A stretch of DNA of 64,000 nt, taken from positions 42,474 through 106,473 of the forward strand of contig CAYJDM010000001.1 in the NCBI GenBank assembly GCA_964368945.1. The letters are read 5' to 3'. The notes beneath the pieces are model-generated. The model did not search any database. It saw only the letters and a program-made list of their open reading frames with translations, and had not been told where the DNA came from. This document shows positions 1 to 64,000 of the stretch, piece after piece. The stretch is from an uncultured Candidatus Saccharibacteria bacterium. Lineage in GTDB: Bacteria > Patescibacteriota > Minisyncoccia > Phycocordibacterales > CAIZLB01. Both the position numbers and the translations under genes were made by a program. Each line of letters begins with the position of its first letter. Position 1 is the stretch's first letter.

Positions 1-596
1 ATCTTGATCTGCCTCTTCTCGATCAATATGTCGGCGGTCTTTCGCGTCATCTTGTGGATATGCGAGAGGTATTTATTGATGCGCATAGGGAAAGGATTCT
101 CCGGCTCGATTGGAGATCCATGTCCGCGCGCGAATGAATTGCCGTGGAGGTTGGCATGCTCCGATGGCGTCGATGTCTGAGCGGCAGGAAAAGCAGGATT
201 GATAGACGCGTTTTCATCCTGGTCTGCGCCCATGGGGTTGAAGGCAGAGCGGCCTTTTTTGGTAAAGGTGATGCGCGGCTGGGGCTTGGCATTCATTTTG
301 CTTCGCTTGCCGGGACCGCCTTTGGTTCGCTTTGGTCGGCTGAAGTTTTTGCTAGTCGGGGCGGCTTTGCCGTATGGCATAGCAGGTTTGCCGAATCGTC
401 GTTCCTGAGGCTTTGCAGGGCCTGCAGAGGTGCTTCTAGAGGCTGTTTTTGGTGCTCCGTATGCCTTTTTTGTACCAAACTTTGACGGGCTTGAGGATGC
501 GCCGAATTGCCTTTTTGGTCGTGCGCTAGGGGATGAGGCAGGGCCTCCTTCGGATCGAGGGCCTCGCGGCGCTGAACCCGGTTTTGATGAGAATTT
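1..596 (-). CDS. Pseudouridine synthase (RsuA/RluB family), partial. The S4 RNA-binding N-terminal motif MRINKYLSHIHKMTRKTADILIEKRQIKI begins at 86. The same frame stays open upstream to an ATG at about 596, giving a K/R/P/G-rich extension of about 170 aa. The gene continues past the window start.
   Basis: Translating the minus strand gives a canonical S4-domain start (MRxxKYL...G-x-v-xV). There is no stop codon between 599 and 84 in that frame. An AT-rich promoter-like segment lies immediately upstream of 596. The small overlapping ORFs in the track (47..292, 144..485, 199..408, 293..478) look like artefacts of this region. Confidence 0.45.
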
Positions 597-707
597 CATA
601 TATGTTTTGTTCGAAAATCATCATAGCATAGGTATTGCTATTGTGCTAAATGTATTGTGCTTAGTGATCAAATGTAATTGACATTTTCTATATAAAATTG
701 CAGTATA

Positions 708-1028
708 TTGACGCACATCAAACCCGCTCTTTACTTAATTATGACAACGACAACACCTGAAGAACTCTGGAATTCACTCACGGGACCTGAACGGATAGCT
801 CTGTTCGTGCTGACCGATGCTCGGACTCGCCGCGATACGGTCGCGTACCGGGAGGGCGCTGCGATCAACTCCGTAATGACCCTTAACAGAGGTCTCGAGA
901 CTTTGGATTATACGGCGCTTTTCCCTGATGCACAGCGATATCTCATTCGCGTCGCGGGAGAGATCCCTATCGGGAGATTCGATCTGCTGTACCGGAAGCT
1001 CATCAGTGAATTGCAAACCAAATCGTAA
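708..1028 (+). CDS. hypothetical protein (106 aa)
   Basis: ORF followed by an intrinsic terminator; no recognisable domain. Confidence 0.4.
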   Translation: MTHIKPALYLIMTTTTPEELWNSLTGPERIALFVLTDARTRRDTVAYREGAAINSVMTLNRGLETLDYTALFPDAQRYLIRVAGEIPIGRFDLLYRKLISELQTKS

Positions 1029-1050
1029 ACCCCCATCAACTCAATACAGG

Positions 1051-1085
1051 AACCCACTGTCTGAGATGGTGGGTTTTTGTTTTTC
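1051..1085 (+). terminator. rho-independent terminator (aacccac...gtgggtt followed by ttttgttttt)
   Basis: GC hairpin followed by a T-tract, directly after the 708..1028 ORF. Confidence 0.5.
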
Positions 1086-1129
1086 TAAAAAGAGTCGTAT
1101 CACAACGTTTGGATATATAATATGTTCAT

Positions 1130-1417
1130 ATGAAAAAAGTCCGCACCGCCGCTGAAGTGATTTACTTCGCGCAGATTCCGAATATCGGTCCCGCGATGAT
1201 TCGCGACTTTGAAATGCTTGGCATCACAAAGCCGGCGGATCTCAAGGGCAAGGATGCTTTTACCCTTTATCAAAAAATAAATAAGAAGACAGGCATGCGG
1301 CATGATCCATGCGTCCTCGATACGTATATGGCAGCGGTGGATTTCATGAATGGTGGGCCTGCGAGATCGTGGTGGAAATATACGAAAGAAAGAAAGGCGA
1401 AATATCCTAATATCTAA
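1130..1417 (+). CDS. helix-hairpin-helix DNA-binding protein (Cdd1 / pathogenicity-locus family-like)
   Basis: 95-aa protein containing IPNIGPAMIRDFEMLGITKPADL and HDPCVLD motifs typical of small HhH proteins. Confidence 0.5.
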   Translation: MKKVRTAAEVIYFAQIPNIGPAMIRDFEMLGITKPADLKGKDAFTLYQKINKKTGMRHDPCVLDTYMAAVDFMNGGPARSWWKYTKERKAKYPNI

Positions 1418-1501
1418 TCCGCTTCGCATCCGTATGCAATGTCTTCATCGCATCTTCATTTCTGCGGTTGCTATCTCATTTCGTGGGAGTACAATATTCA
1501 T

Positions 1502-2263
1502 ATGACATTATTTGGAAAAACGATTTTGACCATTATCATTCTTGCCATAGTCGGCATTGGCGCATACAGCTATGCGACAAGGCCTCTCGCGGCACCATCT
1601 CAAGATCTGACGGCAGAGCAGGCGACGACAACAAATTCTGGAACAGATGCATTGCCAGGCAGCTCCGATGGGCAGCCGGCCTCTTCGACCGTGGCGACTT
1701 CTACCGGAACGGCAAGCGTTGCGACATATAAGATCGCAGCAGGAACGAAAGCCGAATTCAATATCAATGAGGTCTTGCGCGGCAGCCCCTTTCTCGTAGT
1801 TGGTACGACAGCGGATATCGCCGGATCTGTTCAGGTAGATCAGGCCAAGCCTGAGGATTCCGTCATTGGCACTATCAAGATCAATGCTCGAACGCTCAAG
1901 ACCGATAGCTCGAGCCGAGACAATGCTATCGCCCGATATGTTCTCAAATCCGAGGATGATGCAAATGAATTCATAGTATTCGAAGCAAAGGAAATCACAA
2001 ATGTCCCAGCCGATGCTGCGGCCAAGGTTGTTGCAGGTCAGGCCGTGACATTCAAGGTTCGTGGAGATTTGACGATTGCGGGCATTACGAAGAGCACGGT
2101 TTTTGATGCGAATTTCACTCTTGCCAAAAACGGCCAGATCACAGGAAACGCTCAGGCTAAGATCAAGCGGTCAGATTTCAAGCTGGTCATTCCAAATATC
2201 CCATTCGTAGCGAATGTGCCTGATGAATTCCTGATCAAGATCAATGCGGTTTTGGTTAAATGA
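1502..2263 (+). CDS. YceI-like family periplasmic protein
   Basis: N-terminal TM/signal segment starting at MTLFGKTILTIIILAIVGIG, then a YceI-like pattern (KAEFNINEVLRGSPFLVVGTTADIAGSVQVD ... RDNAIARYVLKSED). Start placed at the internal ATG at 1502. Confidence 0.5.
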   Translation: MTLFGKTILTIIILAIVGIGAYSYATRPLAAPSQDLTAEQATTTNSGTDALPGSSDGQPASSTVATSTGTASVATYKIAAGTKAEFNINEVLRGSPFLVVGTTADIAGSVQVDQAKPEDSVIGTIKINARTLKTDSSSRDNAIARYVLKSEDDANEFIVFEAKEITNVPADAAAKVVAGQAVTFKVRGDLTIAGITKSTVFDANFTLAKNGQITGNAQAKIKRSDFKLVIPNIPFVANVPDEFLIKINAVLVK

Positions 2264-2284
2264 TATAAGGAATAATCATATTGT

Positions 2285-2605
2285 ATGAAATTAATTGAAT
2301 TAATTGGATTTTTCCGCAATGGTGGCACATATAGTAAATTTTGTAATGAGAACTCGCTAGATGCAAAATCGGAAGTGATTGAAATTTATGCTGAATTGCC
2401 TTTAAATACGGAATCACACATTCGTTTTTTGCCCATCGAAGAATCCAAAGGGGCGAATAAGATGAAGATCGAAGGGATCGATTGCATCAATCTATTCGAT
2501 TTCTTTTATTTTCAAGATGTTATTTCTGATGCAAAGAAGACCCCTGAAATAAATGATCAGGATTTGGCAATCAAATTGATGGATTACGCCATTAAAGACG
2601 CCTGA
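2285..2605 (+). CDS. hypothetical protein (106 aa) in an AT-rich segment
   Basis: ORF with visibly lower GC than its neighbours; no recognisable domain. Confidence 0.4.
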   Translation: MKLIELIGFFRNGGTYSKFCNENSLDAKSEVIEIYAELPLNTESHIRFLPIEESKGANKMKIEGIDCINLFDFFYFQDVISDAKKTPEINDQDLAIKLMDYAIKDA

Positions 2606-2624
2606 CTATTGAAAGCCCTTTAGC

Positions 2625-3227
2625 TTACTCGCACTTTCCTTCAGCTGCATTCACTGTAACTGAGGCGAATCCTGCAGACTTGAAGAGAAGCTCTAGCTGC
2701 TTCTTTGCATTCTCGGTTGCCTGAGTCAGGATTCCGCCCGCGCATGCTGCTTTGCCTATGGCGTCCTCGGCTTCCTGTCGGGCATTTGCCTCGATATTGA
2801 GATCGCCCTTCGTGAGGAGTCCTTGTCGTCGATCGAATACTTGCGTTGCTTCATTGTCGAGGATGACTGAGAAAATCTGCGGAGCGGGGAGATTGATCGT
2901 GATCGCATTGCCCGTACCCTGGAAGTTTTCCGCCTTGAGCTGCGTAAAATCGAAGCCGGCGATTACGTCGCCATGCGCGACGAGGAGGATTTTATCCCCA
3001 AATAAAAACTGCCGGATCGCTCCATAATTCGTGCTCGCCTCGATGATTTTGTCGATGCTGAATTGCGCAGTCTCGAATCGTCCGAGCGCCGTGACCTGCG
3101 TGATGACGGCTGCGCGCTCCGTGCCGAATCTGAGGTCGGGTCTTTTGACCAGCCAGCCCTGCACCGTGAAGATCACGATCAAGGCGATGATAATTCCCAC
3201 AAGGATGTATATAAGTCTTTTTCGCAT
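2625..3227 (-). CDS. DUF4230 family membrane protein
   Basis: Start at MRKRLIYILVGIIIALIV, a single N-terminal TM and DUF4230-like architecture. The longer ORF reaching 3290 is an upstream extension that runs through the promoter region. Confidence 0.6.
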   Translation of the reverse strand: MRKRLIYILVGIIIALIVIFTVQGWLVKRPDLRFGTERAAVITQVTALGRFETAQFSIDKIIEASTNYGAIRQFLFGDKILLVAHGDVIAGFDFTQLKAENFQGTGNAITINLPAPQIFSVILDNEATQVFDRRQGLLTKGDLNIEANARQEAEDAIGKAACAGGILTQATENAKKQLELLFKSAGFASVTVNAAEGKCE

Positions 3228-3247
3228 AGACGTATTATACATTATGC

Positions 3248-3386
3248 AAGCTTTTTGATGCATCGCACAGCATTTGGTATTTTCAAACATGCATGAGGTC
3301 TTTTGATGCTACTAGCCCTAGCCCATAGTCCGAATCCATCTCACATAGTTGTGCGATGCATCAAAAAGCTCATGCATGTTTGAAAA
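3248..3386. promoter_or_regulatory. Divergent promoter region carrying interleaved inverted repeats and six ATGCAT sites. Segments are A (3248-3269), B (3280-3297), rc-A (3350-3370) and rc-B (3369-3386).
   Basis: aagctttttgatgcatcgcaca and ttttcaaacatgcatgag each have an exact reverse complement about 100 bp downstream, in the same order (A B A' B'). The set overlaps the -35/-10 region of the 3402 gene (TGaTATAAT at 3391-3399) and the upstream region of the DUF4230 gene. Confidence 0.45.
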
Positions 3387-3401
3387 GAAATGATATAATG
3401 C

Positions 3402-6400
3402 ATGCATATTATGCCAAGCCTCAAAGAGTACGTTCTTACCCTAAAAAAATACAATCCGAAGACAGAGGATCGGCTGCTCAAAATCTATCTCCTCAAAGCG
3501 GGCTGGCCTATTTCTGATATAGAAACGGCCTTTGCTGAATACAATGCCGGCCATACATCAGGAGCGCCCATGCCTTCTCAGGCTGCGTCTGTTGCAGTGC
3601 CTGCGCCGGTTGTCTCCGCAATTCCCGCAGCTACCGCGTCAAAAATACCGACTTCAACTGCTATAGAAGTTGCCGCTCCTGAAATCGAGCCTGCGCATAT
3701 AGCAAAACCGATGCAACCGACTCCGACTCCGACTCCGACTCCGCCTTCGGCTTCTTCTTCAAAGCTTCCGCCAATCACTGCCGGTATAAATAGGCAGCCG
3801 TCGCCAGCTTCACCATCTCAAATAGAAATCGCGCCGCGCGAAATTTCTCCCGTGACGAATGCGATTCCTGTCGTCGGTACGAGCGCTTCGATTCCTGCCG
3901 GTATTCCGACAACGATAGCGCCTGTCACAACGGCTGTGGACATAGAAGTCCAGAGCAATGAGCCGATGGGCGGATTTTTATCTCCTTTTCCAAATACGCA
4001 AAATGCGCCATTGCCAAAAGAGCCCGAAAACGCGCTTCCTATAATTGATGGCAGCATCGATCGGGATTCATATGGAAAAATAATAGTGCCCGGAGAAAAT
4101 GCGGCGGCGGACAGCGGCATTCTCCTCAAGACTCCTACGGTTGCATCGATCGAGATCCTGACCGCGCTCGCAGATGGCGATGCTGCGAAAGTCCCTGGCG
4201 ATCCCATGTATGTCATGCCGGATATAGAGCGAGATCTCGCAGCTCCGCATGCATCTGATGCTCAGAATGATTTTAAGGAAAAAATCTCAACAGCGCCTTC
4301 CGAACATATTTTGGTATCCACGACGGCGGAAAGAGAGGTGGTGGATCCTGCGAATATGGCAGGCACTGTCATCGATCAAGCTCGAAGGCAATTTGCCAGC
4401 GAGGATATGGCGGCCAATCAAAGCGCTGTCATGCCAGCTGTCGCAGGTTCTCCGTCTGCATCCGGAGCGCGGTCGGCAATGATGGCCTCTGATTCGCATT
4501 CGGCATTTGCCGGCGGCGGCCTTGCATCAAATCAATTCACATCATCTGCCGATGTTCTCAATGGCATGTCTGCTGCGGTGCCCGCATCGACCGCGCCCGC
4601 CGGAATGGATGGTGCTGGATTGGCAAGCGGCCCCATGATGGCCGATGCATCCATAATCGCGCAGGATCCCGGACCTCAGCCAATCGTTGCTCCTATAAAA
4701 AAGAAAAAAAGCCATTTGAAATTATTCCTCTGGCTCGCCCTCATTCTCGTCCTGGGCGCTTTGGGATATGGATATACGCGATTCGTCCATGGCGTATATC
4801 TTTTCGTGAACCCGCCGGTTGGCCGCGAAGAGGTTTTGACATATATGACGAATTCGGCCGCCGCGCTTGAGACGGCTGAATATACGACGCAATTCCATAT
4901 GAGGGTTGCGCCGCGAGAACCGGGATCCGAAAGCATTGATTTGAATTCGATCGGCCTTGATCCGACCCTTCTTGCGGGAGGCATTTCTACCATAAAGGGT
5001 TCTTCGACTGCGCCGTTGACCGCTACGACTGCCGTGGCCACGGACGAGTCTGCAGACGCCGGATCTGCCACGGATACAGAGGATTTCCTTGCGGCATTTC
5101 CGGCAGATGCAAATATCGATGTGACGGTTAAGAGTTTTTATCAAAAGAATCGCGATGCGAGCGGCAATGCTGAGATTAAGAGCGATAATGCATTCCATCA
5201 TCAGGGAACATATTCGGGCGAAGGCGTGACAGCGAAGTTCGATGTCGAATCCGTAATCAAGGGCGGCGTCACTTATGTCAAAGCGAATGAATTCCCGCAG
5301 ATGCTGCTGGATATAGAGCCGGTAAAGGGCAAATGGATTTCGATTCAGAAGAGCGATGAAGATCTGCTCAAGAATGTTTTTCCATGGCTTTCGCTTTTCT
5401 CTCCGCTTCCTTCCGTCATGCCTTCTGCTAATGCTTCTGCTTCCACGACCAATGCCTCAGGCACGCCGATCATGGCCGCAAGCATGGGCTCTCTCGGCGG
5501 CGTGACGAATCTGACCAAGGGCTTCATATCGCCTCGACCGGCAAATGCCGATAAGCAGATCGCCCGGCTCATTTCCATAGCGGATGATGAAAAAGTCCTG
5601 CAGGTCATCGGCGATCCTATAAAGAATATTCAATCTGGCTCTGCTTGGTATATGCCGAAGCGCGTGACATATGTATATAAGGTCAAGCCGGATCTGGCGC
5701 AGTTCCTTGTTTTCATCGATCGCGCGAATACTATCCTGCAGAATGAATTCGGCACTTCGTCGATCATGGCTCTGACAGATGCCCAGAAAGCCGAGATCAA
5801 TGGCCCTGCTTTTGCCAAATTCTTCGAATATATGACGAATAATGGCCGCTTTGCCATCGAGGTCGACAAGTATAAGGCATTGGTCGGTTTTGAGATCAGC
5901 ATCAATGTCGTCTCCGAAACGAAGAGGACAGAGATCGGCGCGCGAATTTCTTTGGATAAAATAAATGACCGCATCTCTATCGAAGCTCCGAAAGCCGATC
6001 TTGATTTCTCTGATGCGTATACGCAGATGACTGGCCAGACGAGGGAGGTGATGGTGCTCAGGAATACCGCGCATGTCGTCGAGGCGATCAGATCCGCTCT
6101 CGCTGAATATCAGGCCGCGCATGAAGGGGCATTGCCAGATGATCTGATGGCTCTGCTCGCTGATCCTGCGGGCATCAAGGCCTTTGCTGCCGAGCCTGGC
6201 CTGGATGATAAGAATCTGCTTTCCTTGTATCAGTATAAAAAAATGCCGGCCACTGGAAATGGCAGCGGAAGCAAACAGGGATATCAGCTCGTCTACCAAA
6301 TCGCTCTTCCCAAAGTGCCAGAGCAATTCTATGAACTGCATCAGAACCTGATCGGATATGATTCTGCCAGCGCGATCTCTGCGGGCAGCGAGCGAAGCCT

Positions 6401-6641
6401 GCAGTATCTGAAATTCGTCAATGGAAAAAATACCGCAACCGAAAAAGTCTTGTCAGTCGAAGCAGAGGCGACGAAGCGATTGGATAGCGATAAGGATTTG
6501 ATCACCAATGGCCTCGAGCAATATATCGGGACGAATATTACCAAAAAAGATACGGATGACGATACGGTGGGCGATTATGATGAATTGCAGAAGGGTGGTA
6601 ATCCTAATGGTCCTGGTTCATGGGCAGTATTCCAAAAATAA
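3402..6641 (+). CDS. Large hypothetical membrane-anchored protein (1079 aa). It has a small N-terminal domain, a P/T/A/S-rich low-complexity region that includes TPTPTPTP, a single TM helix near aa 430-455, and a C-terminal region of about 620 aa.
   Basis: Uninterrupted 3.2-kb ORF. A KKKKSHLKLFLWLALILVLGALGYGY transmembrane segment is present. No recognisable catalytic motif. An alternative leaderless start at ATG 3411 lies 11 nt downstream of TATAAT. Confidence 0.6.
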   Translation: MHIMPSLKEYVLTLKKYNPKTEDRLLKIYLLKAGWPISDIETAFAEYNAGHTSGAPMPSQAASVAVPAPVVSAIPAATASKIPTSTAIEVAAPEIEPAHIAKPMQPTPTPTPTPPSASSSKLPPITAGINRQPSPASPSQIEIAPREISPVTNAIPVVGTSASIPAGIPTTIAPVTTAVDIEVQSNEPMGGFLSPFPNTQNAPLPKEPENALPIIDGSIDRDSYGKIIVPGENAAADSGILLKTPTVASIEILTALADGDAAKVPGDPMYVMPDIERDLAAPHASDAQNDFKEKISTAPSEHILVSTTAEREVVDPANMAGTVIDQARRQFASEDMAANQSAVMPAVAGSPSASGARSAMMASDSHSAFAGGGLASNQFTSSADVLNGMSAAVPASTAPAGMDGAGLASGPMMADASIIAQDPGPQPIVAPIKKKKSHLKLFLWLALILVLGALGYGYTRFVHGVYLFVNPPVGREEVLTYMTNSAAALETAEYTTQFHMRVAPREPGSESIDLNSIGLDPTLLAGGISTIKGSSTAPLTATTAVATDESADAGSATDTEDFLAAFPADANIDVTVKSFYQKNRDASGNAEIKSDNAFHHQGTYSGEGVTAKFDVESVIKGGVTYVKANEFPQMLLDIEPVKGKWISIQKSDEDLLKNVFPWLSLFSPLPSVMPSANASASTTNASGTPIMAASMGSLGGVTNLTKGFISPRPANADKQIARLISIADDEKVLQVIGDPIKNIQSGSAWYMPKRVTYVYKVKPDLAQFLVFIDRANTILQNEFGTSSIMALTDAQKAEINGPAFAKFFEYMTNNGRFAIEVDKYKALVGFEISINVVSETKRTEIGARISLDKINDRISIEAPKADLDFSDAYTQMTGQTREVMVLRNTAHVVEAIRSALAEYQAAHEGALPDDLMALLADPAGIKAFAAEPGLDDKNLLSLYQYKKMPATGNGSGSKQGYQLVYQIALPKVPEQFYELHQNLIGYDSASAISAGSERSLQYLKFVNGKNTATEKVLSVEAEATKRLDSDKDLITNGLEQYIGTNITKKDTDDDTVGDYDELQKGGNPNGPGSWAVFQK
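3715..3743 (+). repeat. Short tandem repeat (ccgact)x4 encoding (TP)n within the 1079-aa gene
   Basis: ccgactccgactccgactccgact visible in the sequence. The repeat is in-frame and a candidate for slipped-strand length variation. Confidence 0.5.
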
Positions 6642-6754
6642 TGCCGTCTGCTTTGCCTGACTGGACAAGCTTTGTAAATATGGTTCAATAATATCGAAAT
6701 AGTACAGATTCTCTGGCTTTTCCAATCAACCCAAACCCAAGCACTGCCATATCC

Positions 6755-7054
6755 ATGAATACGATCTATCTCAATGCTCTGGCTGCCGCCATCATTGCCG
6801 GCACCGAAGTCGCTCCGCATCATCTCAGATCTCTCTGCCGATTCGGGCAACAGCATGCTGACCGAATGAACCGAGTTGTTATCGGCGATATCGTCCAGTG
6901 CCAATCTTGGAATGGGACATCCATCGAACGAGGGCCCGAACCCATCCTCGGCAATGCCGATGAAGCCGAATACGTGATCGGGCAGATCCGTCTGCTTTCC
7001 GGCACGGTCTGGACTGAGGTGGAAGCGGAATTGTCTGCGCCCATTGCTGCCTGA
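6755..7054 (+). CDS. hypothetical protein (99 aa)
   Basis: Codon usage resembles the host (atc/ctc/gcc rich). A terminator hairpin lies about 40 nt downstream. Competing antisense ORFs overlap, so the call is weak. Confidence 0.3.
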   Translation: MNTIYLNALAAAIIAGTEVAPHHLRSLCRFGQQHADRMNRVVIGDIVQCQSWNGTSIERGPEPILGNADEAEYVIGQIRLLSGTVWTEVEAELSAPIAA

Positions 7055-7097
7055 GCGCGCTTTCGATTATATGCGCCGGAGAATATGTTATGCGAAA

Positions 7098-7127
7098 AGC
7101 CGTCCACCCCTGGACGGCTTTTTTCCT
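7098..7127 (+). terminator. rho-independent terminator (gccgtcca cccc tggacggc followed by ttttttcc)
   Basis: Perfect 8-bp stem followed by a T-tract. Confidence 0.5.
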
Positions 7128-7168
7128 TAGGGAAATGAGGTTTTCCACAACTTTCTTTGCATATATTC

Positions 7169-7197
7169 TTGACGGTGAACCATGGTTCACTTATACT
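7169..7197 (+). promoter_or_regulatory. Sigma70-like promoter TTGACG-17-TATACT. A perfect 16-bp palindrome GTGAACCATGGTTCAC fills the spacer and acts as a Cheo-type LexA/SOS box (GAAC-N4-GTTC).
   Basis: -35 at 7169-7174, palindrome at 7175-7190 and -10 at 7192-7197 are seen directly. GAAC-N4-GTTC is the established Gram-positive-type LexA operator core. lexA lies 350 nt downstream on the same strand. Confidence 0.6.
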
Positions 7198-7249
7198 ACA
7201 AACATACAAATTTAGTATAAGTAACGCCGAAAGGCACCACAAAGAAAAT

Positions 7250-7447
7250 ATGTCAAAAATCAACCTTATGTACATGATTAATAAAGAGATCAAATTCCTT
7301 AATAGCAAGATCGACCGCAAGATCGTACGAGGCATCTCATATGAGCGAGAGGCACGAAAGCATCGGGAATTGGTCCACAAGCTTCGCAAATTGGAGAGCG
7401 AGGCATCTATGGCTCGAACATTCTCATTCGCACATTTCCTATTCTAA
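7250..7447 (+). CDS. Small basic hypothetical protein (65 aa) downstream of the SOS-box promoter and upstream of lexA
   Basis: ORF MSKINLMYMINKEIKFLNSKIDRKIVRGISYEREARKHRELVHKLRKLESEASMARTFSFAHFLF in an AT-rich segment. Weak call. Confidence 0.3.
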   Translation: MSKINLMYMINKEIKFLNSKIDRKIVRGISYEREARKHRELVHKLRKLESEASMARTFSFAHFLF

Positions 7448-7544
7448 TTCGGAATAATCCGTTGACTCGGAACCGGCTGGCCTGGCAGTCCTGACATACG
7501 AGCCTGGCGAGTCAGATACAGTGATATACTAAAACCACAAACAA

Positions 7545-8138
7545 GTGAACAATTCATTCGAGGAATATAAACATAAGATCTCAGACTTTTGCCGATCCAA
7601 TCGGCGCGTGCCTGGGTATCAGGAAATTCAGCATCTTACAGGATTCAAATCCAAGAATGCCGTTTTCAAATTGATCGGCAAATTGGTTGATGATGGTCTT
7701 TTTGAAAAAGACAGCCGCGGGAAGCTTTCGATGAAGGCTTTGTTCGGCGAGGTGCCCATGCTTGGTGTCGTAGAGGCGGGTATTCCGACTGCTGCTGAAG
7801 CCAAGACTGATTTCTTGGACAGCACGAGCGTTGAAGAATTCCTGCTCGGCGATATGAAGGGCGATACATTCATGCTGGAAGTAAAAGGGGAGTCGATGAT
7901 CGATGCGCATATCGCGGAAGGCGATCTCGTTCTGGTCGAGCGCAATGAAAATCCAAAGATCGGCGATATCGTCGTCGCTCTCGTTGATGGAGGCTGGACG
8001 CTCAAATATTATCGCAAGGATAAAAATGGCCAGGTCTATCTGCAGCCTGCGAACGAAGCATTCAGCGATATTTATCCTGAATATGAAATGCAGATCGCGG
8101 CTGTCGTGCGCGCTGTCATCCGCAAGTTTAAAAAATAG
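7545..8138 (+). CDS. lexA: LexA repressor (S24 peptidase). GTG start, with a TGaTATACT extended -10 box 14 nt upstream.
   Basis: N-terminal winged HTH (GYQEIQHLTGFKSKNAVFKLIGKLVDDG), an Ala-Gly cleavage site (VEAGIP), the Ser nucleophile in GESM and a Lys in the TLKYY context. Confidence 0.9.
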   Translation: MNNSFEEYKHKISDFCRSNRRVPGYQEIQHLTGFKSKNAVFKLIGKLVDDGLFEKDSRGKLSMKALFGEVPMLGVVEAGIPTAAEAKTDFLDSTSVEEFLLGDMKGDTFMLEVKGESMIDAHIAEGDLVLVERNENPKIGDIVVALVDGGWTLKYYRKDKNGQVYLQPANEAFSDIYPEYEMQIAAVVRAVIRKFKK

Positions 8139-8178
8139 CACCATCTACGCAGCAAAATTCACTCTTTTAAAAAACTAA

Positions 8179-8210
8179 CCCCTCCACCTATAATGTCGGT
8201 GGAGGGGTTT
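8179..8210. terminator. bidirectional terminator hairpin (cccctccacc ... ggtggagggg)
   Basis: 10-bp perfect stem flanked by T-rich sequence on both strands, between convergent genes. Confidence 0.5.
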
Positions 8211-8234
8211 GCGTATTGGTGGCTCAGGGACATC

Positions 8235-8438
8235 CTATCGGGTGCGACGGTCAGCGTGATTCACGATGAGGGTCCACATAAGGATCCAGGCCGTTAGAGA
8301 TCCGAAAAACCAGGTAAACCAAAATCCGATTGGACCGGCTGACATCCCAGAATAATGCCTCAGAACCGCACCGGATGCGATCATGATGACGATAAACGAG
8401 ACAAATAATAGGAGCGCGACGATGGGTGTGAGTTTCAT
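8235..8438 (-). CDS. small membrane protein (67 aa, two TM helices)
   Basis: Hydrophobic ORF. A terminator lies downstream on the minus strand. Confidence 0.4.
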   Translation of the reverse strand: MKLTPIVALLLFVSFIVIMIASGAVLRHYSGMSAGPIGFWFTWFFGSLTAWILMWTLIVNHADRRTR

Positions 8439-8537
8439 GGCGGATATGCGGGTTTGCGGGTCGGGGTTGTGTTCGGGGTTCTGCCGTTAAGGTTACGTCA
8501 ATTTTTGAGAAAAGGCAAAACGGATTATAATTGCCAT

Positions 8538-9041
8538 ATGACAATCGCTAAAACCTCGAAAACCCCAAAAGGCGAGAAAAACTACTGGCTCCTCAAATCA
8601 GAGCCTGATTGCTATTCGATCGATCAGCTCAAGGCTGATGGCAAGACGCCTTGGTCGGGCATTCGCAATTATCAGGCGCGCAATTTCATGCGGGATGGCA
8701 TGAAGGTCGGGGATCTTTGCCTTTTCTATCATTCGAGCACGGCTTCGTCTGCGGATATGGGAGTGGTAGGCATAGGCAAGGTGGCGTCGAAGGCGTATCC
8801 GGACCCGACTGCTTTTGATAAAAAAAGCGAATACTATGAGCCTAATCCAAAGATCGAATGGGCGAATGTGGATATCGCATTCGTGAAAAAGCTCAAGCGA
8901 ACAGTGACGCTGAAAGAGATGAAGAATGACCCCGCCCTCAAGGGCATGATGCTGGTGCGTCCTGGAATGCGCCTCTCGATACAGCCGGTTTCGGAAAAAG
9001 ATTTCAACCATATTGTGCAAAGCTCATCTGAAATCGTCTAA
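8538..9041 (+). CDS. EVE-domain (PUA-like) protein
   Basis: NYWLLKSEPDCYSI...GIRNYQARNFMRDGMKVGDLCLFYHS pattern typical of EVE domains. Start taken at ATG 8538. Confidence 0.7.
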   Translation: MTIAKTSKTPKGEKNYWLLKSEPDCYSIDQLKADGKTPWSGIRNYQARNFMRDGMKVGDLCLFYHSSTASSADMGVVGIGKVASKAYPDPTAFDKKSEYYEPNPKIEWANVDIAFVKKLKRTVTLKEMKNDPALKGMMLVRPGMRLSIQPVSEKDFNHIVQSSSEIV

Positions 9042-9095
9042 AAAATGCTACACTATATGCATACGCACAAATCGCATATATATAGCTAATAATCT

Positions 9096-9578
9096 ATGAA
9101 CCCAACTACCAATCCAAATCCAAATTTGAATCCTGGGCTTAATCCTTCGCCGCTTCGGCCTTTGGCACAGGGCGGCTTGCGACAAATGCCGCAAAAGAAG
9201 GGCCATCTCGCATTTACGATCTTTCTCGTATTGATCATCTTGCTGGCATTCGGATATATGGGATGGAAATGGTTCGCCAATCAGCAGGAGATTCAGAATC
9301 TGCAGGCTCAGAATGCTCTATTGCAAATACAGCTTGCCAATACCCCTATAACCACAGTCGCTTCAGGCATTAGCACGGACGATGAAGCCGCTCCTGAGGC
9401 TTCTACGACGCCTGCCATCGAGACTAAGCCGAGCACTTCCAATCAGGCATCTGTTTCGGCAGCTTTGAATAAAAAGCCAGTCAATGTCAAAAAACCTTCA
9501 GCAGGCTCGGATATGTCATTCACTCTCGACAAACCGACGACAACTGACGATTCGAATCCTACGATCAGCGAGATATAA
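9096..9578 (+). CDS. hypothetical membrane-anchored protein with coiled-coil and S/T-rich tail
   Basis: N-terminal proline-rich segment, one TM helix, then QEIQNLQAQNALLQIQL. Confidence 0.45.
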   Translation: MNPTTNPNPNLNPGLNPSPLRPLAQGGLRQMPQKKGHLAFTIFLVLIILLAFGYMGWKWFANQQEIQNLQAQNALLQIQLANTPITTVASGISTDDEAAPEASTTPAIETKPSTSNQASVSAALNKKPVNVKKPSAGSDMSFTLDKPTTTDDSNPTISEI

Positions 9579-9592
9579 AGAATTATCATCCC

Positions 9593-10342
9593 ATGCAAAC
9601 GAAGCATAAAGAATTGCCGGAAAGAGGTCTGCTCAATCTGATATATCAGAAGCTGGAGTCTGGCAGCAATGCGAGCGAAATTGAGCATATGCTCTTGAGA
9701 GCCGGGCTGGATAAGGAAATCGTGCATGAGGCCGTGCAATATGCGGTAAAGAACGACACCTTGAAGCATCAGCGCGAAGCAGAGAAGAATGATTTTTTGC
9801 CGCCCCTCATGAAGAAAGGAGGTTCTAATGGCGCGATCGCGGAATCGATATCCAAAGTCATCGGATCGCAGATGAGCCATAAGGGGCTATTTCGAGGCAG
9901 GCTGAGAAGGAAGGATTTCATTATCGGGGTGCTTTTCTTTTTTGGTTTCGGATTCATACTCGCGAGCATCATGGTGAGCTGGGCGCAATTTTTTACCCCG
10001 GAACTTGCGAATGCGGTCGAGCGATTGATCGTGGCGGATACTTCCGGCGTTTGGCTGCTTTTCATTCCGATCATGTTCGCTCCGATCACCCTGATGATCC
10101 TGTCATTGATTACAAGGCGCCTTCACAATCTCGGATTGCCAGGGTGGATATCGCTTCTGTACCTGATGGCATTCATTTCGCCATTCGGTCCATTGGGCGG
10201 ATATGCATTCCTCGGTATGCATTTCGTCCTGCTCGTATTGATGATCGTGATGATTTCGGTAAAAGGGCATCCGAGCCCGAATAAGCATGGCGCTTTGCCT
10301 ACGAGCGAAGGGTCTATTTTCAAAAAGATCTTCGGCGAATGA
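9593..10342 (+). CDS. membrane protein with a C-terminal DUF805-like domain
   Basis: The GRLRRKDFIIGVLFFFGF motif, followed by multiple TM helices, matches the DUF805 signature (GRxsRkeYW). Confidence 0.5.
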   Translation: MQTKHKELPERGLLNLIYQKLESGSNASEIEHMLLRAGLDKEIVHEAVQYAVKNDTLKHQREAEKNDFLPPLMKKGGSNGAIAESISKVIGSQMSHKGLFRGRLRRKDFIIGVLFFFGFGFILASIMVSWAQFFTPELANAVERLIVADTSGVWLLFIPIMFAPITLMILSLITRRLHNLGLPGWISLLYLMAFISPFGPLGGYAFLGMHFVLLVLMIVMISVKGHPSPNKHGALPTSEGSIFKKIFGE

Positions 10343-10371
10343 TGCTATACTAATCGCATAAGCTCATATAT

Positions 10372-10683
10372 ATGGAAACACTAATCAAGGCGGATATTTT
10401 TTTCTTCATAACAGCGGTGGCGGTCGTCCTCATGACGCTCGTAGGGCTGGTGGCATTGTTCTATGTCATTCGATTCGCTCGGATGGCTTTTCTCATATCC
10501 AAAAAGATCAAGAGCGAAAGCGACAATATCTCTCATGATATCGCCATGATTCGGGCAAAGGTGCAGGAAGACGGATTCGGCATACGCACCATGATCTCAT
10601 TGTTCAAGGGCTTTTTTGGAAATAGCCTAGGCAAGACCCGCAAAAAGAAGGCAACAAAGGCAAAGACCGAAGACGAGGAATAG
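10372..10683 (+). CDS. small membrane protein (103 aa)
   Basis: One TM helix and a basic C-terminus. Confidence 0.4.
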   Translation: METLIKADIFFFITAVAVVLMTLVGLVALFYVIRFARMAFLISKKIKSESDNISHDIAMIRAKVQEDGFGIRTMISLFKGFFGNSLGKTRKKKATKAKTEDEE

Positions 10684-10763
10684 ATTAAAAAAACATTAAG
10701 CCCTCCGGGGAAACTGAGGAATTCCGGGGTTTGCTTTTTCGTACATATGCTACACTTATAGGC

Positions 10764-11237
10764 ATGGCAACACCAAAAAACACAAACAAGAAAGAAAAGT
10801 CAGCTCACACCGGATTGAAAGTAGCCGGTGTTATTGGAGGTCTCGCGGCGGCAACTGCAGCGGGCGTCTACTTTATGAATCACAATAAGGGCGCTCAGAA
10901 GAAAATGAAGGAAGCGAAAGCCTGGGTCGTGAAAGCGAAGCAGGAGGTTTTATCAAAGATGAAAAAGTTCAAGGAGATCAATGAGGATCTTTACAATAAT
11001 GCAGTCGAAGGCGTTATGGAGCGATACAAGAAGATCTCTACCGTCGATGGCAAAGAGCTTGCTACGGTTACAAAGGAGCTCAAGTCTCATTGGAAGAATA
11101 TTTCAAAGGAATTGAAGGGCGGCGCCAAGGCTGTCGTAACTGGCGCGAAGTCAGTCAAGTCCGCTGTAAAGTCAGTGGTCAAGGGCAAGCCGGCTCCAAA
11201 GGCAGCTGCAAAGCCAAAGTCTGCGCCTAAGGCATAA
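10764..11237 (+). CDS. Lys/Ala-rich membrane-anchored hypothetical protein
   Basis: TM segment followed by KAxK repeats. Start placed at MATPKN. Confidence 0.4.
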   Translation: MATPKNTNKKEKSAHTGLKVAGVIGGLAAATAAGVYFMNHNKGAQKKMKEAKAWVVKAKQEVLSKMKKFKEINEDLYNNAVEGVMERYKKISTVDGKELATVTKELKSHWKNISKELKGGAKAVVTGAKSVKSAVKSVVKGKPAPKAAAKPKSAPKA

Positions 11238-11270
11238 GATCGGCGAAATAAGATTGCGAATATAGTACAT

Positions 11271-12098
11271 ATGAAATCAGAAAACACTTCATGGGGCGGC
11301 GTGGCCTCTTGGTATGATGAATACCTCAATGATGGCGATACATATCAAGCCAAGGTCATTTGGCCTAACTTGAAGCGCATTCTGAACATAGGCACTGCTA
11401 GCGGATCTGATGAAAAGTCGGATACAAAGAAAATACACTTGCTCGATTTGGCATGCGGGCAAGGGTATTTTTCTTTTCTCTCGGCACAGGAAGGCGCTGA
11501 TGTGATCGGTCTGGATATCGCTCCGGAATTGATCCAGGTAGCCAAGGCGAGAGCGGAGAAAAGTGCCCAGATGGCCTTGAAATTCGACGTGGCACCGTCT
11601 CATAAGCTGGGTGCGGTATCAGACAGCGGTCAGGATATTGTCATATGCGTGCTGGCGCTTCAGAATATAAAGGAGCTTGATGAGACCATTGCCGAATGCG
11701 CGCGCGTTCTCAAGAAGAAGGGCAGATTCGTCTTCGTCCTCAATCATCCGAGCTTTCGCATCCCGCAATATTCGGATTGGCATTTTGATACGAAGAAAAT
11801 GATCCAGGCCCGAACGGTTTGGAAATATATGCAGGAAACGACGATCGCGATCGATATGAACCCAGGCCTCAGCGCTGACAAAAGCAAGGCGGGCGTCGCC
11901 AAGAATATGACCTATTCTTTCCATCGGCCGCTGCAGCTTTTCATCAAATTATTGGCCAAGCATGGCTTCTATATCAGGCGCTTGGAGGAATGGTGTTCTC
12001 ATAAGAAGACCGAAGCCGGGCCTCGAAAAGAGGCTGAAGACAGGGCGCGAAAGGAGATTCCCATGTTCATGTGCATAGAGGCTCAGCTGCTCGAATAG
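11271..12098 (+). CDS. class I SAM-dependent methyltransferase
   Basis: Motif I LDLACGQGYFSF and motif II context. Confidence 0.7.
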   Translation: MKSENTSWGGVASWYDEYLNDGDTYQAKVIWPNLKRILNIGTASGSDEKSDTKKIHLLDLACGQGYFSFLSAQEGADVIGLDIAPELIQVAKARAEKSAQMALKFDVAPSHKLGAVSDSGQDIVICVLALQNIKELDETIAECARVLKKKGRFVFVLNHPSFRIPQYSDWHFDTKKMIQARTVWKYMQETTIAIDMNPGLSADKSKAGVAKNMTYSFHRPLQLFIKLLAKHGFYIRRLEEWCSHKKTEAGPRKEAEDRARKEIPMFMCIEAQLLE

Positions 12099-12154
12099 GC
12101 GCCAAATAAGGCTCGAATCCGGGCGGATTGTGCGGTATACTATAAGGGTTACTT

Positions 12155-13279
12155 ATGTCACTCCTACGCCCTCTATTCCTGCTTCTTCTCTTTTTCGGGG
12201 CTCTTTTTCTATTACGCGGACCTCTGCATAATTTCAATGGAAATGCGCATATCGTGAAGCAGGCATATGTGGACCCTTTTATTTCTTTTGTAAAAGGGAT
12301 GGCGACGTCAAGCGGCGGCTCATATGCATCGTCTTCGCGTCCTACTATTTTTAATCCATTTAGCGGCTCGCTCGCGATGAATTGGATTCCCGGATCTAAT
12401 TCTGACGGCTCGTCATCAGCCGCATCGACGACAGGCTCAGGTGCTGCTGATGGAAAAAACACCGATGGCAAAAGCGAAAACGATGCTCAGAAGCCAAAGC
12501 CGGCCACTGGGACTACGGGCACGAATAAGGACATCATCACTGCATCCAATGGCACGATCACGGCGGACAATTCCTCTCTAAGCCTGAGCGGTATTTTGAC
12601 GTCTACCAATAAGGAGCGAACAAGCCGGCAATTCCCAGCGCTCAAGAATTCGCGGGCGCTCAATGCGTCCGCGGAAAAGAAATTGCAGGATATGTTTTCG
12701 AATCAGTATTTCGAGCATGAAAGCCCCAGAGGCGTCAGCGTATCGGATCTCGTCCGAAATGAAAGCTATGAATATATAGTGGTAGGGGAAAACCTCGCGC
12801 TCGGCAACTTCGGCGGCGATGTGCAGGTGGTTACGGCATGGATGAATAGCCCGGGACATAGGGCGAATATCCTCGATCCACGCTTTCAGGAGATCGGCAT
12901 CGCTGTAGGACGCGGAATCTATAAGGGCAAAGAGCAATGGATCGCGGTTCAGCATTTCGCCAAGCCTCTTTCGTCTTGCCCTGGTCCGAATTCGGAGCTC
13001 AAGAGCAAAATCAATACGCATACGACTGATCTTGCCGTAAAAGAAAAGGCGCTGACTGCTCTCAAGGCAGAGATAGATGCGACGACGAATCGCGATGAAG
13101 CTTATAATGCCAAGGTGACGCAATACAATAACCTTGTCGGCGAATACAATGTATATCTCGAATCTCTCAAGGATGAGATTAGCAGATACAATGAGCAGGT
13201 AAGGGCATTCAATGCATGCGCAGGGCTTGTGGCGAAGAAGAGCTCGAACACTGCGTCGGTTTCTGGTGCGACAAATTAG
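12155..13279 (+). CDS. CAP/SCP/PR-1 domain secreted protein (YkwD-like) with a coiled-coil C-terminus
   Basis: Signal/TM segment at the N-terminus and the WMNSPGHRANILDPRFQEIGIAV motif. Confidence 0.7.
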   Translation: MSLLRPLFLLLLFFGALFLLRGPLHNFNGNAHIVKQAYVDPFISFVKGMATSSGGSYASSSRPTIFNPFSGSLAMNWIPGSNSDGSSSAASTTGSGAADGKNTDGKSENDAQKPKPATGTTGTNKDIITASNGTITADNSSLSLSGILTSTNKERTSRQFPALKNSRALNASAEKKLQDMFSNQYFEHESPRGVSVSDLVRNESYEYIVVGENLALGNFGGDVQVVTAWMNSPGHRANILDPRFQEIGIAVGRGIYKGKEQWIAVQHFAKPLSSCPGPNSELKSKINTHTTDLAVKEKALTALKAEIDATTNRDEAYNAKVTQYNNLVGEYNVYLESLKDEISRYNEQVRAFNACAGLVAKKSSNTASVSGATN

Positions 13280-13309
13280 TGCGCGATAGGCACAACGAGG
13301 CTTTTCCAT

Positions 13310-13352
13310 GCGTAGAAGAAACCCGGACGTTACGTCCGGGTTTCTTCTACGC
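13310..13352. terminator. Long perfect hairpin (about 20-bp stem) between convergent genes; probable bidirectional terminator
   Basis: gcgtagaagaaacccggacgt-t-acgtccgggtttcttctacgc. Confidence 0.5.
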
Positions 13353-13388
13353 ATCATTCTGTCCAGCCGCTGAATTTTTGTATTCGCG

Positions 13389-14642
13389 CTATCTGATCAA
13401 GAATGCATACCGGATGCCCAATAACATGATGAGTCCGAGTACCACGAACATATAGCTAAACGGCAGCAATGTCAGCAGCAAGGCGACGAGAATCGGGATG
13501 ACGATATATGGCAAAGCTCGCGTCATTCTGAATATGCTGATGAAGCCCGAATTCGTAGGGCTGACATGCTTGAAGAAATAGCTTTCGCTTGAGACTTCGA
13601 CGATGCTGGCGCCAATGTGGATGATGAAAAGCAATATGGCCCAAGGGATGATATTTTGCACAGTAATGAGCGGGACAATCATCGATCCGATTGACATGAT
13701 GAGAAAGCCTGCGATGAGGAGGGGTTTTTCCCTGGCGATGCGGTCCTGGAGCTTGCCGATTTTGCCCTGGAATAATACGAAAGGCAGGGAAGTCATGACG
13801 AGCAAGAAGCCCGTCTCATTCCATGTAAATCCTATATGCGTATGCAGATAAATAGGCAGATAGATGGCGCTCCAGCCAAAGAAGAGGTTGAGCAATACGC
13901 GGTCCATGAATACGTCGAAGACATTCTTATGCTTGAGGAAATGCATGAGCGTATCCTTGATATGCACATCTGGATATGTGAGATCTCTCATCTTGCTGAA
14001 ATTCGTTTTGAGAATGATGATAAAAGGGATGAGGAAGACCGCGCTGATCACATAGATCTTCCAATAGCCCATATCGTGGAGCGAGGCCATGCTTATCGTG
14101 CTCCCACTCGCTCCGCCGCTGGTCGCGCTTTCGGTAAGCGCTGATGATGTGCTTATGATCAGTCCGGCTATGAATGGAGTGATGACGGTCGGCAAATTCC
14201 ACATTGTCAAAAACATTCCGCGCGCAGAGCCCGTCTCCTCTTTCGGCCTAAATTCCTCCAAGAATAGGTCCATGCAATAGATAAGCAATGGTGCCGCTGC
14301 GGCATGCGCGAAGAAAGCGAGAAGGAGCAATGCTGGGTAAAAAGGGAATGCCAGCACGATAAGGGCTGCGATTTCCAGTGTCGCCAATCCGAGCGTCATT
14401 TTGAGCAGGCCGAATTTGCGCAGTATTTTGGGTGCTTTTATGAATAGGGCAATATTGAGAATTGCTCCGATCGCATAGAGCACGCTTACGCCTGCCTCTC
14501 CGACGAAAGACTGGAGATATGTCGAGTTTATGAAATAAACGAAGAAGAAGTGAAATGAGAGGAGGAGGACCGATACGAGGATGATCAAGACCGAGCTGAA
14601 TTTATTTTGCTGACTCGAAGGGGAAGGGGACATGCTTTCCAT
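13389..14642 (-). CDS. polytopic membrane transporter (MFS-like, about 12 TM helices)
   Basis: Hydropathy pattern. No definitive motif. Confidence 0.45.
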   Translation of the reverse strand: MESMSPSPSSQQNKFSSVLIILVSVLLLSFHFFFVYFINSTYLQSFVGEAGVSVLYAIGAILNIALFIKAPKILRKFGLLKMTLGLATLEIAALIVLAFPFYPALLLLAFFAHAAAAPLLIYCMDLFLEEFRPKEETGSARGMFLTMWNLPTVITPFIAGLIISTSSALTESATSGGASGSTISMASLHDMGYWKIYVISAVFLIPFIIILKTNFSKMRDLTYPDVHIKDTLMHFLKHKNVFDVFMDRVLLNLFFGWSAIYLPIYLHTHIGFTWNETGFLLVMTSLPFVLFQGKIGKLQDRIAREKPLLIAGFLIMSIGSMIVPLITVQNIIPWAILLFIIHIGASIVEVSSESYFFKHVSPTNSGFISIFRMTRALPYIVIPILVALLLTLLPFSYMFVVLGLIMLLGIRYAFLIR

Positions 14643-14688
14643 GCGGTATAGTATAATCTATTTCCGATGACCGCGATACATAAATAAT

Positions 14689-15879
14689 ATGAGCACTACC
14701 AAAAAAAAGATAGTATGCATCGCATCCGCAGCGGTTTTTGTCATTGTCGCAGCCATCTCAGCTGGAATCTGGATAGCGAAAAACAAAACGGCGAGAGTGG
14801 ATGGCGATCAGGTCCGGGATGGGGACGGCTCAGCTGCATCAGGAACGATGCCGAGCAATATAGATGCTGCAGGCCGCCATATAAGCCATGAATTGACCCT
14901 TGATGAGGCAAAAGCAATCATCGCGAAATATCCGACCAAAAATGCAGCAAATCCCCAATTCGTTCTATTCGCATTCGACGGCTCCCGTTCGCTGTCGATG
15001 TGGAAGCAAAGCCTGCAATTCGCCCGTGAAATGAATGCCTCCAATGCGCCGCTTCACTTTACGTATTTCATCAATGCCGTATATATTTTGGATCCTCAAT
15101 TCCATGGCTTATTTGCATCGCCTGGGCAATCTCCCGGAGTATCGAATATAGGATTTGCTACAAGCCGCGAGGATGTGCTTGCGCGCATAGGACAGATAAA
15201 TACCGCATATAAGGAGGGTCATGAGATCGGATCGCATAATGTCGGCCATTATGAGGGCGTGACTTGGTCATTCGATGAATGGATGGGGCAATTCGATCTA
15301 TTCGACAAGATCGTCCTGCATCCAGAATCTATGCGTCCCGAATATCATATCGATGTGCCAGCATCCGAGATCGTGGGATTCAGGGCACCGGATCTCTCGG
15401 TCAACGATGCGATGTATGACGCCCTCAAGGAAAAGCATTTTCTCTATGATGCAAGTCGAACTGCCACCGCATATTATTTCCCTCATAAGGACAAAAATGG
15501 CCTATGGGAATTGCCTTTGCCGAGCGTCGCTATCGGTCCGAAGGATAAGCGAGGCAGGCAGGCGAATGTGCTAGCGATGGATTATAATTTATTTTTTCAT
15601 GATACCAAGGGCGTGGATATTGCCAAAAAAGGCACGGTCCTGTGGGACACCCTGTATGATCAGACGGTTGACGCTTTTCTCAATCAATTCAAAATCCAAT
15701 ATTCGGGCAAGCGCTCGCCGATTTATTTCGCCAGCCATTTCTCGAGCTGGAATGATGGCGCTTATTGGGAGGCAATGAAGGATTTCGCCCGATCGGTCTG
15801 CAGCAAGCCCGAGGTCTATTGCGTGACGTATAAGGATTTGGCGATGTGGATGGAAGCGAAGGCGACCCTGGATAGATAG
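14689..15879 (+). CDS. polysaccharide deacetylase (NodB homology / CE4 family)
   Basis: GHEIGSHNVGH and GFRAPDLS motifs. Confidence 0.7.
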   Translation: MSTTKKKIVCIASAAVFVIVAAISAGIWIAKNKTARVDGDQVRDGDGSAASGTMPSNIDAAGRHISHELTLDEAKAIIAKYPTKNAANPQFVLFAFDGSRSLSMWKQSLQFAREMNASNAPLHFTYFINAVYILDPQFHGLFASPGQSPGVSNIGFATSREDVLARIGQINTAYKEGHEIGSHNVGHYEGVTWSFDEWMGQFDLFDKIVLHPESMRPEYHIDVPASEIVGFRAPDLSVNDAMYDALKEKHFLYDASRTATAYYFPHKDKNGLWELPLPSVAIGPKDKRGRQANVLAMDYNLFFHDTKGVDIAKKGTVLWDTLYDQTVDAFLNQFKIQYSGKRSPIYFASHFSSWNDGAYWEAMKDFARSVCSKPEVYCVTYKDLAMWMEAKATLDR

Positions 15880-15890
15880 GAGACTTGTTT

Positions 15891-16568
15891 TTAATGTATG
15901 TATTTATATACAGTGCCGTCGTCTTGTACTATGTAATTTGGTTTTTGGTATTCTGGCGTATCAACGAATCCTCCAGGTCCATCCTGTACTAATAGATATG
16001 GATATTTGTCGGAAGCAAATATTTGAAGCCATGTACCGCTTTGACAATTTCCTGGTATTTTTACTAGTTCACGAGAACCCTCAGTTTTATCCTCATACAA
16101 GCATCCCTTCCAAATCGGTGACCCTCCATATTCTTGGAAATAGTATTTTTTTCCTGCTGTTTGCAGGGAAATCTCAGAAATGCTACTGTCTCGCACTTGC
16201 AGGTGCTCTCCAGGTAATAACGGTCGCATGTTTCTGTCATATGCTGATCGGGCCACAGGCCCCGGATCTTTTCCTGATGCAGCTTTTTGATCTTCCGACC
16301 ATTTCACCATAGTTGCTTGAGACATGGTGGAAGAAAATTCATTTAAATCTGCGCCATTGAAACCAGAGGCCTGAGAGAGTCTTTCGCGAAAAGCCCGATC
16401 TTCCATCGTCGGGATGTCTTTTAGGATCGACGCCCTCACCGAAGGATTCCATAAGAACCATTTGAATGGAAAGTATAGAATTACGAGGATTAAAATTATT
16501 TTTACCGCATGGTTATGCCTAGGCTTTTCCTGCATGCTGACAGGCGCTGATGTAATGTTCGGAATCAT
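15891..16568 (-). CDS. hypothetical membrane-anchored protein
   Basis: ORF with an N-terminal TM helix; no recognisable domain. Confidence 0.4.
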   Translation of the reverse strand: MIPNITSAPVSMQEKPRHNHAVKIILILVILYFPFKWFLWNPSVRASILKDIPTMEDRAFRERLSQASGFNGADLNEFSSTMSQATMVKWSEDQKAASGKDPGPVARSAYDRNMRPLLPGEHLQVRDSSISEISLQTAGKKYYFQEYGGSPIWKGCLYEDKTEGSRELVKIPGNCQSGTWLQIFASDKYPYLLVQDGPGGFVDTPEYQKPNYIVQDDGTVYKYIH

Positions 16569-16683
16569 TCCTATAGCATAACATAAGGAAGTTGTTGAGT
16601 GGGTGCAAAGAAAAAACCGCCATAACCTTTTGTGGAACAGCGGCTTTTCTATCTGTTTTATGGTGTGATTCAGGTTCGCTGAA

Positions 16684-18894
16684 TTACACGCAGATCATCA
16701 CCGGAATAATGATAGGTCGCTTCGCAGTCTGCTGGAAGATGAATCGGCCGAGAACGTCTGAGACGACATCCTTTACATAGTCGATATTGACCGGATGCAT
16801 ATCATGCGTAACCTGCTCGACGGTATTTTTTACCAAGAATCGAATCTCTCGAAGCAATTCCTGCGATTCTCGCAAGTATACTGAACCTCGTGAGATGATG
16901 TCCGGAGACTTCTTGAGGCGGCCAGTAGCGGCATTGATGACGCCTACGACCACATAGATGCCGTCCTGAGAAAGGATCTGTCGATCTCGGATGACGACGT
17001 CCTGGATATCGCCGATAGTGAATCCGTCCACCATGACCACATTGTCTGGGGCTTTAGCAGAGAGTCGGACCATCTTCGTGCCGTTCTCCTGGATCTCGAC
17101 GATCGTTCCATCATCTGGCACGCAGATATTGGCTCGAGGGATGCCGAGGTTTTCAGCAAGCTCAGCATGAAGCTTGGTCATATAGTAATGACCGTGGATG
17201 GGGATAAAGAATTTCGCTCGCATCTTTCGGTGCAGCCATTCGATTTCGCCTCGGTTACCGTGACCCGTCGAGTGGATATATACGTCCGAAGTTCGATAAT
17301 GCATGATCTTCGTTCCTTGTCGCGCGATGCTGTCCTTGAGCTTCTGAACAGACCGCTCATTTCCTGGAATGATCGAAGATGAAAGGAGGACCGTATCTCG
17401 CTCAGTCAATTTGAAATGCTTGTACTGATTGTTCGATACGCGCATGAGGAAGGCGAATTCCTCGCCCTGCGCACCCGTTGCGATGATTACGATTCGGTCT
17501 GGCGGATACTGGTCGATATCCTGAGGAGCGATGAAGATATTCTTGTTCACCTTGAGAATGCCGGCCTGGATGGTGATATCGACATTGTTCTTCATGCTTC
17601 GTCCTTCGATGATGACCTTCTTGCCGAATCGCTCGCAGGCATGGATGACATGCGCGATTCGATTCACATGAGAGGAGAACATGCCCATGATCAATCGGCC
17701 CGTAGAATTCTTTACGATTTCTTCGAGGTTTTCATGAACGACATAGTCAGGAGTAGAGAAGCCTGGGTTTTCGATATTCGTAGATTCTCCAAGGTAAAGG
17801 AGAACGTTCTTTCCATCAAAGAGCCCATAGTTCTTTTCTTCCTCCGCGGTCGGAACTCCATCTCGGTGATCGAGCTTAAAGTCTCCGGGAGTCGTAACGT
17901 ATCCATGAGGAGTCTCGATTGCGATACCCATTGAATCTGGGATCGAATGGTTTACTCCATAGAATTTGATTGAAAGGTCTCCGATCTTTACCTGAGCATC
18001 GCCTTCGATGATCCTATATTCAAAAGGCTTAACATGAGGGAATTCAGCCTGTCGCTTCTTGAGCATCAAGGCCGTAAGGTTTCGAGTGTAAATTGGCGGA
18101 TTGCCGATTCTGTCCATGATAAAAGGAAGGGCGCCGATATGGTCCAAGTGACCATGAGTCACAAGCATGGCTCGAACCTTATGCTTTCGCTCTTCGAGAT
18201 ACTTGGTGTTTGGCAGGATATAGTCGATACCTGGATGGTCAGAATCCTTGAATTTGAAGCCGGCATCGATAACGATGATGTCATTGCCGATTTCGACGAC
18301 GGTCATATTCATACCGACTTCTTCTACTCCTCCGAGAGGGATGACTCGGATATTTCCTGGCGCGAGCGGAGGGATGGCAACATTAGGGTTGCTCTTTTGG
18401 ATGCTCGAATGCTTCTGAGGCGAGCCTGTAGGGCGAGATCGCATTCTGTTTCGAGCATTCTTGAGTCGCATCTTCTGCTCTCGGTCATCGCCTCCATTTC
18501 CTCCAGGTCCGTTTTGTCCGCCAAAGCCTTGTCCTGACTGCTCAGTAGCTCGATGGCCATGGCCTATGGCGCCGTCCTGCGCATCGCCAAAGTCCGCATC
18601 TTCTGCGCGGATAGCGGTATCATTGTCTCCTGCGAATTCCTGGTCTTCAGGAAGGACGTCATCATGGTCGAATCGCTCGCTGAGGCTTTCGTCCTCGCTT
18701 GAAGCGGGGATGGGATCGAAATGGCGTTCTGCCTGAGCAGAGTCCGGTCCGGCTGGCGCGAATGTCTCGCGAGCAGCAGGGTTTTTGCCTTCGGCTTCGA
18801 GAGCCTGATTCACCAATTGCTTGAATTCTGAAACGGCATCGAGGTTTTTGTCTCCATTGTTTGCCGCTCCGTTAGTGTTATTGTTTTTGTTCAT
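16684..18894 (-). CDS. rnj: Ribonuclease J (MBL fold, beta-CASP and RNase J C-terminal domains) with an N-terminal low-complexity extension of about 170 aa
   Basis: IRVIPLGGVEEVGMNMTVVEIGNDIIVIDAGFKF...LVTHGHLDHIGALP and later conserved blocks. Confidence 0.9.
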   Translation of the reverse strand: MNKNNNTNGAANNGDKNLDAVSEFKQLVNQALEAEGKNPAARETFAPAGPDSAQAERHFDPIPASSEDESLSERFDHDDVLPEDQEFAGDNDTAIRAEDADFGDAQDGAIGHGHRATEQSGQGFGGQNGPGGNGGDDREQKMRLKNARNRMRSRPTGSPQKHSSIQKSNPNVAIPPLAPGNIRVIPLGGVEEVGMNMTVVEIGNDIIVIDAGFKFKDSDHPGIDYILPNTKYLEERKHKVRAMLVTHGHLDHIGALPFIMDRIGNPPIYTRNLTALMLKKRQAEFPHVKPFEYRIIEGDAQVKIGDLSIKFYGVNHSIPDSMGIAIETPHGYVTTPGDFKLDHRDGVPTAEEEKNYGLFDGKNVLLYLGESTNIENPGFSTPDYVVHENLEEIVKNSTGRLIMGMFSSHVNRIAHVIHACERFGKKVIIEGRSMKNNVDITIQAGILKVNKNIFIAPQDIDQYPPDRIVIIATGAQGEEFAFLMRVSNNQYKHFKLTERDTVLLSSSIIPGNERSVQKLKDSIARQGTKIMHYRTSDVYIHSTGHGNRGEIEWLHRKMRAKFFIPIHGHYYMTKLHAELAENLGIPRANICVPDDGTIVEIQENGTKMVRLSAKAPDNVVMVDGFTIGDIQDVVIRDRQILSQDGIYVVVGVINAATGRLKKSPDIISRGSVYLRESQELLREIRFLVKNTVEQVTHDMHPVNIDYVKDVVSDVLGRFIFQQTAKRPIIIPVMICV

Positions 18895-18930
18895 AATTTT
18901 TTTGTTAATTTAAATTTTTTGATAATTGTA

Positions 18931-20694
18931 TTAAAAATTCCACTTATATTTCGTATCCAGATACCATGCGTGGATATTCATGAATCGCTCTGAGGAATCA
19001 TTGATATTCTGCAATTCCTGACCTTCGATTCTCTGGTGCTCCAGATAGGTATAGTTAGGAGAAAAAAGAAATACCGCTGGAATGTCATTGTGGAGCTCTC
19101 GGACAAAATCTGACTGAGCCACTACTTTCTTCACGGGATCATTCGTGCTTCTCGCGAGCTCGATCGCCTTGTCGGCATTCGCATTCGCATAGAGCGCGAT
19201 ATTGAGTCCGGGATCATTTCGCTGAGATGAATGCCAGAAAGGGTAGAGGTCCAGGTCTCGTCCGACAACTTGTCCGAATAGCAGGGCGCTATACTTTCGA
19301 GGCCGGATGATCTTCTGCGTCAGATCGGATCCCTCATATACCTCGACATTGATATCGGCGCCGATGGCTTTCCACTGCTCTTTGAGCGTCTCCGCTGTCT
19401 TCTTCAATTCAGGGGAATTAGATGTCGTGATTGAAAAAGCCAATCGAAGGGCAGGGGAAGGATTCGTGCCTGCCGTATCCGCCTTTCGCTCATAGGTGCC
19501 ATCAGCGCCCAAAGCCCAGCCATTAGCCTCGAGCAATTTTTTCGCGCCCTCGATATCTGCTGCAGACATCGAAAGAACGGCTGAGGAACTAGCTGACGTC
19601 CCTGTAGCTGCTGCAGATGATGAGCTTGCGGTGCTTGTCGCCGCGCTGCTCAATGCGATGGGCGAAGGGATCGGAGAAAAGATCGGGCTGCCATATTGAT
19701 TGAGCACGGTCTTGATAAGCGCGTCTCGGTCGACGCTCATATCGAGCGCTTTGCGGACCTCTTTGCGGAGGAGGACCGGGGCGGTATTCTGGTTGAAGAA
19801 TACTGCGAATGTTCGAGGCAGAGGGGTCTGAAGCTCGATGATATCGTCATTGTCTTTTTCACGGATAGTGGCCGCGATCTCAGAGCTGACGCCGCCCAGA
19901 TTGTCGATGTCTCCAGATTCGAATGCATTCACCGCATCTTCCTGATTTTTATAAAATCTGAGGACGACGGTAGAAATCAGCGGGGCGCCGAGGGCATAGT
20001 TGCCAAAAGAAGAAAGCGTATACGAATCTGAGAGATTGTCGCTGCTATCGGTGATTTTTTTGACCATAAATGGACCAGAGCCGATCGGATTCGTTCTATT
20101 ATATGTGCTGACATCGAATATATCGTTTTCTATAGTAGACCAGATATGCTGAGGCAGGATTCCGATAGTGAGATTCTCCGCAAAAGGAGCATATGGCTTT
20201 TTCAAGATGAATTTGATCTCTTTTTCATCGACTTTCTGAACCGTTACGCCTGCGAAATTAGAAGCCTTGGGGCTCTTGATGAGAGGGTCTACTGCTTTCT
20301 GGATCGTGAATTCGATATCGTCTGTCGTCAGCGGCGCACCGTCATGGAAAGTCAGATTCGGCTTGAGAATGAAATCATATGTAAGCCCGTCTTCTGAAAT
20401 GGTCCAAGATTCAGCAAGGTCCGGTATAAGCTTTCCTTCAGGCGAGGCCTTGAGAAGCCCGGAATAGATAAGAGAAACCGCATCTCGATCAGCATCCGAG
20501 ATCGCGAGCAGAGGATTGACGAATCGAGTATAGCCGATTATGCCTTCCTGAATTTTTCCGCCGGCAACAGGAAGCTCGGTTCCATATTTTTGGATGGAAG
20601 TTTTATATAAAAATATGCCGCTGATTACGAATACGATAAGCGCGAGGCAAGTAGCGAGCTTTTCGCTTGGACGCATTGATTGATAGGTGTTCAC
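18931..20694 (-). CDS. ABC transporter substrate-binding protein, family 5 (peptide/nickel type)
   Basis: ESWTISEDGLTYDFILKPNLTFHDGAPLTTDDIEFT signature. Confidence 0.75.
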   Translation of the reverse strand: MNTYQSMRPSEKLATCLALIVFVISGIFLYKTSIQKYGTELPVAGGKIQEGIIGYTRFVNPLLAISDADRDAVSLIYSGLLKASPEGKLIPDLAESWTISEDGLTYDFILKPNLTFHDGAPLTTDDIEFTIQKAVDPLIKSPKASNFAGVTVQKVDEKEIKFILKKPYAPFAENLTIGILPQHIWSTIENDIFDVSTYNRTNPIGSGPFMVKKITDSSDNLSDSYTLSSFGNYALGAPLISTVVLRFYKNQEDAVNAFESGDIDNLGGVSSEIAATIREKDNDDIIELQTPLPRTFAVFFNQNTAPVLLRKEVRKALDMSVDRDALIKTVLNQYGSPIFSPIPSPIALSSAATSTASSSSAAATGTSASSSAVLSMSAADIEGAKKLLEANGWALGADGTYERKADTAGTNPSPALRLAFSITTSNSPELKKTAETLKEQWKAIGADINVEVYEGSDLTQKIIRPRKYSALLFGQVVGRDLDLYPFWHSSQRNDPGLNIALYANANADKAIELARSTNDPVKKVVAQSDFVRELHNDIPAVFLFSPNYTYLEHQRIEGQELQNINDSSERFMNIHAWYLDTKYKWNF

Positions 20695-20810
20695 TTGGGT
20701 GCTTTTCTACGCTAAAGGCTGGCTAAAGCGGCTTGAATAATAGATGTGGAGTATCTACGCGGGGTCTATGTGGCCATGCAGCATTGGCTGGAAAAACGGA
20801 GCCTTACAAC

Positions 20811-21041
20811 CTATCGGATCCTCAATGTGATAATTGTGCTGACAACAAACAAAATCGATATCACAATCGTGAATAGGAATAAGAATTTATCGAAACCTCG
20901 TCGTGTTCTCCAAGTAGAAACAGAGTCGCCGCCGCCAAAAGCGCCGCCGGCACCAGCTTCAGATTTCTGAAGCAGCACGCTCACCGTAAGAAGTACGGCA
21001 AGGACGATCTGAATCACAGGGAGTGTAGAGTAAATATCCAT
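20811..21041 (-). CDS. secG: preprotein translocase subunit SecG
   Basis: LLQKSEAGAGGAFGGG...RGFDKFLFLFTIVISILF pattern. Start placed at MDIYSTL. Confidence 0.7.
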   Translation of the reverse strand: MDIYSTLPVIQIVLAVLLTVSVLLQKSEAGAGGAFGGGDSVSTWRTRRGFDKFLFLFTIVISILFVVSTIITLRIR

Positions 21042-21155
21042 CGCATATAAAGATAGCATATATGAATGTCGGTCGCAAGGTCTTTTGCCTGTTTATATGT
21101 GAGCGAGCTGCTTGGGGTATGTGGCTGGATGGCTAATAATAAGGCTAAAATGAAA

Positions 21156-21191
21156 AGACCGTCTCGGAGAGGGCAGAGCCCCGAGAACGGT
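21156..21191 (-). terminator. hairpin terminator downstream of the 163-aa gene
   Basis: gaccgtctcgg...ccgagaacggtc stem, with a T-tract on the minus strand. Confidence 0.45.
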
Positions 21192-21682
21192 CATTTTTCT
21201 TCATCGTTCGCGGTTTGGCGGGGTTGATAGGATGACAGATGCGCCTGATTGAGCCTTATGGTGGCGATGGCGCCTTCCGAGACGGTCTGGAAGTAGGCAT
21301 AGGCCGAAACTACCGCATTTCTCGGTATTTCGATGGCGCCAGGCCTGTTCAGTCTAGCGTAATCATCTTTGGCTTTCAGCGCCTTTTCCACTGCCAGGAA
21401 GTACTCCTCGCAGCCTTTTAGCCTGCCGAACCAGATCTTCCAGCATGTCAGGCGCTCTGGACCCCGAGGAAATCCTGCATCATCACTACCTGGTGGCAGG
21501 CTGGCGACAAAGACCTCACGCATCCTTTCGTCGATTTCGCGGAGTGTTTCTCTGGCTTTTGCGATGAATTCTCGGATGTCTTCAGCGGTATTCGCTTTGA
21601 TCTTGTCGCGCAGATCGTTCATGTATCGGCCGAGCACTCGACCGATACCTTCGGAGGTGTCGGTTGGGGCGCGTTTGAACAT
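21191..21682 (-). CDS. hypothetical protein (163 aa), divergent from the MerR-family regulator
   Basis: ORF; no recognisable domain. Confidence 0.45.
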   Translation of the reverse strand: MFKRAPTDTSEGIGRVLGRYMNDLRDKIKANTAEDIREFIAKARETLREIDERMREVFVASLPPGSDDAGFPRGPERLTCWKIWFGRLKGCEEYFLAVEKALKAKDDYARLNRPGAIEIPRNAVVSAYAYFQTVSEGAIATIRLNQAHLSSYQPRQTANDEEK

Positions 21683-21789
21683 AATGATTTGGTGGGTTTG
21701 TCGGGGGTTGGGTGGGAACTTTCACGAATACTTTATGTCGGAATGATTAATATGTAAATGACGGGAGGCAGAGGTCGTGTCGCGTAGTA

Positions 21790-21820
21790 TTGACTTGGAC
21801 GTTACGTCCTAGTTTATGCT
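21790..21820 (+). promoter_or_regulatory. MerR-type promoter TTGACT-19-TATGCT with dyad GGACGTtACGTCC inside the 19-bp spacer
   Basis: The spacer length of 19 bp and the dyad in the spacer are seen in the sequence. This is the established architecture of MerR-family-regulated promoters. Confidence 0.5.
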
Positions 21821-21872
21821 ACATTGAGGTCGATCAAGTCGACTCGTATTATTAGAGAATCGAAAATGAGTC

Positions 21873-22730
21873 ATGACACAAAATAGAGCCATATATAGAG
21901 AGGATCCAGGCAATTCAAGGCGCGGAATGGATGACCCGACCGCTTTTGCCAAACACCTTGCGTCATATAGTATTCAAGAACTCGCAAAACTTGCGAATGT
22001 TAGCAAGCGGACGCTCAAGCATTATGACGAGGTCGGCCTGCTCAAGCCGCAGCGGCAGGGGAGCAATAATTACCGCAGATATACGCGCGATGAGCTTTTG
22101 CGGCTCCAGCAGATCCTTTTCTTCAAGGAATTGGATTTTCCTCTGAATGAAATAAAGAAAATCATGAATTCGCCGAACTTCGATATGCAGAAAGCGCTCG
22201 AGAATCATCGCGCGCTCATTGCGATCAAGCGAGACCGATTGGATAGGCTCATGAAGACGATCGACCAGACAATTACAAAGATAAAAGATCCAAAAGATAA
22301 AAAAACACTTATGACAGATCAAGACTTATATTCTTCTTTTTCAAAAGAAGAGGAGGAGAAATATGCCGCCGAGGCAAAAGACAGATGGGGAAATACTGAG
22401 GCCTATAAGCAATCGCAGGAACGATATGGAAAAATGTCCGACCGGGAGAAAGAGGCCGTGGCTGTGGCGGGCGATACGCTTATGAAGGAAATCGCAAAAG
22501 CATTCAAGGCAGGCGAAAGCGCGACTGGTCCTGGAATGCAGAAATTGATAGCAAGGCATTATGAAGGGTTGCGAACATTCTATGATCCGAATCCGGAAAT
22601 GTACCGAGGCTTGGGAGAAATGTATGTTGCAGACGAGCGATTCACCGCATTTTATGACCGATATGCGGTAGGCCTCGCTCCATTCATGCGTGATGCGATG
22701 GTTGCATACACTGAAGGGCTTGCCGCATAG
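21873..22730 (+). CDS. MerR-family transcriptional regulator with a TipAS-like C-terminal effector domain (TipAL-like)
   Basis: HTH at YSIQELAKLANVSKRTLKHYDEVGLL. C-terminal EMYVADERFTAFYDRYAVGLAPFMRDAMVAY resembles TipAS. The start may be the internal ATG at about 21927. Confidence 0.8.
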   Translation: MTQNRAIYREDPGNSRRGMDDPTAFAKHLASYSIQELAKLANVSKRTLKHYDEVGLLKPQRQGSNNYRRYTRDELLRLQQILFFKELDFPLNEIKKIMNSPNFDMQKALENHRALIAIKRDRLDRLMKTIDQTITKIKDPKDKKTLMTDQDLYSSFSKEEEEKYAAEAKDRWGNTEAYKQSQERYGKMSDREKEAVAVAGDTLMKEIAKAFKAGESATGPGMQKLIARHYEGLRTFYDPNPEMYRGLGEMYVADERFTAFYDRYAVGLAPFMRDAMVAYTEGLAA

Positions 22731-22752
22731 ATAAGTGATATACTATTTCCAT

Positions 22753-23415
22753 ATGAAAGTAGTAGGAATCGGAATATTCATAATCATGGTGATGGGCCTG
22801 ATATTTTTTACCATTCAAATCGTAAAACAGGTCGACTTCAAGGCAATCCCTTCTGCGCAGGACAAGACGCAAAGCCTCAATACCTTTGCCGATATCAAAT
22901 CCAGCATCACATTCCAATATCCCGAAACATGGACGCTCCAATCTTCTGGTGCCTCTGCGCAATTTGCGCCGGTATTCAAAGCGATTGTCGCTGAAAATGC
23001 TGCGGGATATTTTGGCATATCGCGAAAAGAGCTCAAAAGATATCCGACATCCGCCGAGGATTTCGAATTCTATTCTGAGGATACGGCATTCAAGAGCTTT
23101 TTGAATGATGTCATTGCCAAAGATTCAGGCATTGCAGATGATGAGATAAAAATCATAAGCTCATCGCGCTCTGCCTTGAAGAATGGCCTGCCTGGATTCC
23201 AGGTCCAGTATTCTGTCAGGAATATCCGGGGCACGGTCTATTATCTATATTCGCGAGATGCCTTGCAGATGGTGATCTCTGCTTTTGTGAGCGATCAGGC
23301 TATTGATGCAGGTGATGCTGGCGCAACAGGCAATCCTGCTGTGAAAAACGATCCGCTCTATACGAATTTCAAGGCGAGCGTGGATGCGCTGATGAATACG
23401 TTTTTGACTATCTAG
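22753..23415 (+). CDS. hypothetical membrane-anchored protein
   Basis: ORF 4 nt after the MerR gene stop; N-terminal TM helix. Confidence 0.45.
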   Translation: MKVVGIGIFIIMVMGLIFFTIQIVKQVDFKAIPSAQDKTQSLNTFADIKSSITFQYPETWTLQSSGASAQFAPVFKAIVAENAAGYFGISRKELKRYPTSAEDFEFYSEDTAFKSFLNDVIAKDSGIADDEIKIISSSRSALKNGLPGFQVQYSVRNIRGTVYYLYSRDALQMVISAFVSDQAIDAGDAGATGNPAVKNDPLYTNFKASVDALMNTFLTI

Positions 23416-23421
23416 CTTTAT

Positions 23422-24651
23422 CTAGAATTCGATTTCACCTCTGAGAATCTGCTCCTTTGTCGATGTTGAAATAAGGCCACTTGAGATGCGGACGATTTCT
23501 GCCAGCATTCGCGTTCGATCGGAATCGGATGCTATGCGCACGCGCGTATTCGTTATGTCGATTGGCATGAGTTTAATTTTTTTCAAAAAAAGCCTGTCGC
23601 TTGCTGCAAGCTCAAGGCCGATAGTGAGGCCATGCGTCGTATCATATGAGAAATACTGGTCGAAAATATAATTGCCGAGCGAATAAAAAATCGGCTTGCC
23701 CTTGTAGGTCTCGACGGATTGCACGATATGCGGATGCGCGCCTATGATCATGTCTGCGCCAGCGTCGAGCCAGGCATGTGCGAGTCGAGTCTGCGTGGCG
23801 GTCGGGGTTTTTTGATATTCATTTCCCCAATGCGGGAATACGATTATGAAATCAGCCTTGTCTGCCGCCAACTTTTTTATCTCAGCCAAAATCTCAGGCT
23901 CGCCGTCTTCAATCAATCCATGATAGCCGATCAGGCCTATGCAATATGGCCGGCTCAGATCTCCTGTCTGCATGCTCGAATCGATGCAATGAGTGGTCGA
24001 GATAGGGCTCGCGATCGCATCGGTCTGTCCATTCGTCGCAGCATTTTCTGCATTGCCAAAAAAATCGATGCCGCTTGAAGCCAGCCGCTGCGCTGTTTCG
24101 CGGAAACCGGCAGCGCCAAAATTGCCGGCATGATTATTCGCAAGCGAGACGATGTCGATGCCGCTTTTTTTCAAAAGATCAGCCGTGCTCGGCGGAAATG
24201 TGAATGTGAATCCCGGGATGGCTCTGCCGGCTGAATCCACGGTCTTTGAAGGATTCGAGGTGATCGGCCCTTCGAGATTGCCGATCGCGATATCGTATTG
24301 GCTTGCGAGGAATCGCGTCGTCGATGCGAAGGTGTCTTCTTCGCCATTTGCGCCCTGTGCCACAATGCGCGTCCTTACTCCGCGATCGAACATCATATCG
24401 CCGATGAATAGGAGGGTGAGGCCGTCGGGTTTTTTATGCTGAAAAAAACTCGAGCCCGATACTGGTTCGGATTCAGAGGCAAGGACATCCATGGAATCGA
24501 CAGATGTGAAATAAAAATATCCGAGCGGAATGAGAATGAAAAAACAGAGAGCTGCCAAGAGAATATTGCTGATGAGCCGGCAGCGCCGATCATGGAGCCG
24601 GTCTCGCACCGCGTCTGGCTCGCCCGGCATTGATTTTTTACCATCATTCAT
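23422..24651 (-). CDS. capA: CapA/PgsA-family metallophosphoesterase
   Basis: LLFIGDMMFDR...SLANNHAGNFG...GAHPHIVQ blocks. Confidence 0.8.
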   Translation of the reverse strand: MNDGKKSMPGEPDAVRDRLHDRRCRLISNILLAALCFFILIPLGYFYFTSVDSMDVLASESEPVSGSSFFQHKKPDGLTLLFIGDMMFDRGVRTRIVAQGANGEEDTFASTTRFLASQYDIAIGNLEGPITSNPSKTVDSAGRAIPGFTFTFPPSTADLLKKSGIDIVSLANNHAGNFGAAGFRETAQRLASSGIDFFGNAENAATNGQTDAIASPISTTHCIDSSMQTGDLSRPYCIGLIGYHGLIEDGEPEILAEIKKLAADKADFIIVFPHWGNEYQKTPTATQTRLAHAWLDAGADMIIGAHPHIVQSVETYKGKPIFYSLGNYIFDQYFSYDTTHGLTIGLELAASDRLFLKKIKLMPIDITNTRVRIASDSDRTRMLAEIVRISSGLISTSTKEQILRGEIEF

Positions 24652-24692
24652 AGTAGGGCTATTATGACATAGGGGCAGGGCTAAACATATGA

Positions 24693-25607
24693 ATGTATGA
24701 TAAAATAAGCCCTATGAAATTCTTTCGAACAATAACGAATTCCTTGGTGAGCAAGGATTTTTACTCAGATATCCTGCACAATGACCATCCAAAGAAAGTA
24801 AGAAAGGGCATATGGTACCTTTTCCGCGTCTATATAATAGTGGCGCTATTCCTGACCATTCTCGTTTCGATCAATATCTCGGCTGTTTTGCCAAAGCTTG
24901 CGACGACAGCGCATACCATCCTTCCGGAAGGGGCTGAGGTTACGATTCAAAACGGCGTTCTGACAACCAATACGAATCCTCTCGTAATTCCGCTTCCTCC
25001 AGGCGAGGCGAGAAGCGGGGTGGATGCGGTTGCATCATCTTCGCGCTCAGATGCCCGTGCATCCGCGATTGATGTGACGAATCTGCTCGTCTTGGACGTT
25101 ACGGCATCTACGAGCATCGAGGATCTGGAATCCAAGGACACATTGGCACTCCTTACATCGGACGGCTTTATCTTCAAGGGCGAAAACGGCCGATACTCTG
25201 TTGGCAAATTCGCCAATCTCAAGGATCTCGATGTGACTATCGATGAGGCATGGCTTGTGGAGAAAGTAGAATGGGTAAAAGGCTTCGCCAAATTCGTGCC
25301 ATTCATCGCTTTCTTCTTCATCCTTGCTACCATGTTCGCATCGTCTCTGTTTTTCTCAATCCTATACGCGCTCATCATTATGCTCATACTGAAGGTCCAG
25401 AAGCGATCGACGACATTCCCCACGGCCTATGTTATTGCGCTCTATAGCCGAACATTCAGCCTGGCAATAGGCCTAATCGCATATGTCTTGCCGTTCTTTG
25501 GCAAGAATACTGTCAGCATCATTCTTCAGCTAATCTTCATCGTCCTTATGCTACGCTCTAGGCAGGCTATAATAAATGAGGAAGATGATGCGCATGAGAT
25601 AGCTTAG
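24693..25607 (+). CDS. polytopic membrane protein (possibly DUF1189-like)
   Basis: Hydropathy pattern. Family assignment is tentative. Confidence 0.4.
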   Translation: MYDKISPMKFFRTITNSLVSKDFYSDILHNDHPKKVRKGIWYLFRVYIIVALFLTILVSINISAVLPKLATTAHTILPEGAEVTIQNGVLTTNTNPLVIPLPPGEARSGVDAVASSSRSDARASAIDVTNLLVLDVTASTSIEDLESKDTLALLTSDGFIFKGENGRYSVGKFANLKDLDVTIDEAWLVEKVEWVKGFAKFVPFIAFFFILATMFASSLFFSILYALIIMLILKVQKRSTTFPTAYVIALYSRTFSLAIGLIAYVLPFFGKNTVSIILQLIFIVLMLRSRQAIINEEDDAHEIA

Positions 25608-25665
25608 CTTAATCAGGCCTTAATCTCGTCAGCGTATATTTTATCTATATAAAAAACTTATAAAA

Positions 25666-26241
25666 ATGAACCCAATCACAATAATAGTAACGGTACTCGT
25701 CGTCATCCTGCTGGTCTATATCGTGTCGCTTTATAATAAATTCGTCTCATATATAAATAGGACAAAGGAAGCCTGGGCGGATATCGATACGCAGATCAAG
25801 CGACGATATGATCTCATTCCGAATCTCGTCAATACGGTCAAAGGCTATGCGGCACATGAATCGCAGACTCTCGAGGCGGTGATCTCTGCGCGAAATAGCG
25901 CCATCAATTCGAAGAACGATAAGGCGAATATGCATGATCAGGCAGAAAAGGAAAATGCCATCACGGGCGCTCTCAAGTCCGTCTTCGCCCTCTCCGAGGC
26001 ATATCCTGATCTCAAGGCGAATCAGAATTTCCTCGAATTGCAGCGAGAATTGTCTGACACTGAAAATAAGCTGCAGGCGGCTCGACGCTTCTATAATGGC
26101 AATGTCCGAGATCTCAATACTCGAGTGGAGCTTTTCCCGTCAAATATCATCGCCCGAATCTTCAAGTTCGGCAAAATGGCATTCTTTGAATTGGGAGAGG
26201 AGAAGGAGGCTGCGCAGAAGCCTGTTGAGGTGAAATTCTAA
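25666..26241 (+). CDS. lemA: LemA family protein
   Basis: N-terminal TM helix plus IKRRYDLIPNLVNTVKGYAAHE...AYPDLKAN...ARRFYNG signature. Confidence 0.85.
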   Translation: MNPITIIVTVLVVILLVYIVSLYNKFVSYINRTKEAWADIDTQIKRRYDLIPNLVNTVKGYAAHESQTLEAVISARNSAINSKNDKANMHDQAEKENAITGALKSVFALSEAYPDLKANQNFLELQRELSDTENKLQAARRFYNGNVRDLNTRVELFPSNIIARIFKFGKMAFFELGEEKEAAQKPVEVKF

Positions 26242-27414
26242 ATGATCATGAAGCATTCGCCAGAAAGCAGCGTCGAAGCGCCTGAAATCCCTTCAGTAGA
26301 CGAAGGGGGCAAAGAAGAGGGTCCTGAGCTCTTTTCGCAAAAGCTCAAGGGCATTTTCGTAAGGGCCGTGACAGAAGGGATCATGGATTCTGGGTATGAT
26401 CTGCATGATGAAATGCAAAAAGAAAGAGGCGTCGAATTCGTAGAGCAGAGGATCCTCGAAAAAGCCTCAAAAGGAAATCTCCTTGAGGCATATGCAGACG
26501 GATCCGATCTGAATGGCGCAGAAATAAGAGACTGCATGGACGATGGGTCGTATTATTGGATGCACAAAAAAGATATGGGCAGGGAAAGAGAGCAGGGCTC
26601 GATTGTCAAGGAAACCGTGGCAATCGAAAGCGCCAGGACTCACGAAAGGATTTTTTCTAGGATAGATATTGAAAATAGATCCAGCCGAGAAAGCATTTGC
26701 ATGAACGATATTCTTCCTGATTCATGTTTCTTCGCTCCTAATAATGATTACCCTATGAAGTCATATCATGGCGCTGATGTGAGCAATGGCAGCTTTGGCT
26801 ATGTTCCAGCTCAAGGCAGCGCCCCCTTCAATACGGTCTTATACGGGGACATTGGCTCTAATCAGGGGTTGATCAGCTTGCTGCATGAGGTGGCGCATGC
26901 ATGGCAGGACCGTTGCCAGCCATCGGCAATACACGATTATCTATATGTGCAGGGTTTGCTTAAAAGGACGTTGGATGTCATGACTCTTGAAGACGCGCTT
27001 TCTCTGAATGATTCGGACTTCGGCAATATCAACGTCGCTTTGGAGAATGAGATATTGGACATCGTAGGAGCTCCGGTAGGAACGACCCATGAGGAGATGA
27101 AAAAGAAGGCTCGCGATTGCATTGATGAAACGTCTGCTTTTTTAAAAAATTCTGGAATCGAAATGCATGCAGGGAAAGTGAAAGACATCACCAATCTTCA
27201 TCTCAAAGTCGCAGCGAAAAATTTTATTTGGGCAGAGCGCCATGCCTCGAGCACCGCACTAAAGGCATATAGGGCCATGAAGGCGGCTGATCTGATCCCT
27301 GATCCTGATGAGACTGATGATATTCTCGGGCATATTCATGATGGCCTGTCTTCATATCAGCAGTTGCTTCCCATTTTAGAATTAGAAGAAGTAGGAGATT
27401 TTACAAAAAAATAA
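26242..27414 (+). CDS. cytoplasmic HExxH protein with a DUF4157-like zincin motif (SAPFNTVLYGDIGSNQGLISLLHEVAHAWQ)
   Basis: The HExxHxxQ motif is preceded by a G-rich segment, as in DUF4157. No signal peptide. Located between lemA and htpX. Confidence 0.5.
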   Translation: MIMKHSPESSVEAPEIPSVDEGGKEEGPELFSQKLKGIFVRAVTEGIMDSGYDLHDEMQKERGVEFVEQRILEKASKGNLLEAYADGSDLNGAEIRDCMDDGSYYWMHKKDMGREREQGSIVKETVAIESARTHERIFSRIDIENRSSRESICMNDILPDSCFFAPNNDYPMKSYHGADVSNGSFGYVPAQGSAPFNTVLYGDIGSNQGLISLLHEVAHAWQDRCQPSAIHDYLYVQGLLKRTLDVMTLEDALSLNDSDFGNINVALENEILDIVGAPVGTTHEEMKKKARDCIDETSAFLKNSGIEMHAGKVKDITNLHLKVAAKNFIWAERHASSTALKAYRAMKAADLIPDPDETDDILGHIHDGLSSYQQLLPILELEEVGDFTKK

Positions 27415-27428
27415 AGATTCATATTCAC

Positions 27429-28352
27429 ATGGCCACACTCTACACCCACCAAGAATCAAATATCTCTAAAACATGGCTACTCATGCTATTCATGTTCGCG
27501 CTTATCATGGGCGTCGGATGGTTTTTGAGCTATTACTATAATAATCCCGCGATTCTAGTCATCGCAGTCATATTCAGCGTGGCGATGAATATTTTCAGCT
27601 ATTGGTTTTCTGATAAAATCGCCCTCTCGATGTCAGGCGCGAAGCCGACTTTCGATGCTGACCATGCCGATGCAATTCAGCCGCAATATATAGAGCTCAA
27701 TCGAATCGTCGAGAATCTCGCTATCACTGCCGGGCTTCCAAAGCCTCGCGTCTATGTGATCAATGATGCGGCGCCGAATGCATTCGCGACTGGCCGAAAC
27801 AAAAATCATAGCGCGATTGCCGTGACTACAGGGTTGCTTGCCACGCTCAACAGAGCGGAGCTCGAAGGGGTGCTGGCGCATGAGATGGCGCATGTCGGCA
27901 ATAAGGATATCCTGATCTCGACGATTGCTGTGGTTCTTGCTGGGTTCTTGTCGATCGTCGCCGATATGTTCATGCGATCGAGCCTGTATGGATTCGGAGG
28001 AGGGAATAGTGACAATGACAATGGCAAAGCGGGCGGATGGCTCATGATTGTCGGAATAGCGCTCATGGTCCTCGCGCCGATTGCCGGCTTTCTGATCCGA
28101 ATGGCCATTTCGCGAAATCGAGAATATTTGGCTGATGCAACGGGCGCGCTTATCACGCGATATCCGGAGGGCTTGGCCAGCGCATTGGAAAAGATTTCTT
28201 CATATCAAGCTCCGATGAATAAGGCGACGAATGCTACCGCTCATCTATACATATCAAATCCATTCGGCGCTAAGGCAATGCGCGGCATGCATGCATTGTT
28301 CATGACGCATCCGCCGGCGGAGGAGCGGATTAAAAGATTGCGACAGGGCTAA
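27429..28352 (+). CDS. htpX: zinc metalloprotease HtpX (M48 family)
   Basis: HEMAHVGNKD zinc-binding motif, four TM helices and conserved C-terminal block. Confidence 0.85.
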   Translation: MATLYTHQESNISKTWLLMLFMFALIMGVGWFLSYYYNNPAILVIAVIFSVAMNIFSYWFSDKIALSMSGAKPTFDADHADAIQPQYIELNRIVENLAITAGLPKPRVYVINDAAPNAFATGRNKNHSAIAVTTGLLATLNRAELEGVLAHEMAHVGNKDILISTIAVVLAGFLSIVADMFMRSSLYGFGGGNSDNDNGKAGGWLMIVGIALMVLAPIAGFLIRMAISRNREYLADATGALITRYPEGLASALEKISSYQAPMNKATNATAHLYISNPFGAKAMRGMHALFMTHPPAEERIKRLRQG

Positions 28353-29110
28353 ACTACAATCCGCGGCTCAATCTTCCAAGTGGTTTGGAATATGTAATCA
28401 TTATGTCCCAATATCTGCTTCACTCGATCGAATTCATCGTCATTTAAATCAAAACGTTCTTTGAAGCCTTGAGACGGGCTCTCGATCTTTCTGTATTGGA
28501 TTCTTGAAAATTCAACCGACAATGTTTCGAGGTGATTTTCGATAGTCTTTGCAGATGAGAAACAGGCAGTCGGTCGATATAGTTTTTGAATAGCTCCACC
28601 TACTAGCTCTTGAAAACTTTCTTCCCAAGAAGCGCCATCTGAATCAGGTGCGCCGAGATGCTGAATCAATACGCAGTTCTTGGTCACTCTCACTGCCTCA
28701 GATAGTATGCGCAGCTGTTCTTCCAAGTTGTTCCAATGAAGGACATATCTCATTATTGCAAAATCAAAACTTTTATCACCAAACGGCAGCATCGATGCTG
28801 GTGATTGTATCGTGTGGTATGCGATTTTATTCAATGAGAGGGCTTGCTCGTTCTCATCTGTGGCAGTTGTCTCAAATTGCATTTCAGGAAGCCGAGATAA
28901 GATTCTTTCCAAGAGCTCCCCTTTATACGATCCGATATCGAGCAGGGAAAAGGGCTTACCTTTCACATCTAGCCCGCCCACTTCTTCGCGCAATGCCGTC
29001 GAGAAAAGGATGGGTGTTTGATTGAATAATTCATCAATAACCTTTGAGGTTGCGGTCTTTCCGGCGAAAATGTCCGAAGCTTTTTCTCCCATATCCTTGA
29101 AAGATGACAT
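28349..29110 (-). CDS. class I SAM-dependent methyltransferase
   Basis: KPFSLLDIGSYKGELLERIL motif I. Confidence 0.6.
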   Translation of the reverse strand: MSSFKDMGEKASDIFAGKTATSKVIDELFNQTPILFSTALREEVGGLDVKGKPFSLLDIGSYKGELLERILSRLPEMQFETTATDENEQALSLNKIAYHTIQSPASMLPFGDKSFDFAIMRYVLHWNNLEEQLRILSEAVRVTKNCVLIQHLGAPDSDGASWEESFQELVGGAIQKLYRPTACFSSAKTIENHLETLSVEFSRIQYRKIESPSQGFKERFDLNDDEFDRVKQILGHNDYIFQTTWKIEPRIVV

Positions 29111-29124
29111 GTTATAATCATATC

Positions 29125-30126
29125 ATGCAGAAATTGGTATTTTTCGACACAACTCTCCGGGATGGCGAACAGGCTCCTGGGAATACGATGAATCCGAGAC
29201 AGAAGCTTGAGATAGCACTCGCATTGGAAAATTTGGGTGTCGATATCATCGAGGCAGGATTCCCGGCTTCTTCCGAAGAGGATTTTGAAGCATGTACGAT
29301 GATTGCCGAAAATATAAAAAATAGCGTGGTGTGCGGCTTTGCTCGCTGTAAAGAGGAGGATATCATGGCGGTGTTTAATTCCTTAAGAAATGCCAAAAAA
29401 CCAGCAATTCATATTTTTCTTCCTGTCTCCGATTTGCATCTTGAGAAAAAAATGGGTATCGATAGGGCGGCAGCGCTAGCTCTGGCCGAGCAGACTCTCA
29501 AAAAAGTGTCTGATAAATTCGCGACCGTTTATTTCGGGCTTGAGGATGCGACACGGGCGGACGAAGGCTTTCTGATCGAGATGATTGGATTGATTTCGAA
29601 ATACCATGTTGATTGTATCAATCTCGCTGATACAGTCGGGCGCTCTCAGCCAAATGAGATCGAGGCACTAGTCATTAGATTGAAAAAAGAGTTCCCGGAT
29701 CAGTCTTTTGGATTGCATTGTCATAATGATTTAGGCTTAGCCACGGCGAATGCATTAGCAGCTGTGCACGCTGGAATACATCAGATACAAGTTACGATGA
29801 ATGGCATAGGCGAGAGAGCTGGAAATACGGCACTCGAAGAGGTTGTCGCAGCATTGATAGCAAGACCGGATTACTATAATGATGTAAGCTTCAATATCCT
29901 CTCGAAAAAGATAAGGAATGTATCAAGTCTGGTATACCAAACGCTCGGAAGGACGGCATCGTTTGAAAAATCTGTAGTAGGCATCAACTCCTTTCGACAT
30001 GAGGCAGGGATACATGTTGACGGTCTTCGAAAAGATGCGAAAACATATGAGATATTTGACCCTCAAGAATTCGGTTATGAACGAGAAATAGTACAAGGCA
30101 GGCATTCGGGAAAAACTAATACATAA
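29125..30126 (+). CDS. 2-isopropylmalate/homocitrate/citramalate synthase family protein (HMGL-like catalytic domain only, about 333 aa)
   Basis: [13 protein letters not shown] ... [20 protein letters not shown] signature. Lacks the LeuA C-terminal regulatory domain. Confidence 0.7.
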
Positions 30127-30139
30127 TTTACACAATCTC

Positions 30140-31255
30140 ATGAACCTTTCTACAAATAAAACTGACTCAGCAGAAAAGGAAATATATATCGCCGGAGGTT
30201 GCTTCTGGTGTACTGAAGCGGATTTTGCCAAAGTCCCGGGCGTGATTTCCGCGACATCGGGATATTCTGGCGGCCATAAGGCGAATCCGACATATGCCGA
30301 AGTCTGCAGCGAGACTACGGGCCATCGAGAGGCGGTCAAGGTCCTCTATGATCCCGCGCAGACGACATATCGCGATCTGCTCATTTTCTTTTTCGAGCAT
30401 ATCGATCCGACAGATGCCGGAGGGCAATTCCATGATCGGGGCGAGAGCTATACAACGGCGGTTTTTTATCAAGATGATACGGAAAAAGAAATTGCCGAAG
30501 AGCTGATCGCCAAGCTGAATGATACGAATGTATTCGGAGCGCCGATTGCGACGCTGGTTTTGCCGTATGCGAATTTTTATCCTGCGGAGGAATATCATCA
30601 GAATTATAGCGAAAAAAGCCCCGCGCATTATCTGCGATACCGCGCAGCCAGCGGCCACGATGAAGTGGTCAGCAGAAATCAGGGAAAAGTCGCTCGCGTC
30701 TGCGCAATCAAGGACGAGGCAAAAATCGTCAAGGATCTCAAATCCGTTCTCGGAGAATTGCCTGTCGTCACTGCTGTAAATGATCCTGCGAATCCCGCGA
30801 ATTCATGCGCGGATCCTGAACCGGTCGGTATGACGAACAAGGATTTATCGAAACTCAATGATCTCCAATATCATGTTACCCAGACCGAAGGTACCGAGCC
30901 GCCTTTTCAGAATGAATATTGGGACAATCATGAAGAGGGAATCTATGTCGATGTCGTTTCTGGCGAGCCTCTTTTTTCATCGCATGACAAATACGATTCG
31001 GGCACTGGCTGGCCTAGCTTCGTGAAGCCTATAGATGAGAATGCGCTCGCGACAAAAACGGACATGAAGCTCGGCGTGCCTCGCGTAGAAGTTCGCAGCA
31101 AGGTTGCAGATTCGCATCTTGGCCACGTATTCGATGATGGCCCGAAAGATCGCGGCGGCAAGAGATATTGCATGAATTCGGCATCTATGCGCTTTATTCC
31201 AAAATCAAAGCTTGAGGAGGCGGGTTATGGGAAATATGCTGCGCTGTTTCAATAA
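30140..31255 (+). CDS. msrAB: bifunctional peptide methionine sulfoxide reductase MsrA/MsrB
   Basis: MsrA GCFWCTE at the N-terminus; MsrB CxxC...[10 protein letters not shown]...RYCMNS at the C-terminus. Confidence 0.9.
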
Positions 31256-31428
31256 TCGGTTTTTTTTCTGTACAGTAACGTCATGTTGGAAAAATTAAAG
31301 CGAGTCCGAGACTGGATTCTGAACAAGACACCTGAAATCAAGCATCTCTCCATGAGCGATGCTCTGTTGTCAAAAATCGTAATCGATATAAAGAAGGAAG
31401 CCAAAACCCTCAATTCAAGAAGCTGCCA

Positions 31429-31803
31429 TTGCGCGATCTGGAGCTCATTCATCCGATCAATAGGCCGACAGCAATGGAAAAAGTGCGCGATAGAGCGAAA
31501 TCGCTCATGCCGGTTCGTGATCGATTGTTGCGAGAGGGCGCAATTTCAAATGAGATGCTGATCGAATTCATGCCGTCGGTCAGCCCAATACAGGTGATTC
31601 CTTTTGAAGGCAAATATCTGGCATTTGAAGGCAATGGCCGATTGGCCTCGCTTCAAGAAGTTTTCAAAGGCAAAGAAATGATGCTCGATGTCGAAGAATT
31701 TAAAATCTCTGATAATTCTCAAATACTGGAAGATATTAAGAAATTGCAAGAAATATTCGCGAGCACAAGTGGATATGAAAAAACGGGGCCTCAGCATTGC
31801 TGA
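31429..31803 (+). CDS. ParB/sulfiredoxin-like domain protein (124 aa from a TTG start). May be the 3' part of a frameshifted gene that begins at 31283.
   Basis: LRDLELIHPINRP...VRDRL...QVIPFEGKYLAFEGNGRLASL resembles the ParB N-terminal domain. The upstream ORF 31283..31561 looks protein-like only in its first ~47 aa. Confidence 0.4.
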   Translation: MRDLELIHPINRPTAMEKVRDRAKSLMPVRDRLLREGAISNEMLIEFMPSVSPIQVIPFEGKYLAFEGNGRLASLQEVFKGKEMMLDVEEFKISDNSQILEDIKKLQEIFASTSGYEKTGPQHC

Positions 31804-31836
31804 GACCCCGTCGCGAAACGCTTTCTGTGCGCTGAA

Positions 31837-33261
31837 TCAGAGGATGGGCTCCGGTTTGTAGCCCGCCGCATCCGGATATTTTGCCGTTACGGCCGCAATC
31901 CGCGACAGTACTTTTTCCACTTGTTCGACGGCCGCGCCATGAACAGGCTCCGAGACCAGCTTCATGATTGTATCGCGTGAGAGAACGAAATCCGCATCAG
32001 TTCCCAGAGAATCGACGAGGGTGTTGGGACCTCCCGCGCGCATGCTTTTGATTGCGGATACTGAATGTCCCTTAATAATCTCGTGTGCCGTTTCTCTGCC
32101 CATTCCTTCCTGAACCGCTGCCATGAGCAGGCGAGTGGAAGACAGGAAGGGAAGCTGCTGTTTCAGCTCTTCTTCGATCATGCCCGGAAAGACGCCGAAT
32201 TCATCGAGAATGGTCAAGGCGGTTTCGAAGAGGCCGTCGAGAGTCATGAATGCGCCTTGAATTGCGACGCGTCGCACCACCGAACAGCTCACATCGCCTT
32301 CGTTCCATTGGCTGCCGACGAGGCTTTGGGCCATAGAGGCGAATCCTTTCAATACGCTGAGCAATGCACAGATCCGTTCGCATGAGCGAGCGTTCATCTT
32401 GTGGGCCATGGCATTCGACCCGACCTGACCTTTTGCAAAGCCTTCGGTGGCCAGCGAATGGCCGGACATGAGACGGATGGTAAGGGCCATATTTGACGGT
32501 CCCGATGCGAGTTGTACCAGATGTGATACCACCTCAGCATCGAGCGACCGCGGATAGACCTGTCCGATGCAGTCGAATGCATGGCTGAATCCCAGATGGT
32601 GCATTATCTTGTCGTCGAGCTCCGCAGCTTTTTCGGGGCCTTGGAGCAAATCCGCCATGTCCTGCTGCGTTCCCAGCGCGCCTTTCATTCCTCTCAACGG
32701 ATATCCGGCAATAAGGACTTCAAACGCATTGAAGGCATGCAGCAATTCTTCAGCCCAGCTTGCGAACCGATGACCGAGTGTCGTCACTTGGCCTGGTACA
32801 TTATGCGTGCGTCCGCAGATGTTGAGCAATTTGAACTCGTCAGCGCGTACCCCCAATCGGTGCAGGACCGTTATGGTTCTGTCACGAATGAGATTGAGCG
32901 CCATGAGGATTTGCAGCTGCTCGGTGTTGTCGGTCAGGTCCCGTGATGTCATTCCCGCGTGGATGAGCTGAAGCCCGGCGAGCTGATTGAAATCGGTAAT
33001 GGCGGCGTTGACGTCATGGCGTGATTTTCTTTCGCGCTCTGCAATAGATGCGAGATCGATATTGTGCATCACGGCTTCGTACGCGGCTATGTCCTCGTCT
33101 TTGATGTCGCGGCCCAAGTCTTTCTGTGCCTTGAGCACCGCGATCCAGAGTTGCCGCTGGAGCAGCTGCTTGTTTTCAGGTGTCCAGATTTGAACCATTG
33201 GGCTTGAAGCATAGCGGTCTGCCAGCACATCGGGTAGTTGGGGTTTGGTGGATTTGTTCAT
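31837..33261 (-). CDS. purB: adenylosuccinate lyase
   Basis: Fumarate-lyase signature GQVGSNAMAHKMN and PurB-like N-terminus. Confidence 0.9.
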   Translation of the reverse strand: MNKSTKPQLPDVLADRYASSPMVQIWTPENKQLLQRQLWIAVLKAQKDLGRDIKDEDIAAYEAVMHNIDLASIAERERKSRHDVNAAITDFNQLAGLQLIHAGMTSRDLTDNTEQLQILMALNLIRDRTITVLHRLGVRADEFKLLNICGRTHNVPGQVTTLGHRFASWAEELLHAFNAFEVLIAGYPLRGMKGALGTQQDMADLLQGPEKAAELDDKIMHHLGFSHAFDCIGQVYPRSLDAEVVSHLVQLASGPSNMALTIRLMSGHSLATEGFAKGQVGSNAMAHKMNARSCERICALLSVLKGFASMAQSLVGSQWNEGDVSCSVVRRVAIQGAFMTLDGLFETALTILDEFGVFPGMIEEELKQQLPFLSSTRLLMAAVQEGMGRETAHEIIKGHSVSAIKSMRAGGPNTLVDSLGTDADFVLSRDTIMKLVSEPVHGAAVEQVEKVLSRIAAVTAKYPDAAGYKPEPIL

Positions 33262-33457
33262 TGCGGTGTATCAGTTATGTCTTGGTTGACGGTTGTTCTT
33301 AGGAAGGCTTTCTTATCCAGCATATGGAACATATTTAAAAAACCTCTGCCAGTATCATGCCTTTTGAGGGTTTTTTCGTCAAACGGTCTGGTGAGCGATT
33401 TTTTATGCCTATTTCAGAACTTTGACCTTTGGGTATGAAAGGGCATATAATTGCCCC

Positions 33458-34141
33458 ATGCCAGCAACAAACAAAAAACTATTTGTCATCTCATTTATCA
33501 TAGCCGTCATAGCGATACTCGGCTTCATTTGGTTCGCCACTACCCATCTGGGCACTCCTGAATACGGAGTGGACAATGGCCATGGCACGACCACGCCTGA
33601 ATTGCCTCTCGGAAATATCGAATATCCGGAACCGGGCGAGACTCCTGTGGATGCATTCGCATATGCGGATGTATTCTTCACGACGCTCAATGCTTTTCCT
33701 GATGGAAAGGGCGCAGGCGCTATCGGCTGCGGCGACGGACTCGTCTCATACAGGATTCCTGTCGATGAGATAAATGCCGCGACTCGCGGAGATCTCAGCT
33801 CATTCCTTCTGCAGAAGATCCAGGATCCTGCCTTCTTCGCTGAAGCAAAGCTCTCATATGCCGCATCATTCGATCCTGCTACAAAGAATTCGCCTATCAA
33901 GGTTCTCGCTGGTCCTGCAGACAAGAATCTGGAATTGTATAGCGTGCTCTCTCGGACGAAGCTGACGGTTCAAAGCCTCAAGGATGTCCCTGGTGCATAT
34001 GAGCTCAAGCTCAAGGGTCAGGCGACTCTCGGCGGAGTATGCGATCAGCCTCGATTGCAGGCTCAGCTCCAGCATCTAGCTGAATCTGGCGTCGCTACGA
34101 CGACCGATGTCTCAGTATTCTTGAACGGCAAGAAGCTCTAA
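33458..34141 (+). CDS. hypothetical secreted/membrane-anchored protein
   Basis: N-terminal TM/signal segment; no recognisable domain. Confidence 0.45.
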   Translation: MPATNKKLFVISFIIAVIAILGFIWFATTHLGTPEYGVDNGHGTTTPELPLGNIEYPEPGETPVDAFAYADVFFTTLNAFPDGKGAGAIGCGDGLVSYRIPVDEINAATRGDLSSFLLQKIQDPAFFAEAKLSYAASFDPATKNSPIKVLAGPADKNLELYSVLSRTKLTVQSLKDVPGAYELKLKGQATLGGVCDQPRLQAQLQHLAESGVATTTDVSVFLNGKKL

Positions 34142-34160
34142 TTATTGCCACGCTTGATCG

Positions 34161-36134
34161 TCAGAAATTTCTAACGATCGACAGCTCCCATTTGGCGCGA
34201 ATCACCTTGATTGCGAAAGCATTGAGGTGTTTTTGCAATATAGGCGTGAGGTTGTGACCGGATGGAATTGCGGATTTTGCCGCGAGAATATTCCTGAATA
34301 TTTCGCATTCTATTTCTGCCTGAGTGTGCAGGATGCGCATTGTGGTCGCTTTCGGATTCTTGGCTGATTCATCTGAGCTTTCATCCTTGGCATCGTCGGA
34401 AATTTGCCGCGCCAGATTGAAATGCTCAAAGAATGTGCGGATCGACATGACTTCGCTTTCCGATGCGCCAGCTTTGAGCATTGCAAGCATTGGGACGAGG
34501 GAAGTGCCTATGGATTTGCGAGCATGCATGCAGAGCGGCATTTGGCCTTCGCTTTTGGTCAGGAGGAGATATGAGATATCCGTGTCTATCAGGATGCTTT
34601 CGATTTCCGCAGGTATTTGGATATCGTGCTCTTCGATCCCGTCAATCAGTTTTTGCAGCTGGGCTTGGAATACGGTATTTGTGAGGAAGAGGATTGGCAG
34701 AGATTGCGGCAGGAGCTCCTGGTCGTAGATTTTGTCATATAGGAAATATGTGCAAAGCCCTAATGCATGCGTCAGCATGGCATCCTCGAGCCAGTCCTGA
34801 TCGCTTATGATTGCAGCGCATGATTCCAGAGAGATCGTGAAATCCGTCCCGGATAATAATCTTTCCACGATTTCCGTATGATCGCTGAGGACTTCGAATT
34901 CGGTCAGGGTGGTACGGATCGAATCGACGATTGAAATTTCAGGCGAGGAGTATGGACTGAGAATGGGCTCTGCCTGAGATGCAGATATGCCGATTCCATT
35001 GGCGGCATACTCAGCGTACTCTCTGAAGGAGATTGTCCCGATTGCGGTTTCGAACATGGCCAGAAATGATATGAGCCGGCTTGCAGCATATCTCGTCTTG
35101 CCATCTTTCATTGAGTGGATATACAGAGGATCTGCGTCTGGCTCTCGCAAGGGTATTTCATTGAGCACAGCTATTGTATCTTTGGCTAAGTTCGGCGGCG
35201 CCAGTCTCAATAGGCTGGCGGCATAGAAATAAAGGTCGGTATCGTTTTCGATTCTGATGCGATGGCTGACGGTTTCTTTTTTCTCCATAATCGTATTCAT
35301 GATAAAACTTGCCAGCTCTGACCTTTGCTCATTAGACCAGACGCATCTGGATATCATATATATGGCAACGGGCAGGGAATGATAGAAATCGGAAAACCAA
35401 AGCGACTCTATCGGATTGCGCAGAAATGCCATAAGCTTTTCGAATATATGGGATTTGGTCCGAAACATATGCGATGGGTCTACGGCATCGAAAAATGCCA
35501 CAACAGAAGACATTGCGACGATGTCAGCGGATTCCCATTCCGTATCGTCCTCAGCGCAGTCTGGCCGCTTTGCTTTGTCCGAGTCGGCGAACCATGTATT
35601 GAATAGATGCGGCGAATCCGGCTTGCGAGCCTCTTCTAGATTCTTGAGGCAATTTGCGAAAATCGAGCTTGGCGGCATTCGGTCTTTCCATGCATGGGTC
35701 GAAAGCGCATGCAAAGCGCTGAATGTGCTATCTATATCGGCTGGCAGGCATCCATCATTCTCGATTCCTTCCAGATTGGCATGAATCCAATCGAAGGCGT
35801 TTTCATCCAGTGAACGATTAAAGCCCACCGGGTGAAAATAATTGAGACGATCGCGGCTGTCTTTTGATCCAAATAATCTGATGGCAATACTGTCTGCGAA
35901 TCTGCGTATTTCAGATATCATATAGGGCATCCTATAATCGCTTTCCTTGAATGAAACCGCCGAATCTATATATACCAGAATGCGGGAAAGGGAAGTGAGG
36001 GCGACGCTGTCGATGAATGATATGGGAGGTTCGGCTGCCGTGCCCGCTTGTGCCAAGGCAAATAGCTTTTCGATGCAATCGAATATATCGAGTTTCTGGT
36101 ATGGATGAGCGCTTGCTGGGTTTTTCTTGGTCAC
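34161..36134 (-). CDS. large hypothetical alpha-helical protein (657 aa), no TM; Asp-rich motif LARQISDDAKDESSDE near the C-terminus
   Basis: Long ORF ending beside tRNA-Ser. No confident domain match. Confidence 0.55.
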   Translation of the reverse strand: MTKKNPASAHPYQKLDIFDCIEKLFALAQAGTAAEPPISFIDSVALTSLSRILVYIDSAVSFKESDYRMPYMISEIRRFADSIAIRLFGSKDSRDRLNYFHPVGFNRSLDENAFDWIHANLEGIENDGCLPADIDSTFSALHALSTHAWKDRMPPSSIFANCLKNLEEARKPDSPHLFNTWFADSDKAKRPDCAEDDTEWESADIVAMSSVVAFFDAVDPSHMFRTKSHIFEKLMAFLRNPIESLWFSDFYHSLPVAIYMISRCVWSNEQRSELASFIMNTIMEKKETVSHRIRIENDTDLYFYAASLLRLAPPNLAKDTIAVLNEIPLREPDADPLYIHSMKDGKTRYAASRLISFLAMFETAIGTISFREYAEYAANGIGISASQAEPILSPYSSPEISIVDSIRTTLTEFEVLSDHTEIVERLLSGTDFTISLESCAAIISDQDWLEDAMLTHALGLCTYFLYDKIYDQELLPQSLPILFLTNTVFQAQLQKLIDGIEEHDIQIPAEIESILIDTDISYLLLTKSEGQMPLCMHARKSIGTSLVPMLAMLKAGASESEVMSIRTFFEHFNLARQISDDAKDESSDESAKNPKATTMRILHTQAEIECEIFRNILAAKSAIPSGHNLTPILQKHLNAFAIKVIRAKWELSIVRNF

Positions 36135-36247
36135 GCCTACATAATAATGATGAGCGATTAAATCCAGATCAATTTCTGATATATTTTGTGAAATTTCGCA
36201 AAAGATGATATTTTTCTACAGTGCGCAAGTGGTGCGCGACAAAAAAA

Positions 36248-36334
36248 GGAGAGATGGCAGAGCGGTCGAATGTACTACCTTGGAAAGGTAGCATGGGAGA
36301 AATCCCATCGGGGGTTCGAATCCCCCTCTCTCCG
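36248..36334 (+). tRNA. tRNA-Ser (anticodon GGA)
   Basis: Manual fold. Acceptor stem GGAGAGA/TCTCTCC, discriminator G, anticodon stem-loop CTACC-TTGGAAA-GGTAG, long variable arm and T-arm GGGGG-TTCGAAT-CCCCC. CCA is not encoded. Confidence 0.85.
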
Positions 36335-36341
36335 CTACATA

Positions 36342-36377
36342 ATCAAAACAGGCTGCACTGCTGCAGCCTGTTTTGAT
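36342..36377 (+). terminator. perfect 16-bp stem hairpin immediately downstream of tRNA-Ser
   Basis: atcaaaacaggctgca-ctgc-tgcagcctgttttgat. Confidence 0.4.
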
Positions 36378-36400
36378 TATGTCGAGGAAGAGGTTGATGA

Positions 36401-37165
36401 GAAAGGCGGAGCGGATGCCATCCCAGCAAGGATGGCCGCGAGCCGGGGTCGAGCAAATTTCTGAGCGACGGCGAAAATAAGAAGCAGGTTCTCGATGATA
36501 TAAGCCTGACCGTGAATCGCGGAGAAAAGATCGGGCTTGTGGGCCTCTCTGGCGCGGGCAAGTCCACGATATTCAAGCTTCTGCTCAAGGAGCGCGAGAA
36601 TTACGAAGGCGAGATCTATGTCGACGATGTTCCGCTCCGCACTATTAGCAAGCAGGATTATTTCACGCGCACGGCAATCGTCTTGCAGGATACGGAGGTA
36701 TTCAATTTCTCTTTGCGAGACAATGTGACGATTTCCAACTTCGATCATGCTGCGAATGCTGGCTTGCTCGACAAGGCGCTGACTGTCGCTCATGTGAATG
36801 AATTCGCTCGGGCATTGCCGCAAGGCATTGATACCAAGATCGGCGAGAAAGGCGTCAAATTATCCGGCGGCGAAAAGCAGCGCGTCGGCCTCGCTCGAGC
36901 CGTCTTCAAGGATCCGCAGCTTCTCTTGCTCGACGAAGCCACGTCTCATCTAGACGTCGAATCAGAGGAAAAAATCCAAGACTCGCTCCATCAATTCTTC
37001 CAGTCCGTAACCGCCATCGTGATCGCGCATCGCCTTTCGACGATCAAGGAGATGGATAAGATCGTCGTCCTCGAAGGGGGCAAGATCATAGAGCAGGGAA
37101 GCTTTGCCGCGCTCCAGAAGCAGAAGGGCCGATTCTCTGAATTATGGGCGAAGCTGAAGGTTTAG
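36401..37165 (+). pseudogene. 5'-truncated ABC exporter. Only the C-terminal ATPase domain is present and the transmembrane domain is absent.
   Basis: The frame opens at 36401, right after the tRNA hairpin, and reads FLSDGENKKQVLDDISLTVNRGEKIGLVGLSGAGKST (Walker A), LSGGEKQRV (signature) and LLLDEATSHLD (Walker B). There is no upstream TMD and no in-frame ATG before the GTG at 36512. Confidence 0.6.
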
Positions 37166-37197
37166 CACTGAAGGGTCTGATTTCGAGGCTTTGATTT

Positions 37198-37220
37198 GGA
37201 TATCGCAATTTGCGATATCC
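37198..37220. repeat. palindromic element copy 1: GGATATCGCAA-t-TTGCGATATCC (intergenic)
   Basis: Perfect 23-bp palindrome. Confidence 0.65.
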
Positions 37221-37309
37221 AATCTGATAACAGGAAGCGCCAAATCGGTGTTTCCAAATTTTCCAATTTGATCATTTCTTCATATGCTGTTTGCTAGAAT
37301 CTGGCGCAT

Positions 37310-37879
37310 ATGGAAAAAGAAATAATGCCTGAAGAGCCATTACATGCGGATCTCATAAAAGAGAAGATTTATATCATAAGGGGAAAGAAAGTCATGTTCG
37401 ATAAGGATTTGGCCATGCTGTATGGTGTGTCTACGGGCAGATTGAATGAGGCTGTCAAAAGAAACGTGAAGAGATTTCCTGAAGATTTCATGTTTCTGTT
37501 AAATAAGGCCGAATTAGAGCCGTTTTTAAGATCGCAATCTGCGATCTTAAAAAATACCGATAAGGGAGGTTTGATATCGCAAATTGCGATATCAAACCGA
37601 GGCGGTATTCGAAAGCCGTCTTTTGTATTCACCGAACAAGGCATCGCCATGCTCTCCAGTGTCCTGAATAGCGACAGGGCGATAGCCATGAATATCCAGA
37701 TCATCAGGATCTTCACGAAGCTCCGAGAGATGATCGATACGTACAAGGAACTTCGAGAAAAGGTAGAGGAGATGGAAAGGGAAAACGTTACGAATTTCAG
37801 GGAAATATTCAGGATCATCAGGCTGCTTATCAAGGAAGACGAAGGACCAAAGGGTCAGATGGGGTTTAGGGCAGATTGA
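37310..37879 (+). CDS. ORF6N-domain protein (KilA-N-like DNA-binding domain), carrying an in-frame palindromic insertion
   Basis: VMFDKDLAMLYGVSTGRLNEAVKRNVKRFPEDFMF...FVFTEQGIAMLSSVLNSDRAIAMNIQIIRIF matches the ORF6N pattern. Confidence 0.7.
   Translation: MEKEIMPEEPLHADLIKEKIYIIRGKKVMFDKDLAMLYGVSTGRLNEAVKRNVKRFPEDFMFLLNKAELEPFLRSQSAILKNTDKGGLISQIAISNRGGIRKPSFVFTEQGIAMLSSVLNSDRAIAMNIQIIRIFTKLREMIDTYKELREKVEEMERENVTNFREIFRIIRLLIKEDEGPKGQMGFRAD
37524..37552. repeat. palindromic element copy 2: TTTTAAGATCGCA-atc-TGCGATCTTAAAA (inside the ORF6N CDS)
   Basis: 29-bp palindrome. Confidence 0.6.
37568..37598. repeat. palindromic element copy 3: GGTTTGATATCGCAA-a-TTGCGATATCAAACC (inside the ORF6N CDS)
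   Basis: Perfect 31-bp palindrome sharing the GATATCGCAAnTTGCGATATC core with copy 1. Confidence 0.65.
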
Positions 37880-37900
37880 CCATTATGATATCATCATCCT

Positions 37901-39388
37901 ATGAAGCGAGCATTAAGTGCTGGTCAAAAATCGGCCTGGTATACGCCATATTTCAAGGATAAAAAGATAACCGTTATGGGTCTCGGCGTCCTCGGGCGCG
38001 GAGTGGGTGATATCGCTTTTCTCGCAGAGCAGGGTGCGCATTTGCTCGTGACGGATGTAAAGTCCGAGGAATTTTTGGCAGGCTCTCTCGCCAAGCTCAA
38101 GAAATATCGCGATATCAAGTATCGCATCGGCAAGCATGATAAAAAAGATTTCGCTTCATCCTCAGCGGATCTCATTCTCAAATCAGCGAGCGTGCCCCTG
38201 GATTCCGAATTCATCCTTCATGCCCAATCCAAGAAAGTGCCGATCGAGATGAGCGCTGCGCTCGTGACCAGCCTGATCAAGGAGCATTTCGGCGATTCGG
38301 TTACCGTGATCGGAATAACCGGGACAAGGGGCAAGTCCACGACGACTTCTCTGATCGCGCATATCCTCAAGAACGCCGGCAAAAAAGTTCACCTCGCCGG
38401 CAATGTGCGAGGGGTCAGCAATCTGCCTTTGCTCAAGAAAATAAAGAAAGGTGACTATGTAGTTGCAGAATTAGACTCATGGCAGTTGCAGGGATTTGGC
38501 ACAAAAAAGATCTCTCCAGACTTCGCCGTCTTCACTTCATTCCTCGACGATCATCTGAATTATTATAAGGGCGATAGGGAGTTGTATTTCAATGATAAGG
38601 CGCATATTTTCCGCTCACTCAGCGGGACTAATGCGCAGCAAAAATTATTCGCATCACCGCAAGCAGCAAAGGAGATCCGCAAGCGCTATCCCAAACAGAA
38701 TATGATTGTCGGAAGCGCCGGGGCTTGGGCCGATGATTTCAAGACTGCCTTGATCGGCGAGCATAATATGCAGAATATCCGACTGGCCGCGCTGGTGGCT
38801 GCGCGATGCGGTATTTCGCTCCATGCTATCAAAAAGGCCCTTGGAATGGCCCTGCCAGAGCCTGGGAGGCTCGAATACGTGAGCAAAATTGGAGATCTTC
38901 ATATATACGACGATAATAATGCGACCTCGCCAGACGCCGTTGTGGCGGCCCTGGATTCTTTGCATCAAAAATACAATAAACCCGGCCATACCCCGCATAT
39001 CCAGCTCATTATGGGCGGCGCGGACAAGCATCTGGATCTGGCCAAGCTCCGCAGATCTTTATCAAAATTTCATCCCGCACTTACCCTGATCGGCGGCACT
39101 GGTACCGAGAGATTGCTGAAAGAAATGAATGCCGGAAAATCTGCCAGGCAATTGGCGATGGCGGAATCTGAGACAAGGCCATTCGATAATTTCCAGGCGG
39201 CCCTCGAGCATGCATTCGCATCAGCTGCCGCAGCAAAGACGAAATCCGGCGCAAGAATAAAAAACAAAATCGTCGTCCTCAGCCCCGGCTTCGCATCATT
39301 CGGCATGTTCAAGAATGAATATGATCGCGAGGATCAGTTCAAGGCTTTTATCAAAAACCTTACCAAGAAAACAAAGGCCGCCAAATAA
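37901..39388 (+). CDS. murD: UDP-N-acetylmuramoylalanine--D-glutamate ligase
   Basis: MurD-like N-terminal Rossmann segment (VMGLGVLGRGVGDIAFLAEQGAHLLVTD) and Mur-ligase P-loop GITGTRGKSTTTSL. Confidence 0.85.
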   Translation: MKRALSAGQKSAWYTPYFKDKKITVMGLGVLGRGVGDIAFLAEQGAHLLVTDVKSEEFLAGSLAKLKKYRDIKYRIGKHDKKDFASSSADLILKSASVPLDSEFILHAQSKKVPIEMSAALVTSLIKEHFGDSVTVIGITGTRGKSTTTSLIAHILKNAGKKVHLAGNVRGVSNLPLLKKIKKGDYVVAELDSWQLQGFGTKKISPDFAVFTSFLDDHLNYYKGDRELYFNDKAHIFRSLSGTNAQQKLFASPQAAKEIRKRYPKQNMIVGSAGAWADDFKTALIGEHNMQNIRLAALVAARCGISLHAIKKALGMALPEPGRLEYVSKIGDLHIYDDNNATSPDAVVAALDSLHQKYNKPGHTPHIQLIMGGADKHLDLAKLRRSLSKFHPALTLIGGTGTERLLKEMNAGKSARQLAMAESETRPFDNFQAALEHAFASAAAAKTKSGARIKNKIVVLSPGFASFGMFKNEYDREDQFKAFIKNLTKKTKAAK

Positions 39389-39394
39389 AATATT

Positions 39395-40753
39395 ATGAAA
39401 AAAGAATCAGAAACATCCGTTATGCTTGATACCATGGTTGCCGAAACGCTTGCGTCTGGCAAGTCGATATATTTTCTCGGCATCAGCGGCATTGGCTTGT
39501 CAGCACTTGCACAATATTTCAAGAATAAGGGCGCGCATGTGATGGGGTCCTGCGATAAGGATTCATCCGTCGTTGAAATGCTGATGAAAAAGGAAATCGA
39601 AGTCACGATTGGCCATGATGCTATGCATATCACCGATAGTGCGACGGAAATCGGCTGCGTTTTTTATACCGTAGCGATACCAGAAGACAATCCAGAGCTT
39701 GTGGCCATCAAGGAGCTCGGCATCCCTCTTTATACATATGCGGAAGGCCTCGGGCATATATCTCGGACAGCAGCGCGCAATGGCGGAAATACGATCGCGA
39801 TCGCTGGCAGTCATGGCAAAACGACGACCACGGCAATGATCGCGGATATCATGATTGCCGCCGGACTCAACCCGACCGTAATTGTCGGCTCTATGCTTTC
39901 GGAAGGCCGCGGCAATTTTATAGCTGGCAATGACGATTGCTTCATCGTTGAGGCTTGCGAGTTCAAGGAATCATTCCTCGAATTATCGCCATCGATTTCA
40001 GTCATCACGAATATCGACAATGACCATCTCGATTACTATAAGACGATGGAGAATCTGCTCGGCGCATTCATTTCTTTTGCCAAAAATACGAGCCGCGCAA
40101 TAGTGACCCATCCGAAATTGCCATATGTCTCTGATCTCGTATCCGCTCTCGATGGCCTGCCAAATACCGCGCAGATAATAGATGCGGATATGCAGAGTGT
40201 GGATTTCGAAATAGCGATCCCTGGAGCGCATATCATCGCAAATGCTCAATGCGCACTTGCGGTGGCAAAACTGATGAATGTCGATCTAGAAATCGCGCGC
40301 AAAAGCCTAAGCGAATTCCGCGGCACATGGCGCCGCAGCCAATTCAAGGGCAAGACAAAGAATGGCGCCGAAATTTACGATGACTATGCGCATCATCCGA
40401 CCGAGATCGCCACGACGCTCAAGGGTTTCAAGGAGCGATATGCGGATAAGAAGATCACCGTTCTATTTCAGCCGCATCTGTATTCGCGAACGAAATTTCT
40501 TTTCGATGAATTCGTCGAGGCTCTGAGCATTGCTGATACGGTATGGTTCGCTCCTATATATGCGGCTCGGGAGGTGCTTGATACGTCCGTATCGTCAGAG
40601 AAACTAGTCGAGGCATCTCTGAAGCGCGGCGTGGATGCGCACTTATTTGCAGGCGATCTGGACGTTTTCGATAATCTGAATGAAAACGATATTCTCATAA
40701 CCATGGGTGCAGGAGATATCAATGGGCAGGGTGAAAGCCTGGTTGGGCGATAA
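39395..40753 (+). CDS. murC: UDP-N-acetylmuramate--L-alanine ligase
   Basis: YFLGISGIGLSALAQYFKNKGAHVMGSCD and AIAGSHGKTTTTAMIA. Confidence 0.85.
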   Translation: MKKESETSVMLDTMVAETLASGKSIYFLGISGIGLSALAQYFKNKGAHVMGSCDKDSSVVEMLMKKEIEVTIGHDAMHITDSATEIGCVFYTVAIPEDNPELVAIKELGIPLYTYAEGLGHISRTAARNGGNTIAIAGSHGKTTTTAMIADIMIAAGLNPTVIVGSMLSEGRGNFIAGNDDCFIVEACEFKESFLELSPSISVITNIDNDHLDYYKTMENLLGAFISFAKNTSRAIVTHPKLPYVSDLVSALDGLPNTAQIIDADMQSVDFEIAIPGAHIIANAQCALAVAKLMNVDLEIARKSLSEFRGTWRRSQFKGKTKNGAEIYDDYAHHPTEIATTLKGFKERYADKKITVLFQPHLYSRTKFLFDEFVEALSIADTVWFAPIYAAREVLDTSVSSEKLVEASLKRGVDAHLFAGDLDVFDNLNENDILITMGAGDINGQGESLVGR

Positions 40754-40780
40754 ATCGGCAAGTCATGTTAATATCAGAAT

Positions 40781-41269
40781 ATGAAATTACTCGAGCTTCT
40801 CAATACAGATAGCGTGACTGAGGATGAGGCCTCGGCCTATAAGCATCGAAACGCTGTCCGCATCATCGCTTTTGATAATGAAAAGCGAATTGCCTTTATA
40901 TATGCGAAAGAAAGAGGCTATTACGAACTTCCAGGAGGCGGAGTCGAGAAAGGCGAATCTTTGGAGGAAGGGGCAATAAGAGAGGCGAAGGAAGAGGCTG
41001 GCTGCAGTATCCGTATTATTGGCGAAGTCGGAATTTTTAAGGAGTATATTAAAAAGAAGAATCTCATCAACGAGACATTCTGCTATATCGCCGAAATCAT
41101 CGGAGAAAAAGGAGACATGTCTCTGATGCAAGATGAAATCGCTGAAGGAAAAGCCGTTATGTGGATCGATGTCGATGAGGCAATCAAGCTCATTAAGACC
41201 AACCCGTCTCCGGATCTCTATCCTGATTCGATCGCAAGAGATCTGACGTTTTTGGAGAATTTGAAATAG
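40781..41269 (+). CDS. NUDIX hydrolase
   Basis: Nudix box GGGVEKGESLEEGAIREAKEEAGC. Confidence 0.8.
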   Translation: MKLLELLNTDSVTEDEASAYKHRNAVRIIAFDNEKRIAFIYAKERGYYELPGGGVEKGESLEEGAIREAKEEAGCSIRIIGEVGIFKEYIKKKNLINETFCYIAEIIGEKGDMSLMQDEIAEGKAVMWIDVDEAIKLIKTNPSPDLYPDSIARDLTFLENLK

Positions 41270-41302
41270 AAAATTCGAATTTGTTACAATTGACGCATTA
41301 TC

Positions 41303-42913
41303 ATGGATAAAAAAAGCCTCAAAGACCTCATCGCATATCTCAAGGAGCATGATCCGATGCTGGAGATTTTTCATGGCGATATGTCAGCGCCTGTCGGCAC
41401 GGTTCCGAAAATATCAGTATCCGATATCACCAACCGCTCGGATATGGCAGCGGCAGACAAAGTATTTTTTGCAATAAAAGGAAGCGTCAAGGACGGCCAT
41501 TCATATATAAAGGATGCGATAGAAAAAGGATGCAGAGTAATTGTATGCGAGACTTTGCCGAAGGTATCTGCAAAAGAAGGCGGCCAGGATCAGGGCATCG
41601 TCTATATCAAAGTCACGAATTCAGCGCGCGCTTGGGCTCTCGCTGCGCATTGGCATTTCGATTTTCCTTCGAGCGATATGATTTTGGTTGGCGTGACAGG
41701 GACGAATGGCAAGACGACGATTGCGACATCGATTTTTACGATCTGGAAAAATATTGGAAAAACAGCAGGGCTGATCTCCACGATTGAGAATAGGATAGGG
41801 GAACAGGTTTTTCCGACGGAGCATACTACGCCGGATGCTTATGATATCGCGGCTTTATTCGCGCAGATGAAGGGTAAAAAAGTCACGCATGTCGTTATGG
41901 AAGTGAGCTCACATGCTTTGTCGCAGGAGCGAGTGGCCGGACTGCGATTCGATGTGGGGATCTTTACGAATCTGACGCAGGATCATCTGGATTTTCATCA
42001 GACCATGGAGAAATATGCCGCTGAGAAGAAGAAGCTTTTTACCAATTATTTAGACAAAAACTCTCTGGCGATAATCAATGCTGATGATCAATGGGCCACA
42101 TTCATGGTAGAGAATCTGAAATGCAGGGTCACGACATATGGCAAGGGTCCTGCAAACGGAGCGCATGCGGCTGTCTTTGACGGCTTATACAAAATCGACA
42201 ATGTCGAGCTCGGGCTTACGGGCAGCCGCTGGACTCTGAGCGGGCAGCCGGTGACCAGCGCATTGGTTGGGCTTTTCAATGTATACAATATGACGGCAGT
42301 CGCTTTGGCAATCAATGCGAGCGCGGAGCGGGATATTTTCCAGAGCATATCATTGCTGCGCAGCATTGCAGCGCCGAAAGGCCGCTGCGAAATCGTGCAT
42401 GCGGCGAATCCCATGATTGTCGTTGATTATGCGCATACTCCTGATGGTTTGGAAAAGGTGCTCGAAACGATGCGCGCGATTCTGCCAGCGGGCAAAAAGC
42501 TTGTAGCGGTATTCGGCTGCGGAGGAAATCGCGATACGACCAAGCGGCCCAAGATGGGGGCCATAGCTTCGCGCCTCGCCGATACCGTCATTGTCACATC
42601 CGACAATCCGCGCAAGGAAGATCCGATGGCGATTATCAAGGATATCAAGGCCGGGATTGTTTTGGACAAGGAAAAAGAAAAGCATGACAAATATGCCGGC
42701 TCGCAAGATCAGCAAAAAGCCCAATTCATTCCGGATCGTGCCGAAGCTATCGCAACGGCGATTAAGCAATATCCGGACGAGGTGATTCTGATAGCGGGCA
42801 AGGGTCATGAGGATTATCAAATCATCGGCACGGAAAAGCATCATTTCAGCGATCAGGAAGAGGCTTTGAATGCTCTCGGACATCTGGCAGTTAGGAAAGC
42901 TATCGGCGCATGA
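41303..42913 (+). CDS. murE: UDP-N-acetylmuramoyl-L-alanyl-D-glutamate--2,6-diaminopimelate ligase
   Basis: VGVTGTNGKTT P-loop and the DNPR motif (TSDNPRKEDP), which indicates meso-DAP specificity. Confidence 0.85.
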   Translation: MDKKSLKDLIAYLKEHDPMLEIFHGDMSAPVGTVPKISVSDITNRSDMAAADKVFFAIKGSVKDGHSYIKDAIEKGCRVIVCETLPKVSAKEGGQDQGIVYIKVTNSARAWALAAHWHFDFPSSDMILVGVTGTNGKTTIATSIFTIWKNIGKTAGLISTIENRIGEQVFPTEHTTPDAYDIAALFAQMKGKKVTHVVMEVSSHALSQERVAGLRFDVGIFTNLTQDHLDFHQTMEKYAAEKKKLFTNYLDKNSLAIINADDQWATFMVENLKCRVTTYGKGPANGAHAAVFDGLYKIDNVELGLTGSRWTLSGQPVTSALVGLFNVYNMTAVALAINASAERDIFQSISLLRSIAAPKGRCEIVHAANPMIVVDYAHTPDGLEKVLETMRAILPAGKKLVAVFGCGGNRDTTKRPKMGAIASRLADTVIVTSDNPRKEDPMAIIKDIKAGIVLDKEKEKHDKYAGSQDQQKAQFIPDRAEAIATAIKQYPDEVILIAGKGHEDYQIIGTEKHHFSDQEEALNALGHLAVRKAIGA

Positions 42914-42936
42914 TGGCGGCATGATATAATTTCTCC

Positions 42937-43512
42937 ATGTTTACAGGAATATATGCAACTATCACGTATATCGTGATCGGCGGGGTTCTGCTCTTTTTGC
43001 TTGCCAGAAAAGCGGGCGGGCCGAAGAAATGCGAAGTCTGCGGTACTGATACGAAGGAATATTATACGGATGCCAATGATAAGGGAACATATCTTTGCAG
43101 GAATCATCTTGTTGAGCGATGGAAAAAAGATTTTATTTCAGCGTCGGCGCAGATGATGGTGATCGAGCCTGATTTCGAGAATTATCCATATGGATATCTA
43201 TATGCATCGCCTGAGACTTTGAAGAAATGGCAGTATTCCAAGGCTGTCGTCGAGCGGGTTCGCGAAATTCTCGCAGCTATTTCTGGAAAGAATTGTGCGA
43301 CTTGCGGGATGGGCGCGACGATTGCTTTTTATAAAAAAGAAGAGTATGAAGTGCCAAATATGGAAGGTCTCAAGGAGCCGAATTCATATCTCTGCACTAA
43401 ATGCTGCGCGGCGATTATCGAGCCTCGCATCCGCGGCGCTATAAAGCCCATTGGAGAAGGGTTGTATGCCCCGAGAATTGAGGCCGGCGTCTATCATGTG
43501 CAGGAATTCTAG
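42937..43512 (+). CDS. hypothetical membrane-anchored protein with two CxxC pairs (zinc-ribbon-like)
   Basis: CEVCGTD...C and CATCG...CTKCC motifs. Confidence 0.45.
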   Translation: MFTGIYATITYIVIGGVLLFLLARKAGGPKKCEVCGTDTKEYYTDANDKGTYLCRNHLVERWKKDFISASAQMMVIEPDFENYPYGYLYASPETLKKWQYSKAVVERVREILAAISGKNCATCGMGATIAFYKKEEYEVPNMEGLKEPNSYLCTKCCAAIIEPRIRGAIKPIGEGLYAPRIEAGVYHVQEF

Positions 43513-43571
43513 GATTAGCCGCTGTGCTGCCACGGAGTCGGATCGGTTTTTTGTCGTGATATAATCCTCGC

Positions 43572-44177
43572 ATGAATAAAGCAATACTATATATAGTGAT
43601 AGCGGCGGTATTAATCGGCGGAGGATTCGCTTTGGCAAAAAACAGCAAGCCCGAAGCATCCAATATGCCAAATCAGGTGGCAAGCGATGCTTCTACGGAC
43701 GCTGCCCCTGCGACAGAGACGCCGGCGAATACATCAGGAAAGAAAATGGCATTCGATGCATTCATCAAGCGCGGCGATGGCTCTTATGTCTGCACGGTCA
43801 GCCAATATATGTCCAATATGGAAAATAAGGGAACGGTATATATAGAAGGATCCGAGGATCAGGACAAGAGAAAGATCCGAGGCGATTTTAATACGGTCGC
43901 GGAGGGCATGAAGATCGACAGCTCATTCGTCATAAAGGACGGATATACATATTCTTGGAATTCATTCATGCCAAAATCAGGCTTCAAGATGGCCATGCCG
44001 AAAGCCGATGCGTCCGCCGATGCCAATGGAGCCGTGACAGCGAATCAGAATGGCAATTCAGGAAACTATGTATGGAATGCATCGCAGATAGGAGATTATG
44101 ATTGCCAGCCTTGGACTGTGGATGAGGCGAAATTCGCTTTGCCTTCGACGGTGACTTTCACTGAGGTGAAGTCTTAG
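43572..44177 (+). CDS. hypothetical secreted protein
   Basis: N-terminal signal/TM segment. Confidence 0.45.
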   Translation: MNKAILYIVIAAVLIGGGFALAKNSKPEASNMPNQVASDASTDAAPATETPANTSGKKMAFDAFIKRGDGSYVCTVSQYMSNMENKGTVYIEGSEDQDKRKIRGDFNTVAEGMKIDSSFVIKDGYTYSWNSFMPKSGFKMAMPKADASADANGAVTANQNGNSGNYVWNASQIGDYDCQPWTVDEAKFALPSTVTFTEVKS

Positions 44178-44377
44178 TCTGCATATTGAGCGCTGCCTAT
44201 GGTCTGCACCTCATTGGGCTCTTTATTCGTCCAATCATAGAGGAAAGCGGTGATGAGAGCGGCCAGTCCGATTATGGCGGCGATGATATAGGCGATGATT
44301 TTGATTATCGAATCTCGAGCGGCTTCTTTCGTCAGCTCGTTCTTATCATTGGGATTCATATGGATAAAAGTATACAC
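44174..44377 (-). CDS. small membrane protein (67 aa)
   Basis: One TM helix. Weak call. Confidence 0.3.
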   Translation of the reverse strand: MYTFIHMNPNDKNELTKEAARDSIIKIIAYIIAAIIGLAALITAFLYDWTNKEPNEVQTIGSAQYAD

Positions 44378-44509
44378 CGATTTGGCCTATATGGCGCTTA
44401 GCGACGCGCATTGTATTTCCCGGCGCAGAGGTGTATAAATGAAAATAGATTCAGTACGCACTTGTGCGGAATCCTCAGTTTCGACAACCTCAACCCACCT
44501 CAAAAAAGC

Positions 44510-45316
44510 ATGAAAAAACCGAGTCGCAAAAAGCCCTCTCGGACCCATGCGGGACGAGGCGAAAAAAAGAAAAAGCCAAGCTATGCTGAGCATAGAGAAG
44601 CCTTCATGGCTCGGAAAGCAAGGTCTGCTTCATTGAGAATAGATTCCTGGATGCATATCAGGAAGAGGGCTGTATATGCCGCTCGCGATCAAAGTCGCAA
44701 GTATACTCACGATGATCTGACCCTGATTTCCGTTTCGCCCCAGTACGATATCGCGCTTGTATGCGGAGCTTTGCTCAAAGGCAGATTCTGCCGTTTCCAG
44801 ATCGATGGAATATTTCGCGATTTGTTTCGCAATGGAGATTATCTCGAGTTTCGAGATGGGGATTTTGATTGGGGCGTTTCTCCGCATGAATATCCCATCC
44901 ATATTTTCATTGAATTTCTGGCGGAATCCCTCCTCGATGTCAGAAAAAGGAATCCTTCATGGGGATTCATGATGAGGCTGCGGGATCAAGCGGCATTCCA
45001 GACCATTCTTGAAGAAAGCTTCTCTCTCGGCTTGCGAGTCAAAAAGCTCCTCAGGATGCTCAAAAACATGAACCTTTGTCCAGAAGATTGGCAGCTTGCA
45101 ATGGTCCAAGAGCTAGTCGACTCGGAAGATGCGTTTAAGGTAAATGAAAATACCGATAACGATATCGTGCCGCTTTTTGATCTGCAACGAGGATGGACGG
45201 CACTTCTCAGCTTTGATGAGGCGAACAGCTTGTTCATTCCTCCGGAACCCAGATTTCGCCTGCCTATAGACCCTGAATTCGAATGGCCGATCGGCGTGCC
45301 TCTAAAGATGAAATAG
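44510..45316 (+). CDS. hypothetical protein with a basic N-terminus
   Basis: ORF with start placed at MKKPSRKK. No recognisable domain. Confidence 0.4.
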   Translation: MKKPSRKKPSRTHAGRGEKKKKPSYAEHREAFMARKARSASLRIDSWMHIRKRAVYAARDQSRKYTHDDLTLISVSPQYDIALVCGALLKGRFCRFQIDGIFRDLFRNGDYLEFRDGDFDWGVSPHEYPIHIFIEFLAESLLDVRKRNPSWGFMMRLRDQAAFQTILEESFSLGLRVKKLLRMLKNMNLCPEDWQLAMVQELVDSEDAFKVNENTDNDIVPLFDLQRGWTALLSFDEANSLFIPPEPRFRLPIDPEFEWPIGVPLKMK

Positions 45317-45448
45317 CCTCCCGCCGCTGCAATGCAGTCGCGGGAGGCTCTCTGTTTCTGGCCTATGCGGCACTGGGCCGCACAACCCGCGATTTTTGCC
45401 CGCATTCGGCTTCATGTTCTCTTCATAAAAAGGTGCTAGAGTTAGATC

Positions 45449-46126
45449 ATGAAATTATTGCTCGTAGAAGACCATAAGAAACTTGCAGAAAATATCAAGC
45501 AGGGCCTCGTCCAGGAAGGCTATGCCGTTGATATCATCGAGGATGGTCTCGAGGCTGAAAAGCATATTTTGATAAACCAGAACGAATACGATCTCGTCCT
45601 GCTGGATCGGCTATTGCCAGGCAAGGATGGCGTGGCCATCTGCAAGAATTGGAGAGAGCGGGGCGTGCTGCTTCCGGTCCTGATGCTTACGGCGCTCGGT
45701 GCGGTAGAAGATAAAGTGACTGGCTTGGACTCTGGTGCGGATGATTATCTCGCCAAGCCTTTCGCTTTTGAGGAATTGCTCGCGCGCATCAATGCATTAT
45801 TGCGAAGGCCGAAGCAATCTGCGCCGGATGTGATCACTGTCGGAGGGCTCGGTGGAATTACGGTGAATCTGACAGAGCGAAGCGTCATGACGGGAGGCAA
45901 GCCATTGTCACTGACGCTGAAGGAGTTTATGATTCTAGAATACCTAGTTCGCAATCCGAATATGGTAGTCTCGCGCGATACGCTGTATGCACATGCATGG
46001 GATTATGCAGACGGATCCTCGAGCAATACGGTCGATGTACATATGAAGAATTTGAGAAAAAAATTAAAGAAATATGGAAAACTCATCCAAACAGTCCGAG
46101 GCCTCGGATACAAAATCGAAATCTGA
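45449..46126 (+). CDS. response regulator, OmpR family (receiver plus winged-helix)
   Basis: LLVEDH...DLVLLDRLLPGKDG...TALGAVEDKVTGLDSGADDYLAKPF. Confidence 0.9.
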   Translation: MKLLLVEDHKKLAENIKQGLVQEGYAVDIIEDGLEAEKHILINQNEYDLVLLDRLLPGKDGVAICKNWRERGVLLPVLMLTALGAVEDKVTGLDSGADDYLAKPFAFEELLARINALLRRPKQSAPDVITVGGLGGITVNLTERSVMTGGKPLSLTLKEFMILEYLVRNPNMVVSRDTLYAHAWDYADGSSSNTVDVHMKNLRKKLKKYGKLIQTVRGLGYKIEI

Positions 46127-46145
46127 TCAGGCGGCGCAGTCGGCA

Positions 46146-47189
46146 ATGCCGAAGCCTGTTTCTCGGTCAAAAGCAGCATTGGGCAGCTTTTTTTCCGTTC
46201 GGCTCAGGCTGACGCTCTATTATGCGCTTTTCACAGCGGTCATCATTGGCGGATTCAGCATCATTTTATACCAGACGCTGCTGACGAATTTCGCAGAGAC
46301 GCTCAAGGATACGGCTCCCGGCCTCAATCCTCATGTCTTCCGCGCGGTCATCGATCGCGCGCATCTGATTCTGGTCAACAGGCTCTTCATTGCTGATGCC
46401 GTGATCCTGCTCTTTGCCACGGTGCTCGGATTCTTTTTGACACATCGCACATTGAAGCCATTGCGAGATAGCATGCAGAAGCAAAAAAGATTCATCGCCG
46501 ATGCATCGCATGAATTGCGAACGCCGATCGCCGTAGTCATCTCTGGCCTCGAGGTCGCTTTGCGAAACAAGAATCTCAATGTGGAAGATGCGCGCAGAAC
46601 CATCACGGATACGCTCGAGGAAATGAAGGAATTTTCAGTCATGACGAATCAGCTGCTCGATCTTTCAAAGACGGAGAATTCGGAGGCTACCGCATATTCG
46701 ACATATGTCCCGCTCAATATTGCGGAGCTCGTCCGCAATACATCGATCAAGATGAAAAAGCTGGCGGATGAAAAAGAAATCAATTTTACGATGAATATCG
46801 ATGAGGAAACTCCTGAGCCGGTACTCGTAAAAGGCAATGAAGCCGAGCTCAGTCGGGTTTTTTACAATATTATCCACAATGCGATCACCTATACGCCAAA
46901 AGGCGGCGCAATTACGGTGGAAGGCCATATCAGCCTGGGCAAATACATAGTCACGGTTACGGATACCGGCATGGGCATATCGAGCAAGATCTTGGGCAAA
47001 ATATTCGAGCCCTTCTTCCAAGGCGATGTATCTCGAACCGAGGGTGCGAATGAGCGAAAGGGAAGCGGCGCCGGTCTCGGCCTGCCCATCGCTCGCAAGA
47101 TTACGGAAAGCCATAATGGCTCGATAGTCATAAAGAGCAAGGAAAATAACGGTACAAAGGCTGTTATTAGTTTGCCCCTATCTTCATAG
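46146..47189 (+). CDS. sensor histidine kinase (two TM helices, HisKA and HATPase_c)
   Basis: H-box FIADASHELRTPIAVV, N-box and G-box GMGISSKILGKIFEPF. Start placed at ATG 46146, just after the response-regulator stop. Confidence 0.85.
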   Translation: MPKPVSRSKAALGSFFSVRLRLTLYYALFTAVIIGGFSIILYQTLLTNFAETLKDTAPGLNPHVFRAVIDRAHLILVNRLFIADAVILLFATVLGFFLTHRTLKPLRDSMQKQKRFIADASHELRTPIAVVISGLEVALRNKNLNVEDARRTITDTLEEMKEFSVMTNQLLDLSKTENSEATAYSTYVPLNIAELVRNTSIKMKKLADEKEINFTMNIDEETPEPVLVKGNEAELSRVFYNIIHNAITYTPKGGAITVEGHISLGKYIVTVTDTGMGISSKILGKIFEPFFQGDVSRTEGANERKGSGAGLGLPIARKITESHNGSIVIKSKENNGTKAVISLPLSS

Positions 47190-47250
47190 TAAGTTCATGC
47201 CCCTGCGCTATCATTAATTCATTATCAGCAAGGCAGATAGTTTCAAGGCA

Positions 47251-47760
47251 ATGCCTTTAATCAAAAAAAATATAGTGAAATACAAAAGAAGAATCACATC
47301 CGGTGCGCTGGCTCTCACCCTATTCGTAGGAGGAGGATCATCCGCATATGCGGCTCATATCCAGGGTTCGACATCGACGCCGGCACATTCCAATGTCGGA
47401 AGCCAACGCGTACGACCTGGGCAGGCAGGACAGGCGGCTCACTTCCATGGCTTGGGTCTCAATCATAATCGCGCTACAGGCACGATCGTTGCTCTGACCT
47501 CGACAGGGTTTACTTTAGAGATCCATAAGCCCAAGCTTGGCCCAAAGCGAGGCTCATCGACATCGACGCCGGAAATCGTATCTTTTGATATAAGGACATC
47601 GTCTAATACGGTTTATCAAAAGGATGGCGCAGCGGCCACTGCAGCAGGCCTGGCCGTTGGCCAGAAGGTTGTCGTTGTCGGAACCATCGATTCGACAGCG
47701 CAGATAGTCACAGCGACAAAAGTTAACGTTATAACCAAGCTTCCAAAGAAGGCCAAGTAA
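47251..47760 (+). CDS. hypothetical secreted protein (signal peptide)
   Basis: ORF followed by a terminator. Confidence 0.45.
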   Translation: MPLIKKNIVKYKRRITSGALALTLFVGGGSSAYAAHIQGSTSTPAHSNVGSQRVRPGQAGQAAHFHGLGLNHNRATGTIVALTSTGFTLEIHKPKLGPKRGSSTSTPEIVSFDIRTSSNTVYQKDGAAATAAGLAVGQKVVVVGTIDSTAQIVTATKVNVITKLPKKAK

Positions 47761-47827
47761 TAAGTAAGCATAAAGGCGCGCCGGCACATATTTTAAGCGG
47801 TCCCAAAGAACCAAGATAGCAAATTCC

Positions 47828-47860
47828 GAAAAGCCCCTCGTGAAGCAGGGGCTTTTCTGT
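47828..47860 (+). terminator. rho-independent terminator (gaaaagcccct...aggggcttttc)
   Basis: Hairpin followed by a T-tract. Confidence 0.5.
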
Positions 47861-47909
47861 TGCCTTTGGTTGATGCGCGCCGATTTGCCCATATGCTATA
47901 ATATTAGCC

Positions 47910-48650
47910 ATGAAATCATATATCGCGGAATTAATGGGGACTTGCTTATTCGCACTTATTATCATTCTTGCTTCGGGTTCTGGCGCTTGGGTCGTTACGA
48001 TCTTTGCCGTTTTTATTTTGACAATGCTTTCGTATACGATCGGTCATATCAGCGGAGCGCATGTCAATCCTGCCATCACGGTCGGAGCGATCATGACGAA
48101 TCGCATCAAGCCATTGAAGGGCTTGTATTACATCATCGCTCAGCTTGCCGGAGCCGCATTGGCGATTCTCTTTTCAAAATGGATCGGCGTCGAGACTATC
48201 GTTAGCGCTCATAATGGAGTCGATTGGAGATTGTTCGCTGCCGAGCTCGCAGGAACTCTCGTATTCGCATTCGGAGTCGCTTCTGTAATGTTCAAGCGAA
48301 CTCAGCCAGGCCCGTCTGGCTTCGTCGTCGGACTTTCACTTTTCGCTGGAATCATGCTTTCATCCCTTATCCTTAGCGGATCAGATCAGGGCGCAGTATT
48401 GAATCCTGCTATCGCCTTTGGCCTCAATCTCGTAACTTGGGAAGCATTGCTCGCTCCGCTTCTCGGCTCGATTGTCGGAATGTGGCTCTTCGTGGCAATC
48501 AGCGAGGATTGCGGAGCTGCTTGGAAGAATCTCACGTATATGTTTGGCAAAAAGCGACCAGCCGGCGAAATGCCACCAGCTCAGCCATACCTGCACTCAC
48601 ATACTCATGCGAGCAATCCTGCCAATGATGGCATTGCGCATTCAGCATAG
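47910..48650 (+). CDS. aquaporin / MIP-family channel
   Basis: Two NPA motifs (SGAHVNPAIT and VLNPAIAFG) and six TM helices. Confidence 0.85.
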   Translation: MKSYIAELMGTCLFALIIILASGSGAWVVTIFAVFILTMLSYTIGHISGAHVNPAITVGAIMTNRIKPLKGLYYIIAQLAGAALAILFSKWIGVETIVSAHNGVDWRLFAAELAGTLVFAFGVASVMFKRTQPGPSGFVVGLSLFAGIMLSSLILSGSDQGAVLNPAIAFGLNLVTWEALLAPLLGSIVGMWLFVAISEDCGAAWKNLTYMFGKKRPAGEMPPAQPYLHSHTHASNPANDGIAHSA

Positions 48651-48656
48651 CCTCCT

Positions 48657-49304
48657 ATGTCAAAAAAAGTACTCGTAGTCACAGCTCATCCGAGCAGCAA
48701 GGGCCTGACGCATCGCATTGCCGATGCATATAAGCGCGGTGCGGAATCCGTCGGCGCCTCTGTCGAGATTCTCGATCTGTATAAGGCTGAAGAGCAGGGC
48801 ATGAAGCAGGGCTTTCTCAAATACGAGAATATTCGCGAAACTCCTACCGACGAGATCAAAACGCTTATGCAGCAAAAAATCGCCGCCGCTGACGAGCTCG
48901 TCTTCGTGCATCCGATTTGGTGGCTGGGTCCGCCCGCCATTCTCAAGAATTGGATCGACGTCAATATGAGCGCTCGATTCGCTTTCCGCTATGAGGCACG
49001 CAAGGGATTCTGGTCCAAGCTCGTCGGCTTCTTCGCCGGCTGGCTCGTAGGAGGTGGAAAGCGCATCGGCATGCTCAAGGGCAAAACCGCCTGCGTCTTC
49101 ATAACATGCGATGGCTCTTTCTGGCTCTATCTGATGATGGCATTGCCATTTTGGTCAACTTGGCATTTTGCGATTTTGTATTATTGCGGAATCAAGACGC
49201 GCTCATTCCGCATCATGGATCGCAAGACATTCCGTCCTGAAGCGGACTGGGAGGCTTTTCTCAAGAAAGTCGAAAAGATCGGCCGCAAGGTTGGAAATAA
49301 ATAA
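48657..49304 (+). CDS. NAD(P)H-dependent oxidoreductase (flavodoxin-like fold, Flavodoxin_2 / quinone reductase family)
   Basis: KVLVVTAHPSSKGLTHRIADAY...DELVFVHPIWWLGPPAILKNWID. Confidence 0.7.
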   Translation: MSKKVLVVTAHPSSKGLTHRIADAYKRGAESVGASVEILDLYKAEEQGMKQGFLKYENIRETPTDEIKTLMQQKIAAADELVFVHPIWWLGPPAILKNWIDVNMSARFAFRYEARKGFWSKLVGFFAGWLVGGGKRIGMLKGKTACVFITCDGSFWLYLMMALPFWSTWHFAILYYCGIKTRSFRIMDRKTFRPEADWEAFLKKVEKIGRKVGNK

Positions 49305-49313
49305 TCGCGCGCT

Positions 49314-49994
49314 ATGGAAAACGAAATCAAAAACGATAATCAGAACCCAGTTTCAGAGCCTGCGTCGATTCAGCCAGCCGTCGTAGGCGGGAACAGCGGC
49401 CCGAGCCATTTCTATCTGCTCGTCGCTCTTTTCCTCGGCATCATAATCGCCTCGCTTCTCGTATTCAGATATGCGGAAAGCAAGAGGGCTGCGTATGGAC
49501 AGGGTCAGAGCCCGGCTGCTGAATCTGTTCAAAAAGAAAGAGAGCTTGCGCCGACTGTTTCGACAGAAAAGCAATCCCTCCGAACCGATGATGCGCCGAA
49601 GACGGTGGCTGCGAAAACAGCCGCGCCAGCAAGCGCTTATGAGATGGCAGATATCAAGATGGCGGGCAAGACTTTCTCTGCGGAAATTGCCGATACATTC
49701 TCATTGCGCGAATCGGGCTTATCGAATCGCGCTTCGATCGCAAGCGATAAGGCCATGCTTTTCATTTTCGAGACAGACGATAATCATCTGTTCTGGATGA
49801 AGGATATGAATTTCGCTATCGATATGATCTGGCTGGATTCGAATAAGAAAGTGGTCCATATTGCCAAAAAAGCGGCGCCCGAATCATATCCGCAGACATT
49901 CGGTCAATCCAAGAATTCCAGATATGTAATCGAGGTCAAATCCGGCATTGCCGATTCTATCGGATTGCAGGTAGGGGATATTGTGAGTTTTTAA
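49314..49994 (+). CDS. DUF192 domain protein
   Basis: AEIADTFSLRESGLSNR...MLFIFE...FWMKDMNFAIDMIWLD...YVIEVKSG pattern. Confidence 0.7.
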   Translation: MENEIKNDNQNPVSEPASIQPAVVGGNSGPSHFYLLVALFLGIIIASLLVFRYAESKRAAYGQGQSPAAESVQKERELAPTVSTEKQSLRTDDAPKTVAAKTAAPASAYEMADIKMAGKTFSAEIADTFSLRESGLSNRASIASDKAMLFIFETDDNHLFWMKDMNFAIDMIWLDSNKKVVHIAKKAAPESYPQTFGQSKNSRYVIEVKSGIADSIGLQVGDIVSF

Positions 49995-50012
49995 TATAAA
50001 AAGCAAAAACAA

Positions 50013-50047
50013 AAACCGCCCGTATCTTGCGACACTGGCGGTTTTCG
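50013..50047. terminator. bidirectional terminator hairpin (aaaccgcc ... ggcggttt). It serves the DUF192 gene on the plus strand and rnpB on the minus strand.
   Basis: Stem flanked by A- and T-tracts on both strands. Confidence 0.5.
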
Positions 50048-50540
50048 TATGCCTATAAGCCGAATTCTGTTCTTCGATGCCTTGCGACAGGGAAGGGACA
50101 ATCATTCATCTTGTCATGCGATTGCTCGCATGATCTTTGCGTCACTCCCTTCAAATATACACGTGGTAATTCGAAGGGCACGGACTTGCACAGGGGTAAG
50201 GATTTTGCCGTTTCACTCCTCGGATCTCTCCGTGGATTCATCCTGCGCGGCGCTTCGATCATTGCTGATCTGGCGCTTATGCGCGGGATGCCGTTTGCTT
50301 TCGCTCTCGGCGTCACTGCTCGCACCTCTCAATTCGCAAGCCTTCATTGCCGGGACGTTTTTCAACATGAGCAATGCCTGCTGCGGTTGCGACGGGAATT
50401 ACCCGCTACCTTGCTCGAATGCTCCTTCCTGCCATTGATTGCACTCGCTGGCAGGGAATCGTCACATTCGCTGTGTTCGGACTTTCCTCTCTCCTTGCCT
50501 TGTATATGCAAAAGGAAGGTCGAGCGATTGTCTGGCACGT
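50045..50540 (-). ncRNA. rnpB: RNase P RNA (bacterial type, probably type A). The 5' end is uncertain and could lie at about 50540 or about 50580.
   Basis: The minus strand reads GAGAGGAAAGUCCGAAC (P4 5' strand, CR-I), GGAGUGAAACGG (GGGUGAAAnGG-like) and near the 3' end CUGUC...GAACAGAAUUCGGCUUA (P18 and P4 3' strand, CR-V). The P4 pairing AGUCCGAA/UUCGGCUU covaries with E. coli AGUCCGGG/CCCGGCUU. An upstream TTGCTT-N16/17-TGaTATAAT promoter and a downstream terminator are present. All overlapping ORFs are non-protein-like. Confidence 0.7.
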
Positions 50541-50659
50541 ATATATTATATCATATTTTATGTAAAAAAGCAAAGTACCGCCAAAGCGGCGATTCGCAAG
50601 AAAAGCAAAAGGCGCCGCGGCACGTAAAAACGTGTCCGCAGCGCCGTATAGGGCCCAGG

Positions 50660-51421
50660 CTAAGCGCGCCCGACGTTCGGAGAGTCCTCCATATTCCTCG
50701 GCCAGACTTTCGCGGGTCCGATGGGCAAGGTGAATGTCCGAGGCTCGATATTGTCCGAAAAAGCGCCAAAGGCTCGCACGGCATCGATCTTGTTGCTCAA
50801 TAAATCGATGCTCGGATCCGATGCCGGATATGGATCATTGGGGTCCGCTTGCTTGGCTCTGCCCTCTGTGGCTCGGAGCAGGCTTCGCATGTCCTTCTGG
50901 ATTGTCATCAAGAGCCAGTGGGCGAGCAAGGACGTCCTTGCGGCCAAAACGACCTTTGAGGCAGCTTCGCCGTATCTGATGCATTCGATTTCCTGGATGG
51001 TGACCCATTCTCGATCTTCGAGCATCAATTTGGACGGGCTAGGAGCCTTTGGATCGTTCAGGATCTTTTTGCCAAAGGCATTGACCAGATCGGCATATGC
51101 CTCTCTGGCATCCTGCGCCTCCTTTCCATATGGCTTGGCAATCATGCGGCGCCAGATGGTCCAGCTGACAATCATGCCCACGAAAGAGACCGTGATGATC
51201 GCCTTGGGCACGAAGTCGTGGGATATCCGCAGCGCAGGAGATAGATTCATGAGCTGTAGCGCAACGCCAAAGAGGAGGAAGCCGAATAAGATCAGAAGGC
51301 ATCGGCCTGCACGGTTCGACATGGCTTCGTTTCGGATAGCCTCAGTCAGCTGCTCCGTGGTCAGGAGGACCTGGTTGCGAGCGATATACCACTCGATCAG
51401 GTAGCGTGGGATTTTTTTCAT
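50660..51421 (-). CDS. hypothetical membrane protein
   Basis: Start placed at MKKIPRYL, with two TM helices. An imperfect hairpin and T-tract terminator lies at about 50604-50641. Confidence 0.45.
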   Translation of the reverse strand: MKKIPRYLIEWYIARNQVLLTTEQLTEAIRNEAMSNRAGRCLLILFGFLLFGVALQLMNLSPALRISHDFVPKAIITVSFVGMIVSWTIWRRMIAKPYGKEAQDAREAYADLVNAFGKKILNDPKAPSPSKLMLEDREWVTIQEIECIRYGEAASKVVLAARTSLLAHWLLMTIQKDMRSLLRATEGRAKQADPNDPYPASDPSIDLLSNKIDAVRAFGAFSDNIEPRTFTLPIGPAKVWPRNMEDSPNVGRA

Positions 51422-51658
51422 TATATGGAATGTGCTATGCCGGGTGTTGGCGCGGCGGGTTGGGTTTCGGGGTTTCTGGCTTGATGGATTGTACGGAATC
51501 GGGCTGATGGGTTGGCATCTGAGCCTTCTCACGCGTTCGCTTTTCGAAAATCGCGATATCCATACTTAATCATTCTTATATATACATGTCAAGTGTCTGC
51601 CGAGTGCCATGACCGCCGTTGTACCCAGTTTTGAGGCCGTAAAATAAGGGCGTATGGT

Positions 51659-53518
51659 ATGATGGCGGCAATGGTAGGCAAAATCATAAAGCTTTTCAAT
51701 AAGGTAAATGGCGAAATCAGCGGCGTGCATCAGGCCGCCTTCCTTATCGGATTCTTTACATTGCTCGCACAGATTCTCGGTTTATTTCGCGATCGCGCGC
51801 TCGCGCATTTCTTTGGTGCAGGATTGCAGCTCGATATTTATTATGCAGCATTCAGGATTCCTGATCTGATCTTCGCGACCGCTGCATCTTTGGTGTCGAT
51901 ATCGGTGATCATTCCTTTTATCAATAAGGCGGAAGGAAAGTATATTGAGAAAAAAGAGGAGAAGATCGAGGAAAAAAACAGCAGCGAAATAGTGAATATC
52001 GATACGGATCTCGGCAAGAAGGCGAATGCCGAAGTGCGAAATATTCTCGATTCATTGTTCAGCTCATTCAGCGGGCTGATGATTATCATTTCTGTCATCG
52101 CGTATATGCTGATGCCTTATCTTTCGAAATTCGTTTTCAAGGGCATCACTGATCCTGCGGCGGTAGAACAGATCATCATGCTGTCGCGCATCCTTTTGCT
52201 TCAGCCTATCTGTCTCGGGATCTCGAATATCCTCGGCTCCCTGACGCAGCTGCGCAAGCGATTCGTGCTTTATGCGCTGTCGCCGATCTTCTACAATGCG
52301 GCGATCATTTTCGGAATATTCTTCTTGCGGCCGCTATTCGGAATTTCCGGAGTCGTTTGGGGCGTCATCATCGGAGGGCTTTTCCATTTCGCCATCCAGA
52401 TTCCTTTTATCAAAAAAGAATGCCTCCTGCCTCGACTCGTGCGCCCAAGCAGGATCGACTGGAAAGTCGTGCGCGATGTATTCCGATTATCGATTCCTCG
52501 AACCCTGACTTTGTCGGCGTCCATGATCGAATTGATCGTGCTTACCGCGCTTGCATCCACGCTTGCCGTCGGATCGATTTCGGTCTTGAGCTTGTCATTC
52601 AATATCCAGTCTGTTCCGCTCGGCATCATTGGCGTAAGCTATGCGCTTGCTGCTTTCCCGACATTGTCTGCATTTTTCGAAAGAGGCGAGCGCGACAAAT
52701 TCCTGGCGCAGATGATTACGGCGATACGGCATGTGATCTTCTGGTCAGTGCCTATCGCCGCTTTTTTCATCGTGCTTCGCGCGCAGATCGTGCGAACGAT
52801 TCTCGGATCAGGAAATTTCAACTGGGACAATACTCGATTGACTGCCGCATGCTTGGCCTTGTTCGTGATATCGCTCGTGGCGCAGGGCTTGAAATTGCTT
52901 TTCGTGCGCGCATATTATGCCGCAGGGCAGACCAAGAAGCCTCTCGTCATCAACCTTTTGTCTTCGGTAATTACGATTGCCAGCCCTGTGCTTTTTATCA
53001 TGCTCTATAGGCATAATCCTGCCTTCGGTGAATTCTTCGCGCGGCTCTTTAGGGTGCAGGGAATTGCCGGCATCGAAATCCTCATGCTGCCGCTCGGATA
53101 TACGATCGGCACATTGGCAAATGCGCTGGCGTTCTGGATCAAATTCGAAAGCGAATTCAGCCATGGCGAATTGTTCCGACATACTTGGCGCTCTTGGATG
53201 GGCTCTCTCGGCGCAGGGGTGATCGGCGGATTCTTTGCATATATAGGACTCAATATGTTCGATACCGTATTCGAGCTCAATACGGTGCTCGGCGTATTCC
53301 TTCATGGATTCGTGGCGGGCATCATCGGCGTCATCTTCAGCATCATCATTCTCAAGATCCTGCGCAATGAGGAGTTCGAGGAAGTCATCGCCACTTTGCA
53401 TAAAAAAGTTCCGGCCGTCGCGATCTTCGGCTCATGGTTCGGCAAAAAGGCAGCGCCTGCAGATCTTTCGAAGGCAGGAGATGTCCTCGTCTTGGAGCAG
53501 GATAAGATGGAGCATTAA
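51659..53518 (+). CDS. murJ: lipid II flippase MurJ (MviN family) with a charged loop insertion
   Basis: HQAAFLIGFFTLLAQILGLFRDRALAHFFGAG...YYAAFRIPDLIF and a multi-TM topology. Confidence 0.85.
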   Translation: MMAAMVGKIIKLFNKVNGEISGVHQAAFLIGFFTLLAQILGLFRDRALAHFFGAGLQLDIYYAAFRIPDLIFATAASLVSISVIIPFINKAEGKYIEKKEEKIEEKNSSEIVNIDTDLGKKANAEVRNILDSLFSSFSGLMIIISVIAYMLMPYLSKFVFKGITDPAAVEQIIMLSRILLLQPICLGISNILGSLTQLRKRFVLYALSPIFYNAAIIFGIFFLRPLFGISGVVWGVIIGGLFHFAIQIPFIKKECLLPRLVRPSRIDWKVVRDVFRLSIPRTLTLSASMIELIVLTALASTLAVGSISVLSLSFNIQSVPLGIIGVSYALAAFPTLSAFFERGERDKFLAQMITAIRHVIFWSVPIAAFFIVLRAQIVRTILGSGNFNWDNTRLTAACLALFVISLVAQGLKLLFVRAYYAAGQTKKPLVINLLSSVITIASPVLFIMLYRHNPAFGEFFARLFRVQGIAGIEILMLPLGYTIGTLANALAFWIKFESEFSHGELFRHTWRSWMGSLGAGVIGGFFAYIGLNMFDTVFELNTVLGVFLHGFVAGIIGVIFSIIILKILRNEEFEEVIATLHKKVPAVAIFGSWFGKKAAPADLSKAGDVLVLEQDKMEH

Positions 53519-53588
53519 AAGGAAAAACCGCAACGAAAAAACCGCCGACCCTGTGAGGGGCCGGCGGCTGGCTAGGATGCGCTGCGTC

Positions 53589-54395
53589 TCAGACGCGAAC
53601 AGGCCGTCGATGGGATTCGTTCCAGGTGTCGCCCGGTCCTGATTTCTCAAAGAAGAACCCCCGTTTCGTATCATAAGCGATGAGGCCGAAGCACCAAGCC
53701 TTCGAGATGGCGGTATCCAGCTTTTCCCTGAGCGGATCGGCGGCTTTTCGTCCATCTTTTTCATCCTTGGATTCTATCCTCATCGCTTGAGCGCGCATCT
53801 CCATAAGCGCATAATACGCCAGCGTAGAGCATGCGGACTCACGAATCGAGTCTCCCTTATCGGTGCTCCAGCAGTATACTTCAAATGATTTCGTTACTTT
53901 TTCGAGCCATTCCTTGTCAGCGGCCAAGGTCGGTTCGTCCCAATTCCATCGGTCGATTTTCTCGAGATCTTCGGGATTGAGGAATTGGCATAGGGATTTA
54001 AAATCATCGATCATGAGTCCGAAGCTGCCGGTCAGCACTCGCCGTCTTCCGTGAAAGTCTCCGTCGGGATAGCGGTGCCACCTCGTCTCTCTACGGATTT
54101 GGCCGAAGTCGAACATGGCGGTGAGCAGGATGAGAATGGGCGTCAGGAGCAATAGGTCTTGCCACCAGCTCCTCTGCCCGCTGATTCGAGGAAAACAGAA
54201 GTAGTAGAGGGTGATGAAAATCGCTATCGCGACGAGCGCGATGACAGTGTTCCAGACGATTTTCTTCCTCCGATAAGGAAGGAATTCCTCATAGTCATCA
54301 TTCCATTTTTCCAGCTGCGATAGCGTCGTTTTCACGGACGGATTCGCTCTGTGCCACCACTGGATGGCGTATTTGGGCATTTTGATATGTTTCAT
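53589..54395 (-). CDS. hypothetical membrane protein
   Basis: ORF with two TM helices. A hairpin and T-tract lie at about 53542-53567. Confidence 0.45.
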   Translation of the reverse strand: MKHIKMPKYAIQWWHRANPSVKTTLSQLEKWNDDYEEFLPYRRKKIVWNTVIALVAIAIFITLYYFCFPRISGQRSWWQDLLLLTPILILLTAMFDFGQIRRETRWHRYPDGDFHGRRRVLTGSFGLMIDDFKSLCQFLNPEDLEKIDRWNWDEPTLAADKEWLEKVTKSFEVYCWSTDKGDSIRESACSTLAYYALMEMRAQAMRIESKDEKDGRKAADPLREKLDTAISKAWCFGLIAYDTKRGFFFEKSGPGDTWNESHRRPVRV

Positions 54396-54595
54396 TGCAA
54401 TGTACTCTGTTTGCTCGTGTTTTCGCCTTCCTGCGGTCTGGCATGAGTACCGGGGTCTGCCGGTATTGGATTGGGCGTTCCGCTACTGAGCTTGTAGCTT
54501 CTGGAACGAATTAGACTATTTTTGTACAAAAAAGTCAATAAATAGAAAAGCCGCTTGTCTGGCGGCTTTTCATCTGTGCCTATGTCGGTCTGGGA

Positions 54596-54955
54596 TTATT
54601 GCTTCGCTTCCTCAGCGTTCTCAGCCTTGTTTCTTCGTCCCAGCCGGTTGACGAATTTGATAGTGACGAATACCGAGAATCCTACGATGATCAGATTGAG
54701 CACCGTATTGAGGAATGCGCCATATCGGATAGAGCCATATGCCCATGTGCTGAAATCAGGCTGATGCGCGATCGTGGTGATTGCGCCGAGGATGATGTCC
54801 TTCACGAGGGAATTGACCAGCTCATTGAAGGCTGCGCCGATGACGACGCCGACAGCGAGGTCGATGGCATTTCCTTTGACTATGAATGATTTGAATTCGC
54901 TGAAGAATCCTTTTGTCTTATCTTTTAGGTGCAGGTCTCTGAGGTTGGGTGACAT
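54596..54955 (-). CDS. mscL: large-conductance mechanosensitive channel MscL
   Basis: FFSEFKSFIVKGNAIDLAVGVVIGAAFNELVNSLVKDIILG signature. A terminator lies at about 54547-54570. Confidence 0.85.
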   Translation of the reverse strand: MSPNLRDLHLKDKTKGFFSEFKSFIVKGNAIDLAVGVVIGAAFNELVNSLVKDIILGAITTIAHQPDFSTWAYGSIRYGAFLNTVLNLIIVGFSVFVTIKFVNRLGRRNKAENAEEAKQ

Positions 54956-54999
54956 TGGTTTGCTTGGTTGGTTGCGATTAATTTGCCTTTAGCTAGCCA

Positions 55000-55752
55000 T
55001 TAGTTAGCCTTGGGCGTGCTTGTAGGAGTCGTGGCTGCGCCATTAGATGTGCTTGTGGCAGCAGGAGCGTTCTTTGCCGCTTCGAGAGCGTCATCGATAT
55101 TCTTCTTGAGCTCTGCATACGTGCTTACGCCTTCCACGATCTTGTGATCAGCGCCGATGATGAGGGTCGGAGTCGACTGGATCTTCATGTCTCGCGCCTG
55201 GTCAGCGTCGCGGTCTACCATCTGTCGGATGACCTTATTGAATGTCTCTGAAGCGAGATCGGATTTGAATACTGCGATATCTCCTACGCCGACTTCAGTG
55301 GCATAGCCTGCGAATAGGGTGGCTGTATCAGCACCTACTTTTGTCCATTCATCCTGCTTTGCGAAGAGGGTAGAGGCCATCTCAAAGAATCGTCCCTGCT
55401 TGCCGGCTGCGAATGCCGCGACTGCGCTCTTATATGAAATCTCTCCATGGATAGGGATGATTCGGAGGCCATAATTAAGAGATCCTTCGTATTCCTTCAA
55501 TAGCTTGTCGAGATTGGGGCTGAGCATTGCGCAGGCTGGGCATGCGAAATCTCCAAATTCGATAATGGTCACATTCTGGCTCTCAGGCTGCTTGGTTCCG
55601 AGGATCATTGGGGTTGTCGTCGATATGAGGGTGTCTTCATTCACTACGACGGATGATGTTTTCGGCGTGCTCTTTGTAAGCGCGAGGCCGGCGACGATGA
55701 TGATTGCGGTGATGATTACGACGATTGATACTGATTTGATTTCTGAGTTCAT
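55000..55752 (-). CDS. DsbA-like thiol:disulfide oxidoreductase (thioredoxin fold, CPAC active site)
   Basis: IEFGDFACPACAML, with an N-terminal TM anchor. Confidence 0.75.
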   Translation of the reverse strand: MNSEIKSVSIVVIITAIIIVAGLALTKSTPKTSSVVVNEDTLISTTTPMILGTKQPESQNVTIIEFGDFACPACAMLSPNLDKLLKEYEGSLNYGLRIIPIHGEISYKSAVAAFAAGKQGRFFEMASTLFAKQDEWTKVGADTATLFAGYATEVGVGDIAVFKSDLASETFNKVIRQMVDRDADQARDMKIQSTPTLIIGADHKIVEGVSTYAELKKNIDDALEAAKNAPAATSTSNGAATTPTSTPKAN

Positions 55753-55835
55753 AAATTTGATTTGGATTAGTTGATATTTTTTATAAATATTTGATTAAAA
55801 ATTCATCGATTGCGAAGTCCTGTCCGGATATTTTT

Positions 55836-56351
55836 TTACATATTCTTCTTCACATGCTTCCTATTGATAAGCATGAGGGCGATGATGACAGAGAATGCTA
55901 CGAATGCGAGGAAGGGGATCGTTACGAAGCCGAAATATTCGATGAACTTCGTTGTGCATGATACGCCCGTCGTACAAGGAGCAAGGGTATCAGGAATCCA
56001 TTTGTAATAAAGCAGATTGTGATAGAGGGAGATGATCCATCCTATGATTGCGGCTGGCAATACATAGAGATGCACGAGCCGGTCCTTGCGCACGATTCCG
56101 ACGATAAGCGTCAGGACGAGCGGGAACATGAGGATGCGCTGATACCAGCAGAGGACGCAAGGCGGGTATCCTGCAATATTGCTAAAGTACATGCTTCCCA
56201 AAAAGGCTACGATGGCCTGGACCAGGGCGAGGAGCTGGGCGTTCTTGCCGACCCAGTCCCAGAAGCTCTTCGGCGCGGCAGTCGGGGCCTGGCCAGCAGT
56301 CTCCGGGGTTTGGCTAGGCGCCAGATCCGGAGCGGTTGTGGATGTATTCAT
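55836..56351 (-). CDS. dsbB: disulfide bond formation protein B (DsbB/BdbC family)
   Basis: PCVLCWYQRI and CTTGVSCT cysteine pairs, with four TM helices. Start placed at MNTSTT 56351, which is preceded by TTGAAA-17-TATAAT with the TATAAT 7 nt upstream of the ATG (leaderless). The longer ORF reaching 56444 runs into the inverted repeat. Confidence 0.75.
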   Translation of the reverse strand: MNTSTTAPDLAPSQTPETAGQAPTAAPKSFWDWVGKNAQLLALVQAIVAFLGSMYFSNIAGYPPCVLCWYQRILMFPLVLTLIVGIVRKDRLVHLYVLPAAIIGWIISLYHNLLYYKWIPDTLAPCTTGVSCTTKFIEYFGFVTIPFLAFVAFSVIIALMLINRKHVKKNM

Positions 56352-56398
56352 GAAGAAGATTATAGCCTTTTTGTTGGGTTTTTTCAAAATAATGGCAA

Positions 56399-56502
56399 CT
56401 TTTCCTCCTGCCACATTTCTGCATGCGTAAGTCCTCGGTATCATGAATCTGCCCTTGTTTTCCCCTGCGGATACGCATGCAGAAATGTGGCAGGAGGAAA
56501 AG
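56399..56502. repeat. Perfect 31-bp inverted repeat (arms 56399-56429 and 56472-56502, 42-nt spacer) between the divergent dsbB and ZIP-transporter promoters
   Basis: cttttcctcctgccacatttctgcatgcgta and its exact reverse complement tacgcatgcagaaatgtggcaggaggaaaag. Confidence 0.7.
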
Positions 56503-56552
56503 AGGCGGGCAAATTCCTATAATTAGTGGTAGGATAAGATTCAATAGTCTTC

Positions 56553-57389
56553 ATGGATTCTTCATTCGTTTTTCAGCCAAATTTGGTCTATGGCCTCGGC
56601 GCGGTCATCATTGTCAGCCTGATTGCGCTCGTCGGAGCAGGGCTTTTTTTCATATCGAAGGAACGCAGCGCAAAAATCATCCCATATCTCGTCAGCCTTG
56701 CCATCGGCGCGCTGCTTGGTGATGCGATCCTGCATTTATTGCCTGAAGCATTCGAAGGTGCGGGCTCGATCTGGCTCTTCATTGTCGCTGTCTTGGGAGG
56801 ATTCGGGATTTTTTATCTATTGGAAAACGTCCTGCACTGGCACCATAGCCATGACGGCGATGAAAAGCATCATGGGCATGGCCAGCATATCGGAGGGATG
56901 ATTACGGTCGCGGACGGGCTGCACAATCTCATTGATGGCATCATCATCGCCCTCGGATTCCTGATCAGCAGGGAAGTCGGGCTCGCCACGACGATCGCAG
57001 TGATCCTGCATGAGGTTCCTCAGGAGATCAGCGATATGGGCCTGCTCATTTATGCGGGCTGGTCTCGCAAAAAGGCTCTGATTGTGAATTTTTTGTCCGG
57101 CTGTACGGCGATTGTCGGCTTTCTCGTCGTTTTTCTCCTTGATGCGCATTCATTCGAGGTTGAGGCTTGGCTGCCATACTTGCTCGCACTGGCTGCAGGA
57201 GGATTCATATATATAGCCGTGATCGACCTTATTCCGAATTTGCATGCAAAATCTCACCGGGGACATGAGCATGGCTGCGATGATGATGGTCGTCCACATG
57301 GCGTTCAAGGCAAAGGCTCTTTCTGGAGGCATGTGCCCATGATGGTCCTGGGGTTTGGGATTATGTTGCTGCTATTCGTGCTTGAATAA
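56553..57389 (+). CDS. ZIP-family metal (zinc) transporter, ZupT-like, with a His-rich loop
   Basis: HEVPQEISDMGLLIYAG and HWHHSHDGDEKHHGHGQH. Confidence 0.85.
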   Translation: MDSSFVFQPNLVYGLGAVIIVSLIALVGAGLFFISKERSAKIIPYLVSLAIGALLGDAILHLLPEAFEGAGSIWLFIVAVLGGFGIFYLLENVLHWHHSHDGDEKHHGHGQHIGGMITVADGLHNLIDGIIIALGFLISREVGLATTIAVILHEVPQEISDMGLLIYAGWSRKKALIVNFLSGCTAIVGFLVVFLLDAHSFEVEAWLPYLLALAAGGFIYIAVIDLIPNLHAKSHRGHEHGCDDDGRPHGVQGKGSFWRHVPMMVLGFGIMLLLFVLE

Positions 57390-57709
57390 TGGGTTTCCTG
57401 TATCGACTCTCAGGTCCTATCGCTGTCTTTGCGTTGTCTTTGCGTTTTTTGATTTTTTCGAGCTTCTTCTGAGCGGCTTGATGTTTTTAGCTCTAAGTTT
57501 CAGTTCTATCGGCAAGGTTGTTGCCGATAGGTGTGGCCCCACGGCTTAAGATATGGCTAAATTAAGATAATACAGAAAACTCTGAAAATGCAGAAAATGC
57601 CTAAAGCCAAATCAATGTCTCAGATACAATTAATATAAATACGTTCGTGAATACATTCGCGCTCGGAATCTTTATCAAAACTTCATGTCCGGTGTATACT
57701 ATACAAACC

Positions 57710-58009
57710 ATGACAATAAAAATTTACAGCACGCCTACCTGCACATACTGCACTATGGCCAAGGATTATTTCAAGACTCATAATCTCGCATATGAGGAAT
57801 TCAATGTCGCTGCCGATACCGACAAGCGAAAGGAAATGGTTGAAAAGAGCGGACAGCTCGGCGTTCCGGTAATCGATATCGATGGCCAGATCATGGTCGG
57901 ATTCGATGAGGAGAGCTTTGCAGAGCTCATTGCGGGATCAAATGATGCGGTCGCTCCGACGGGTGATGCGCCTACGGATGCTCCGGAAGCTGATGCTTCT
58001 GCGCAGTAA
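57710..58009 (+). CDS. glutaredoxin-like protein (NrdH/Grx family, CTYC active site)
   Basis: MTIKIYSTPTCTYCTMAKDYF...GVPVIDIDGQ. TATACT lies 9 nt upstream of the ATG. Confidence 0.7.
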   Translation: MTIKIYSTPTCTYCTMAKDYFKTHNLAYEEFNVAADTDKRKEMVEKSGQLGVPVIDIDGQIMVGFDEESFAELIAGSNDAVAPTGDAPTDAPEADASAQ

Positions 58010-58051
58010 TTTATTCGTCACATTGCGATTCAGATTTAGATCAATTCATTT

Positions 58052-58585
58052 ATGAAAAAAAGATTTCTCTATACATTTCTCGCTTTCGTTCTATTCGGCG
58101 TCATCTTCGGCATATATCAGGCAAGGGAGGAGCAGAAAACTTCCGTCCTTTCTGATACGGCGAGCTCGACTCAGTCTGTCGGCGGCATCGACGAAGCATC
58201 AAGCACTCCGGCATCAACGGTATCAGCGACTACTTCGACTTCTACAAAACCTCAAACTAATCCAACAAAACCAATGTCAACAGTAACCGCTCAGAATGGC
58301 GATACGGTATTCGTACAATATACAGGCAAGCTTACCGACGGAACGGTATTCGATAGCTCTATTCCTCGAGGCCAGCCATTCTCATTCCAGCTCGGCGCTG
58401 GCATGGTTATCGCCGGATGGGAAAAGGGAATTCTCGGCATGCATGTGGGCGAAAAGAAAACCCTCACTATCCCTGCAGCTGATGGCTATGGCGCCAATGG
58501 CGTTCCGAATGGCCGAGGCGGATATGCCATCCCTCCGAATGCTACGCTTATCTTTGATGTGGAGTTGGTTGATGTGAAGAAGTAG
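58052..58585 (+). CDS. FKBP-type peptidyl-prolyl cis-trans isomerase with an N-terminal anchor
   Basis: [21 protein letters not shown]...[30 protein letters not shown]. Confidence 0.85.
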
Positions 58586-58732
58586 TCTGTCCCATCATAG
58601 ATCGCATTTCGAAAGCCCTTGCGCTACAGCGCTGGGGTTTTCGTTTCTTGACTTGTAGTCATGCGGGTATAAGCTGTAAGACAGAAAGTCGAGCCTGTTG
58701 GAGATGGCTCACAAGTAAACATCCAACCCACA

Positions 58733-59188
58733 TTGCATAATATGAACTTGATTCCGTTGCTTACCGCGTTCACCCTCGCCATGACCTTGGTTCCGTACGT
58801 GCGTGCTGAAGAGCCTGGCCAGGACCATGTCGTCGGAACCATGAGCGAAGAGCTCAAGACCCTCCATGACGGCTTCTCCGTTGCCAGTGAGCAACTGAGC
58901 GAGGCTCGAAAGCTGCTCTCGGCCGAAAATCTGCGTTGGCGGCAACGTCAAATACATGGCATCAAGATTCGCCAGCATGAGCGCGAAGAACATGCGGGCT
59001 TAATGGCCAAACTTGAAAGCCGTTACAAGGCTGCAATGGCTGCGTATGCTCCACTGTATGAGCAATTCAAAGAAGCTGTGGAAGCCGAATTCCCACGGAT
59101 GCGGAGCATCGCACACAGCGCCTGGTTTGTTCAGGAAGAGCGCATTGGCTGGAATGATCGGCCTGTCACGTATGTTTTCGGTTTCTGA
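58733..59188 (+). CDS. hypothetical secreted protein (151 aa) with codon usage unlike its neighbours
   Basis: Signal peptide. Enriched in ctg/acc/cgt/ggc codons compared with surrounding genes. Confidence 0.45.
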   Translation: MHNMNLIPLLTAFTLAMTLVPYVRAEEPGQDHVVGTMSEELKTLHDGFSVASEQLSEARKLLSAENLRWRQRQIHGIKIRQHEREEHAGLMAKLESRYKAAMAAYAPLYEQFKEAVEAEFPRMRSIAHSAWFVQEERIGWNDRPVTYVFGF

Positions 59189-59245
59189 TTTGTGAGGATG
59201 GCCTCATTGCCGGTTCTTTTTGAGATGCCGACCTCCTGCGGTTTT

Positions 59246-59282
59246 GCCGCAGGAGGTTTCTCTTTTGATGGTATTTTTGTTA
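59246..59282 (+). terminator. rho-independent terminator (cctcctgcgg ttttg ccgcaggagg followed by tttctctttt)
   Basis: 10-bp stem followed by a T-tract. Confidence 0.55.
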
Positions 59283-59308
59283 CTATCATGTGCAAGCGAA
59301 AAGCTTAT

Positions 59309-59380
59309 GCCGCCGTCGTTCAATGGATAGGACTATTCTTTCCTAAAGAATCGATCTGGGTTCGACTCCCAGCGGGGGCA
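59309..59380 (+). tRNA. probable tRNA-Arg (anticodon CCT); one G-G mismatch in the acceptor stem
   Basis: Manual cloverleaf. Acceptor GCCGCCG/CGGGGGC, D-arm GTTC-AATGGATA-GGAC with A20, anticodon stem-loop ATTCT-TTCCTAA-AGAAT, T-arm CTGGG-TTCGACT-CCCAG, discriminator A. Total length 72 nt. Confidence 0.55.
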
Positions 59381-59466
59381 CAAAAAAGTAAAAAATATAA
59401 CAGCCGCGAAACCTTTCGGAATCGTGGCTGTGAATTTGTGACAATCTATCGGCCATGAGTAGATCG

Positions 59467-60162
59467 CTACTCCAACTCGAGCATCTTCACAGGGCGTTTG
59501 GACGGATCGAGGTGGCCCAGGAATTCATCGAAGTTACGAAGAGCGCTGATGATGCCCGTTTGCGCAATATCGACGGCTTGCTGAAAGGCAAACCAGCCAT
59601 GGAATGAGATTCGAGCTCGGAGATAATGCTTTTCGAAAGCGCCGATTTCAGTAATCCCGGCGGCTTGCCAGCCAGCAGATGCGACGGCTGTGATGAGATC
59701 ACAGGCTTCTGATGCAGGCCGCTCTGATTGACCCAATTCCAGCTCATCGAATTCCTCAGGAACAGTTTCGTCATCGATGCATTTATCTATCATCGGTTCT
59801 CCCAGGAATTTATCTCGGGCGAAAACTTCTCTGACATTCGCGGGCAGTGCAAATGCCCTGATAAAGGAAGCTCCGTTTTCCGTATTCGCATAATGAGCTT
59901 TTCGAACCGGATCGCCATTTGTGTGAAATTGCTCTTCGCTTGCTGAGACGCCGATCCACTCTGATTCGGAATAGCTGACTTTTCGGCTCTCGGGCTTGTT
60001 GTCGGCGATAAGCATGCCAACGATTCCGTACTGGCTGATCAGGACATTTGTGGGTATGAAGAATCTGGGCTGAGCGAAGGCCGTTGCGACTATTTCTTTC
60101 GGAATGGCAAGCGATAAAGGACTGCCTTGCCAGAGGCTAAGTTCGGAATTTGGAATTGTCAT
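59467..60162 (-). CDS. hypothetical protein (231 aa)
   Basis: ORF with a terminator hairpin downstream on the minus strand (about 59402-59431). Confidence 0.45.
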   Translation of the reverse strand: MTIPNSELSLWQGSPLSLAIPKEIVATAFAQPRFFIPTNVLISQYGIVGMLIADNKPESRKVSYSESEWIGVSASEEQFHTNGDPVRKAHYANTENGASFIRAFALPANVREVFARDKFLGEPMIDKCIDDETVPEEFDELELGQSERPASEACDLITAVASAGWQAAGITEIGAFEKHYLRARISFHGWFAFQQAVDIAQTGIISALRNFDEFLGHLDPSKRPVKMLELE

Positions 60163-60259
60163 GGTTCAGTGGATTCTAACGGGTTTGGGTACTATTGGTT
60201 CGAAGTTACGATATGTCACAAGAGTGGGCATGTCAACCAGATGCTATATAATATAGCGC

Positions 60260-61582
60260 ATGAACATCCTCATAACAGGATCCGGAGGACGAGAGCATGC
60301 GCTGGCTTGGAAAATAAGACAGAATAAGGCGGTCGATAAAATCTTCATGGCACCCGGCAATGCGGGCACGGCTTTAATCGCGACGAATGTATCAGTCTCG
60401 ACAACCGATGAGATTATTGAATGGGCAAAAGGAAAAAACGCCGTAAGCGCCGCAAGTGTCGATGCTGCTGAGCGGATCGACCTCGTGATCATCGGGCCCG
60501 ATGATCATCTCGCAGAAGGCCTCGTGGATCGTCTGACCGAACTCGGCATTCCGACATTTGGTCCGACCAAGGCCGCTGCGCAGATAGAGTGGTCGAAGGC
60601 ATTCGCAAAGCAATTCATGAAAGAGGAAGGCATTCCCACTGCGGCATATGAAATTTTTATCAATATAGAAAAAGCCAAAGAGCATATTGCTCAGATTCCG
60701 CGAGATGCATTCCCGATCGTAATCAAGGCAAGCGGATTGGCTCTGGGCAAAGGCGTGATAATTCCGCGCAATCCTGAGGAGGCAGTCTGTGCTCTGGATG
60801 ACCTCATGGGGAGCAAGGTATTTGGCGAGGCGGGCAGCGAAGTCGTGATCGAGGAATTCATGCAAGGCCGCGAGATATCAGTGCATGCATTCTGCGATGG
60901 AGAAACGGCAATCGTTCTGCCAGCCGCACAGGATCATAAGAGGATTTTTGAAAACGATATGGGCCCTAATACCGGAGGGATGGGAACGATCGCCCCGGTT
61001 CCATGGGTCACCGATGAAATGCTGCGAGAGATACAAGAGAAAATCGTCATGCCGACATTGGTCGCGATGAAGCGCCGTGGAATGCCTTTCAAGGGAATTC
61101 TTTTTCCTGGGATAATGTTCACCGATTCTGGTCCGAAGGTTATTGAATTCAATGCGCGTTTCGGGGATCCTGAGACTCAGACATTCATGCGATTGATGGA
61201 AAGCGATCTGGTCGATATCGCATTCGCTAGCATCAATGGCACATTGAATGAAAAAAAGATCAGATTCTATACGCAATCGGCATGCTGCATTGTCTGCGCA
61301 TCCGGCGGATATCCTGGCTCATATGAAAAAGGAAAGGTGATCGCAGGACCAGGCTTGCTCGATATGGTCGCCGAAAATAATGATGAGGTTTTTGTTTTTC
61401 ACGCCGCAATGAAAAAGAATGATGCTGGGGTTTTTGTTACGAATGGAGGAAGGGTGCTCAATGTCACCGCGACCGGAACTGATCTGCGGGAAGCCCTTGC
61501 GAAGTCGTATGCAGCGATCGATGAGATTTCATTTGAAGGAATGCAATATAGGAAGGATATTGGGAAAAAGTCTTTGAGTTGA
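60260..61582 (+). CDS. purD: phosphoribosylamine--glycine ligase
   Basis: MNILITGSGGREHALAWKI and an ATP-grasp architecture. TATAAT lies 7 nt upstream of the ATG. Confidence 0.9.
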   Translation: MNILITGSGGREHALAWKIRQNKAVDKIFMAPGNAGTALIATNVSVSTTDEIIEWAKGKNAVSAASVDAAERIDLVIIGPDDHLAEGLVDRLTELGIPTFGPTKAAAQIEWSKAFAKQFMKEEGIPTAAYEIFINIEKAKEHIAQIPRDAFPIVIKASGLALGKGVIIPRNPEEAVCALDDLMGSKVFGEAGSEVVIEEFMQGREISVHAFCDGETAIVLPAAQDHKRIFENDMGPNTGGMGTIAPVPWVTDEMLREIQEKIVMPTLVAMKRRGMPFKGILFPGIMFTDSGPKVIEFNARFGDPETQTFMRLMESDLVDIAFASINGTLNEKKIRFYTQSACCIVCASGGYPGSYEKGKVIAGPGLLDMVAENNDEVFVFHAAMKKNDAGVFVTNGGRVLNVTATGTDLREALAKSYAAIDEISFEGMQYRKDIGKKSLS

Positions 61583-61602
61583 TTATTTTATATAAAAAAT
61601 TC

Positions 61603-61640
61603 AGCCTTGCCCCAGTATAGCGGGGCAAGGCTTTGTGGAA
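61603..61640. terminator. bidirectional terminator (agccttgcccc agtatagc ggggcaaggct)
   Basis: 11-bp stem flanked by T-rich sequence on both strands. Confidence 0.55.
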
Positions 61641-61679
61641 TTCGTTTGTGATTGGGGTAAAGAACCGAAGCGATCACGC

Positions 61680-62396
61680 TCACAGTGTTTCCGCCGCTGC
61701 ATGCATGAGCCCGATTTGCCACTCTTCAAACCCCGCATCAAACGGCGGTACGCCGTCATCGGCGATCGGGGGCCTAACGCCCTCGAAGTTCGTCTCGAAG
61801 ACCAGGTCGCCAAGTTCCCATACCGCCGTGGTCTCAGGATCAACGACGTCCTTGTAGTTCGGGGGAAGTGGGAAACCTAGGTGTTTGGCAATGTAGTATG
61901 CACCCGATTCATCGACTTCGGCTTTCCAGCCCGAGATGCCGATATAGACATGTGTTCCGTCCGGAAAGACAAAGCAGATGCATCCAGGATACGTATTGTC
62001 GTCCGTGTTTCTATGCGACGTGTTTGCGCATTGTCCCGAGCAAATCTCTTTTCCGCCAGAAGTATGGCATTTGCGAAGTGCATAGAATTTCTTGCCGACA
62101 TGGAATGTGGCACCGCCGAGACGATCTGGTTGCGGCTTGCCAAACGAGACCGTCAATTCGGAAGGTGTAGCGTCGCCCGGGCCGAAGACCGCAAGCAGCA
62201 TGGATCCTCCCGTGCGGAATCGGATCTTGTCGTCGCCGATCTGGAGACTGAGTTCATCCAGGCAAGCCAGCAGGCTGTCGGTCGGGATGCGCAGAAGGAC
62301 TTGCAATGCGGATGTCGGTGCTGCATAGGTTGGGGGATCGAGATCGCTATTGCTGGCAGCGTCGCGGCCCAGCTCTACAGGAGGTCTTTTGGTCAT
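61680..62396 (-). CDS. hypothetical Cys-rich protein (about 238 aa)
   Basis: The ORF is protein-like. The overlapping plus-strand frame (61881-62558) is R/C-rich and looks non-coding. Confidence 0.45.
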   Translation of the reverse strand: MTKRPPVELGRDAASNSDLDPPTYAAPTSALQVLLRIPTDSLLACLDELSLQIGDDKIRFRTGGSMLLAVFGPGDATPSELTVSFGKPQPDRLGGATFHVGKKFYALRKCHTSGGKEICSGQCANTSHRNTDDNTYPGCICFVFPDGTHVYIGISGWKAEVDESGAYYIAKHLGFPLPPNYKDVVDPETTAVWELGDLVFETNFEGVRPPIADDGVPPFDAGFEEWQIGLMHAAAETL

Positions 62397-62558
62397 GATA
62401 TGGGTGTGTTGTATGCCTCGCTTCAATCAAAAAGAACTTTCCCACCAAGGAAAGCCCTGTTTGACCATGGCTTGGCTGGTTGGAATAGGGCTATACTATG
62501 TATCTGTTTTGTGTTATTGTCAAACCATATTAATTCGCAAGCAAATCGCGCCGTCACC

Positions 62559-63578
62559 ATGATCATAAAACCACAGAAAGACTATGAGCTCCTCGATTCC
62601 GGAGATGGCATGAAGCTCGAGCGATATGGCGAGATCGTTCTCGCGCGCCCGGATCCTCAGGCGATTTGGCCCAAGCGTCTCAGCATGAAGGATTGGGACA
62701 ATGCCGATGCTACATTCATTCGCGCAACCGGTCGCGGCATCGAGGCTGGCGACGATGATGCCAAGGGCAAATGGCATATTCGTCCAGACAAAGCCTCGAA
62801 GCTCAAGGCTCTCAAATCAGCACTCAATGGCGAAAAGACCGACTACTATGCATGGCCGATTTCTCTCGGTCCGATTTCGATTTTCGCGCGATTGACGCCT
62901 TTCAAGCATACGGGAATCTTTCCAGAGCAGCTTGAGAATTGGCAGTGGGCTGATGCGATCTTGAAGGATTCAGATTCATTTGATAAAAAAGACCCGGCCG
63001 CAGCCAAACCCCGCATCCTCAACCTCTTCGGATATTCCGGCGGAGCAAGCGTCGCATGTGCGAAAGCCGGCGCTGAAGTCACGCATGTCGATGCATCTCG
63101 CGCGGCAATCTCATGGGCAAAGGAAAATATGACGGCATCAGGCCTCGATGAAAAAGCGATCCGGTGGATTCTCGAAGATGCAGTGATGTTCGTGAAGCGC
63201 GAATTGCGACGCGGAAATAAATATGAGGGAATCATCATGGATCCGCCTGTTTTCGGTCGCGGAGCCAAAGGCGAGGTGTGGAAAATCGAGCGCGATCTAC
63301 AGCCTTTCCTGGAATTGTGCTATAAGCTCCTGTCCGACAAGCCCTTGTTTTTTATCCTAAACGGATATGCCTCTGGCTATTCATCGATATCGTATGCGAA
63401 CAATCTCAGCACCCTCGTTGAAAAATTCGGCGGGGAAGTAGAAAATGGCGAATTGCTGATTCAGGAATCCTCGACTAATTCTGCGGCAGGCATCGAAGCT
63501 GGCGACAAGCCAGCAGTCATAAAAACGCCTATACGATATCTCTCAAGCGGCATCGTCGCGCGGTGGAAAAAGGCCTAA
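62559..63578 (+). CDS. class I SAM-dependent RNA methyltransferase (RlmI/RlmK-like, Methyltrans_SAM family)
   Basis: LNLFGYSGGASVACAKAGAEVTHVDASRAAISWAKEN and DPPVFGRG motifs. True start is at ATG 62559; the track ORF runs on from 61881. Confidence 0.65.
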   Translation: MIIKPQKDYELLDSGDGMKLERYGEIVLARPDPQAIWPKRLSMKDWDNADATFIRATGRGIEAGDDDAKGKWHIRPDKASKLKALKSALNGEKTDYYAWPISLGPISIFARLTPFKHTGIFPEQLENWQWADAILKDSDSFDKKDPAAAKPRILNLFGYSGGASVACAKAGAEVTHVDASRAAISWAKENMTASGLDEKAIRWILEDAVMFVKRELRRGNKYEGIIMDPPVFGRGAKGEVWKIERDLQPFLELCYKLLSDKPLFFILNGYASGYSSISYANNLSTLVEKFGGEVENGELLIQESSTNSAAGIEAGDKPAVIKTPIRYLSSGIVARWKKA

Positions 63579-63676
63579 GAATGGCTGGCCGGGGCATGAT
63601 ATACTTATAGCACTATTTATAAATCATATAACTGATCGCATGCATAAAGGCGTCGGTCAAATTCCTATCAATCTCT

Positions 63677-64000
63677 ATGGTTAGACGCTATCATGAATCT
63701 GCGGTTCAGCCCCTCAAAAATGCGGATATTGTGGATGAAAATTTTGCATTGAAACATAAGGATGACGATAGATTCGATGTCAGCTTTGATGAAAAGAATG
63801 CAGAGTCGGAGACAGCGCCAGAGGTAGAGAATGGTCCTGAATTAGAGAAAGCAGAATCAGAACCCGCGCCAAACCCGGATGAGGGCGATTTGGTCTATGA
63901 CTTCGAAGCTGCAAAAGCAAGCTCTGAAGCGGAATCGCAGGCAAAAGCCGCGGAACTTCTCAAAAAAATGAACGAAGATGCGGGAGTGGCGACACCTCCT
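63677..64000 (+). CDS. acidic hypothetical protein, partial (runs off the window)
   Basis: Open frame MVRRYHESAVQPLKNADIVDENF...E/D-rich, with no stop before position 64000. Confidence 0.3.
   Translation, partial: MVRRYHESAVQPLKNADIVDENFALKHKDDDRFDVSFDEKNAESETAPEVENGPELEKAESEPAPNPDEGDLVYDFEAAKASSEAESQAKAAELLKKMNEDAGVATPP

Follow-up and report, generated by a model that had tools for sequence, protein, structure and literature searches.

A probable bitopic surface protein with a predicted LprG/LolA-like ectodomain, and strain-specific inverted repeats upstream of its gene, in an uncultured Candidatus Saccharibacteria bacterium

The longest open reading frame of the window, by which we mean the whole 64-kb stretch of DNA analysed here, probably encodes a bitopic surface protein with an LprG/LolA-like ectodomain. 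It would be transcribed from a conserved promoter of the leaderless type, and the inverted repeats upstream of it, which are confined to one strain, would stem from a local inverted duplication. We hold this reading as a whole with moderate confidence. An almost invariant three-helix domain of 46 aa would lie in the cytoplasm, where it may dock to a conserved partner, and a flexible tether of ~380 aa would connect it to one transmembrane helix. The ectodomain would consist, in this order, of an open beta-barrel of the LprG/LppX/LolA type, a pseudopilin-like domain and two TSP3 calcium motifs. At the cell surface it may bind either a component of the host surface or a hydrophobic ligand, be it a lipid, a glycolipid or the acyl chains of lipoproteins.

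The open reading frame extends on the plus strand from an upstream ATG at 3402 to 6641 (3402..6641, 1079 aa), and the next longest in the window has 736 aa. The MPSL start at 3411, in frame with the first ATG, is used by all homologues and by the gene as called in another assembly, and therefore the gene of the bitopic membrane protein is taken as 3411..6641 (1076 aa). A first-pass annotation, made from the DNA alone, had described it as the largest gene of the window, encoding a membrane-anchored protein of 1079 aa with one transmembrane helix and a (TP)4 tandem repeat, which agrees with our results except that the conserved start gives the shorter length. It had also proposed an N-terminal low-complexity region of ~430 aa. 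This holds for the Pro/Thr-rich linker, but residues 1-46 (3411..3548) form a confidently predicted domain of three helices (AF2 pLDDT 93), which is better conserved than any other region, and the linker contains conserved islands. The N-terminal domain resembles HTH-like and RecX three-helix bundles, and Pfam yielded only insignificant matches for it (HTH_23 and TAF10 at E~0.1, RepB_primase_C at 1.8e-4 in 3/8 members). Many superfamily members have the same domain, always at the N-terminus and followed at variable distance by one transmembrane helix. The linker (residues 47-429, 3549..4697) is rich in Pro, Ala, Ser and Thr, which together make up 48% of its ~380 residues. Per-region identity in the linker ranges from 26 to 65%, and an island at residues 236-281 (4116-4253) stands out as conserved. 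The tandem repeat, (CCGACT)4.5 at 3717-3743, encodes TPTPTPTP; a comparison of its length, as suggested with the annotation, gave the same copy number in locus L008 and no repeat in L019. A hydropathy scan places the single transmembrane helix at residues ~436-457 (4716..4781; residues 434-463 are helical in the AF2 model). Because KKKK precedes this helix, the N-terminus is expected inside and the C-terminus outside.

Searched as a whole against Pfam and NCBIfam, the protein has no match at E<=0.1, so the earlier statement that the C-terminal region has no recognisable domain is true for sequence libraries, whereas structure prediction does point to domains there. The AF2 model of the ectodomain was built from an alignment of six sequences and has a mean pLDDT of 62.5 and a pTM of 0.53, with values of 70-90 in the folded blocks. 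It predicts an LprG/LppX/LolA-like open beta-barrel domain with two disordered insertions at residues ~475-849 (4833..5957). A putative domain like the pseudopilin T2SS protein G, but without a class III signal peptide, follows at residues ~866-1019 (6006..6467). At the level of the fold the first of these shows an antiparallel beta-sheet barrel that is open (unclosed) and accompanied by helices, as is typical for LolA and the LppX/LprAFG proteins, and Foldseek independently ranked LprG first with probability 1.0. No sequence profile ties the protein to LppX_LprAFG or LolA, neither in Pfam and NCBIfam at E<=0.1 nor with 60 superfamily members nor in PDB profile searches. A PDB match to FliL (E 0.022) was not reproduced with a broader profile and has been dropped. 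At residues 1025-1066 (6483..6608) two putative calcium-binding motifs of the TSP3 type (DxDxD...), DSDKDLITNGLE and DTDDDTVGDYDE, end the ectodomain, and their acidic residues D1025, D1027, D1029, D1047, D1049, D1051, D1055 and E1058 are invariant in the family. Pfam TSP3_bac matches 40/60 superfamily members (best 4e-14), whereas the window protein itself stays below the E 0.1 cut-off. The C-terminal part would combine LprG/LolA-like, pseudopilin-like and TSP3 modules, and the known examples of all these fold types are extracytoplasmic. Together with the lysines before the transmembrane helix, this supports the reading as a surface protein, which the first-pass annotation had suggested along with cell contact and a cytoplasmic disordered N-region. 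The ectodomain may have a role in lipid binding or host contact.

The ectodomain is 8-12% identical to the mycobacterial lipoproteins LprG, LppX and LprF and to LolA/LolB, which amounts to no detectable sequence similarity. LprG and LppX have a lipobox lipoprotein signal peptide and LolA is a soluble periplasmic protein, whereas the window protein has no signal peptide and is anchored by an internal transmembrane helix after a cytoplasmic region of 435 aa. Its barrel domain further differs from LprG and LolA by the two long disordered insertions and by the fusion to pilin-like and TSP3 modules. In contrast to the type II secretion pseudopilins GspG/EpsG (Pfam T2SSG), the pseudopilin-like domain is internal in a large protein, behind a beta-rich domain, and has neither a prepilin-peptidase site nor a hydrophobic N-terminal helix, so that canonical pilus assembly is impossible for it. 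Like bacterial TSP3 repeats (PF18884), the motifs follow the DxDxD...D..E pattern and are C-terminal and family-invariant, but there are only two of them. The order of the parts, with a small helical domain inside, one transmembrane helix and a large domain of a ligand-binding type outside, is shared with ToxR/CadC-type regulators and RsgI-type anti-sigma factors. However, the disordered linker of ~380 aa separates the N-terminal domain from the membrane, and no sequence match to the OmpR-type winged helix or RsgI_N was found in the window protein, so that the likeness is one of architecture only. An invariant cytoplasmic domain that is linked in this way to a membrane-anchored ectodomain could be of interest for research on transmembrane signalling in minimal cells.

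The family of the large protein is uncharacterised. Close homologues are few, six among 5.8e9 proteins, and come from few assemblies. A full HMM scan gave 1066 cluster representatives at E<=1e-3, and the part in common is mainly the C-terminal ~350 aa, that is, the ectodomain. No relative came up when GTDB genomes were scanned with the family alignment, and the C-terminal alignment, used in a word-index search, brought in just one more fragment. As to the taxon, the RNase J of the window is 70-76% identical to those of Parcubacteria/Saccharibacteria MAGs, and we assign the window to an ultrasmall bacterium of the Patescibacteria, with a Saccharibacteria-like genome. The conserved neighbours of the large gene are a DUF4230 gene and a YceI gene, the latter of a lipid-binding type. 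The DUF4230 gene is divergent (2625..3227, minus strand; 200 aa), as the first-pass annotation had it, and matches Pfam DUF4230 with E 2.7e-32. Synteny is kept in L002, L003, L004 and L008. Gene callers may extend it to an ATG at 3242 and the raw open reading frame reaches 3290; we use the MRKRLIYI start, which is conserved in the DNA of the relatives. An exact look-up of this DUF4230 allele returned the same contig only, and the literature on DUF4230, on the LexA motif of Patescibacteria and on CPR pilins provided nothing relevant.

Patescibacteria do not synthesise lipids. According to a review, the mechanism by which they take up lipids has not been identified so far (PMC11665869). Since a membrane-anchored LolA/LprG-type fold, a widespread family and an adjoining gene of the YceI lipid-binding type come together here, the protein is a concrete and testable candidate for lipid uptake, a link that rests on one medium-confidence model. 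It is conceivable, if rather unlikely, that the ectodomain is a module capturing lipids or lysolipids, that the superfamily (~1000 cluster representatives) belongs to the machinery with which Patescibacteria take host membrane lipids, and that the three-helix domain on its tether couples capture to an intracellular partner.

The promoter of the large gene has an extended -10 box, TGATATAAT, at 3391-3399 on the plus strand, which is overlapped by ATGCATGCAT (3398-3407). The motif ATGnTATAAT is invariant in 9 orthologous loci and precedes the ATG by 7-11 nt; in the window the distance is 11 nt. The box is thus conserved and lies a few nucleotides upstream of a start codon that has no Shine-Dalgarno sequence, the arrangement known from leaderless genes. 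The invariant box so close to the ATG makes it probable that the mRNA is leaderless or nearly so, and given the distance in the window, the leader would be expected to have 0-4 nt. The first-pass annotation had named the promoter TGaTATAAT and a probable leaderless start at 3411, which the comparison of the nine loci bears out. The DUF4230 gene would be transcribed by the same design: its extended -10 box, TGTATAAT, read from the sequence at 3234..3241 on the minus strand, is situated 6 nt before its ATG, and we infer that it is the active promoter. Counterparts of this box, TGTATACT or GGTATACT, are found in L001, L002, L003 and L004. We also considered an origin of replication or a dif site and rejected both, because the cumulative GC skew goes on rising from one end of the window to the other and the 12-nt identity of GCATAATGTATA to the E. 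coli dif sequence is simply that of the -10 box region.

Between the two -10 boxes lie two pairs of inverted repeats. Arm A (3249..3269, 21 nt, AGCTTTTTGATGCATCGCACA) contains the palindrome GATGCATC and is 100% complementary to A' (3350-3370). Arm B (TTTTCAAACATGCATGAG, exact at 3280-3297) continues into a partial copy of A (GTCTTTTGATGC), and together they (3280..3309) form an imperfect inverted copy of 3358-3386. B and B' (3369-3386) agree over 18 nt exactly, or over 24 nt at 92%. On the right, A' and B' are one contiguous unit of 37 nt (3350..3386). They are separated from the left arms by a unique, strain-specific spacer of 40 nt (3310..3349), which matches nothing else in the window or in any compared locus. 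The interleaved order A-B-A'-B' and the six ATGCAT sites had been noted before, as had both repeats, with 18 bp correct for B and 22 bp one too many for A. The six sites (3258, 3289, 3356, 3372, 3398 and 3402) fall into 150 bp, compared to 53 in the 64 kb. When the 183-bp intergenic region was simulated 1000 times with a first-order Markov model, inverted repeats did not exceed 13 nt, against 21 and 18 nt observed. The repeats are not due to chance.

They are identical in the second assembly of the same strain (2/2 assemblies), whereas neither the repeats nor the ATGCAT cluster occur in the orthologous loci L001/L019, L002, L003, L006, L020, L021 and L022. Neither of them is present even in the closest relative, whose protein is 77% identical and whose flanking coding DNA agrees at ~93%. 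Because the repeats are absent from all orthologous loci, the block of ~100 bp is, as far as these loci tell, a feature of one strain and no conserved control element. The idea of a shared operator or DNA-looping site, which the first-pass annotation had put forward, therefore finds no support as far as a conserved element is concerned; a lack of conservation among related genomes is what that annotation itself had named as refuting it. The proposed search for the A and B motifs elsewhere was also negative, with no further copy of either arm in the 64-kb window or in IMG/VR and none of arm A in the JGI metagenomes. In a pairwise alignment with L019, 3355-3410 aligns to GGCAACAAAAAGCCGGCATGAATTTTAAAT..., so that the right half of A' together with B' is orthologous promoter-upstream DNA, and 3249-3349 replaces ~35 bp. 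The counterparts of the ATGCAT sites in L019 and L002 are degenerate (ATGCAC/GCATGA/CGCATA). The block 3249-3349 may have arisen recently by a local duplication, inverted and of the template-switch type, of the promoter-upstream DNA of the large gene. The repeats matter less than it first seemed.

Repeated palindromic sites overlapping promoters, as they are present here, are typical for operators, and a working shared operator array that is restricted to this lineage is a possible, if doubtful, alternative. A dimeric or tetrameric regulator would bind to the palindromes with an ATGCAT core (GATGCATC, CATGCATG) in three composite sites and in ATGCATGCAT at the transcription start, and would repress or activate both divergent promoters, possibly by looping. 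Every one of the six exact ATGCAT lies within an 8-bp palindrome, the two presumed starts each have a site with its centre near -33 and another site covers the start of the large gene, and the same 21-mer precedes both -10 boxes in the same orientation. The arms are perfectly identical, and each of three substitutions against L019 creates an ATGCAT; both observations speak against duplication alone, since selection for binding sites might account for them just as well. However, no orthologous locus conserves the array, the 64 kb contain no second A or B and no other intergenic ATGCAT cluster, and neither ATGCAT nor SATGCATS is enriched overall. Apart from a LexA-like protein, the neighbouring genes also include no candidate regulator. 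The adjacent lexA operon has its own canonical GAAC-N4-GTTC box (7175-7190) between -35 and -10 and no ATGCAT there, and LexA was therefore discarded as the ATGCAT binder. The gal, ara and deo looping arrays similarly spread several palindrome-containing sites across ~150 bp between divergent promoters, but for the window repeats neither conservation at orthologous loci nor a regulator nor further sites in the 64 kb were found. A strain-specific regulatory role, as an operator shared by the two genes there, is accordingly possible but unsupported.

Neither mobility nor inversion accounts well for the block. The perfect terminal inverted repeats of 21 bp, the ATGCA at both ends (3244-3248 and 3372-3376) and the absence of the block from the relatives would fit an intergenic insertion of a MITE-like element of 122 bp (3249 to 3370) with a 5-bp target duplication. 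We nevertheless consider this very unlikely, given that no second copy exists in the window, the contigs of the relatives, the JGI metagenomes (arm A only) or IMG/VR (both arms), that B, within the element, repeats in inverted form the B' that lies beyond its end, something a simple insertion leaves unexplained, and that A' and B' align to the ancestral promoter-upstream DNA of L019. ATGCA moreover belongs to the repeated motif, and the apparent target duplication may be coincidental. That the segment inverts as a phase-variation switch for the surface protein encoded downstream is hardly credible: repeats of 18-21 bp are of the size used by invertases, but both -10 boxes are outside the repeats with no promoter-like site within, the segment has only 71-80 bp, the neighbouring genes scanned encode no recombinase, and two independent assemblies show the same orientation. 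The least credible alternative is an action at the RNA level, through alternative hairpins in a leader or through a small RNA. As single-stranded DNA, 3280-3309 pairs with 3358-3386 (MFE -34.7 kcal/mol), and shuffled sequences fold much less well than this strand does (z -6.9). But the region is upstream of both divergent -10 boxes and thus probably untranscribed, the pairings A:A' and B:B' are mutually exclusive for want of a loop between A' and B', conservation of the repeats is lacking, the region contains no terminator-like site, and the sole Rfam match is a spurious miRNA far below threshold. The missing loop also led us to reject a pseudoknot, on grounds of topology.

An inverted duplication, the origin we prefer, would itself provide both -10 boxes with the same 21-mer on their upstream side, oriented alike with respect to transcription, and both presumed starts with an ATGCAT palindrome whose centre is near -33. 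If functional, the block would, in this strain alone, couple both promoters to a single factor that recognises ATGCAT. At best the repeats are an example of a promoter region rebuilt via local inverted duplication. One simple inverted copy does not leave A and B 10 nt apart at the left end while A' and B' are contiguous at the right, which implies at least two events or later decay, and the duplication probably consists of two overlapping copies or a three-unit array.

The longest open reading frame of the whole window, 3402..6641 on the forward strand, comprises 1079 aa, the runner-up 736 aa. All homologues start with MPSL, which corresponds to ATG 3411 and is also the gene call of P0001, a protein of 1076 aa from a second, independent assembly of this strain. 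The first-pass annotation had described the window's largest gene as encoding a single TM helix and a Thr-Pro repeat, and both are present, with the conserved start at 3411 (1076 aa). The predicted cytoplasmic three-helix domain at residues 1-46 (N-domain) is followed by a linker rich in Pro/Ala/Ser/Thr (residues 47-429, P+A+T+S = 48%), KKKK, a single hydrophobic helix at ~436-457, and another 620 residues. The low complexity ascribed earlier to the N-region thus applies to the linker but not to the N-terminus itself, which is non-repetitive. The TPTPTPTP stretch is encoded by (CCGACT)4.5 at 3717-3743; its copy number is unchanged in the second assembly, and the repeat is missing from the closest relative. 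An island of the linker is conserved at residues 236-281 (G.L.KTPTV.SI..L.AL..G..T..PGDP.YV.P.IERDLA.PH).

The promoter box ATGnTATAAT is invariant in nine of nine orthologous loci and lies 7-11 nt 5' of the MPSL start codon, which bears out the earlier call of a promoter and a probable leaderless start. No Shine-Dalgarno sequence precedes the MPSL start at these nine loci. The spacing of 11 nt in the window would give the large gene a leader of 0-4 nt. The divergent gene encodes a DUF4230 protein (Pfam E 2.7e-32) with a conserved start, MRKRLIYI, at 3227; a longer DUF4230 ORF reaching 3290 is an open-frame artefact. The box TGTATAAT (3241-3234, minus strand) is found 6 nt before this ATG, and its equivalent in the relatives is TGTATACT. 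Because conserved -10 boxes stand close before both ATGs, DUF4230 and the large gene look leaderless or nearly so. At the locus of the JGI homologue P0005 (L004 6001-6072), the called 24-codon N-terminal extension holds the conserved promoter box ATGATATAAT. Therefore, the extension and the annotated start of P0005 are probably wrong, the true start being MPSL as in all other homologues.

The RNase J of the window is 70-76% identical to those of Parcubacteria/Saccharibacteria MAGs, and Mur ligases and MurJ are also encoded, so that the window represents chromosomal DNA of a Patescibacterium. Close homologues of the large protein are rare (six among 5.8e9 proteins, 42-100% identity), and a scan of the GTDB representative genomes returned no member of the family. 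The family is uncharacterised and its close members are all on Patescibacteria-like contigs. Synteny is kept on these contigs: YceI, (a small gene), DUF4230 (-), the large gene (+), a 65-aa gene, LexA-like, EVE, etc. The YceI-like gene (lipid/polyisoprenoid-binding type, 1439-2263 in the window) neighbours the DUF4230/large-gene pair in all sufficiently flanked relatives (L002, L003, L004, L006), and Nramp and pseudouridine synthase genes are located farther upstream of it.

A full HMM scan with the family profile against 1.84e9 cluster representatives yielded 1066 matches at E<=1e-3 (84 at E<=1e-30), the majority spanning just the C-terminal ~350 residues. The N-domain and the TM helix were sought in 154 proteins, nearly all from the top 150 matches; the N-domain is strong in ~21 and weak in ~20 more. 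Of the 70 listed proteins, most are predicted to have one TM helix, whose distance from the N-terminus varies; about ten, including several short fragments, gave no helix in a simple hydropathy scan. More distant superfamily members (P0028, P0056, and others) have neither the N-terminal three-helix domain nor the long linker. Some contain an additional pilin-like insertion shortly past the TM helix (P0056, Pfam T2SSG, residues 164-194), and P0056 ends in a DsbA/thioredoxin domain. The superfamily match of a few giant proteins (4295-4539 aa) is due solely to many TSP3 repeats.

The C-terminal ~620 aa had been described as lacking any recognisable domain. Pfam and NCBIfam indeed give no match to the large protein, but the AF2 model of residues 430-1076, built from an alignment of six sequences (mean pLDDT 62.5, folded blocks 70-90), contains three recognisable modules. 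Module 1 (residues ~475-849) has eleven strands in the model, along with helices and two disordered insertions, and Foldseek independently ranked LprG at the top (E 1.6e-3, probability 1.0). Module 2 (residues ~866-1019) comprises a long helix and a sheet with the signature IRSALAEYQAAHEGALPDDL. Its matches to EpsG/GspG with a broader profile are sub-threshold (E 0.4-0.7), and Pfam T2SSG is matched by homologues at the corresponding position (P0026, E 1.7e-5, 25.3 bits). Unlike in type II pseudopilins, the pilin-like domain of the large protein is found without a class III signal peptide. Module 3 (residues 1025-1066) carries two DxDxD motifs with invariant aspartates, and at this position Pfam TSP3_bac is matched in 40 of 60 superfamily members. 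Wherever these three types of module are known, they lie outside the cytoplasm; together with the KKKK ahead of the helix, this predicts an N-in, C-out topology, which supports the surface protein proposed at first.

The large protein is a new architectural variant of known folds. At the fold level the modelled ectodomain, the part C-terminal to the TM helix, agrees with the definition of LolA/LprG, but it matches neither their sequence families nor has it a lipobox, and is therefore not filed under LppX_LprAFG or LolA. By analogy with LprG/LppX/LolA, the ectodomain could be a surface-exposed module that binds either a hydrophobic ligand or some component of the host surface. Such a role would fit the conserved YceI-type neighbour and the fact that no route of lipid uptake is known in Patescibacteria (PMC11665869). 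The N-domain, whose predicted fold is HTH-like, is conserved, as is the ectodomain; it might dock to a conserved cytoplasmic partner via a long flexible tether. The interest of the protein lies mainly in this lipid-carrier-like surface domain, as predicted by one medium-confidence model.

The interleaved inverted repeats reported between the divergent genes, in the order A-B-A'-B' and with six ATGCAT sites, are real. Arm A and A' (3249-3269 / 3350-3370) are 100% complementary over 21 rather than 22 nt, B and B' (3280-3297 / 3369-3386) over 18 nt exactly or over 24 nt at 92%. When the 183-bp intergenic region was simulated 1000 times with a Markov model, inverted repeats reached no more than 13 nt. 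The six ATGCAT sites fall between 3258 and 3407, compared to 53 in the entire 64 kb, and four of them are within 8-bp palindromes (GATGCATC or CATGCATG). Ten inverted repeats in the window are perfect over 14 nt or more, and of these only the A and B pairs and the one at 56399-56502 have a spacer of more than 5 nt, the other seven being tight hairpins or palindromes. On closer look, the arrangement consists of three copies of one 37-nt unit (TTTTCAAACATGCATGAGCTTTTTGATGCATCGCACA) rather than of two interleaved pairs. A' directly adjoins B', and the two read B+A when reverse-complemented; the copy at 3280-3309 has a perfect B and then a partial A (GTCTTTTGATGC), and the copy at ~3233-3269 a decayed B and then a perfect A.

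The repeat block is specific to the strain. At the orthologous loci of L001/L019 (77% protein identity), L002, L003, L004, L006/L007, L020, L021, and L022, the intergenic region measures 47-175 bp and lacks both the inverted repeats and the ATGCAT cluster in every case. Aligned globally with L019, the closest relative, the locus shares ~93% identity in the coding DNA on either side; 3355-3410 are orthologous to GGCAACAAAAAGCCGGCATGAATTTTAAAT... of L019, and ~35 bp of L019 are replaced by ~100 bp (3249-3349) in the window. L019 and L002 carry ATGCAC, GCATGA, and CGCATA at the ATGCAT positions, which makes the ATGCAT cluster a derived feature of the window lineage. The block most likely originated in a template-switch type of local inverted duplication. 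A single event does not account for the swapped order of A and B, with a 10-nt gap on one side and none on the other, and two or more events, or decay afterwards, would be required. Read along transcription, the extended -10 boxes of DUF4230 (TGTATAAT) and of the large gene (TGATATAAT) are preceded by the same 21-mer TGTGCGATGCATCAAAAAGCT, at distances of 7 and 20 nt, respectively, and each presumed start has an ATGCAT centred near -33, as is expected from an inverted duplication of promoter-upstream DNA.

The sole plausible function of the block would be to place one and the same ATGCAT-bearing element upstream of both promoters. That it works as an operator in this strain is nevertheless rather unlikely, since this reading fails on conservation, on a regulator among the neighbouring genes, and on a regulon within the 64 kb, and the shared operator or looping site suggested at first is not a conserved element given that the repeats are missing at all orthologous loci read. 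A MITE, an invertible switch, or an RNA are much less probable still. The arms have no further copy in the 64-kb window, arm A has no match in JGI metagenomes, and neither arm matches IMG/VR. In L008, the second assembly of the strain, the whole region is identical and in the same orientation. As single-stranded DNA, 3358-3386 pair with 3280-3309 (MFE -34.7 kcal/mol, z -6.9), and Rfam gave only a spurious match on the repeat region.

The window's only other long-spacer inverted repeat, 31 nt and perfect (56399-56429 / 56472-56502, 42-nt spacer, CTTTTCCTCCTGCCACATTTCTGCATGCGTA ...), is located in another divergent region directly upstream of TATAAT 56518-56523 and contains TGCATGC. Downstream of the large gene, the gap to the lexA operon (6642-7130) is ~600 bp compared to ~100-320 bp in the relatives, and its extra DNA may be strain-specific. 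It contains a 99-aa ORF (6755-7054) matching neither Pfam nor NCBIfam and, 3' of it, a strong terminator hairpin of bidirectional appearance (AAAAGCCGTCCAccccTGGACGGCTTTTTT, ~7096-7125). A LexA-repressed promoter of textbook form (7170-7205: TTGACG at -35, the palindrome GTGAACCATGGTTCAC, TATACT at -10) precedes the 65-aa gene (7250-7447) and the LexA-like gene (7545-8138; TIGR00498 E 1.9e-28, Peptidase_S24). GTGAACCATGGTTCAC (7175-7190) is a perfect palindrome and a GAAC-N4-GTTC Cheo-type SOS box, which suggests that a Gram-positive-type SOS box is used by this Patescibacterium. Tight perfect hairpins at gene ends (13308-13354, 36337-36382, and 37523-37598; stems 14-23 nt, loops 1-4 nt), one directly 3' of the tRNA at 36248-36334, are probably intrinsic terminators.

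Follow-up and report, generated by a model that had tools for sequence, protein, structure and literature searches.

A predicted autoregulated SOS operon of Paceibacteria that joins a small basic protein gene to lexA

Patescibacteria are uncultivated episymbionts with tiny genomes and very few regulators. Sanchez-Osuna, Barbe and Erill reportedly studied the LexA motif and SOS response of this group in 2017 (Environ Microbiol 19:3465). In the DNA analyzed here, a 64,000-nucleotide stretch (the window) from a Paceibacteria (Patescibacteria/CPR) bacterium, a promoter with a palindrome in its spacer stands in front of a gene for a small basic protein, which is followed by lexA. Two questions arise from this arrangement. 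Is the promoter the control point of an SOS operon, and what would the small protein do when that operon is switched on? The explanation proposed for positions 7141-8212 as a whole is an autoregulated SOS operon, with a probability of about 0.7. The features on which the argument is built are collected in Table 1.

Table 1. Features of the lexA operon and its borders, in window coordinates
Feature	Position	Strand	Description
Intrinsic terminator of upstream unit	7094-7124	+	13-bp stem, CCCC loop, T-run
DnaA-box-like 9-mer	7141-7149	+	TTTTCCACA; fits TTWTNCACA; 19 nt upstream of -35
-35 hexamer	7169-7174	+	TTGACG; promoter scan 10/12; TTGAC kept in relatives
LexA operator (predicted)	7175-7190	+	perfect 16-bp palindrome GTGAACCATGGTTCAC, GTGAAC-CATG-GTTCAC; fills promoter spacer
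-10 hexamer	7192-7197	+	TATACT; promoter scan 10/12
Small gene	7250-7447	+	65 aa, pI 10.3, net charge +8; first cistron of lexA operon
Intercistronic spacer	7448-7544	+	97 nt, longer than is usual in the family; contains TGaTATACT at 7522-7530
lexA	7545-8138	+	197 aa, start codon GTG; putative winged-helix domain at the N-terminus; cleavage site Ala78-Gly79; catalytic dyad Ser117/Lys154
Terminator-like hairpin at operon end	8177-8212	+	12-bp G+C-rich stem AACCCCTCCACC/GGTGGAGGGGTT, then TTG

Promoter, operator and limits of the operon

The promoter TTGACG-17-TATACT is present at 7169-7197 as first described, with the perfect palindrome GTGAACCATGGTTCAC filling its 17-nt spacer and the GAAC-N4-GTTC core of the palindrome at 7177-7188. 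The intrinsic terminator upstream of it (RNA fold of -19.9 kcal/mol, z = -5.97; 0 of 200 shuffles equally good) closes the preceding unit. Thus the promoter opens a new, independent transcription unit. Transcription likely starts at the A at 7204, 7 nt past the -10 hexamer, a position that holds the same base in 66 of 79 loci. Taken alone, the core motif is not significant in the 64-kb window, since it occurs once against 0.6 expected and at least one copy is found in 46 of 100 shuffles. The full 16-mer GTGAACCATGGTTCAC is a single copy in the window even with two mismatches allowed, and a scan with up to three mismatches gave no further assignable SOS gene there.

The evidence for an operator comes from related loci, which were found by a search with a LexA alignment; a query with a single LexA found none. 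Of 79 Paceibacteria genome loci, about 75 have GTGAAC-N4-GTTCAC inside the lexA-operon promoter. The information content over the 79 loci is 1.9-2.0 bits at each arm position and 0.1-0.5 bits in the N4; the arms do not vary, the N4 is unconstrained, and the flanks GT...AC are kept in 78-79 loci. The 574 kb of related loci contain 80 perfect copies against 0.03 expected, hence conservation far beyond chance, and all 80 lie upstream of the lexA operon. In an independent metagenome sample, LexA or the small ORF is found downstream of 29 of 34 promoter-embedded boxes; in this one pattern scan most matches were chance matches in unrelated taxa, and the promoter-embedded ones were nearly all lexA operons. 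An identical box is present upstream of a dinB-like gene in another taxon (locus L110). The class-wide conservation supports the reading of the palindrome as a GAAC-N4-GTTC-type LexA operator, apparently placed to occlude RNA polymerase. A wider regulon, which the preliminary description had proposed to define by a genome scan, did not appear in the DNA sampled. Neither the window nor the 556 kb of Paceibacteria loci sampled around lexA, which were scanned for perfect boxes and for boxes with one mismatch, yielded another boxed damage-response gene or a second boxed operon.

Of 83 loci, 77 have the small ORF within the lexA operon; the other six have LexA with no small ORF within 3 kb. The gap between the small ORF and lexA has a median of 12 nt, is 30 nt or less in 53 of 69 loci, and becomes an overlap in five. 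The order is swapped, lexA then small ORF, in four loci (L019, L049, L075 and L079). Approached from the side of the small protein, an S24 gene adjoins the small gene in all seven loci examined. The synteny of the two genes persists though the flanking genes vary, and in seven loci a Y-family polymerase gene (dinB) is joined to the operon 2-19 nt after lexA. The conserved box, the short gap and the joined polymerase bear out the proposal that one promoter drives both genes as an SOS operon, and a LexA-repressed bicistronic operon is very probably what the comparison of loci reflects.

The hairpin at the end of the operon is strong (RNA fold of -36.3 kcal/mol, z = -5.98). It bears on the EVE-domain gene further downstream, which had been suggested as a possible part of the same damage-response neighborhood. 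The EVE gene adjoins lexA in near relatives only, and it is rejected as a member of the operon because the terminator hairpin and a convergent ORF separate the two; it is a separate transcription unit. A second promoter proposed for lexA itself is not supported either. The sequence TGaTATACT is there, but it is not conserved in the closest relatives (a comparable -10 is found in L005 only), and most genomes have no room for such a promoter since the gap is 30 nt or less. The intercistronic spacer varies from 33 to 97 nt in close relatives and is poorly conserved. An RNA structure or attenuator in the spacer was considered and rejected; the fold (z = -1.05) is neither significant nor conserved.

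The lexA gene begins with GTG, and homologues start at the corresponding codon, which is GTG in L001 and L007 and ATG in L005. The product matches Pfam Peptidase_S24 (PF00717) with an E value of 5.5e-23, and in 28 homologues residues A78, G79, S117 and K154 never vary; the cleavage motif is VEAG. The TIGR00498 lexA model scores 99.5 bits, below its cut-off of 110.95, with residues 12-195 aligned to profile positions 15-202 of 203, and Pfam LexA_DNA_bind has no match in the window LexA. The T. maritima LexA structure 3K2Z aligns over the full length (residues 12-194, E 1.5e-19). Across the class lexA is a chromosomal gene, and its neighbors vary and are not of phage type.

A DnaA-box-like element upstream of the promoter

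Upstream of the -35 hexamer lies a DnaA-box-like element that was absent from the preliminary description. The consensus of this 9-mer in relatives is TTATCCACA. With at most one mismatch it is found in the same orientation upstream of -35 in 72 of 79 loci, and in 44-46 loci it is perfect. Its spacing from the LexA box falls into clusters of -16, -24/-25 and -34/-35, giving a phasing of about 10 bp. In 556 kb, 46 of the 58 perfect copies of TTATCCACA occupy the lexA-promoter position; a 9-mer of this type is also found upstream of rpoB, inverted, in five loci.

The DnaA-box consensus TTATCCACA / TTWTNCACA has been described, and DnaA controls sda (PMC8203912). According to a summary of Wurihan et al. 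2018, DnaA and LexA co-regulate uvrB and recN in E. coli (PMC8203912). Judged from the motif and its placement, the chances that DnaA acts at the lexA-promoter 9-mer are about even. A factor other than DnaA may be the one bound there.

The small protein and its possible roles

The small ORF has a dN/dS of 0.06-0.10 and belongs to a family with 374 cluster representatives. None of these is part of a larger protein or carries an annotation, and the 150 listed are 48-147 aa long. By these comparisons it is a real gene, conserved and translated as proposed, and its protein is under selection. AlphaFold modeled the protein (pLDDT 90.7) as an alpha-hairpin with helices at 3-27 and 32-64. The residues E13, N18, I21, D22, I25, Y31 and H38 are invariant, and a conserved polar patch (N18, D22, Y31, E34, R37, H38) lies near the hairpin loop. 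The C-terminus is hydrophobic and aromatic (...RTFSFAHFLF); most of 137 members finish in F-(L/M/V/I)-(L/F). The net charge across the family is +3 to +18.

None of the 137 members has a transmembrane-length stretch at a threshold of 1.6 or more, the maximum Kyte-Doolittle 19-residue mean being 1.44. Pfam and PHROGs scans of 69 members gave nothing recurrent and no LysM. The fold is a generic hairpin with no specific match, and the small protein does not belong to the Pfam families of SulA, DinI, Sda or YnzC (DUF896). The tail was also considered as a beta-clamp-binding motif, QLxLF, but by eye it does not fit, as its first two positions have neither Q nor L. The small protein had been put forward as a candidate inhibitor of the SulA or YneA type or a type I toxin. 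It resembles none of these, lacking a transmembrane segment, LysM and any Pfam match, so "division inhibitor or toxin" is a reading from gene position only. Such positions do have precedents: in Bacillus, Listeria, Mycobacterium, Corynebacterium and Staphylococcus, small genes specific to the lineage and next to lexA encode inhibitors of division in the SOS response (PMC6851548), and the core Gram-positive SOS regulon includes a division inhibitor (PMC7739468).

The promoter, the operator, the operon architecture, the selected small protein and its linkage to lexA are established by sequence comparison, and a mechanism can be proposed from them. A LexA dimer on GTGAAC-N4-GTTCAC, which extends across the whole spacer of a sigma-70-type promoter, would exclude RNA polymerase. 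Upon DNA damage, RecA-stimulated self-cleavage of LexA at Ala78-Gly79 by the Ser117/Lys154 dyad would free the promoter. A single transcript from near 7204 to the hairpin at 8177-8212 would then give the 65-aa protein and new LexA, and through the helically phased 9-mer DnaA, the replication initiator, may exert further control. In this mechanism the small protein would be an SOS checkpoint effector that targets a cytoplasmic cell-cycle factor, either in the divisome or in replication initiation, and delays the cell cycle during damage repair. Its hydrophobic tail might serve as a membrane contact, a partner contact or a degradation signal. This checkpoint role is tentative, its odds falling somewhat short of even. 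The most far-reaching version, in which the Paceibacteria SOS response would be little more than one promoter reading damage through LexA and replication status through DnaA, with the previously unrecognized 65-aa hairpin as its main output arresting the cell cycle, at division or replication initiation, in a way that has no relation to SulA, YneA, SidA or Sda, is possible though rather doubtful.

The small protein could instead work as a partner within the SOS switch, either a LexA co-repressor or stabilizer or a modulator of the RecA filament, produced in parallel with LexA so as to tune the threshold or the shut-off. LexA-like repressors with small partners are known, DdrR with UmuDAb in Acinetobacter and gp7 with LexA in phage GIL01, and DinI and RecX are modulators of the RecA filament. 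Translational coupling to lexA (the 12-nt median gap and five overlaps) favors a partner, as does the small gene staying in the operon when the order is swapped, the adjoining S24 gene in 7/7 small-protein loci, and the polar patch by the hairpin loop, which resembles an interaction surface. Indeed the tight coupling fits a LexA partner as well as an effector. Coupling is however no proof of partnership, since Pseudomonas keeps sulA in its lexA operon (lexA-sulA). The small protein resembles neither DinI nor RecX nor any other known partner, and the six LexA loci without the small ORF within 3 kb also speak against a role in the switch, which is considered unlikely.

As a basic nucleic-acid binder, the small protein would coat and protect DNA, or bind rRNA or the ribosome, during damage. 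This is distinctly improbable. A charge of +8 in 65 aa and the positive charge of the whole family agree with it, and the segment IDxKIxxGxxYxxEARRHK of the small protein has a weak likeness to the C-terminal hairpin of ribosomal protein bS20, with E values of 0.5-0.9 in a profile search against the PDB by hmmsearch. But homology to bS20 was rejected, as the hhalign probability is only 12.6% and no member has a Pfam S20p match, and binding to nucleic acid leaves the hydrophobic aromatic tail unexplained.

An SOS-induced type I toxin, or membrane-depolarizing peptide of the TisB or DinQ kind, would likewise be small, LexA-controlled and equipped with a hydrophobic aromatic C-terminal tail. The product here is a mostly charged hairpin without a transmembrane-length hydrophobic stretch in any of the 137 members, and instead of being restrained by an antisense RNA it is translated together with an essential regulator, which makes a toxin very improbable. 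Hardly credible is that the palindrome is the operator of another regulator, or that the S24 protein is a mobile-element repressor, and that there is no SOS operon: the sub-threshold TIGR00498 score, the undetected LexA_DNA_bind domain and the lack of another boxed gene in the DNA scanned would allow it, but the full-length LexA structure alignment, the invariant cleavage site and dyad, the class-wide chromosomal gene with its varying non-phage flanks, the dinB joined in seven loci and a core motif that is a known Gram-positive LexA box all stand against it.

The favored reading is an autoregulated SOS operon with a possible checkpoint effector as its first product. Two of its elements are new as far as checked: a class-wide, strongly selected and unannotated small-protein family tied to lexA in either gene order, and, in phase with the promoter of lexA, a consensus DnaA box. 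An SOS output that has been kept in genomes so reduced probably matters. With one 65-aa peptide, two short sites on the DNA and three classes of possible partner, the operon is a concrete and cheap target for studying how damage and replication are coupled to the cell cycle.

Comparison with known systems

The GAAC-N4-GTTC core is the known Gram-positive LexA box, and autoregulation of lexA through it is textbook. The window operator shares with the Cheo box the palindromic core overlapping the lexA promoter, and the Paceibacteria repressor likewise has the Ala-Gly site and the Ser/Lys dyad. The Bacillus consensus CGAACRNRYGTTYC is flanked by C...G (CGAAC-N4-GTTCG), whereas the Paceibacteria flanks are GT...AC. 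In addition the Paceibacteria N4 has no preference, the operator exactly fills the spacer between -35 and -10, and lexA is mostly the second cistron. By its sequence the Paceibacteria box is a lineage variant of the GAAC-N4-GTTC motif.

The sulA gene of Pseudomonas is likewise LexA-controlled and tied to lexA, but the small protein has no SulA similarity. DdrR and gp7 are also small proteins genetically coupled to an S24 repressor; they have no homology to the small protein, whose coupling in Paceibacteria is genetic. YneA, ChiZ, DivS and SosA are small, lineage-specific, LexA-controlled and tied to lexA as well (PMC6851548). They are however divergent from lexA and are single-pass membrane proteins with an extracellular C-terminus, mostly with LysM (PMC6851548), whereas the Paceibacteria gene is co-directional with lexA and its product is soluble, basic and alpha-hairpin, without similarity to them.

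B. subtilis Sda, a DnaA-controlled replication checkpoint protein (PMC8203912), is another such comparison. It is also a tiny alpha-hairpin. Sda is not LexA-repressed and lies outside the lexA operon, the small protein has no Pfam sequence match to it, and its targets, the sporulation kinases, are irrelevant in Paceibacteria. The sda promoter also has DnaA boxes, and Sda responds to replication or damage stress (PMC8203912). Finally, the SOS promoters of uvrB and recN in E. coli likewise combine the two kinds of site, one for DnaA and one for LexA. In Paceibacteria the dual-site promoter belongs to lexA, and the arrangement is class-wide, with a fixed orientation and a phasing of about 10 bp.

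Layout of the lexA operon

Two strong hairpins flank the unit on either side in the region read (6800-9000). All the sequence elements listed in the preliminary description are present there; a DnaA-box-like element ahead of the -35 hexamer had been overlooked.

Features of the lexA operon and of related loci (L numbers are genome or metagenome loci carrying lexA or a LexA-box unit)
Feature	Locus	Position	Remarks
Upstream hairpin	window	7094-7124	z = -6.0; terminates preceding gene
DnaA-box-like element	window	7141-7149	TTTTCCACA
-35 hexamer	window	7169-7174	TTGACG
LexA operator	window	7175-7190	GTGAACCATGGTTCAC, 16-bp perfect palindrome
-10 hexamer	window	7192-7197	TATACT; spacer 17 nt; promoter scan 10/12
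Small ORF	window	7250-7447	ATG start, 65 codons
lexA ORF	window	7545-8138	GTG start, 197 codons
Downstream hairpin	window	8177-8209	then TTTG; z = -6.0; terminates lexA
Small gene downstream of lexA	L019	3551-3780	approximate
Small gene downstream of lexA	L049	3587-3800	approximate
Small gene downstream of lexA	L075	3577-3780	approximate
Small gene downstream of lexA	L079	3564-3780	approximate
Polymerase gene after lexA	L020, L038, L068, L072, L083, L084, L212		
rpoB-side TTATCCACA copy	L015	4446	
rpoB-side TTATCCACA copy	L017	5758	
rpoB-side TTATCCACA copy	L024	4256	
rpoB-side TTATCCACA copy	L026	4676	
rpoB-side TTATCCACA copy	L041	4248	

The larger ORF is identified by its sequence as LexA. 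Its product has a Peptidase_S24 domain (Pfam, E 5.5e-23) and gives full-length alignments to TIGR00498 lexA (99.5 bits, just below the curated 110.95), to Thermotoga maritima LexA 3K2Z (E 1.5e-19) and likewise to E. coli LexA. The Ala78-Gly79 cleavage site, Ser117 and Lys154 do not vary among 28 homologues, whose N-termini match the GTG start. By its source names the family belongs to Patescibacteria, more precisely to Paceibacterota/Parcubacteria.

A second lexA promoter had been proposed at TGaTATACT. The motif is present (7522-7530, within the 97-nt spacer between the small ORF and lexA), yet this spacer is unconserved in the nearest relatives, ranging from 33 to 97 nt with a comparable -10 only in L005, and elsewhere the gap is too short for a promoter. 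RNA folding of the 97-nt spacer gave nothing significant. An internal promoter may exist in the window's genome; it is no feature of the system.

The EVE-domain gene (8538-9041; Pfam EVE 8e-54), earlier suggested to share the damage-response neighbourhood, is not part of the lexA operon. It has a TATAAT-like -10 of its own and is set apart from lexA by the terminator hairpin and by a hydrophobic ORF of 67 codons in convergent orientation (minus strand, 8235-8438). lexA is its direct upstream neighbour in the closest relatives and in one other locus only; in 12 of 87 loci it is within 3 kb of lexA. Two unrelated loci have a DUF1653 gene downstream of lexA (L209 3325-3603; L211 1730-2128), followed by a Ham1-like NTP pyrophosphatase gene in L209 and an MgsA/RarA-type gene in L211; these surroundings may form a loose damage-related neighbourhood.

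Just upstream of the unit, 3402-6641 encodes a protein of 1079 aa, low in complexity and rich in Pro/Ala/Ser, with a membrane segment at its centre, and L001 and L002 have an 860-aa gene at the matching position. The window also encodes three Mur ligases, MurJ, purD (60260-61582) and an adenylosuccinate-lyase-like gene (31837-33261). De novo purine genes are uncommon in Patescibacteria.

Operator and DnaA-box-like element

The core GAAC-N4-GTTC occurs once in the 64 kb against 0.6 expected, so the core alone is not significant, and the full 16-mer has no second copy in the window even at 2 mismatches. The palindrome is nevertheless a conserved LexA operator by comparative evidence. Genome loci with a gene of this LexA family were collected, 80 in all; 79 were usable, and in about 75 of these the lexA unit is preceded by GTGAAC-N4-GTTCAC flanked by a -35 of TTGAC and a -10 of TATAcT. 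Information content is 1.9-2.0 bits at each of the twelve arm positions and 0.1-0.5 bits at the four central ones, values that arise partly by construction because site picking tolerated 2 mismatches. Unlike these values, the count of perfect boxes is independent of site picking: all 80 copies in the 574 kb of locus sequence sit at the lexA-operon promoter, with 0.03 expected by chance in that DNA. In an unrelated sample, a single metagenome pattern scan yielding mostly chance matches from other taxa, 29 of 34 promoter-embedded boxes have LexA and/or the small ORF downstream, and one, in a high-GC organism, precedes a dinB-like gene. In L106 (54% G+C organism) a promoter-embedded GTGAACATTTGTTCAC at 9723-9741 precedes a gene of >588 codons, possibly an SOS gene of another lineage. 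The motif is a variant form of the Gram-positive LexA box, sharing its core and differing in the flanks, which are GT...AC here.

Scanning with the extended box defined no regulon. In the related loci, boxes at up to 1 mismatch outside the lexA promoter are no commoner than in shuffled DNA, and no DNA-repair genes were found in the 64-kb window. Sequence comparison gives good support to a regulatory logic of standard LexA autoregulation. LexA bound to the spacer operator would shut out polymerase; upon damage, LexA self-cleavage would de-repress the promoter, and newly made LexA would close the loop.

The DnaA-box consensus lies shortly before the -35 and is oriented like the operon. TTATCCACA, which is the DnaA consensus (PMC8203912), is perfect in 44-46 loci and has at most one mismatch in 72 of 79. 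Of 58 perfect copies in 556 kb, 46 are at this promoter spot, with about 4 expected overall. Across loci L008-L086 the element precedes the LexA box by 16-35 nt, its start falling at 16, 24-25 or 34-35 nt. These classes are about 10 bp, one helical turn, apart, which suggests contact with RNA polymerase on one face of the helix. Its presence at the promoter does not depend on the small ORF being upstream of lexA. In the metagenome sample it accompanies nearly all loci with the small ORF and is missing from lexA promoters of about 45%-identical LexAs that have no small ORF. That DnaA would bind the 9-mer is our inference. uvrB and recN are co-controlled by DnaA and LexA, and the checkpoint gene sda is under DnaA control (PMC8203912).

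In five Zambryskibacteria-like loci TTATCCACA also occurs beside a GTCAAT motif, about 270-380 nt upstream of rpoB and in opposite orientation, which cautions against taking the 9-mer as lexA-specific. An inverted repeat, CTTATACTA / TAGTATAAG (7190-7198 and 7213-7221), extends from within the -10 to the 5' leader. The window and L001 have this repeat, L005 and L007 do not, and it may be chance or a minus-strand -10.

The small gene and its product

The small ORF is conserved beside lexA, a point that the preliminary description had put forward for checking. A single-sequence search found only six homologues (identity 70-88%). In the LexA loci the interval from the boxed promoter to lexA contains an ORF of 62-75 codons, with the motif E-I/L-x2-L-N-x2-I-D-x-K-I-I/V-x-G-x-S-Y-x2-E-A-R-R-H-K-x-L and a hydrophobic C-terminus. 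A word-seeded profile search gave 189 protein clusters, none with a Pfam domain, and an exhaustive HMM search of 1.84 billion proteins gave 374 representatives at 50% identity; the 150 of these listed are stand-alone proteins of 48-147 aa. Where named at source, members are almost always "hypothetical protein", one cluster's polymerase label being evidently wrong. With dN/dS of 0.06-0.10 against close relatives, the ORF is by sequence criteria a real, selected protein-coding gene, class-wide.

Of 83 distinct loci, 77 keep the gene within the lexA operon. It is separated from lexA by a median of 12 nt (up to 30 nt in 53 of 69 loci, with overlap in five), and seven of seven look-ups from the small-protein side found an S24 gene directly downstream despite differing flanks. 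Four loci without an upstream copy have the small gene 12-29 nt after lexA, so that it remains in the operon with the gene order swapped. A Y-family (DinB/IMS) polymerase gene comes 2-19 nt after lexA in seven loci (Pfam IMS in L212); it extends the operon in those lineages and links it with the classical SOS gene set.

The AlphaFold model, built on an alignment of 69 sequences, is an antiparallel hairpin of two helices (residues 3-27 and 32-64, G-x-S-Y turn) with a mean pLDDT of 90.7, falling to 63-75 over the last 15 residues. The invariant residues (E13, N18, I21, D22, I25, Y31, H38; nearly so K24, G28, E34, R37) group near the loop end. The C-terminus of most members reads F-(L/M/V/I)-(L/F), and about three of the final 16 residues are aromatic. 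No member examined has a transmembrane-length hydrophobic stretch. Pfam, PHROGs and NCBIfam gave no match. IDxKIxxGxSYxxEARRHKxL (residues 14-48) looks like the C-terminal hairpin of ribosomal protein bS20, a likeness without statistical support (profile-profile probability 12.6%).

Possible role and comparison with known systems

A 2017 SOS comparison of Patescibacteria by Sanchez-Osuna, Barbe and Erill reportedly defined a LexA motif of Gram-positive type together with a small regulon; no further paper on the subject came up in full-text searches.

The small protein is a candidate cell-cycle checkpoint protein, a reading to which our analysis gives a probability of about 40%. The promoter's apparent control by both LexA and DnaA suits such a checkpoint. 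Small lineage-specific genes beside lexA have time and again turned out to encode SOS division inhibitors (PMC6851548), and the core regulon of GAAC-box organisms includes a division inhibitor (PMC7739468). A putative partner of the LexA/RecA switch appears only half as probable. The family is basic (net charge +3 to +18, median +8); a putative nucleic-acid-binding role is nonetheless improbable, and other roles take up the remainder.

In membership tests against known SOS division inhibitors the small protein fell outside all of them, so a checkpoint protein of this kind would at most work like them. Known lexA-adjacent inhibitors are membrane-anchored, whereas the small protein is predicted to be soluble. 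Most of them have a LysM domain, which it does not, and their genes are divergently transcribed, whereas the small gene appears to be co-transcribed with lexA.

What the first reader, a model, noticed from the sequence alone, without database searches (positions are those of the whole stretch)
25666..28352. Cytoplasmic DUF4157-like HExxH protein inserted between lemA and htpX
LemA and the membrane protease HtpX form a conserved stress-related pair. Here a 390-aa soluble protein sits between them. It carries a zincin-like HEVAHAWQ motif preceded by a glycine-rich segment (PFNTVLYGDIGSNQGLISLL), matching the DUF4157 pattern. DUF4157 domains are uncharacterised putative metallopeptidases that often occur in polymorphic toxin or effector contexts.

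The start codon is contiguous with the lemA stop (26241/26242). The htpX start lies 15 nt after this gene's stop. Together this suggests one operon. The protein could be an HtpX partner, regulator or substrate, or a moonlighting toxin-like domain.
Basis: partly seen in the sequence, partly recalled or inferred. Interest (0 to 1): 0.55.

Follow-up and report, generated by a model that had tools for sequence, protein, structure and literature searches.

The report
Uncurated HExxH protein between lemA and htpX
The gene between lemA and htpX is real and belongs to a small, previously undescribed family of soluble proteins from ultra-small (Patescibacteria) bacteria that carry an invariant zinc-protease-like HExxH motif, but it is not a DUF4157 protein and its position next to HtpX is a one-off in this genome.

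Summary
lemA (25666-26241), a 390-aa soluble ORF "X" (26242-27414) and htpX (27429-28352) lie head to tail on the + strand with 0 and 14 nt between them.

X matches no Pfam, NCBIfam, PHROG, PADLOC or PDB sequence model. DUF4157 does not appear even at E<=10, for X or for 16 relatives. An exhaustive HMMER search of 1.84 billion proteins found about 18 relatives, and a metagenome scan found 26 more loci. Across 39 sequences at 13-27% identity to X, Y201, H215, E216, H219, W221, Q222, E332, R333 and P353 are invariant.

None of 33 family loci elsewhere contains lemA or htpX, and their neighbours are unrelated housekeeping genes. In 22 of 68 other genomes, mostly Patescibacteria, the lemA-htpX gap holds different, unrelated cargo. 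Co-transcription here is likely. A functional partnership with HtpX, or a toxin role, is not supported.

The parts
25666..26241 (+). lemA (191 aa; N-terminal membrane helix plus LemA domain)
   Evidence: PF04011 LemA, E 2.9e-58, profile positions 1-149 of 149. It lies upstream of htpX in 68 of 80 related loci.
26227..26232 (+). Shine-Dalgarno-like GAGGTG inside the 3' end of lemA, 9 nt before the X start codon. The lemA TAA (26239-26241) abuts the X ATG (26242-26244), an arrangement that allows translational coupling.
   Evidence: Read directly from the sequence. That it functions as a ribosome-binding site is an inference.
26242..27414 (+). Gene X: a 390-aa soluble, acidic protein and a member of an uncurated, Patescibacteria-associated HExxH family
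   Evidence: ORF. No Pfam, NCBIfam, PHROG, PADLOC or PDB sequence hit. Homologues P0003-P0006 at E 1e-21 to 1e-25, plus about 13 weaker ones, and 26 metagenome loci. Alignments A2 and A3. AlphaFold model with pLDDT 75.4 and pTM 0.80.
26842..26907 (+). Core motif, residues 201-222 (YGDIGSNQGLISLLHEVAHAWQ): the end of a beta-strand, a Gly-containing loop and the HExxH helix. Y201, H215, E216, H219, W221 and Q222 are invariant. H215 and H219 are the proposed zinc ligands and E216 the proposed general base.
   Evidence: Invariant columns in 39 sequences. The model places strand 197-201 and helix 207-225 here, with pLDDT of 89-95. The catalytic roles are inferred from the zincin paradigm.
27235..27240 (+). 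E332-R333, an invariant Glu-Arg on predicted helix 319-348. E332 is the candidate third zinc ligand (the 'glutamate helix').
   Evidence: Invariant in 39 sequences; helix assignment. A low-confidence hhalign alignment puts this helix about 2 residues out of register with the M48 REYLAD third-ligand helix. The ligand role is inferred, because model coordinates could not be inspected.
27429..28352 (+). htpX (307 aa; membrane M48 zinc protease, HEMAH at residues 151-155)
   Evidence: PF01435, E 2e-34. NCBIfam HtpX models up to E 1.2e-95, below the equivalog cut-offs. The closest relatives, at 61% identity, are in Patescibacteria MAGs.

Best explanation
X is a genuine protein-coding gene from a small family that no library used here curates. 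So far the family has been seen only on contigs that are Patescibacteria-like or of unknown origin.

The family is soluble, with no signal peptide or membrane helix. It has a beta-rich N-terminal half, and the last strand of that half (V-x-Y-G-D) leads through a Gly-containing loop into a helix carrying the invariant motif HExxHxWQ. About 110 residues later, a long helix carries an invariant Glu-Arg.

The most likely mechanism is a cytoplasmic zinc-dependent hydrolase, probably a gluzincin-like peptidase. In this reading H215, H219 and E332 hold the zinc, E216 activates the water, and Y201, Q222 and R333 line the site. This step is inferred, not shown.

The family is not DUF4157, M48 or any other curated zincin family, and its predicted fold has no solved counterpart.

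Its position in the lemA-htpX operon is a lineage-specific insertion. In the mostly Patescibacteria genomes surveyed, that intergenic slot often holds unrelated accessory genes. X is therefore probably co-transcribed with lemA and htpX here, but a dedicated functional link with them is not indicated.
For: Real gene and family. The exhaustive HMMER search gave 19 hits, four of them full length at 27-32% identity with E 1e-21 to 1e-25. A metagenome scan gave 26 further loci.

Conserved site. Y201, H215, E216, H219, W221, Q222, E332, R333 and P353 are invariant across 39 sequences with a mean column identity of 19%.

Solubility. No family member has a hydrophobic 19-mer above KD 1.6, and most members are acidic.

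Structure. The model (pLDDT 75, pTM 0.80) shows a beta region at 104-201, then the HExxH helix at 207-225 with pLDDT around 90, and E332 on helix 319-348.

Zincin-type motif. hhalign aligns the family's strand-loop-HExxH helix with the HExxH helices of DUF4157 and M48. The scores (22-24) exceed all 60 column-shuffled nulls, which average 9-13.

Incidental location. None of 33 family loci has lemA or htpX. Their neighbours are unrelated housekeeping genes such as alr, gltX, miaA, pheA, rsgA, murG, recQ, holA and rpsT. Twenty-two of 68 other lemA-htpX loci carry 0.45-3 kb of unrelated cargo, including NUDIX, 23S_rRNA_IVP, Gmad2, DUF2207, DUF6159, PIN and PDDEXK_3.

Co-transcription. The stop and start codons abut, the second gap is 14 nt, and no plus-strand terminator lies between the genes.
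Against: No curated zincin HMM matches any family member, and the family profile finds no PDB sequence.

The model rests on only 17 sequences. I could not inspect its coordinates, so the convergence of H215, H219 and E332 is untested.

X itself has Ser where 90% or more of members have Trp336 (ERxAW), so it may be a divergent member.

The HExxH-to-Glu spacing of about 113 residues is long for a gluzincin.

The taxonomic restriction rests on few labelled records: the window's HtpX relatives and one protein that NCBI labels Patescibacteria.
Confidence: 0.6

Rival explanations
1. X is a divergent DUF4157 (PVC-metallopeptidase-like) domain protein. It would act as DUF4157 is proposed to act, in the loading, maturation or neutralisation of a toxin or effector.
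For: The local pattern G-x-x-L-L-x-HExxH-x-x-Q, preceded by a beta-strand, is shared. The best trimmed hhalign result is P 6e-4 with probability 29% over 36 columns, and the score lies above all 60 shuffles.
Against: PF13699 is not hit at E<=10 by any of 17 members. The hhalign signal is confined to the motif, and M48 scores about the same (22.1 against 22.8). According to PMC8213781, DUF4157 is an ~80-aa domain, usually at the N-terminus of toxins or next to them, and a marker of eCIS loci. Here the motif lies at residue 215 of 390 within a 365-530-aa conserved architecture. The relatives scanned carry no toxin domain, and no eCIS or toxin domain is listed among the neighbours' Pfam hits. There are no PADLOC hits and no relatives on viral contigs.
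Confidence: 0.08
2. X is a dedicated partner of the LemA/HtpX membrane quality-control module. It would be a soluble adaptor, regulator, co-protease or substrate, recruited into the operon because it works with HtpX.
For: The gene packing is tight (0 and 14 nt) with no intervening terminator, so co-expression is likely. Both X and HtpX carry HExxH. The lemA-htpX pair is strongly conserved. One other slot occupant, DUF2207 in L009, is a membrane protein and a plausible LemA partner.
Against: None of 33 loci encoding family members has lemA or htpX within reach. The four closest relatives sit next to an endonuclease III-type glycosylase/DUF2177, VanY, an ABC ATPase, or unannotated genes. The slot holds unrelated genes in 22 other genomes and is empty in 46. 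X has no membrane anchor.
Confidence: 0.12
3. The family is not a peptidase. The HExxH/E-R site would bind a metal for another reaction (an amidase or other hydrolase acting on a non-protein substrate) or for a structural or regulatory role, on a fold unrelated to zincins.
Against: An invariant H-E-x-x-H on a helix directly after a beta-strand, plus an invariant downstream Glu on another helix, is the classical gluzincin signature (established knowledge of MEROPS clan MA). The invariant Glu216 argues for catalysis rather than metal binding alone.
Confidence: 0.2

Closest known systems
DUF4157 (Pfam PF13699; 'PVC-metallopeptidase', a marker of eCIS toxin loci)
   Same: An HExxH on a helix preceded by a beta-strand and a Gly-containing loop. 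The local pattern G-x-x-L-L-x-H-E-x-x-H-x-x-Q is shared, including the Gln three residues after the second His. Both are biochemically uncharacterised.
   Different: There is no HMM match, and profile-profile similarity is limited to about 23-36 motif columns at low probability. DUF4157 is an ~80-aa module, typically N-terminal to or adjacent to toxins in eCIS loci (PMC8213781). The X family is a 365-530-aa single architecture with the motif in the middle, additional invariant residues (Y201, W221, E332-R333, P353), housekeeping neighbours and no recognisable fused toxin domains.
Peptidase family M48 (HtpX/Ste24) and related minigluzincins (MEROPS clan MA(E))
   Same: HExxH plus a Glu on a later helix as the presumed third ligand, with a long insert between the two elements. 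A low-confidence hhalign alignment lays the family's ERxAW helix roughly on the M48 REYLAD helix. An M48 member is the immediate downstream gene.
   Different: There is no significant sequence relationship: hhalign probability is <=13% and there is no PF01435 hit. X is soluble, whereas HtpX has four membrane helices. The flanking conserved motifs differ (NAFATG and REYxAD in M48; YGD, HxWQ and ERxAW in the X family). The 16/17-nt identity between the two HExxH-coding stretches reflects only shared residues and codons.
Other gluzincins with HExxHxW or HExxHxxQ motifs (for example M1 aminopeptidases, HExxHxW; M9 collagenases, HExxHxxQ). Recalled from memory and not tested here.
   Same: Trp at +2 or Gln at +3 after the second His occurs in these families. 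This shows that such decorations are compatible with active zinc peptidases.
   Different: In those families the third-ligand Glu lies 18-30 residues after the motif, whereas the invariant Glu here is about 113 residues away. The position about +16, which is Glu in many members, is not conserved. There are no HMM hits to M1 or M9.

Membership tests
DUF4157 (PF13699) | Significant match to the PF13699 profile HMM | tested here: not met
   hmmscan of X at E<=1 gave no hit. hmmscan of all 17 members of A2 at E<=10 did not list PF13699.
DUF4157 (PF13699) | Profile-profile homology covering the ~80-aa domain, not just the motif | tested here: not met
   hhalign of A3 against a genuine PF13699 alignment (A5) aligned 23 columns, P 0.021, probability 2.3%. 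Trimmed cores reached at best 36 columns, P 6e-4, probability 29%. The score equals that against M48.
DUF4157 (PF13699) | HExxH with Gln at +3 and G-x-x-L-L immediately upstream | tested here: met
   The family consensus is GGxLSLLHEIAHAWQ and the DUF4157 consensus is GRRLLAHELTHVVQQ.
DUF4157 (PF13699) | Context: N-terminal module fused or adjacent to toxin domains, and association with eCIS loci (PMC8213781) | tested here: not met
   The motif lies at residue 215 of 390. The longer members scanned have no Pfam toxin domain. No eCIS or toxin family is listed among the neighbours' Pfam hits, and those neighbours are housekeeping genes (only 25 of 39 families were shown). No PADLOC hit.
Zincin / gluzincin metallopeptidases (MEROPS clan MA(E)) | Invariant HExxH on an alpha-helix | tested here: met
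   H215, E216 and H219 are invariant in 39 sequences. The model places them on helix 207-225 with pLDDT around 90.
Zincin / gluzincin metallopeptidases (MEROPS clan MA(E)) | Third zinc ligand (Glu) on a downstream helix that packs against the active-site helix | tested here: inconclusive
   E332 is invariant and lies on predicted helix 319-348.
Zincin / gluzincin metallopeptidases (MEROPS clan MA(E)) | Zincin fold (mixed beta-sheet plus active-site helix) recognisable by structure comparison | tested here: not met
Zincin / gluzincin metallopeptidases (MEROPS clan MA(E)) | Zinc binding and peptide-bond hydrolysis | not testable with these tools
   Requires biochemistry.
Peptidase M48 (HtpX-like) | Match to PF01435 or the NCBIfam HtpX models; the NAFATG and REYxAD motifs; membrane helices | tested here: not met
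   No hit. hhalign probability <=13%. No hydrophobic segments.
Conserved LemA-HtpX operon component | Recurrent co-localisation of the family with lemA and/or htpX across genomes | tested here: not met
   None of 33 family loci has a lemA or htpX homologue. None of 80 HtpX loci has an X homologue.

The most novel reading that the evidence does not exclude
The family is a new zinc metallopeptidase family specific to Patescibacteria, built on a fold with no solved or curated counterpart. That would make it a new MEROPS family, possibly a new structural solution around an HExxH...E site. In this one lineage it would have been captured into the lemA-htpX membrane-stress operon, where it acts as a soluble arm of HtpX-mediated quality control.
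Probability: 0.1. Interest if true: 0.6.

Novelty: new variant of a known kind. Interest (0 to 1): 0.36.

Why it matters
Patescibacteria (CPR) have tiny genomes full of unannotated genes. A conserved soluble protein with an invariant metalloprotease-type site, absent from Pfam, NCBIfam, PHROGs, PADLOC and the PDB, is a concrete and testable candidate for a new peptidase family in a lineage whose proteolytic machinery is poorly known.

The practical value is modest: a family definition (alignment A3 and its invariant residues) that could seed a new Pfam or MEROPS entry.

The negative results also matter. The protein should not be annotated as DUF4157 or toxin-like. Its adjacency to htpX should not be read as a conserved functional module, because the lemA-htpX gap in these genomes is a recurrent landing site for unrelated accessory genes.

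Tried and rejected
- **Word-indexed homologue searches.** With X alone, and then with the family alignment, these returned only X itself and one relative. The family became visible only through the exhaustive HMMER search.
- **Single-sequence AlphaFold.** The model was unusable, with pLDDT 35.
- **afdb50 fold search.** This library was unavailable.
- **X related to other lemA-htpX slot occupants.** Rejected: phmmer all-against-all found no relation, with best E 0.23.
- **X as a duplicated or derived piece of htpX.** Rejected. The 16/17-nt repeat is only the HE[VM]AH codons, and the profiles are otherwise unrelated.
- **Mobile-element, phage or defence origin.** There are no flanking repeats, no relatives on viral contigs, no PHROG or PADLOC hits, and GC and codon usage are not outliers.
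- **A paralogue elsewhere in the window.** None found.
- **A conserved neighbour gene for the family.** None found.
- **P0014.** This 1050-aa repeat protein was discarded as a low-complexity false positive. P0002 and P0011 are fragments.
- **Literature.** Searches for the motif, and for Patescibacteria with HExxH metallopeptidase, returned nothing.
Full report
**1. Observation**

The ORF map and raw sequence confirm three co-directional genes on the + strand:
- lemA at 25666-26241 (191 aa)
- an unannotatable ORF "X" at 26242-27414 (390 aa)
- htpX at 27429-28352 (307 aa)

The lemA TAA is immediately followed by the X ATG, and 14 nt separate the X stop from the htpX ATG. An SD-like GAGGTG lies 9 nt upstream of the X start. 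No plus-strand terminator-like hairpin and no convincing internal promoter lies between the genes.

LemA matches PF04011 at E 2.9e-58. HtpX matches PF01435 at E 2e-34 and the NCBIfam HtpX models at up to E 1.2e-95.

X contains the quoted peptide, with HEVAH at residues 215-219. It has no hydrophobic segment and is acidic. Its GC content (0.46) and codon usage are unremarkable for the window.

**2. Organism and the lemA-htpX pair**

The closest HtpX relatives, at no more than 61% identity, are all in Patescibacteria/Paceibacteria-type MAGs.

The spacing varies, however. In 46 loci the genes are under 300 bp apart. In 22 other loci, and in this window, 0.45-3 kb intervenes. The intervening genes are heterogeneous and unrelated to X (best phmmer E 0.23). 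They include NUDIX hydrolases, 23S-rRNA-IVP/bAvd-like proteins, Gmad2 Ig-like proteins, PsbP-like proteins, DUF2207, DUF6159, PIN, PD-(D/E)XK and several proteins with no family. The lemA-htpX gap is thus a recurrent insertion slot in these mostly Patescibacteria genomes.

**3. What X is**

X hits nothing in Pfam (E<=1), NCBIfam, PHROGs (E<=10), PADLOC or PDB sequences. The word-indexed search of 5.8 billion proteins found only X itself.

The exhaustive HMMER search of 1.84 billion representatives found 19 hits:
- four full-length relatives of 365-390 aa at 27-32% identity (E 1e-21 to 1e-25)
- about a dozen longer proteins of 420-726 aa (E 1e-7 to 8e-4)
- two fragments
- one repeat-protein false positive

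A metagenome scan with the degenerate motif found 26 more loci.

A 39-sequence alignment (A3, mean column identity 19%) has these invariant columns: Y201, H215, E216, H219, W221, Q222, E332, R333 and P353. Near-invariant columns are E124, L158, P159, P166, F185, G202, L211, L213, A335, W336, A339, R344, G348, L369, Y372, Q373 and F387. The family consensus is V-x-Y-G-D-L-x-K-K-G-G-x-L-S-L-L-H-E-I-A-H-A-W-Q ... E-E-R-D-A-W-A-H-A-I-x-x-L-R-F-L-R-x-x-G-x-D-L-E-P ... S-Y-Q. X retains every invariant residue but has Ser in place of the near-invariant Trp336.

None of the 17 members scanned hits any Pfam family meaningfully at E<=10, and the family profile finds no PDB sequence. No member has a signal peptide or membrane helix. 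Literature searches for the motif, and for Patescibacteria HExxH peptidases, returned nothing.

**4. Structure**

Single-sequence AlphaFold failed, with pLDDT 35. With the 17-sequence alignment the model reached pLDDT 75.4 and pTM 0.80. It shows:
- a disordered acidic N-terminus (residues 1-26)
- a conserved helix at 28-44
- a beta-rich region at 104-201, whose last strand (197-201) ends in Y201-G-D
- the HExxH helix at 207-225 (pLDDT about 90)
- variable helices, then a beta-hairpin at 306-316
- a long helix at 319-348 carrying E332-R333
- a final helix at 361-379 carrying Y372-Q373

This order (sheet, then active-site helix, then a later "glutamate helix") is what a gluzincin would show. The fold searches do not confirm it:
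- Foldseek against the PDB: best E 0.33, TM about 0.1
- BFVD: best E 0.014, TM 0.11
- afdb50 was unavailable

I could not read the model coordinates, so whether H215, H219 and E332 converge remains untested.

**5. The DUF4157 claim**

I built a genuine PF13699 alignment (A5) from 30 proteins.

- hhalign of the full family profile against A5 aligns only 23 columns, exactly the motif (kkGGmLSLLHEIAHAWQ against t.eGrrLLAHELtHVVQQ), with P 0.021 and probability 2.3%.
- After trimming the family to its core, the best result is 36 columns, P 6e-4, probability 29%.
- The same cores against an M48/HtpX alignment (A6) give P 2e-3 and probability 13%, with nearly identical raw scores (22.1-23.5 against 22.8-24.3).
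- All these scores exceed 60 column-shuffled nulls.

The resemblance to a zincin HExxH helix is therefore real at motif level, but it does not single out DUF4157.

The context does not fit either. DUF4157 is an ~80-aa module, usually at the N-terminus of toxins or adjacent to them, and a core marker of extracellular contractile injection system loci (PMC8213781). Here the motif lies in the middle of a conserved 365-530-aa architecture. The longer members scanned carry no recognisable toxin domain. No eCIS or toxin family is listed among the neighbours' Pfam hits.

**6. The HtpX-partner idea**

The four closest relatives lie in unrelated contexts:
- between an HhH-GPD glycosylase and DUF2177
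- after a VanY peptidase
- before an ABC ATPase
- between two unannotated genes

tblastn found no lemA or htpX in any of the 33 family loci. Conversely, the family profile found no member in the 80 HtpX loci. Immediate neighbours of the longer members are unrelated housekeeping genes, including alanine racemase, GluRS, MiaA, prephenate dehydratase, RsgA, MurG, RecQ, the DNA polymerase III delta subunit and S20.

There are no flanking repeats, no viral relatives and no compositional anomaly that would date or explain the insertion. The adjacency is specific to this lineage. Co-transcription is likely, but a dedicated functional link is not supported.

**7. Mechanism proposed**

Shown: a real, conserved, soluble protein family with an invariant HExxHxWQ on a predicted helix and an invariant ER on a later helix, and probable co-transcription with lemA and htpX in this genome.

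Inferred: a zinc-dependent hydrolase, most likely a gluzincin-type peptidase acting in the cytoplasm. H215, H219 and E332 would be the metal ligands and E216 the general base, with Y201, Q222 and R333 shaping the site.

Confidences:
- overall explanation: about 0.6
- real gene and family: above 0.95
- metal-dependent hydrolase: about 0.6
- location incidental rather than functional: about 0.75

Rivals:
- divergent DUF4157 or toxin-associated protein: 0.08
- dedicated LemA/HtpX partner: 0.12
- non-peptidase metal site on an unrelated fold: 0.2

**8. Novelty and verdict**

This is a new, small, uncurated family with a known kind of catalytic signature, so I rate it a new variant of a known kind. 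It is worth a Pfam or MEROPS entry and a simple biochemical test. Interest is 0.36.

Noticed in passing
Loci L002-L081, upstream of the htpX match (for example L003:634-1119, L006:1798-2721, L009:3917-5719, L012:4996-5925, L021:3461-6001, L027:2373-3299): The lemA-htpX intergenic position is a variable slot in these mostly Patescibacteria genomes. In 46 of 68 other loci the gap is under 300 bp. In the other 22 it holds 0.45-3 kb of unrelated cargo: NUDIX, 23S_rRNA_IVP/bAvd-like, Gmad2, PsbP-like, DUF2207, DUF6159, PIN, PD-(D/E)XK and several proteins with no family. Why this junction accumulates accessory genes is unexplained.
   Followed up: partly
window 3402-6641 (+) and 34161-36134 (-): Two large ORFs (1079 aa and 657 aa) have no Pfam match at E<=1e-4. 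Smaller ORFs at 21191-21682 (-), 22735-23415 (+), 31429-31803 (+) and 33422-34141 (+) also have no match.
   Followed up: no
window 16684-18894 (-): This RNase J homologue (736 aa) has its metallo-beta-lactamase domain starting only at about residue 196. That leaves an N-terminal extension of about 190 aa with no Pfam match.
   Followed up: no
window 26883-26899 and 27878-27894: The DNA encoding the HExxH motifs of X (HEVAH) and HtpX (HEMAH) is identical at 16 of 17 nt. This is explained by shared residues and codon choice. The two proteins are otherwise unrelated (hhalign probability <=13%).
   Followed up: yes
window 28349-29110 (-), 29104-30126 (+), 30140-31255 (+): Downstream of htpX the genes are tightly packed. 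A convergent class I methyltransferase overlaps the htpX stop by 4 nt. Its start overlaps a divergent HMGL-like (homocitrate/isopropylmalate synthase-type) gene. A fused MsrA-MsrB methionine sulfoxide reductase follows.
   Followed up: no
window 21873-22730 (+): A MerR-family regulator with a TipAS antibiotic-recognition domain lies a few genes upstream of lemA. PGA_cap and DUF1189 genes lie in between.
   Followed up: no
L087:4847-6271 and L095:643-2049: In two metagenome loci the X-family gene is split into two adjacent same-strand ORFs, both of which match the family profile. This could be a frameshift, a pseudogene or an assembly error.
   Followed up: no
P0012 (726 aa), residues ~475-726: One family member carries a C-terminal extension of about 250 aa with no Pfam hit. 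Its sequence looks vaguely kinase-like by eye. It is the only fusion seen in the family.
   Followed up: no
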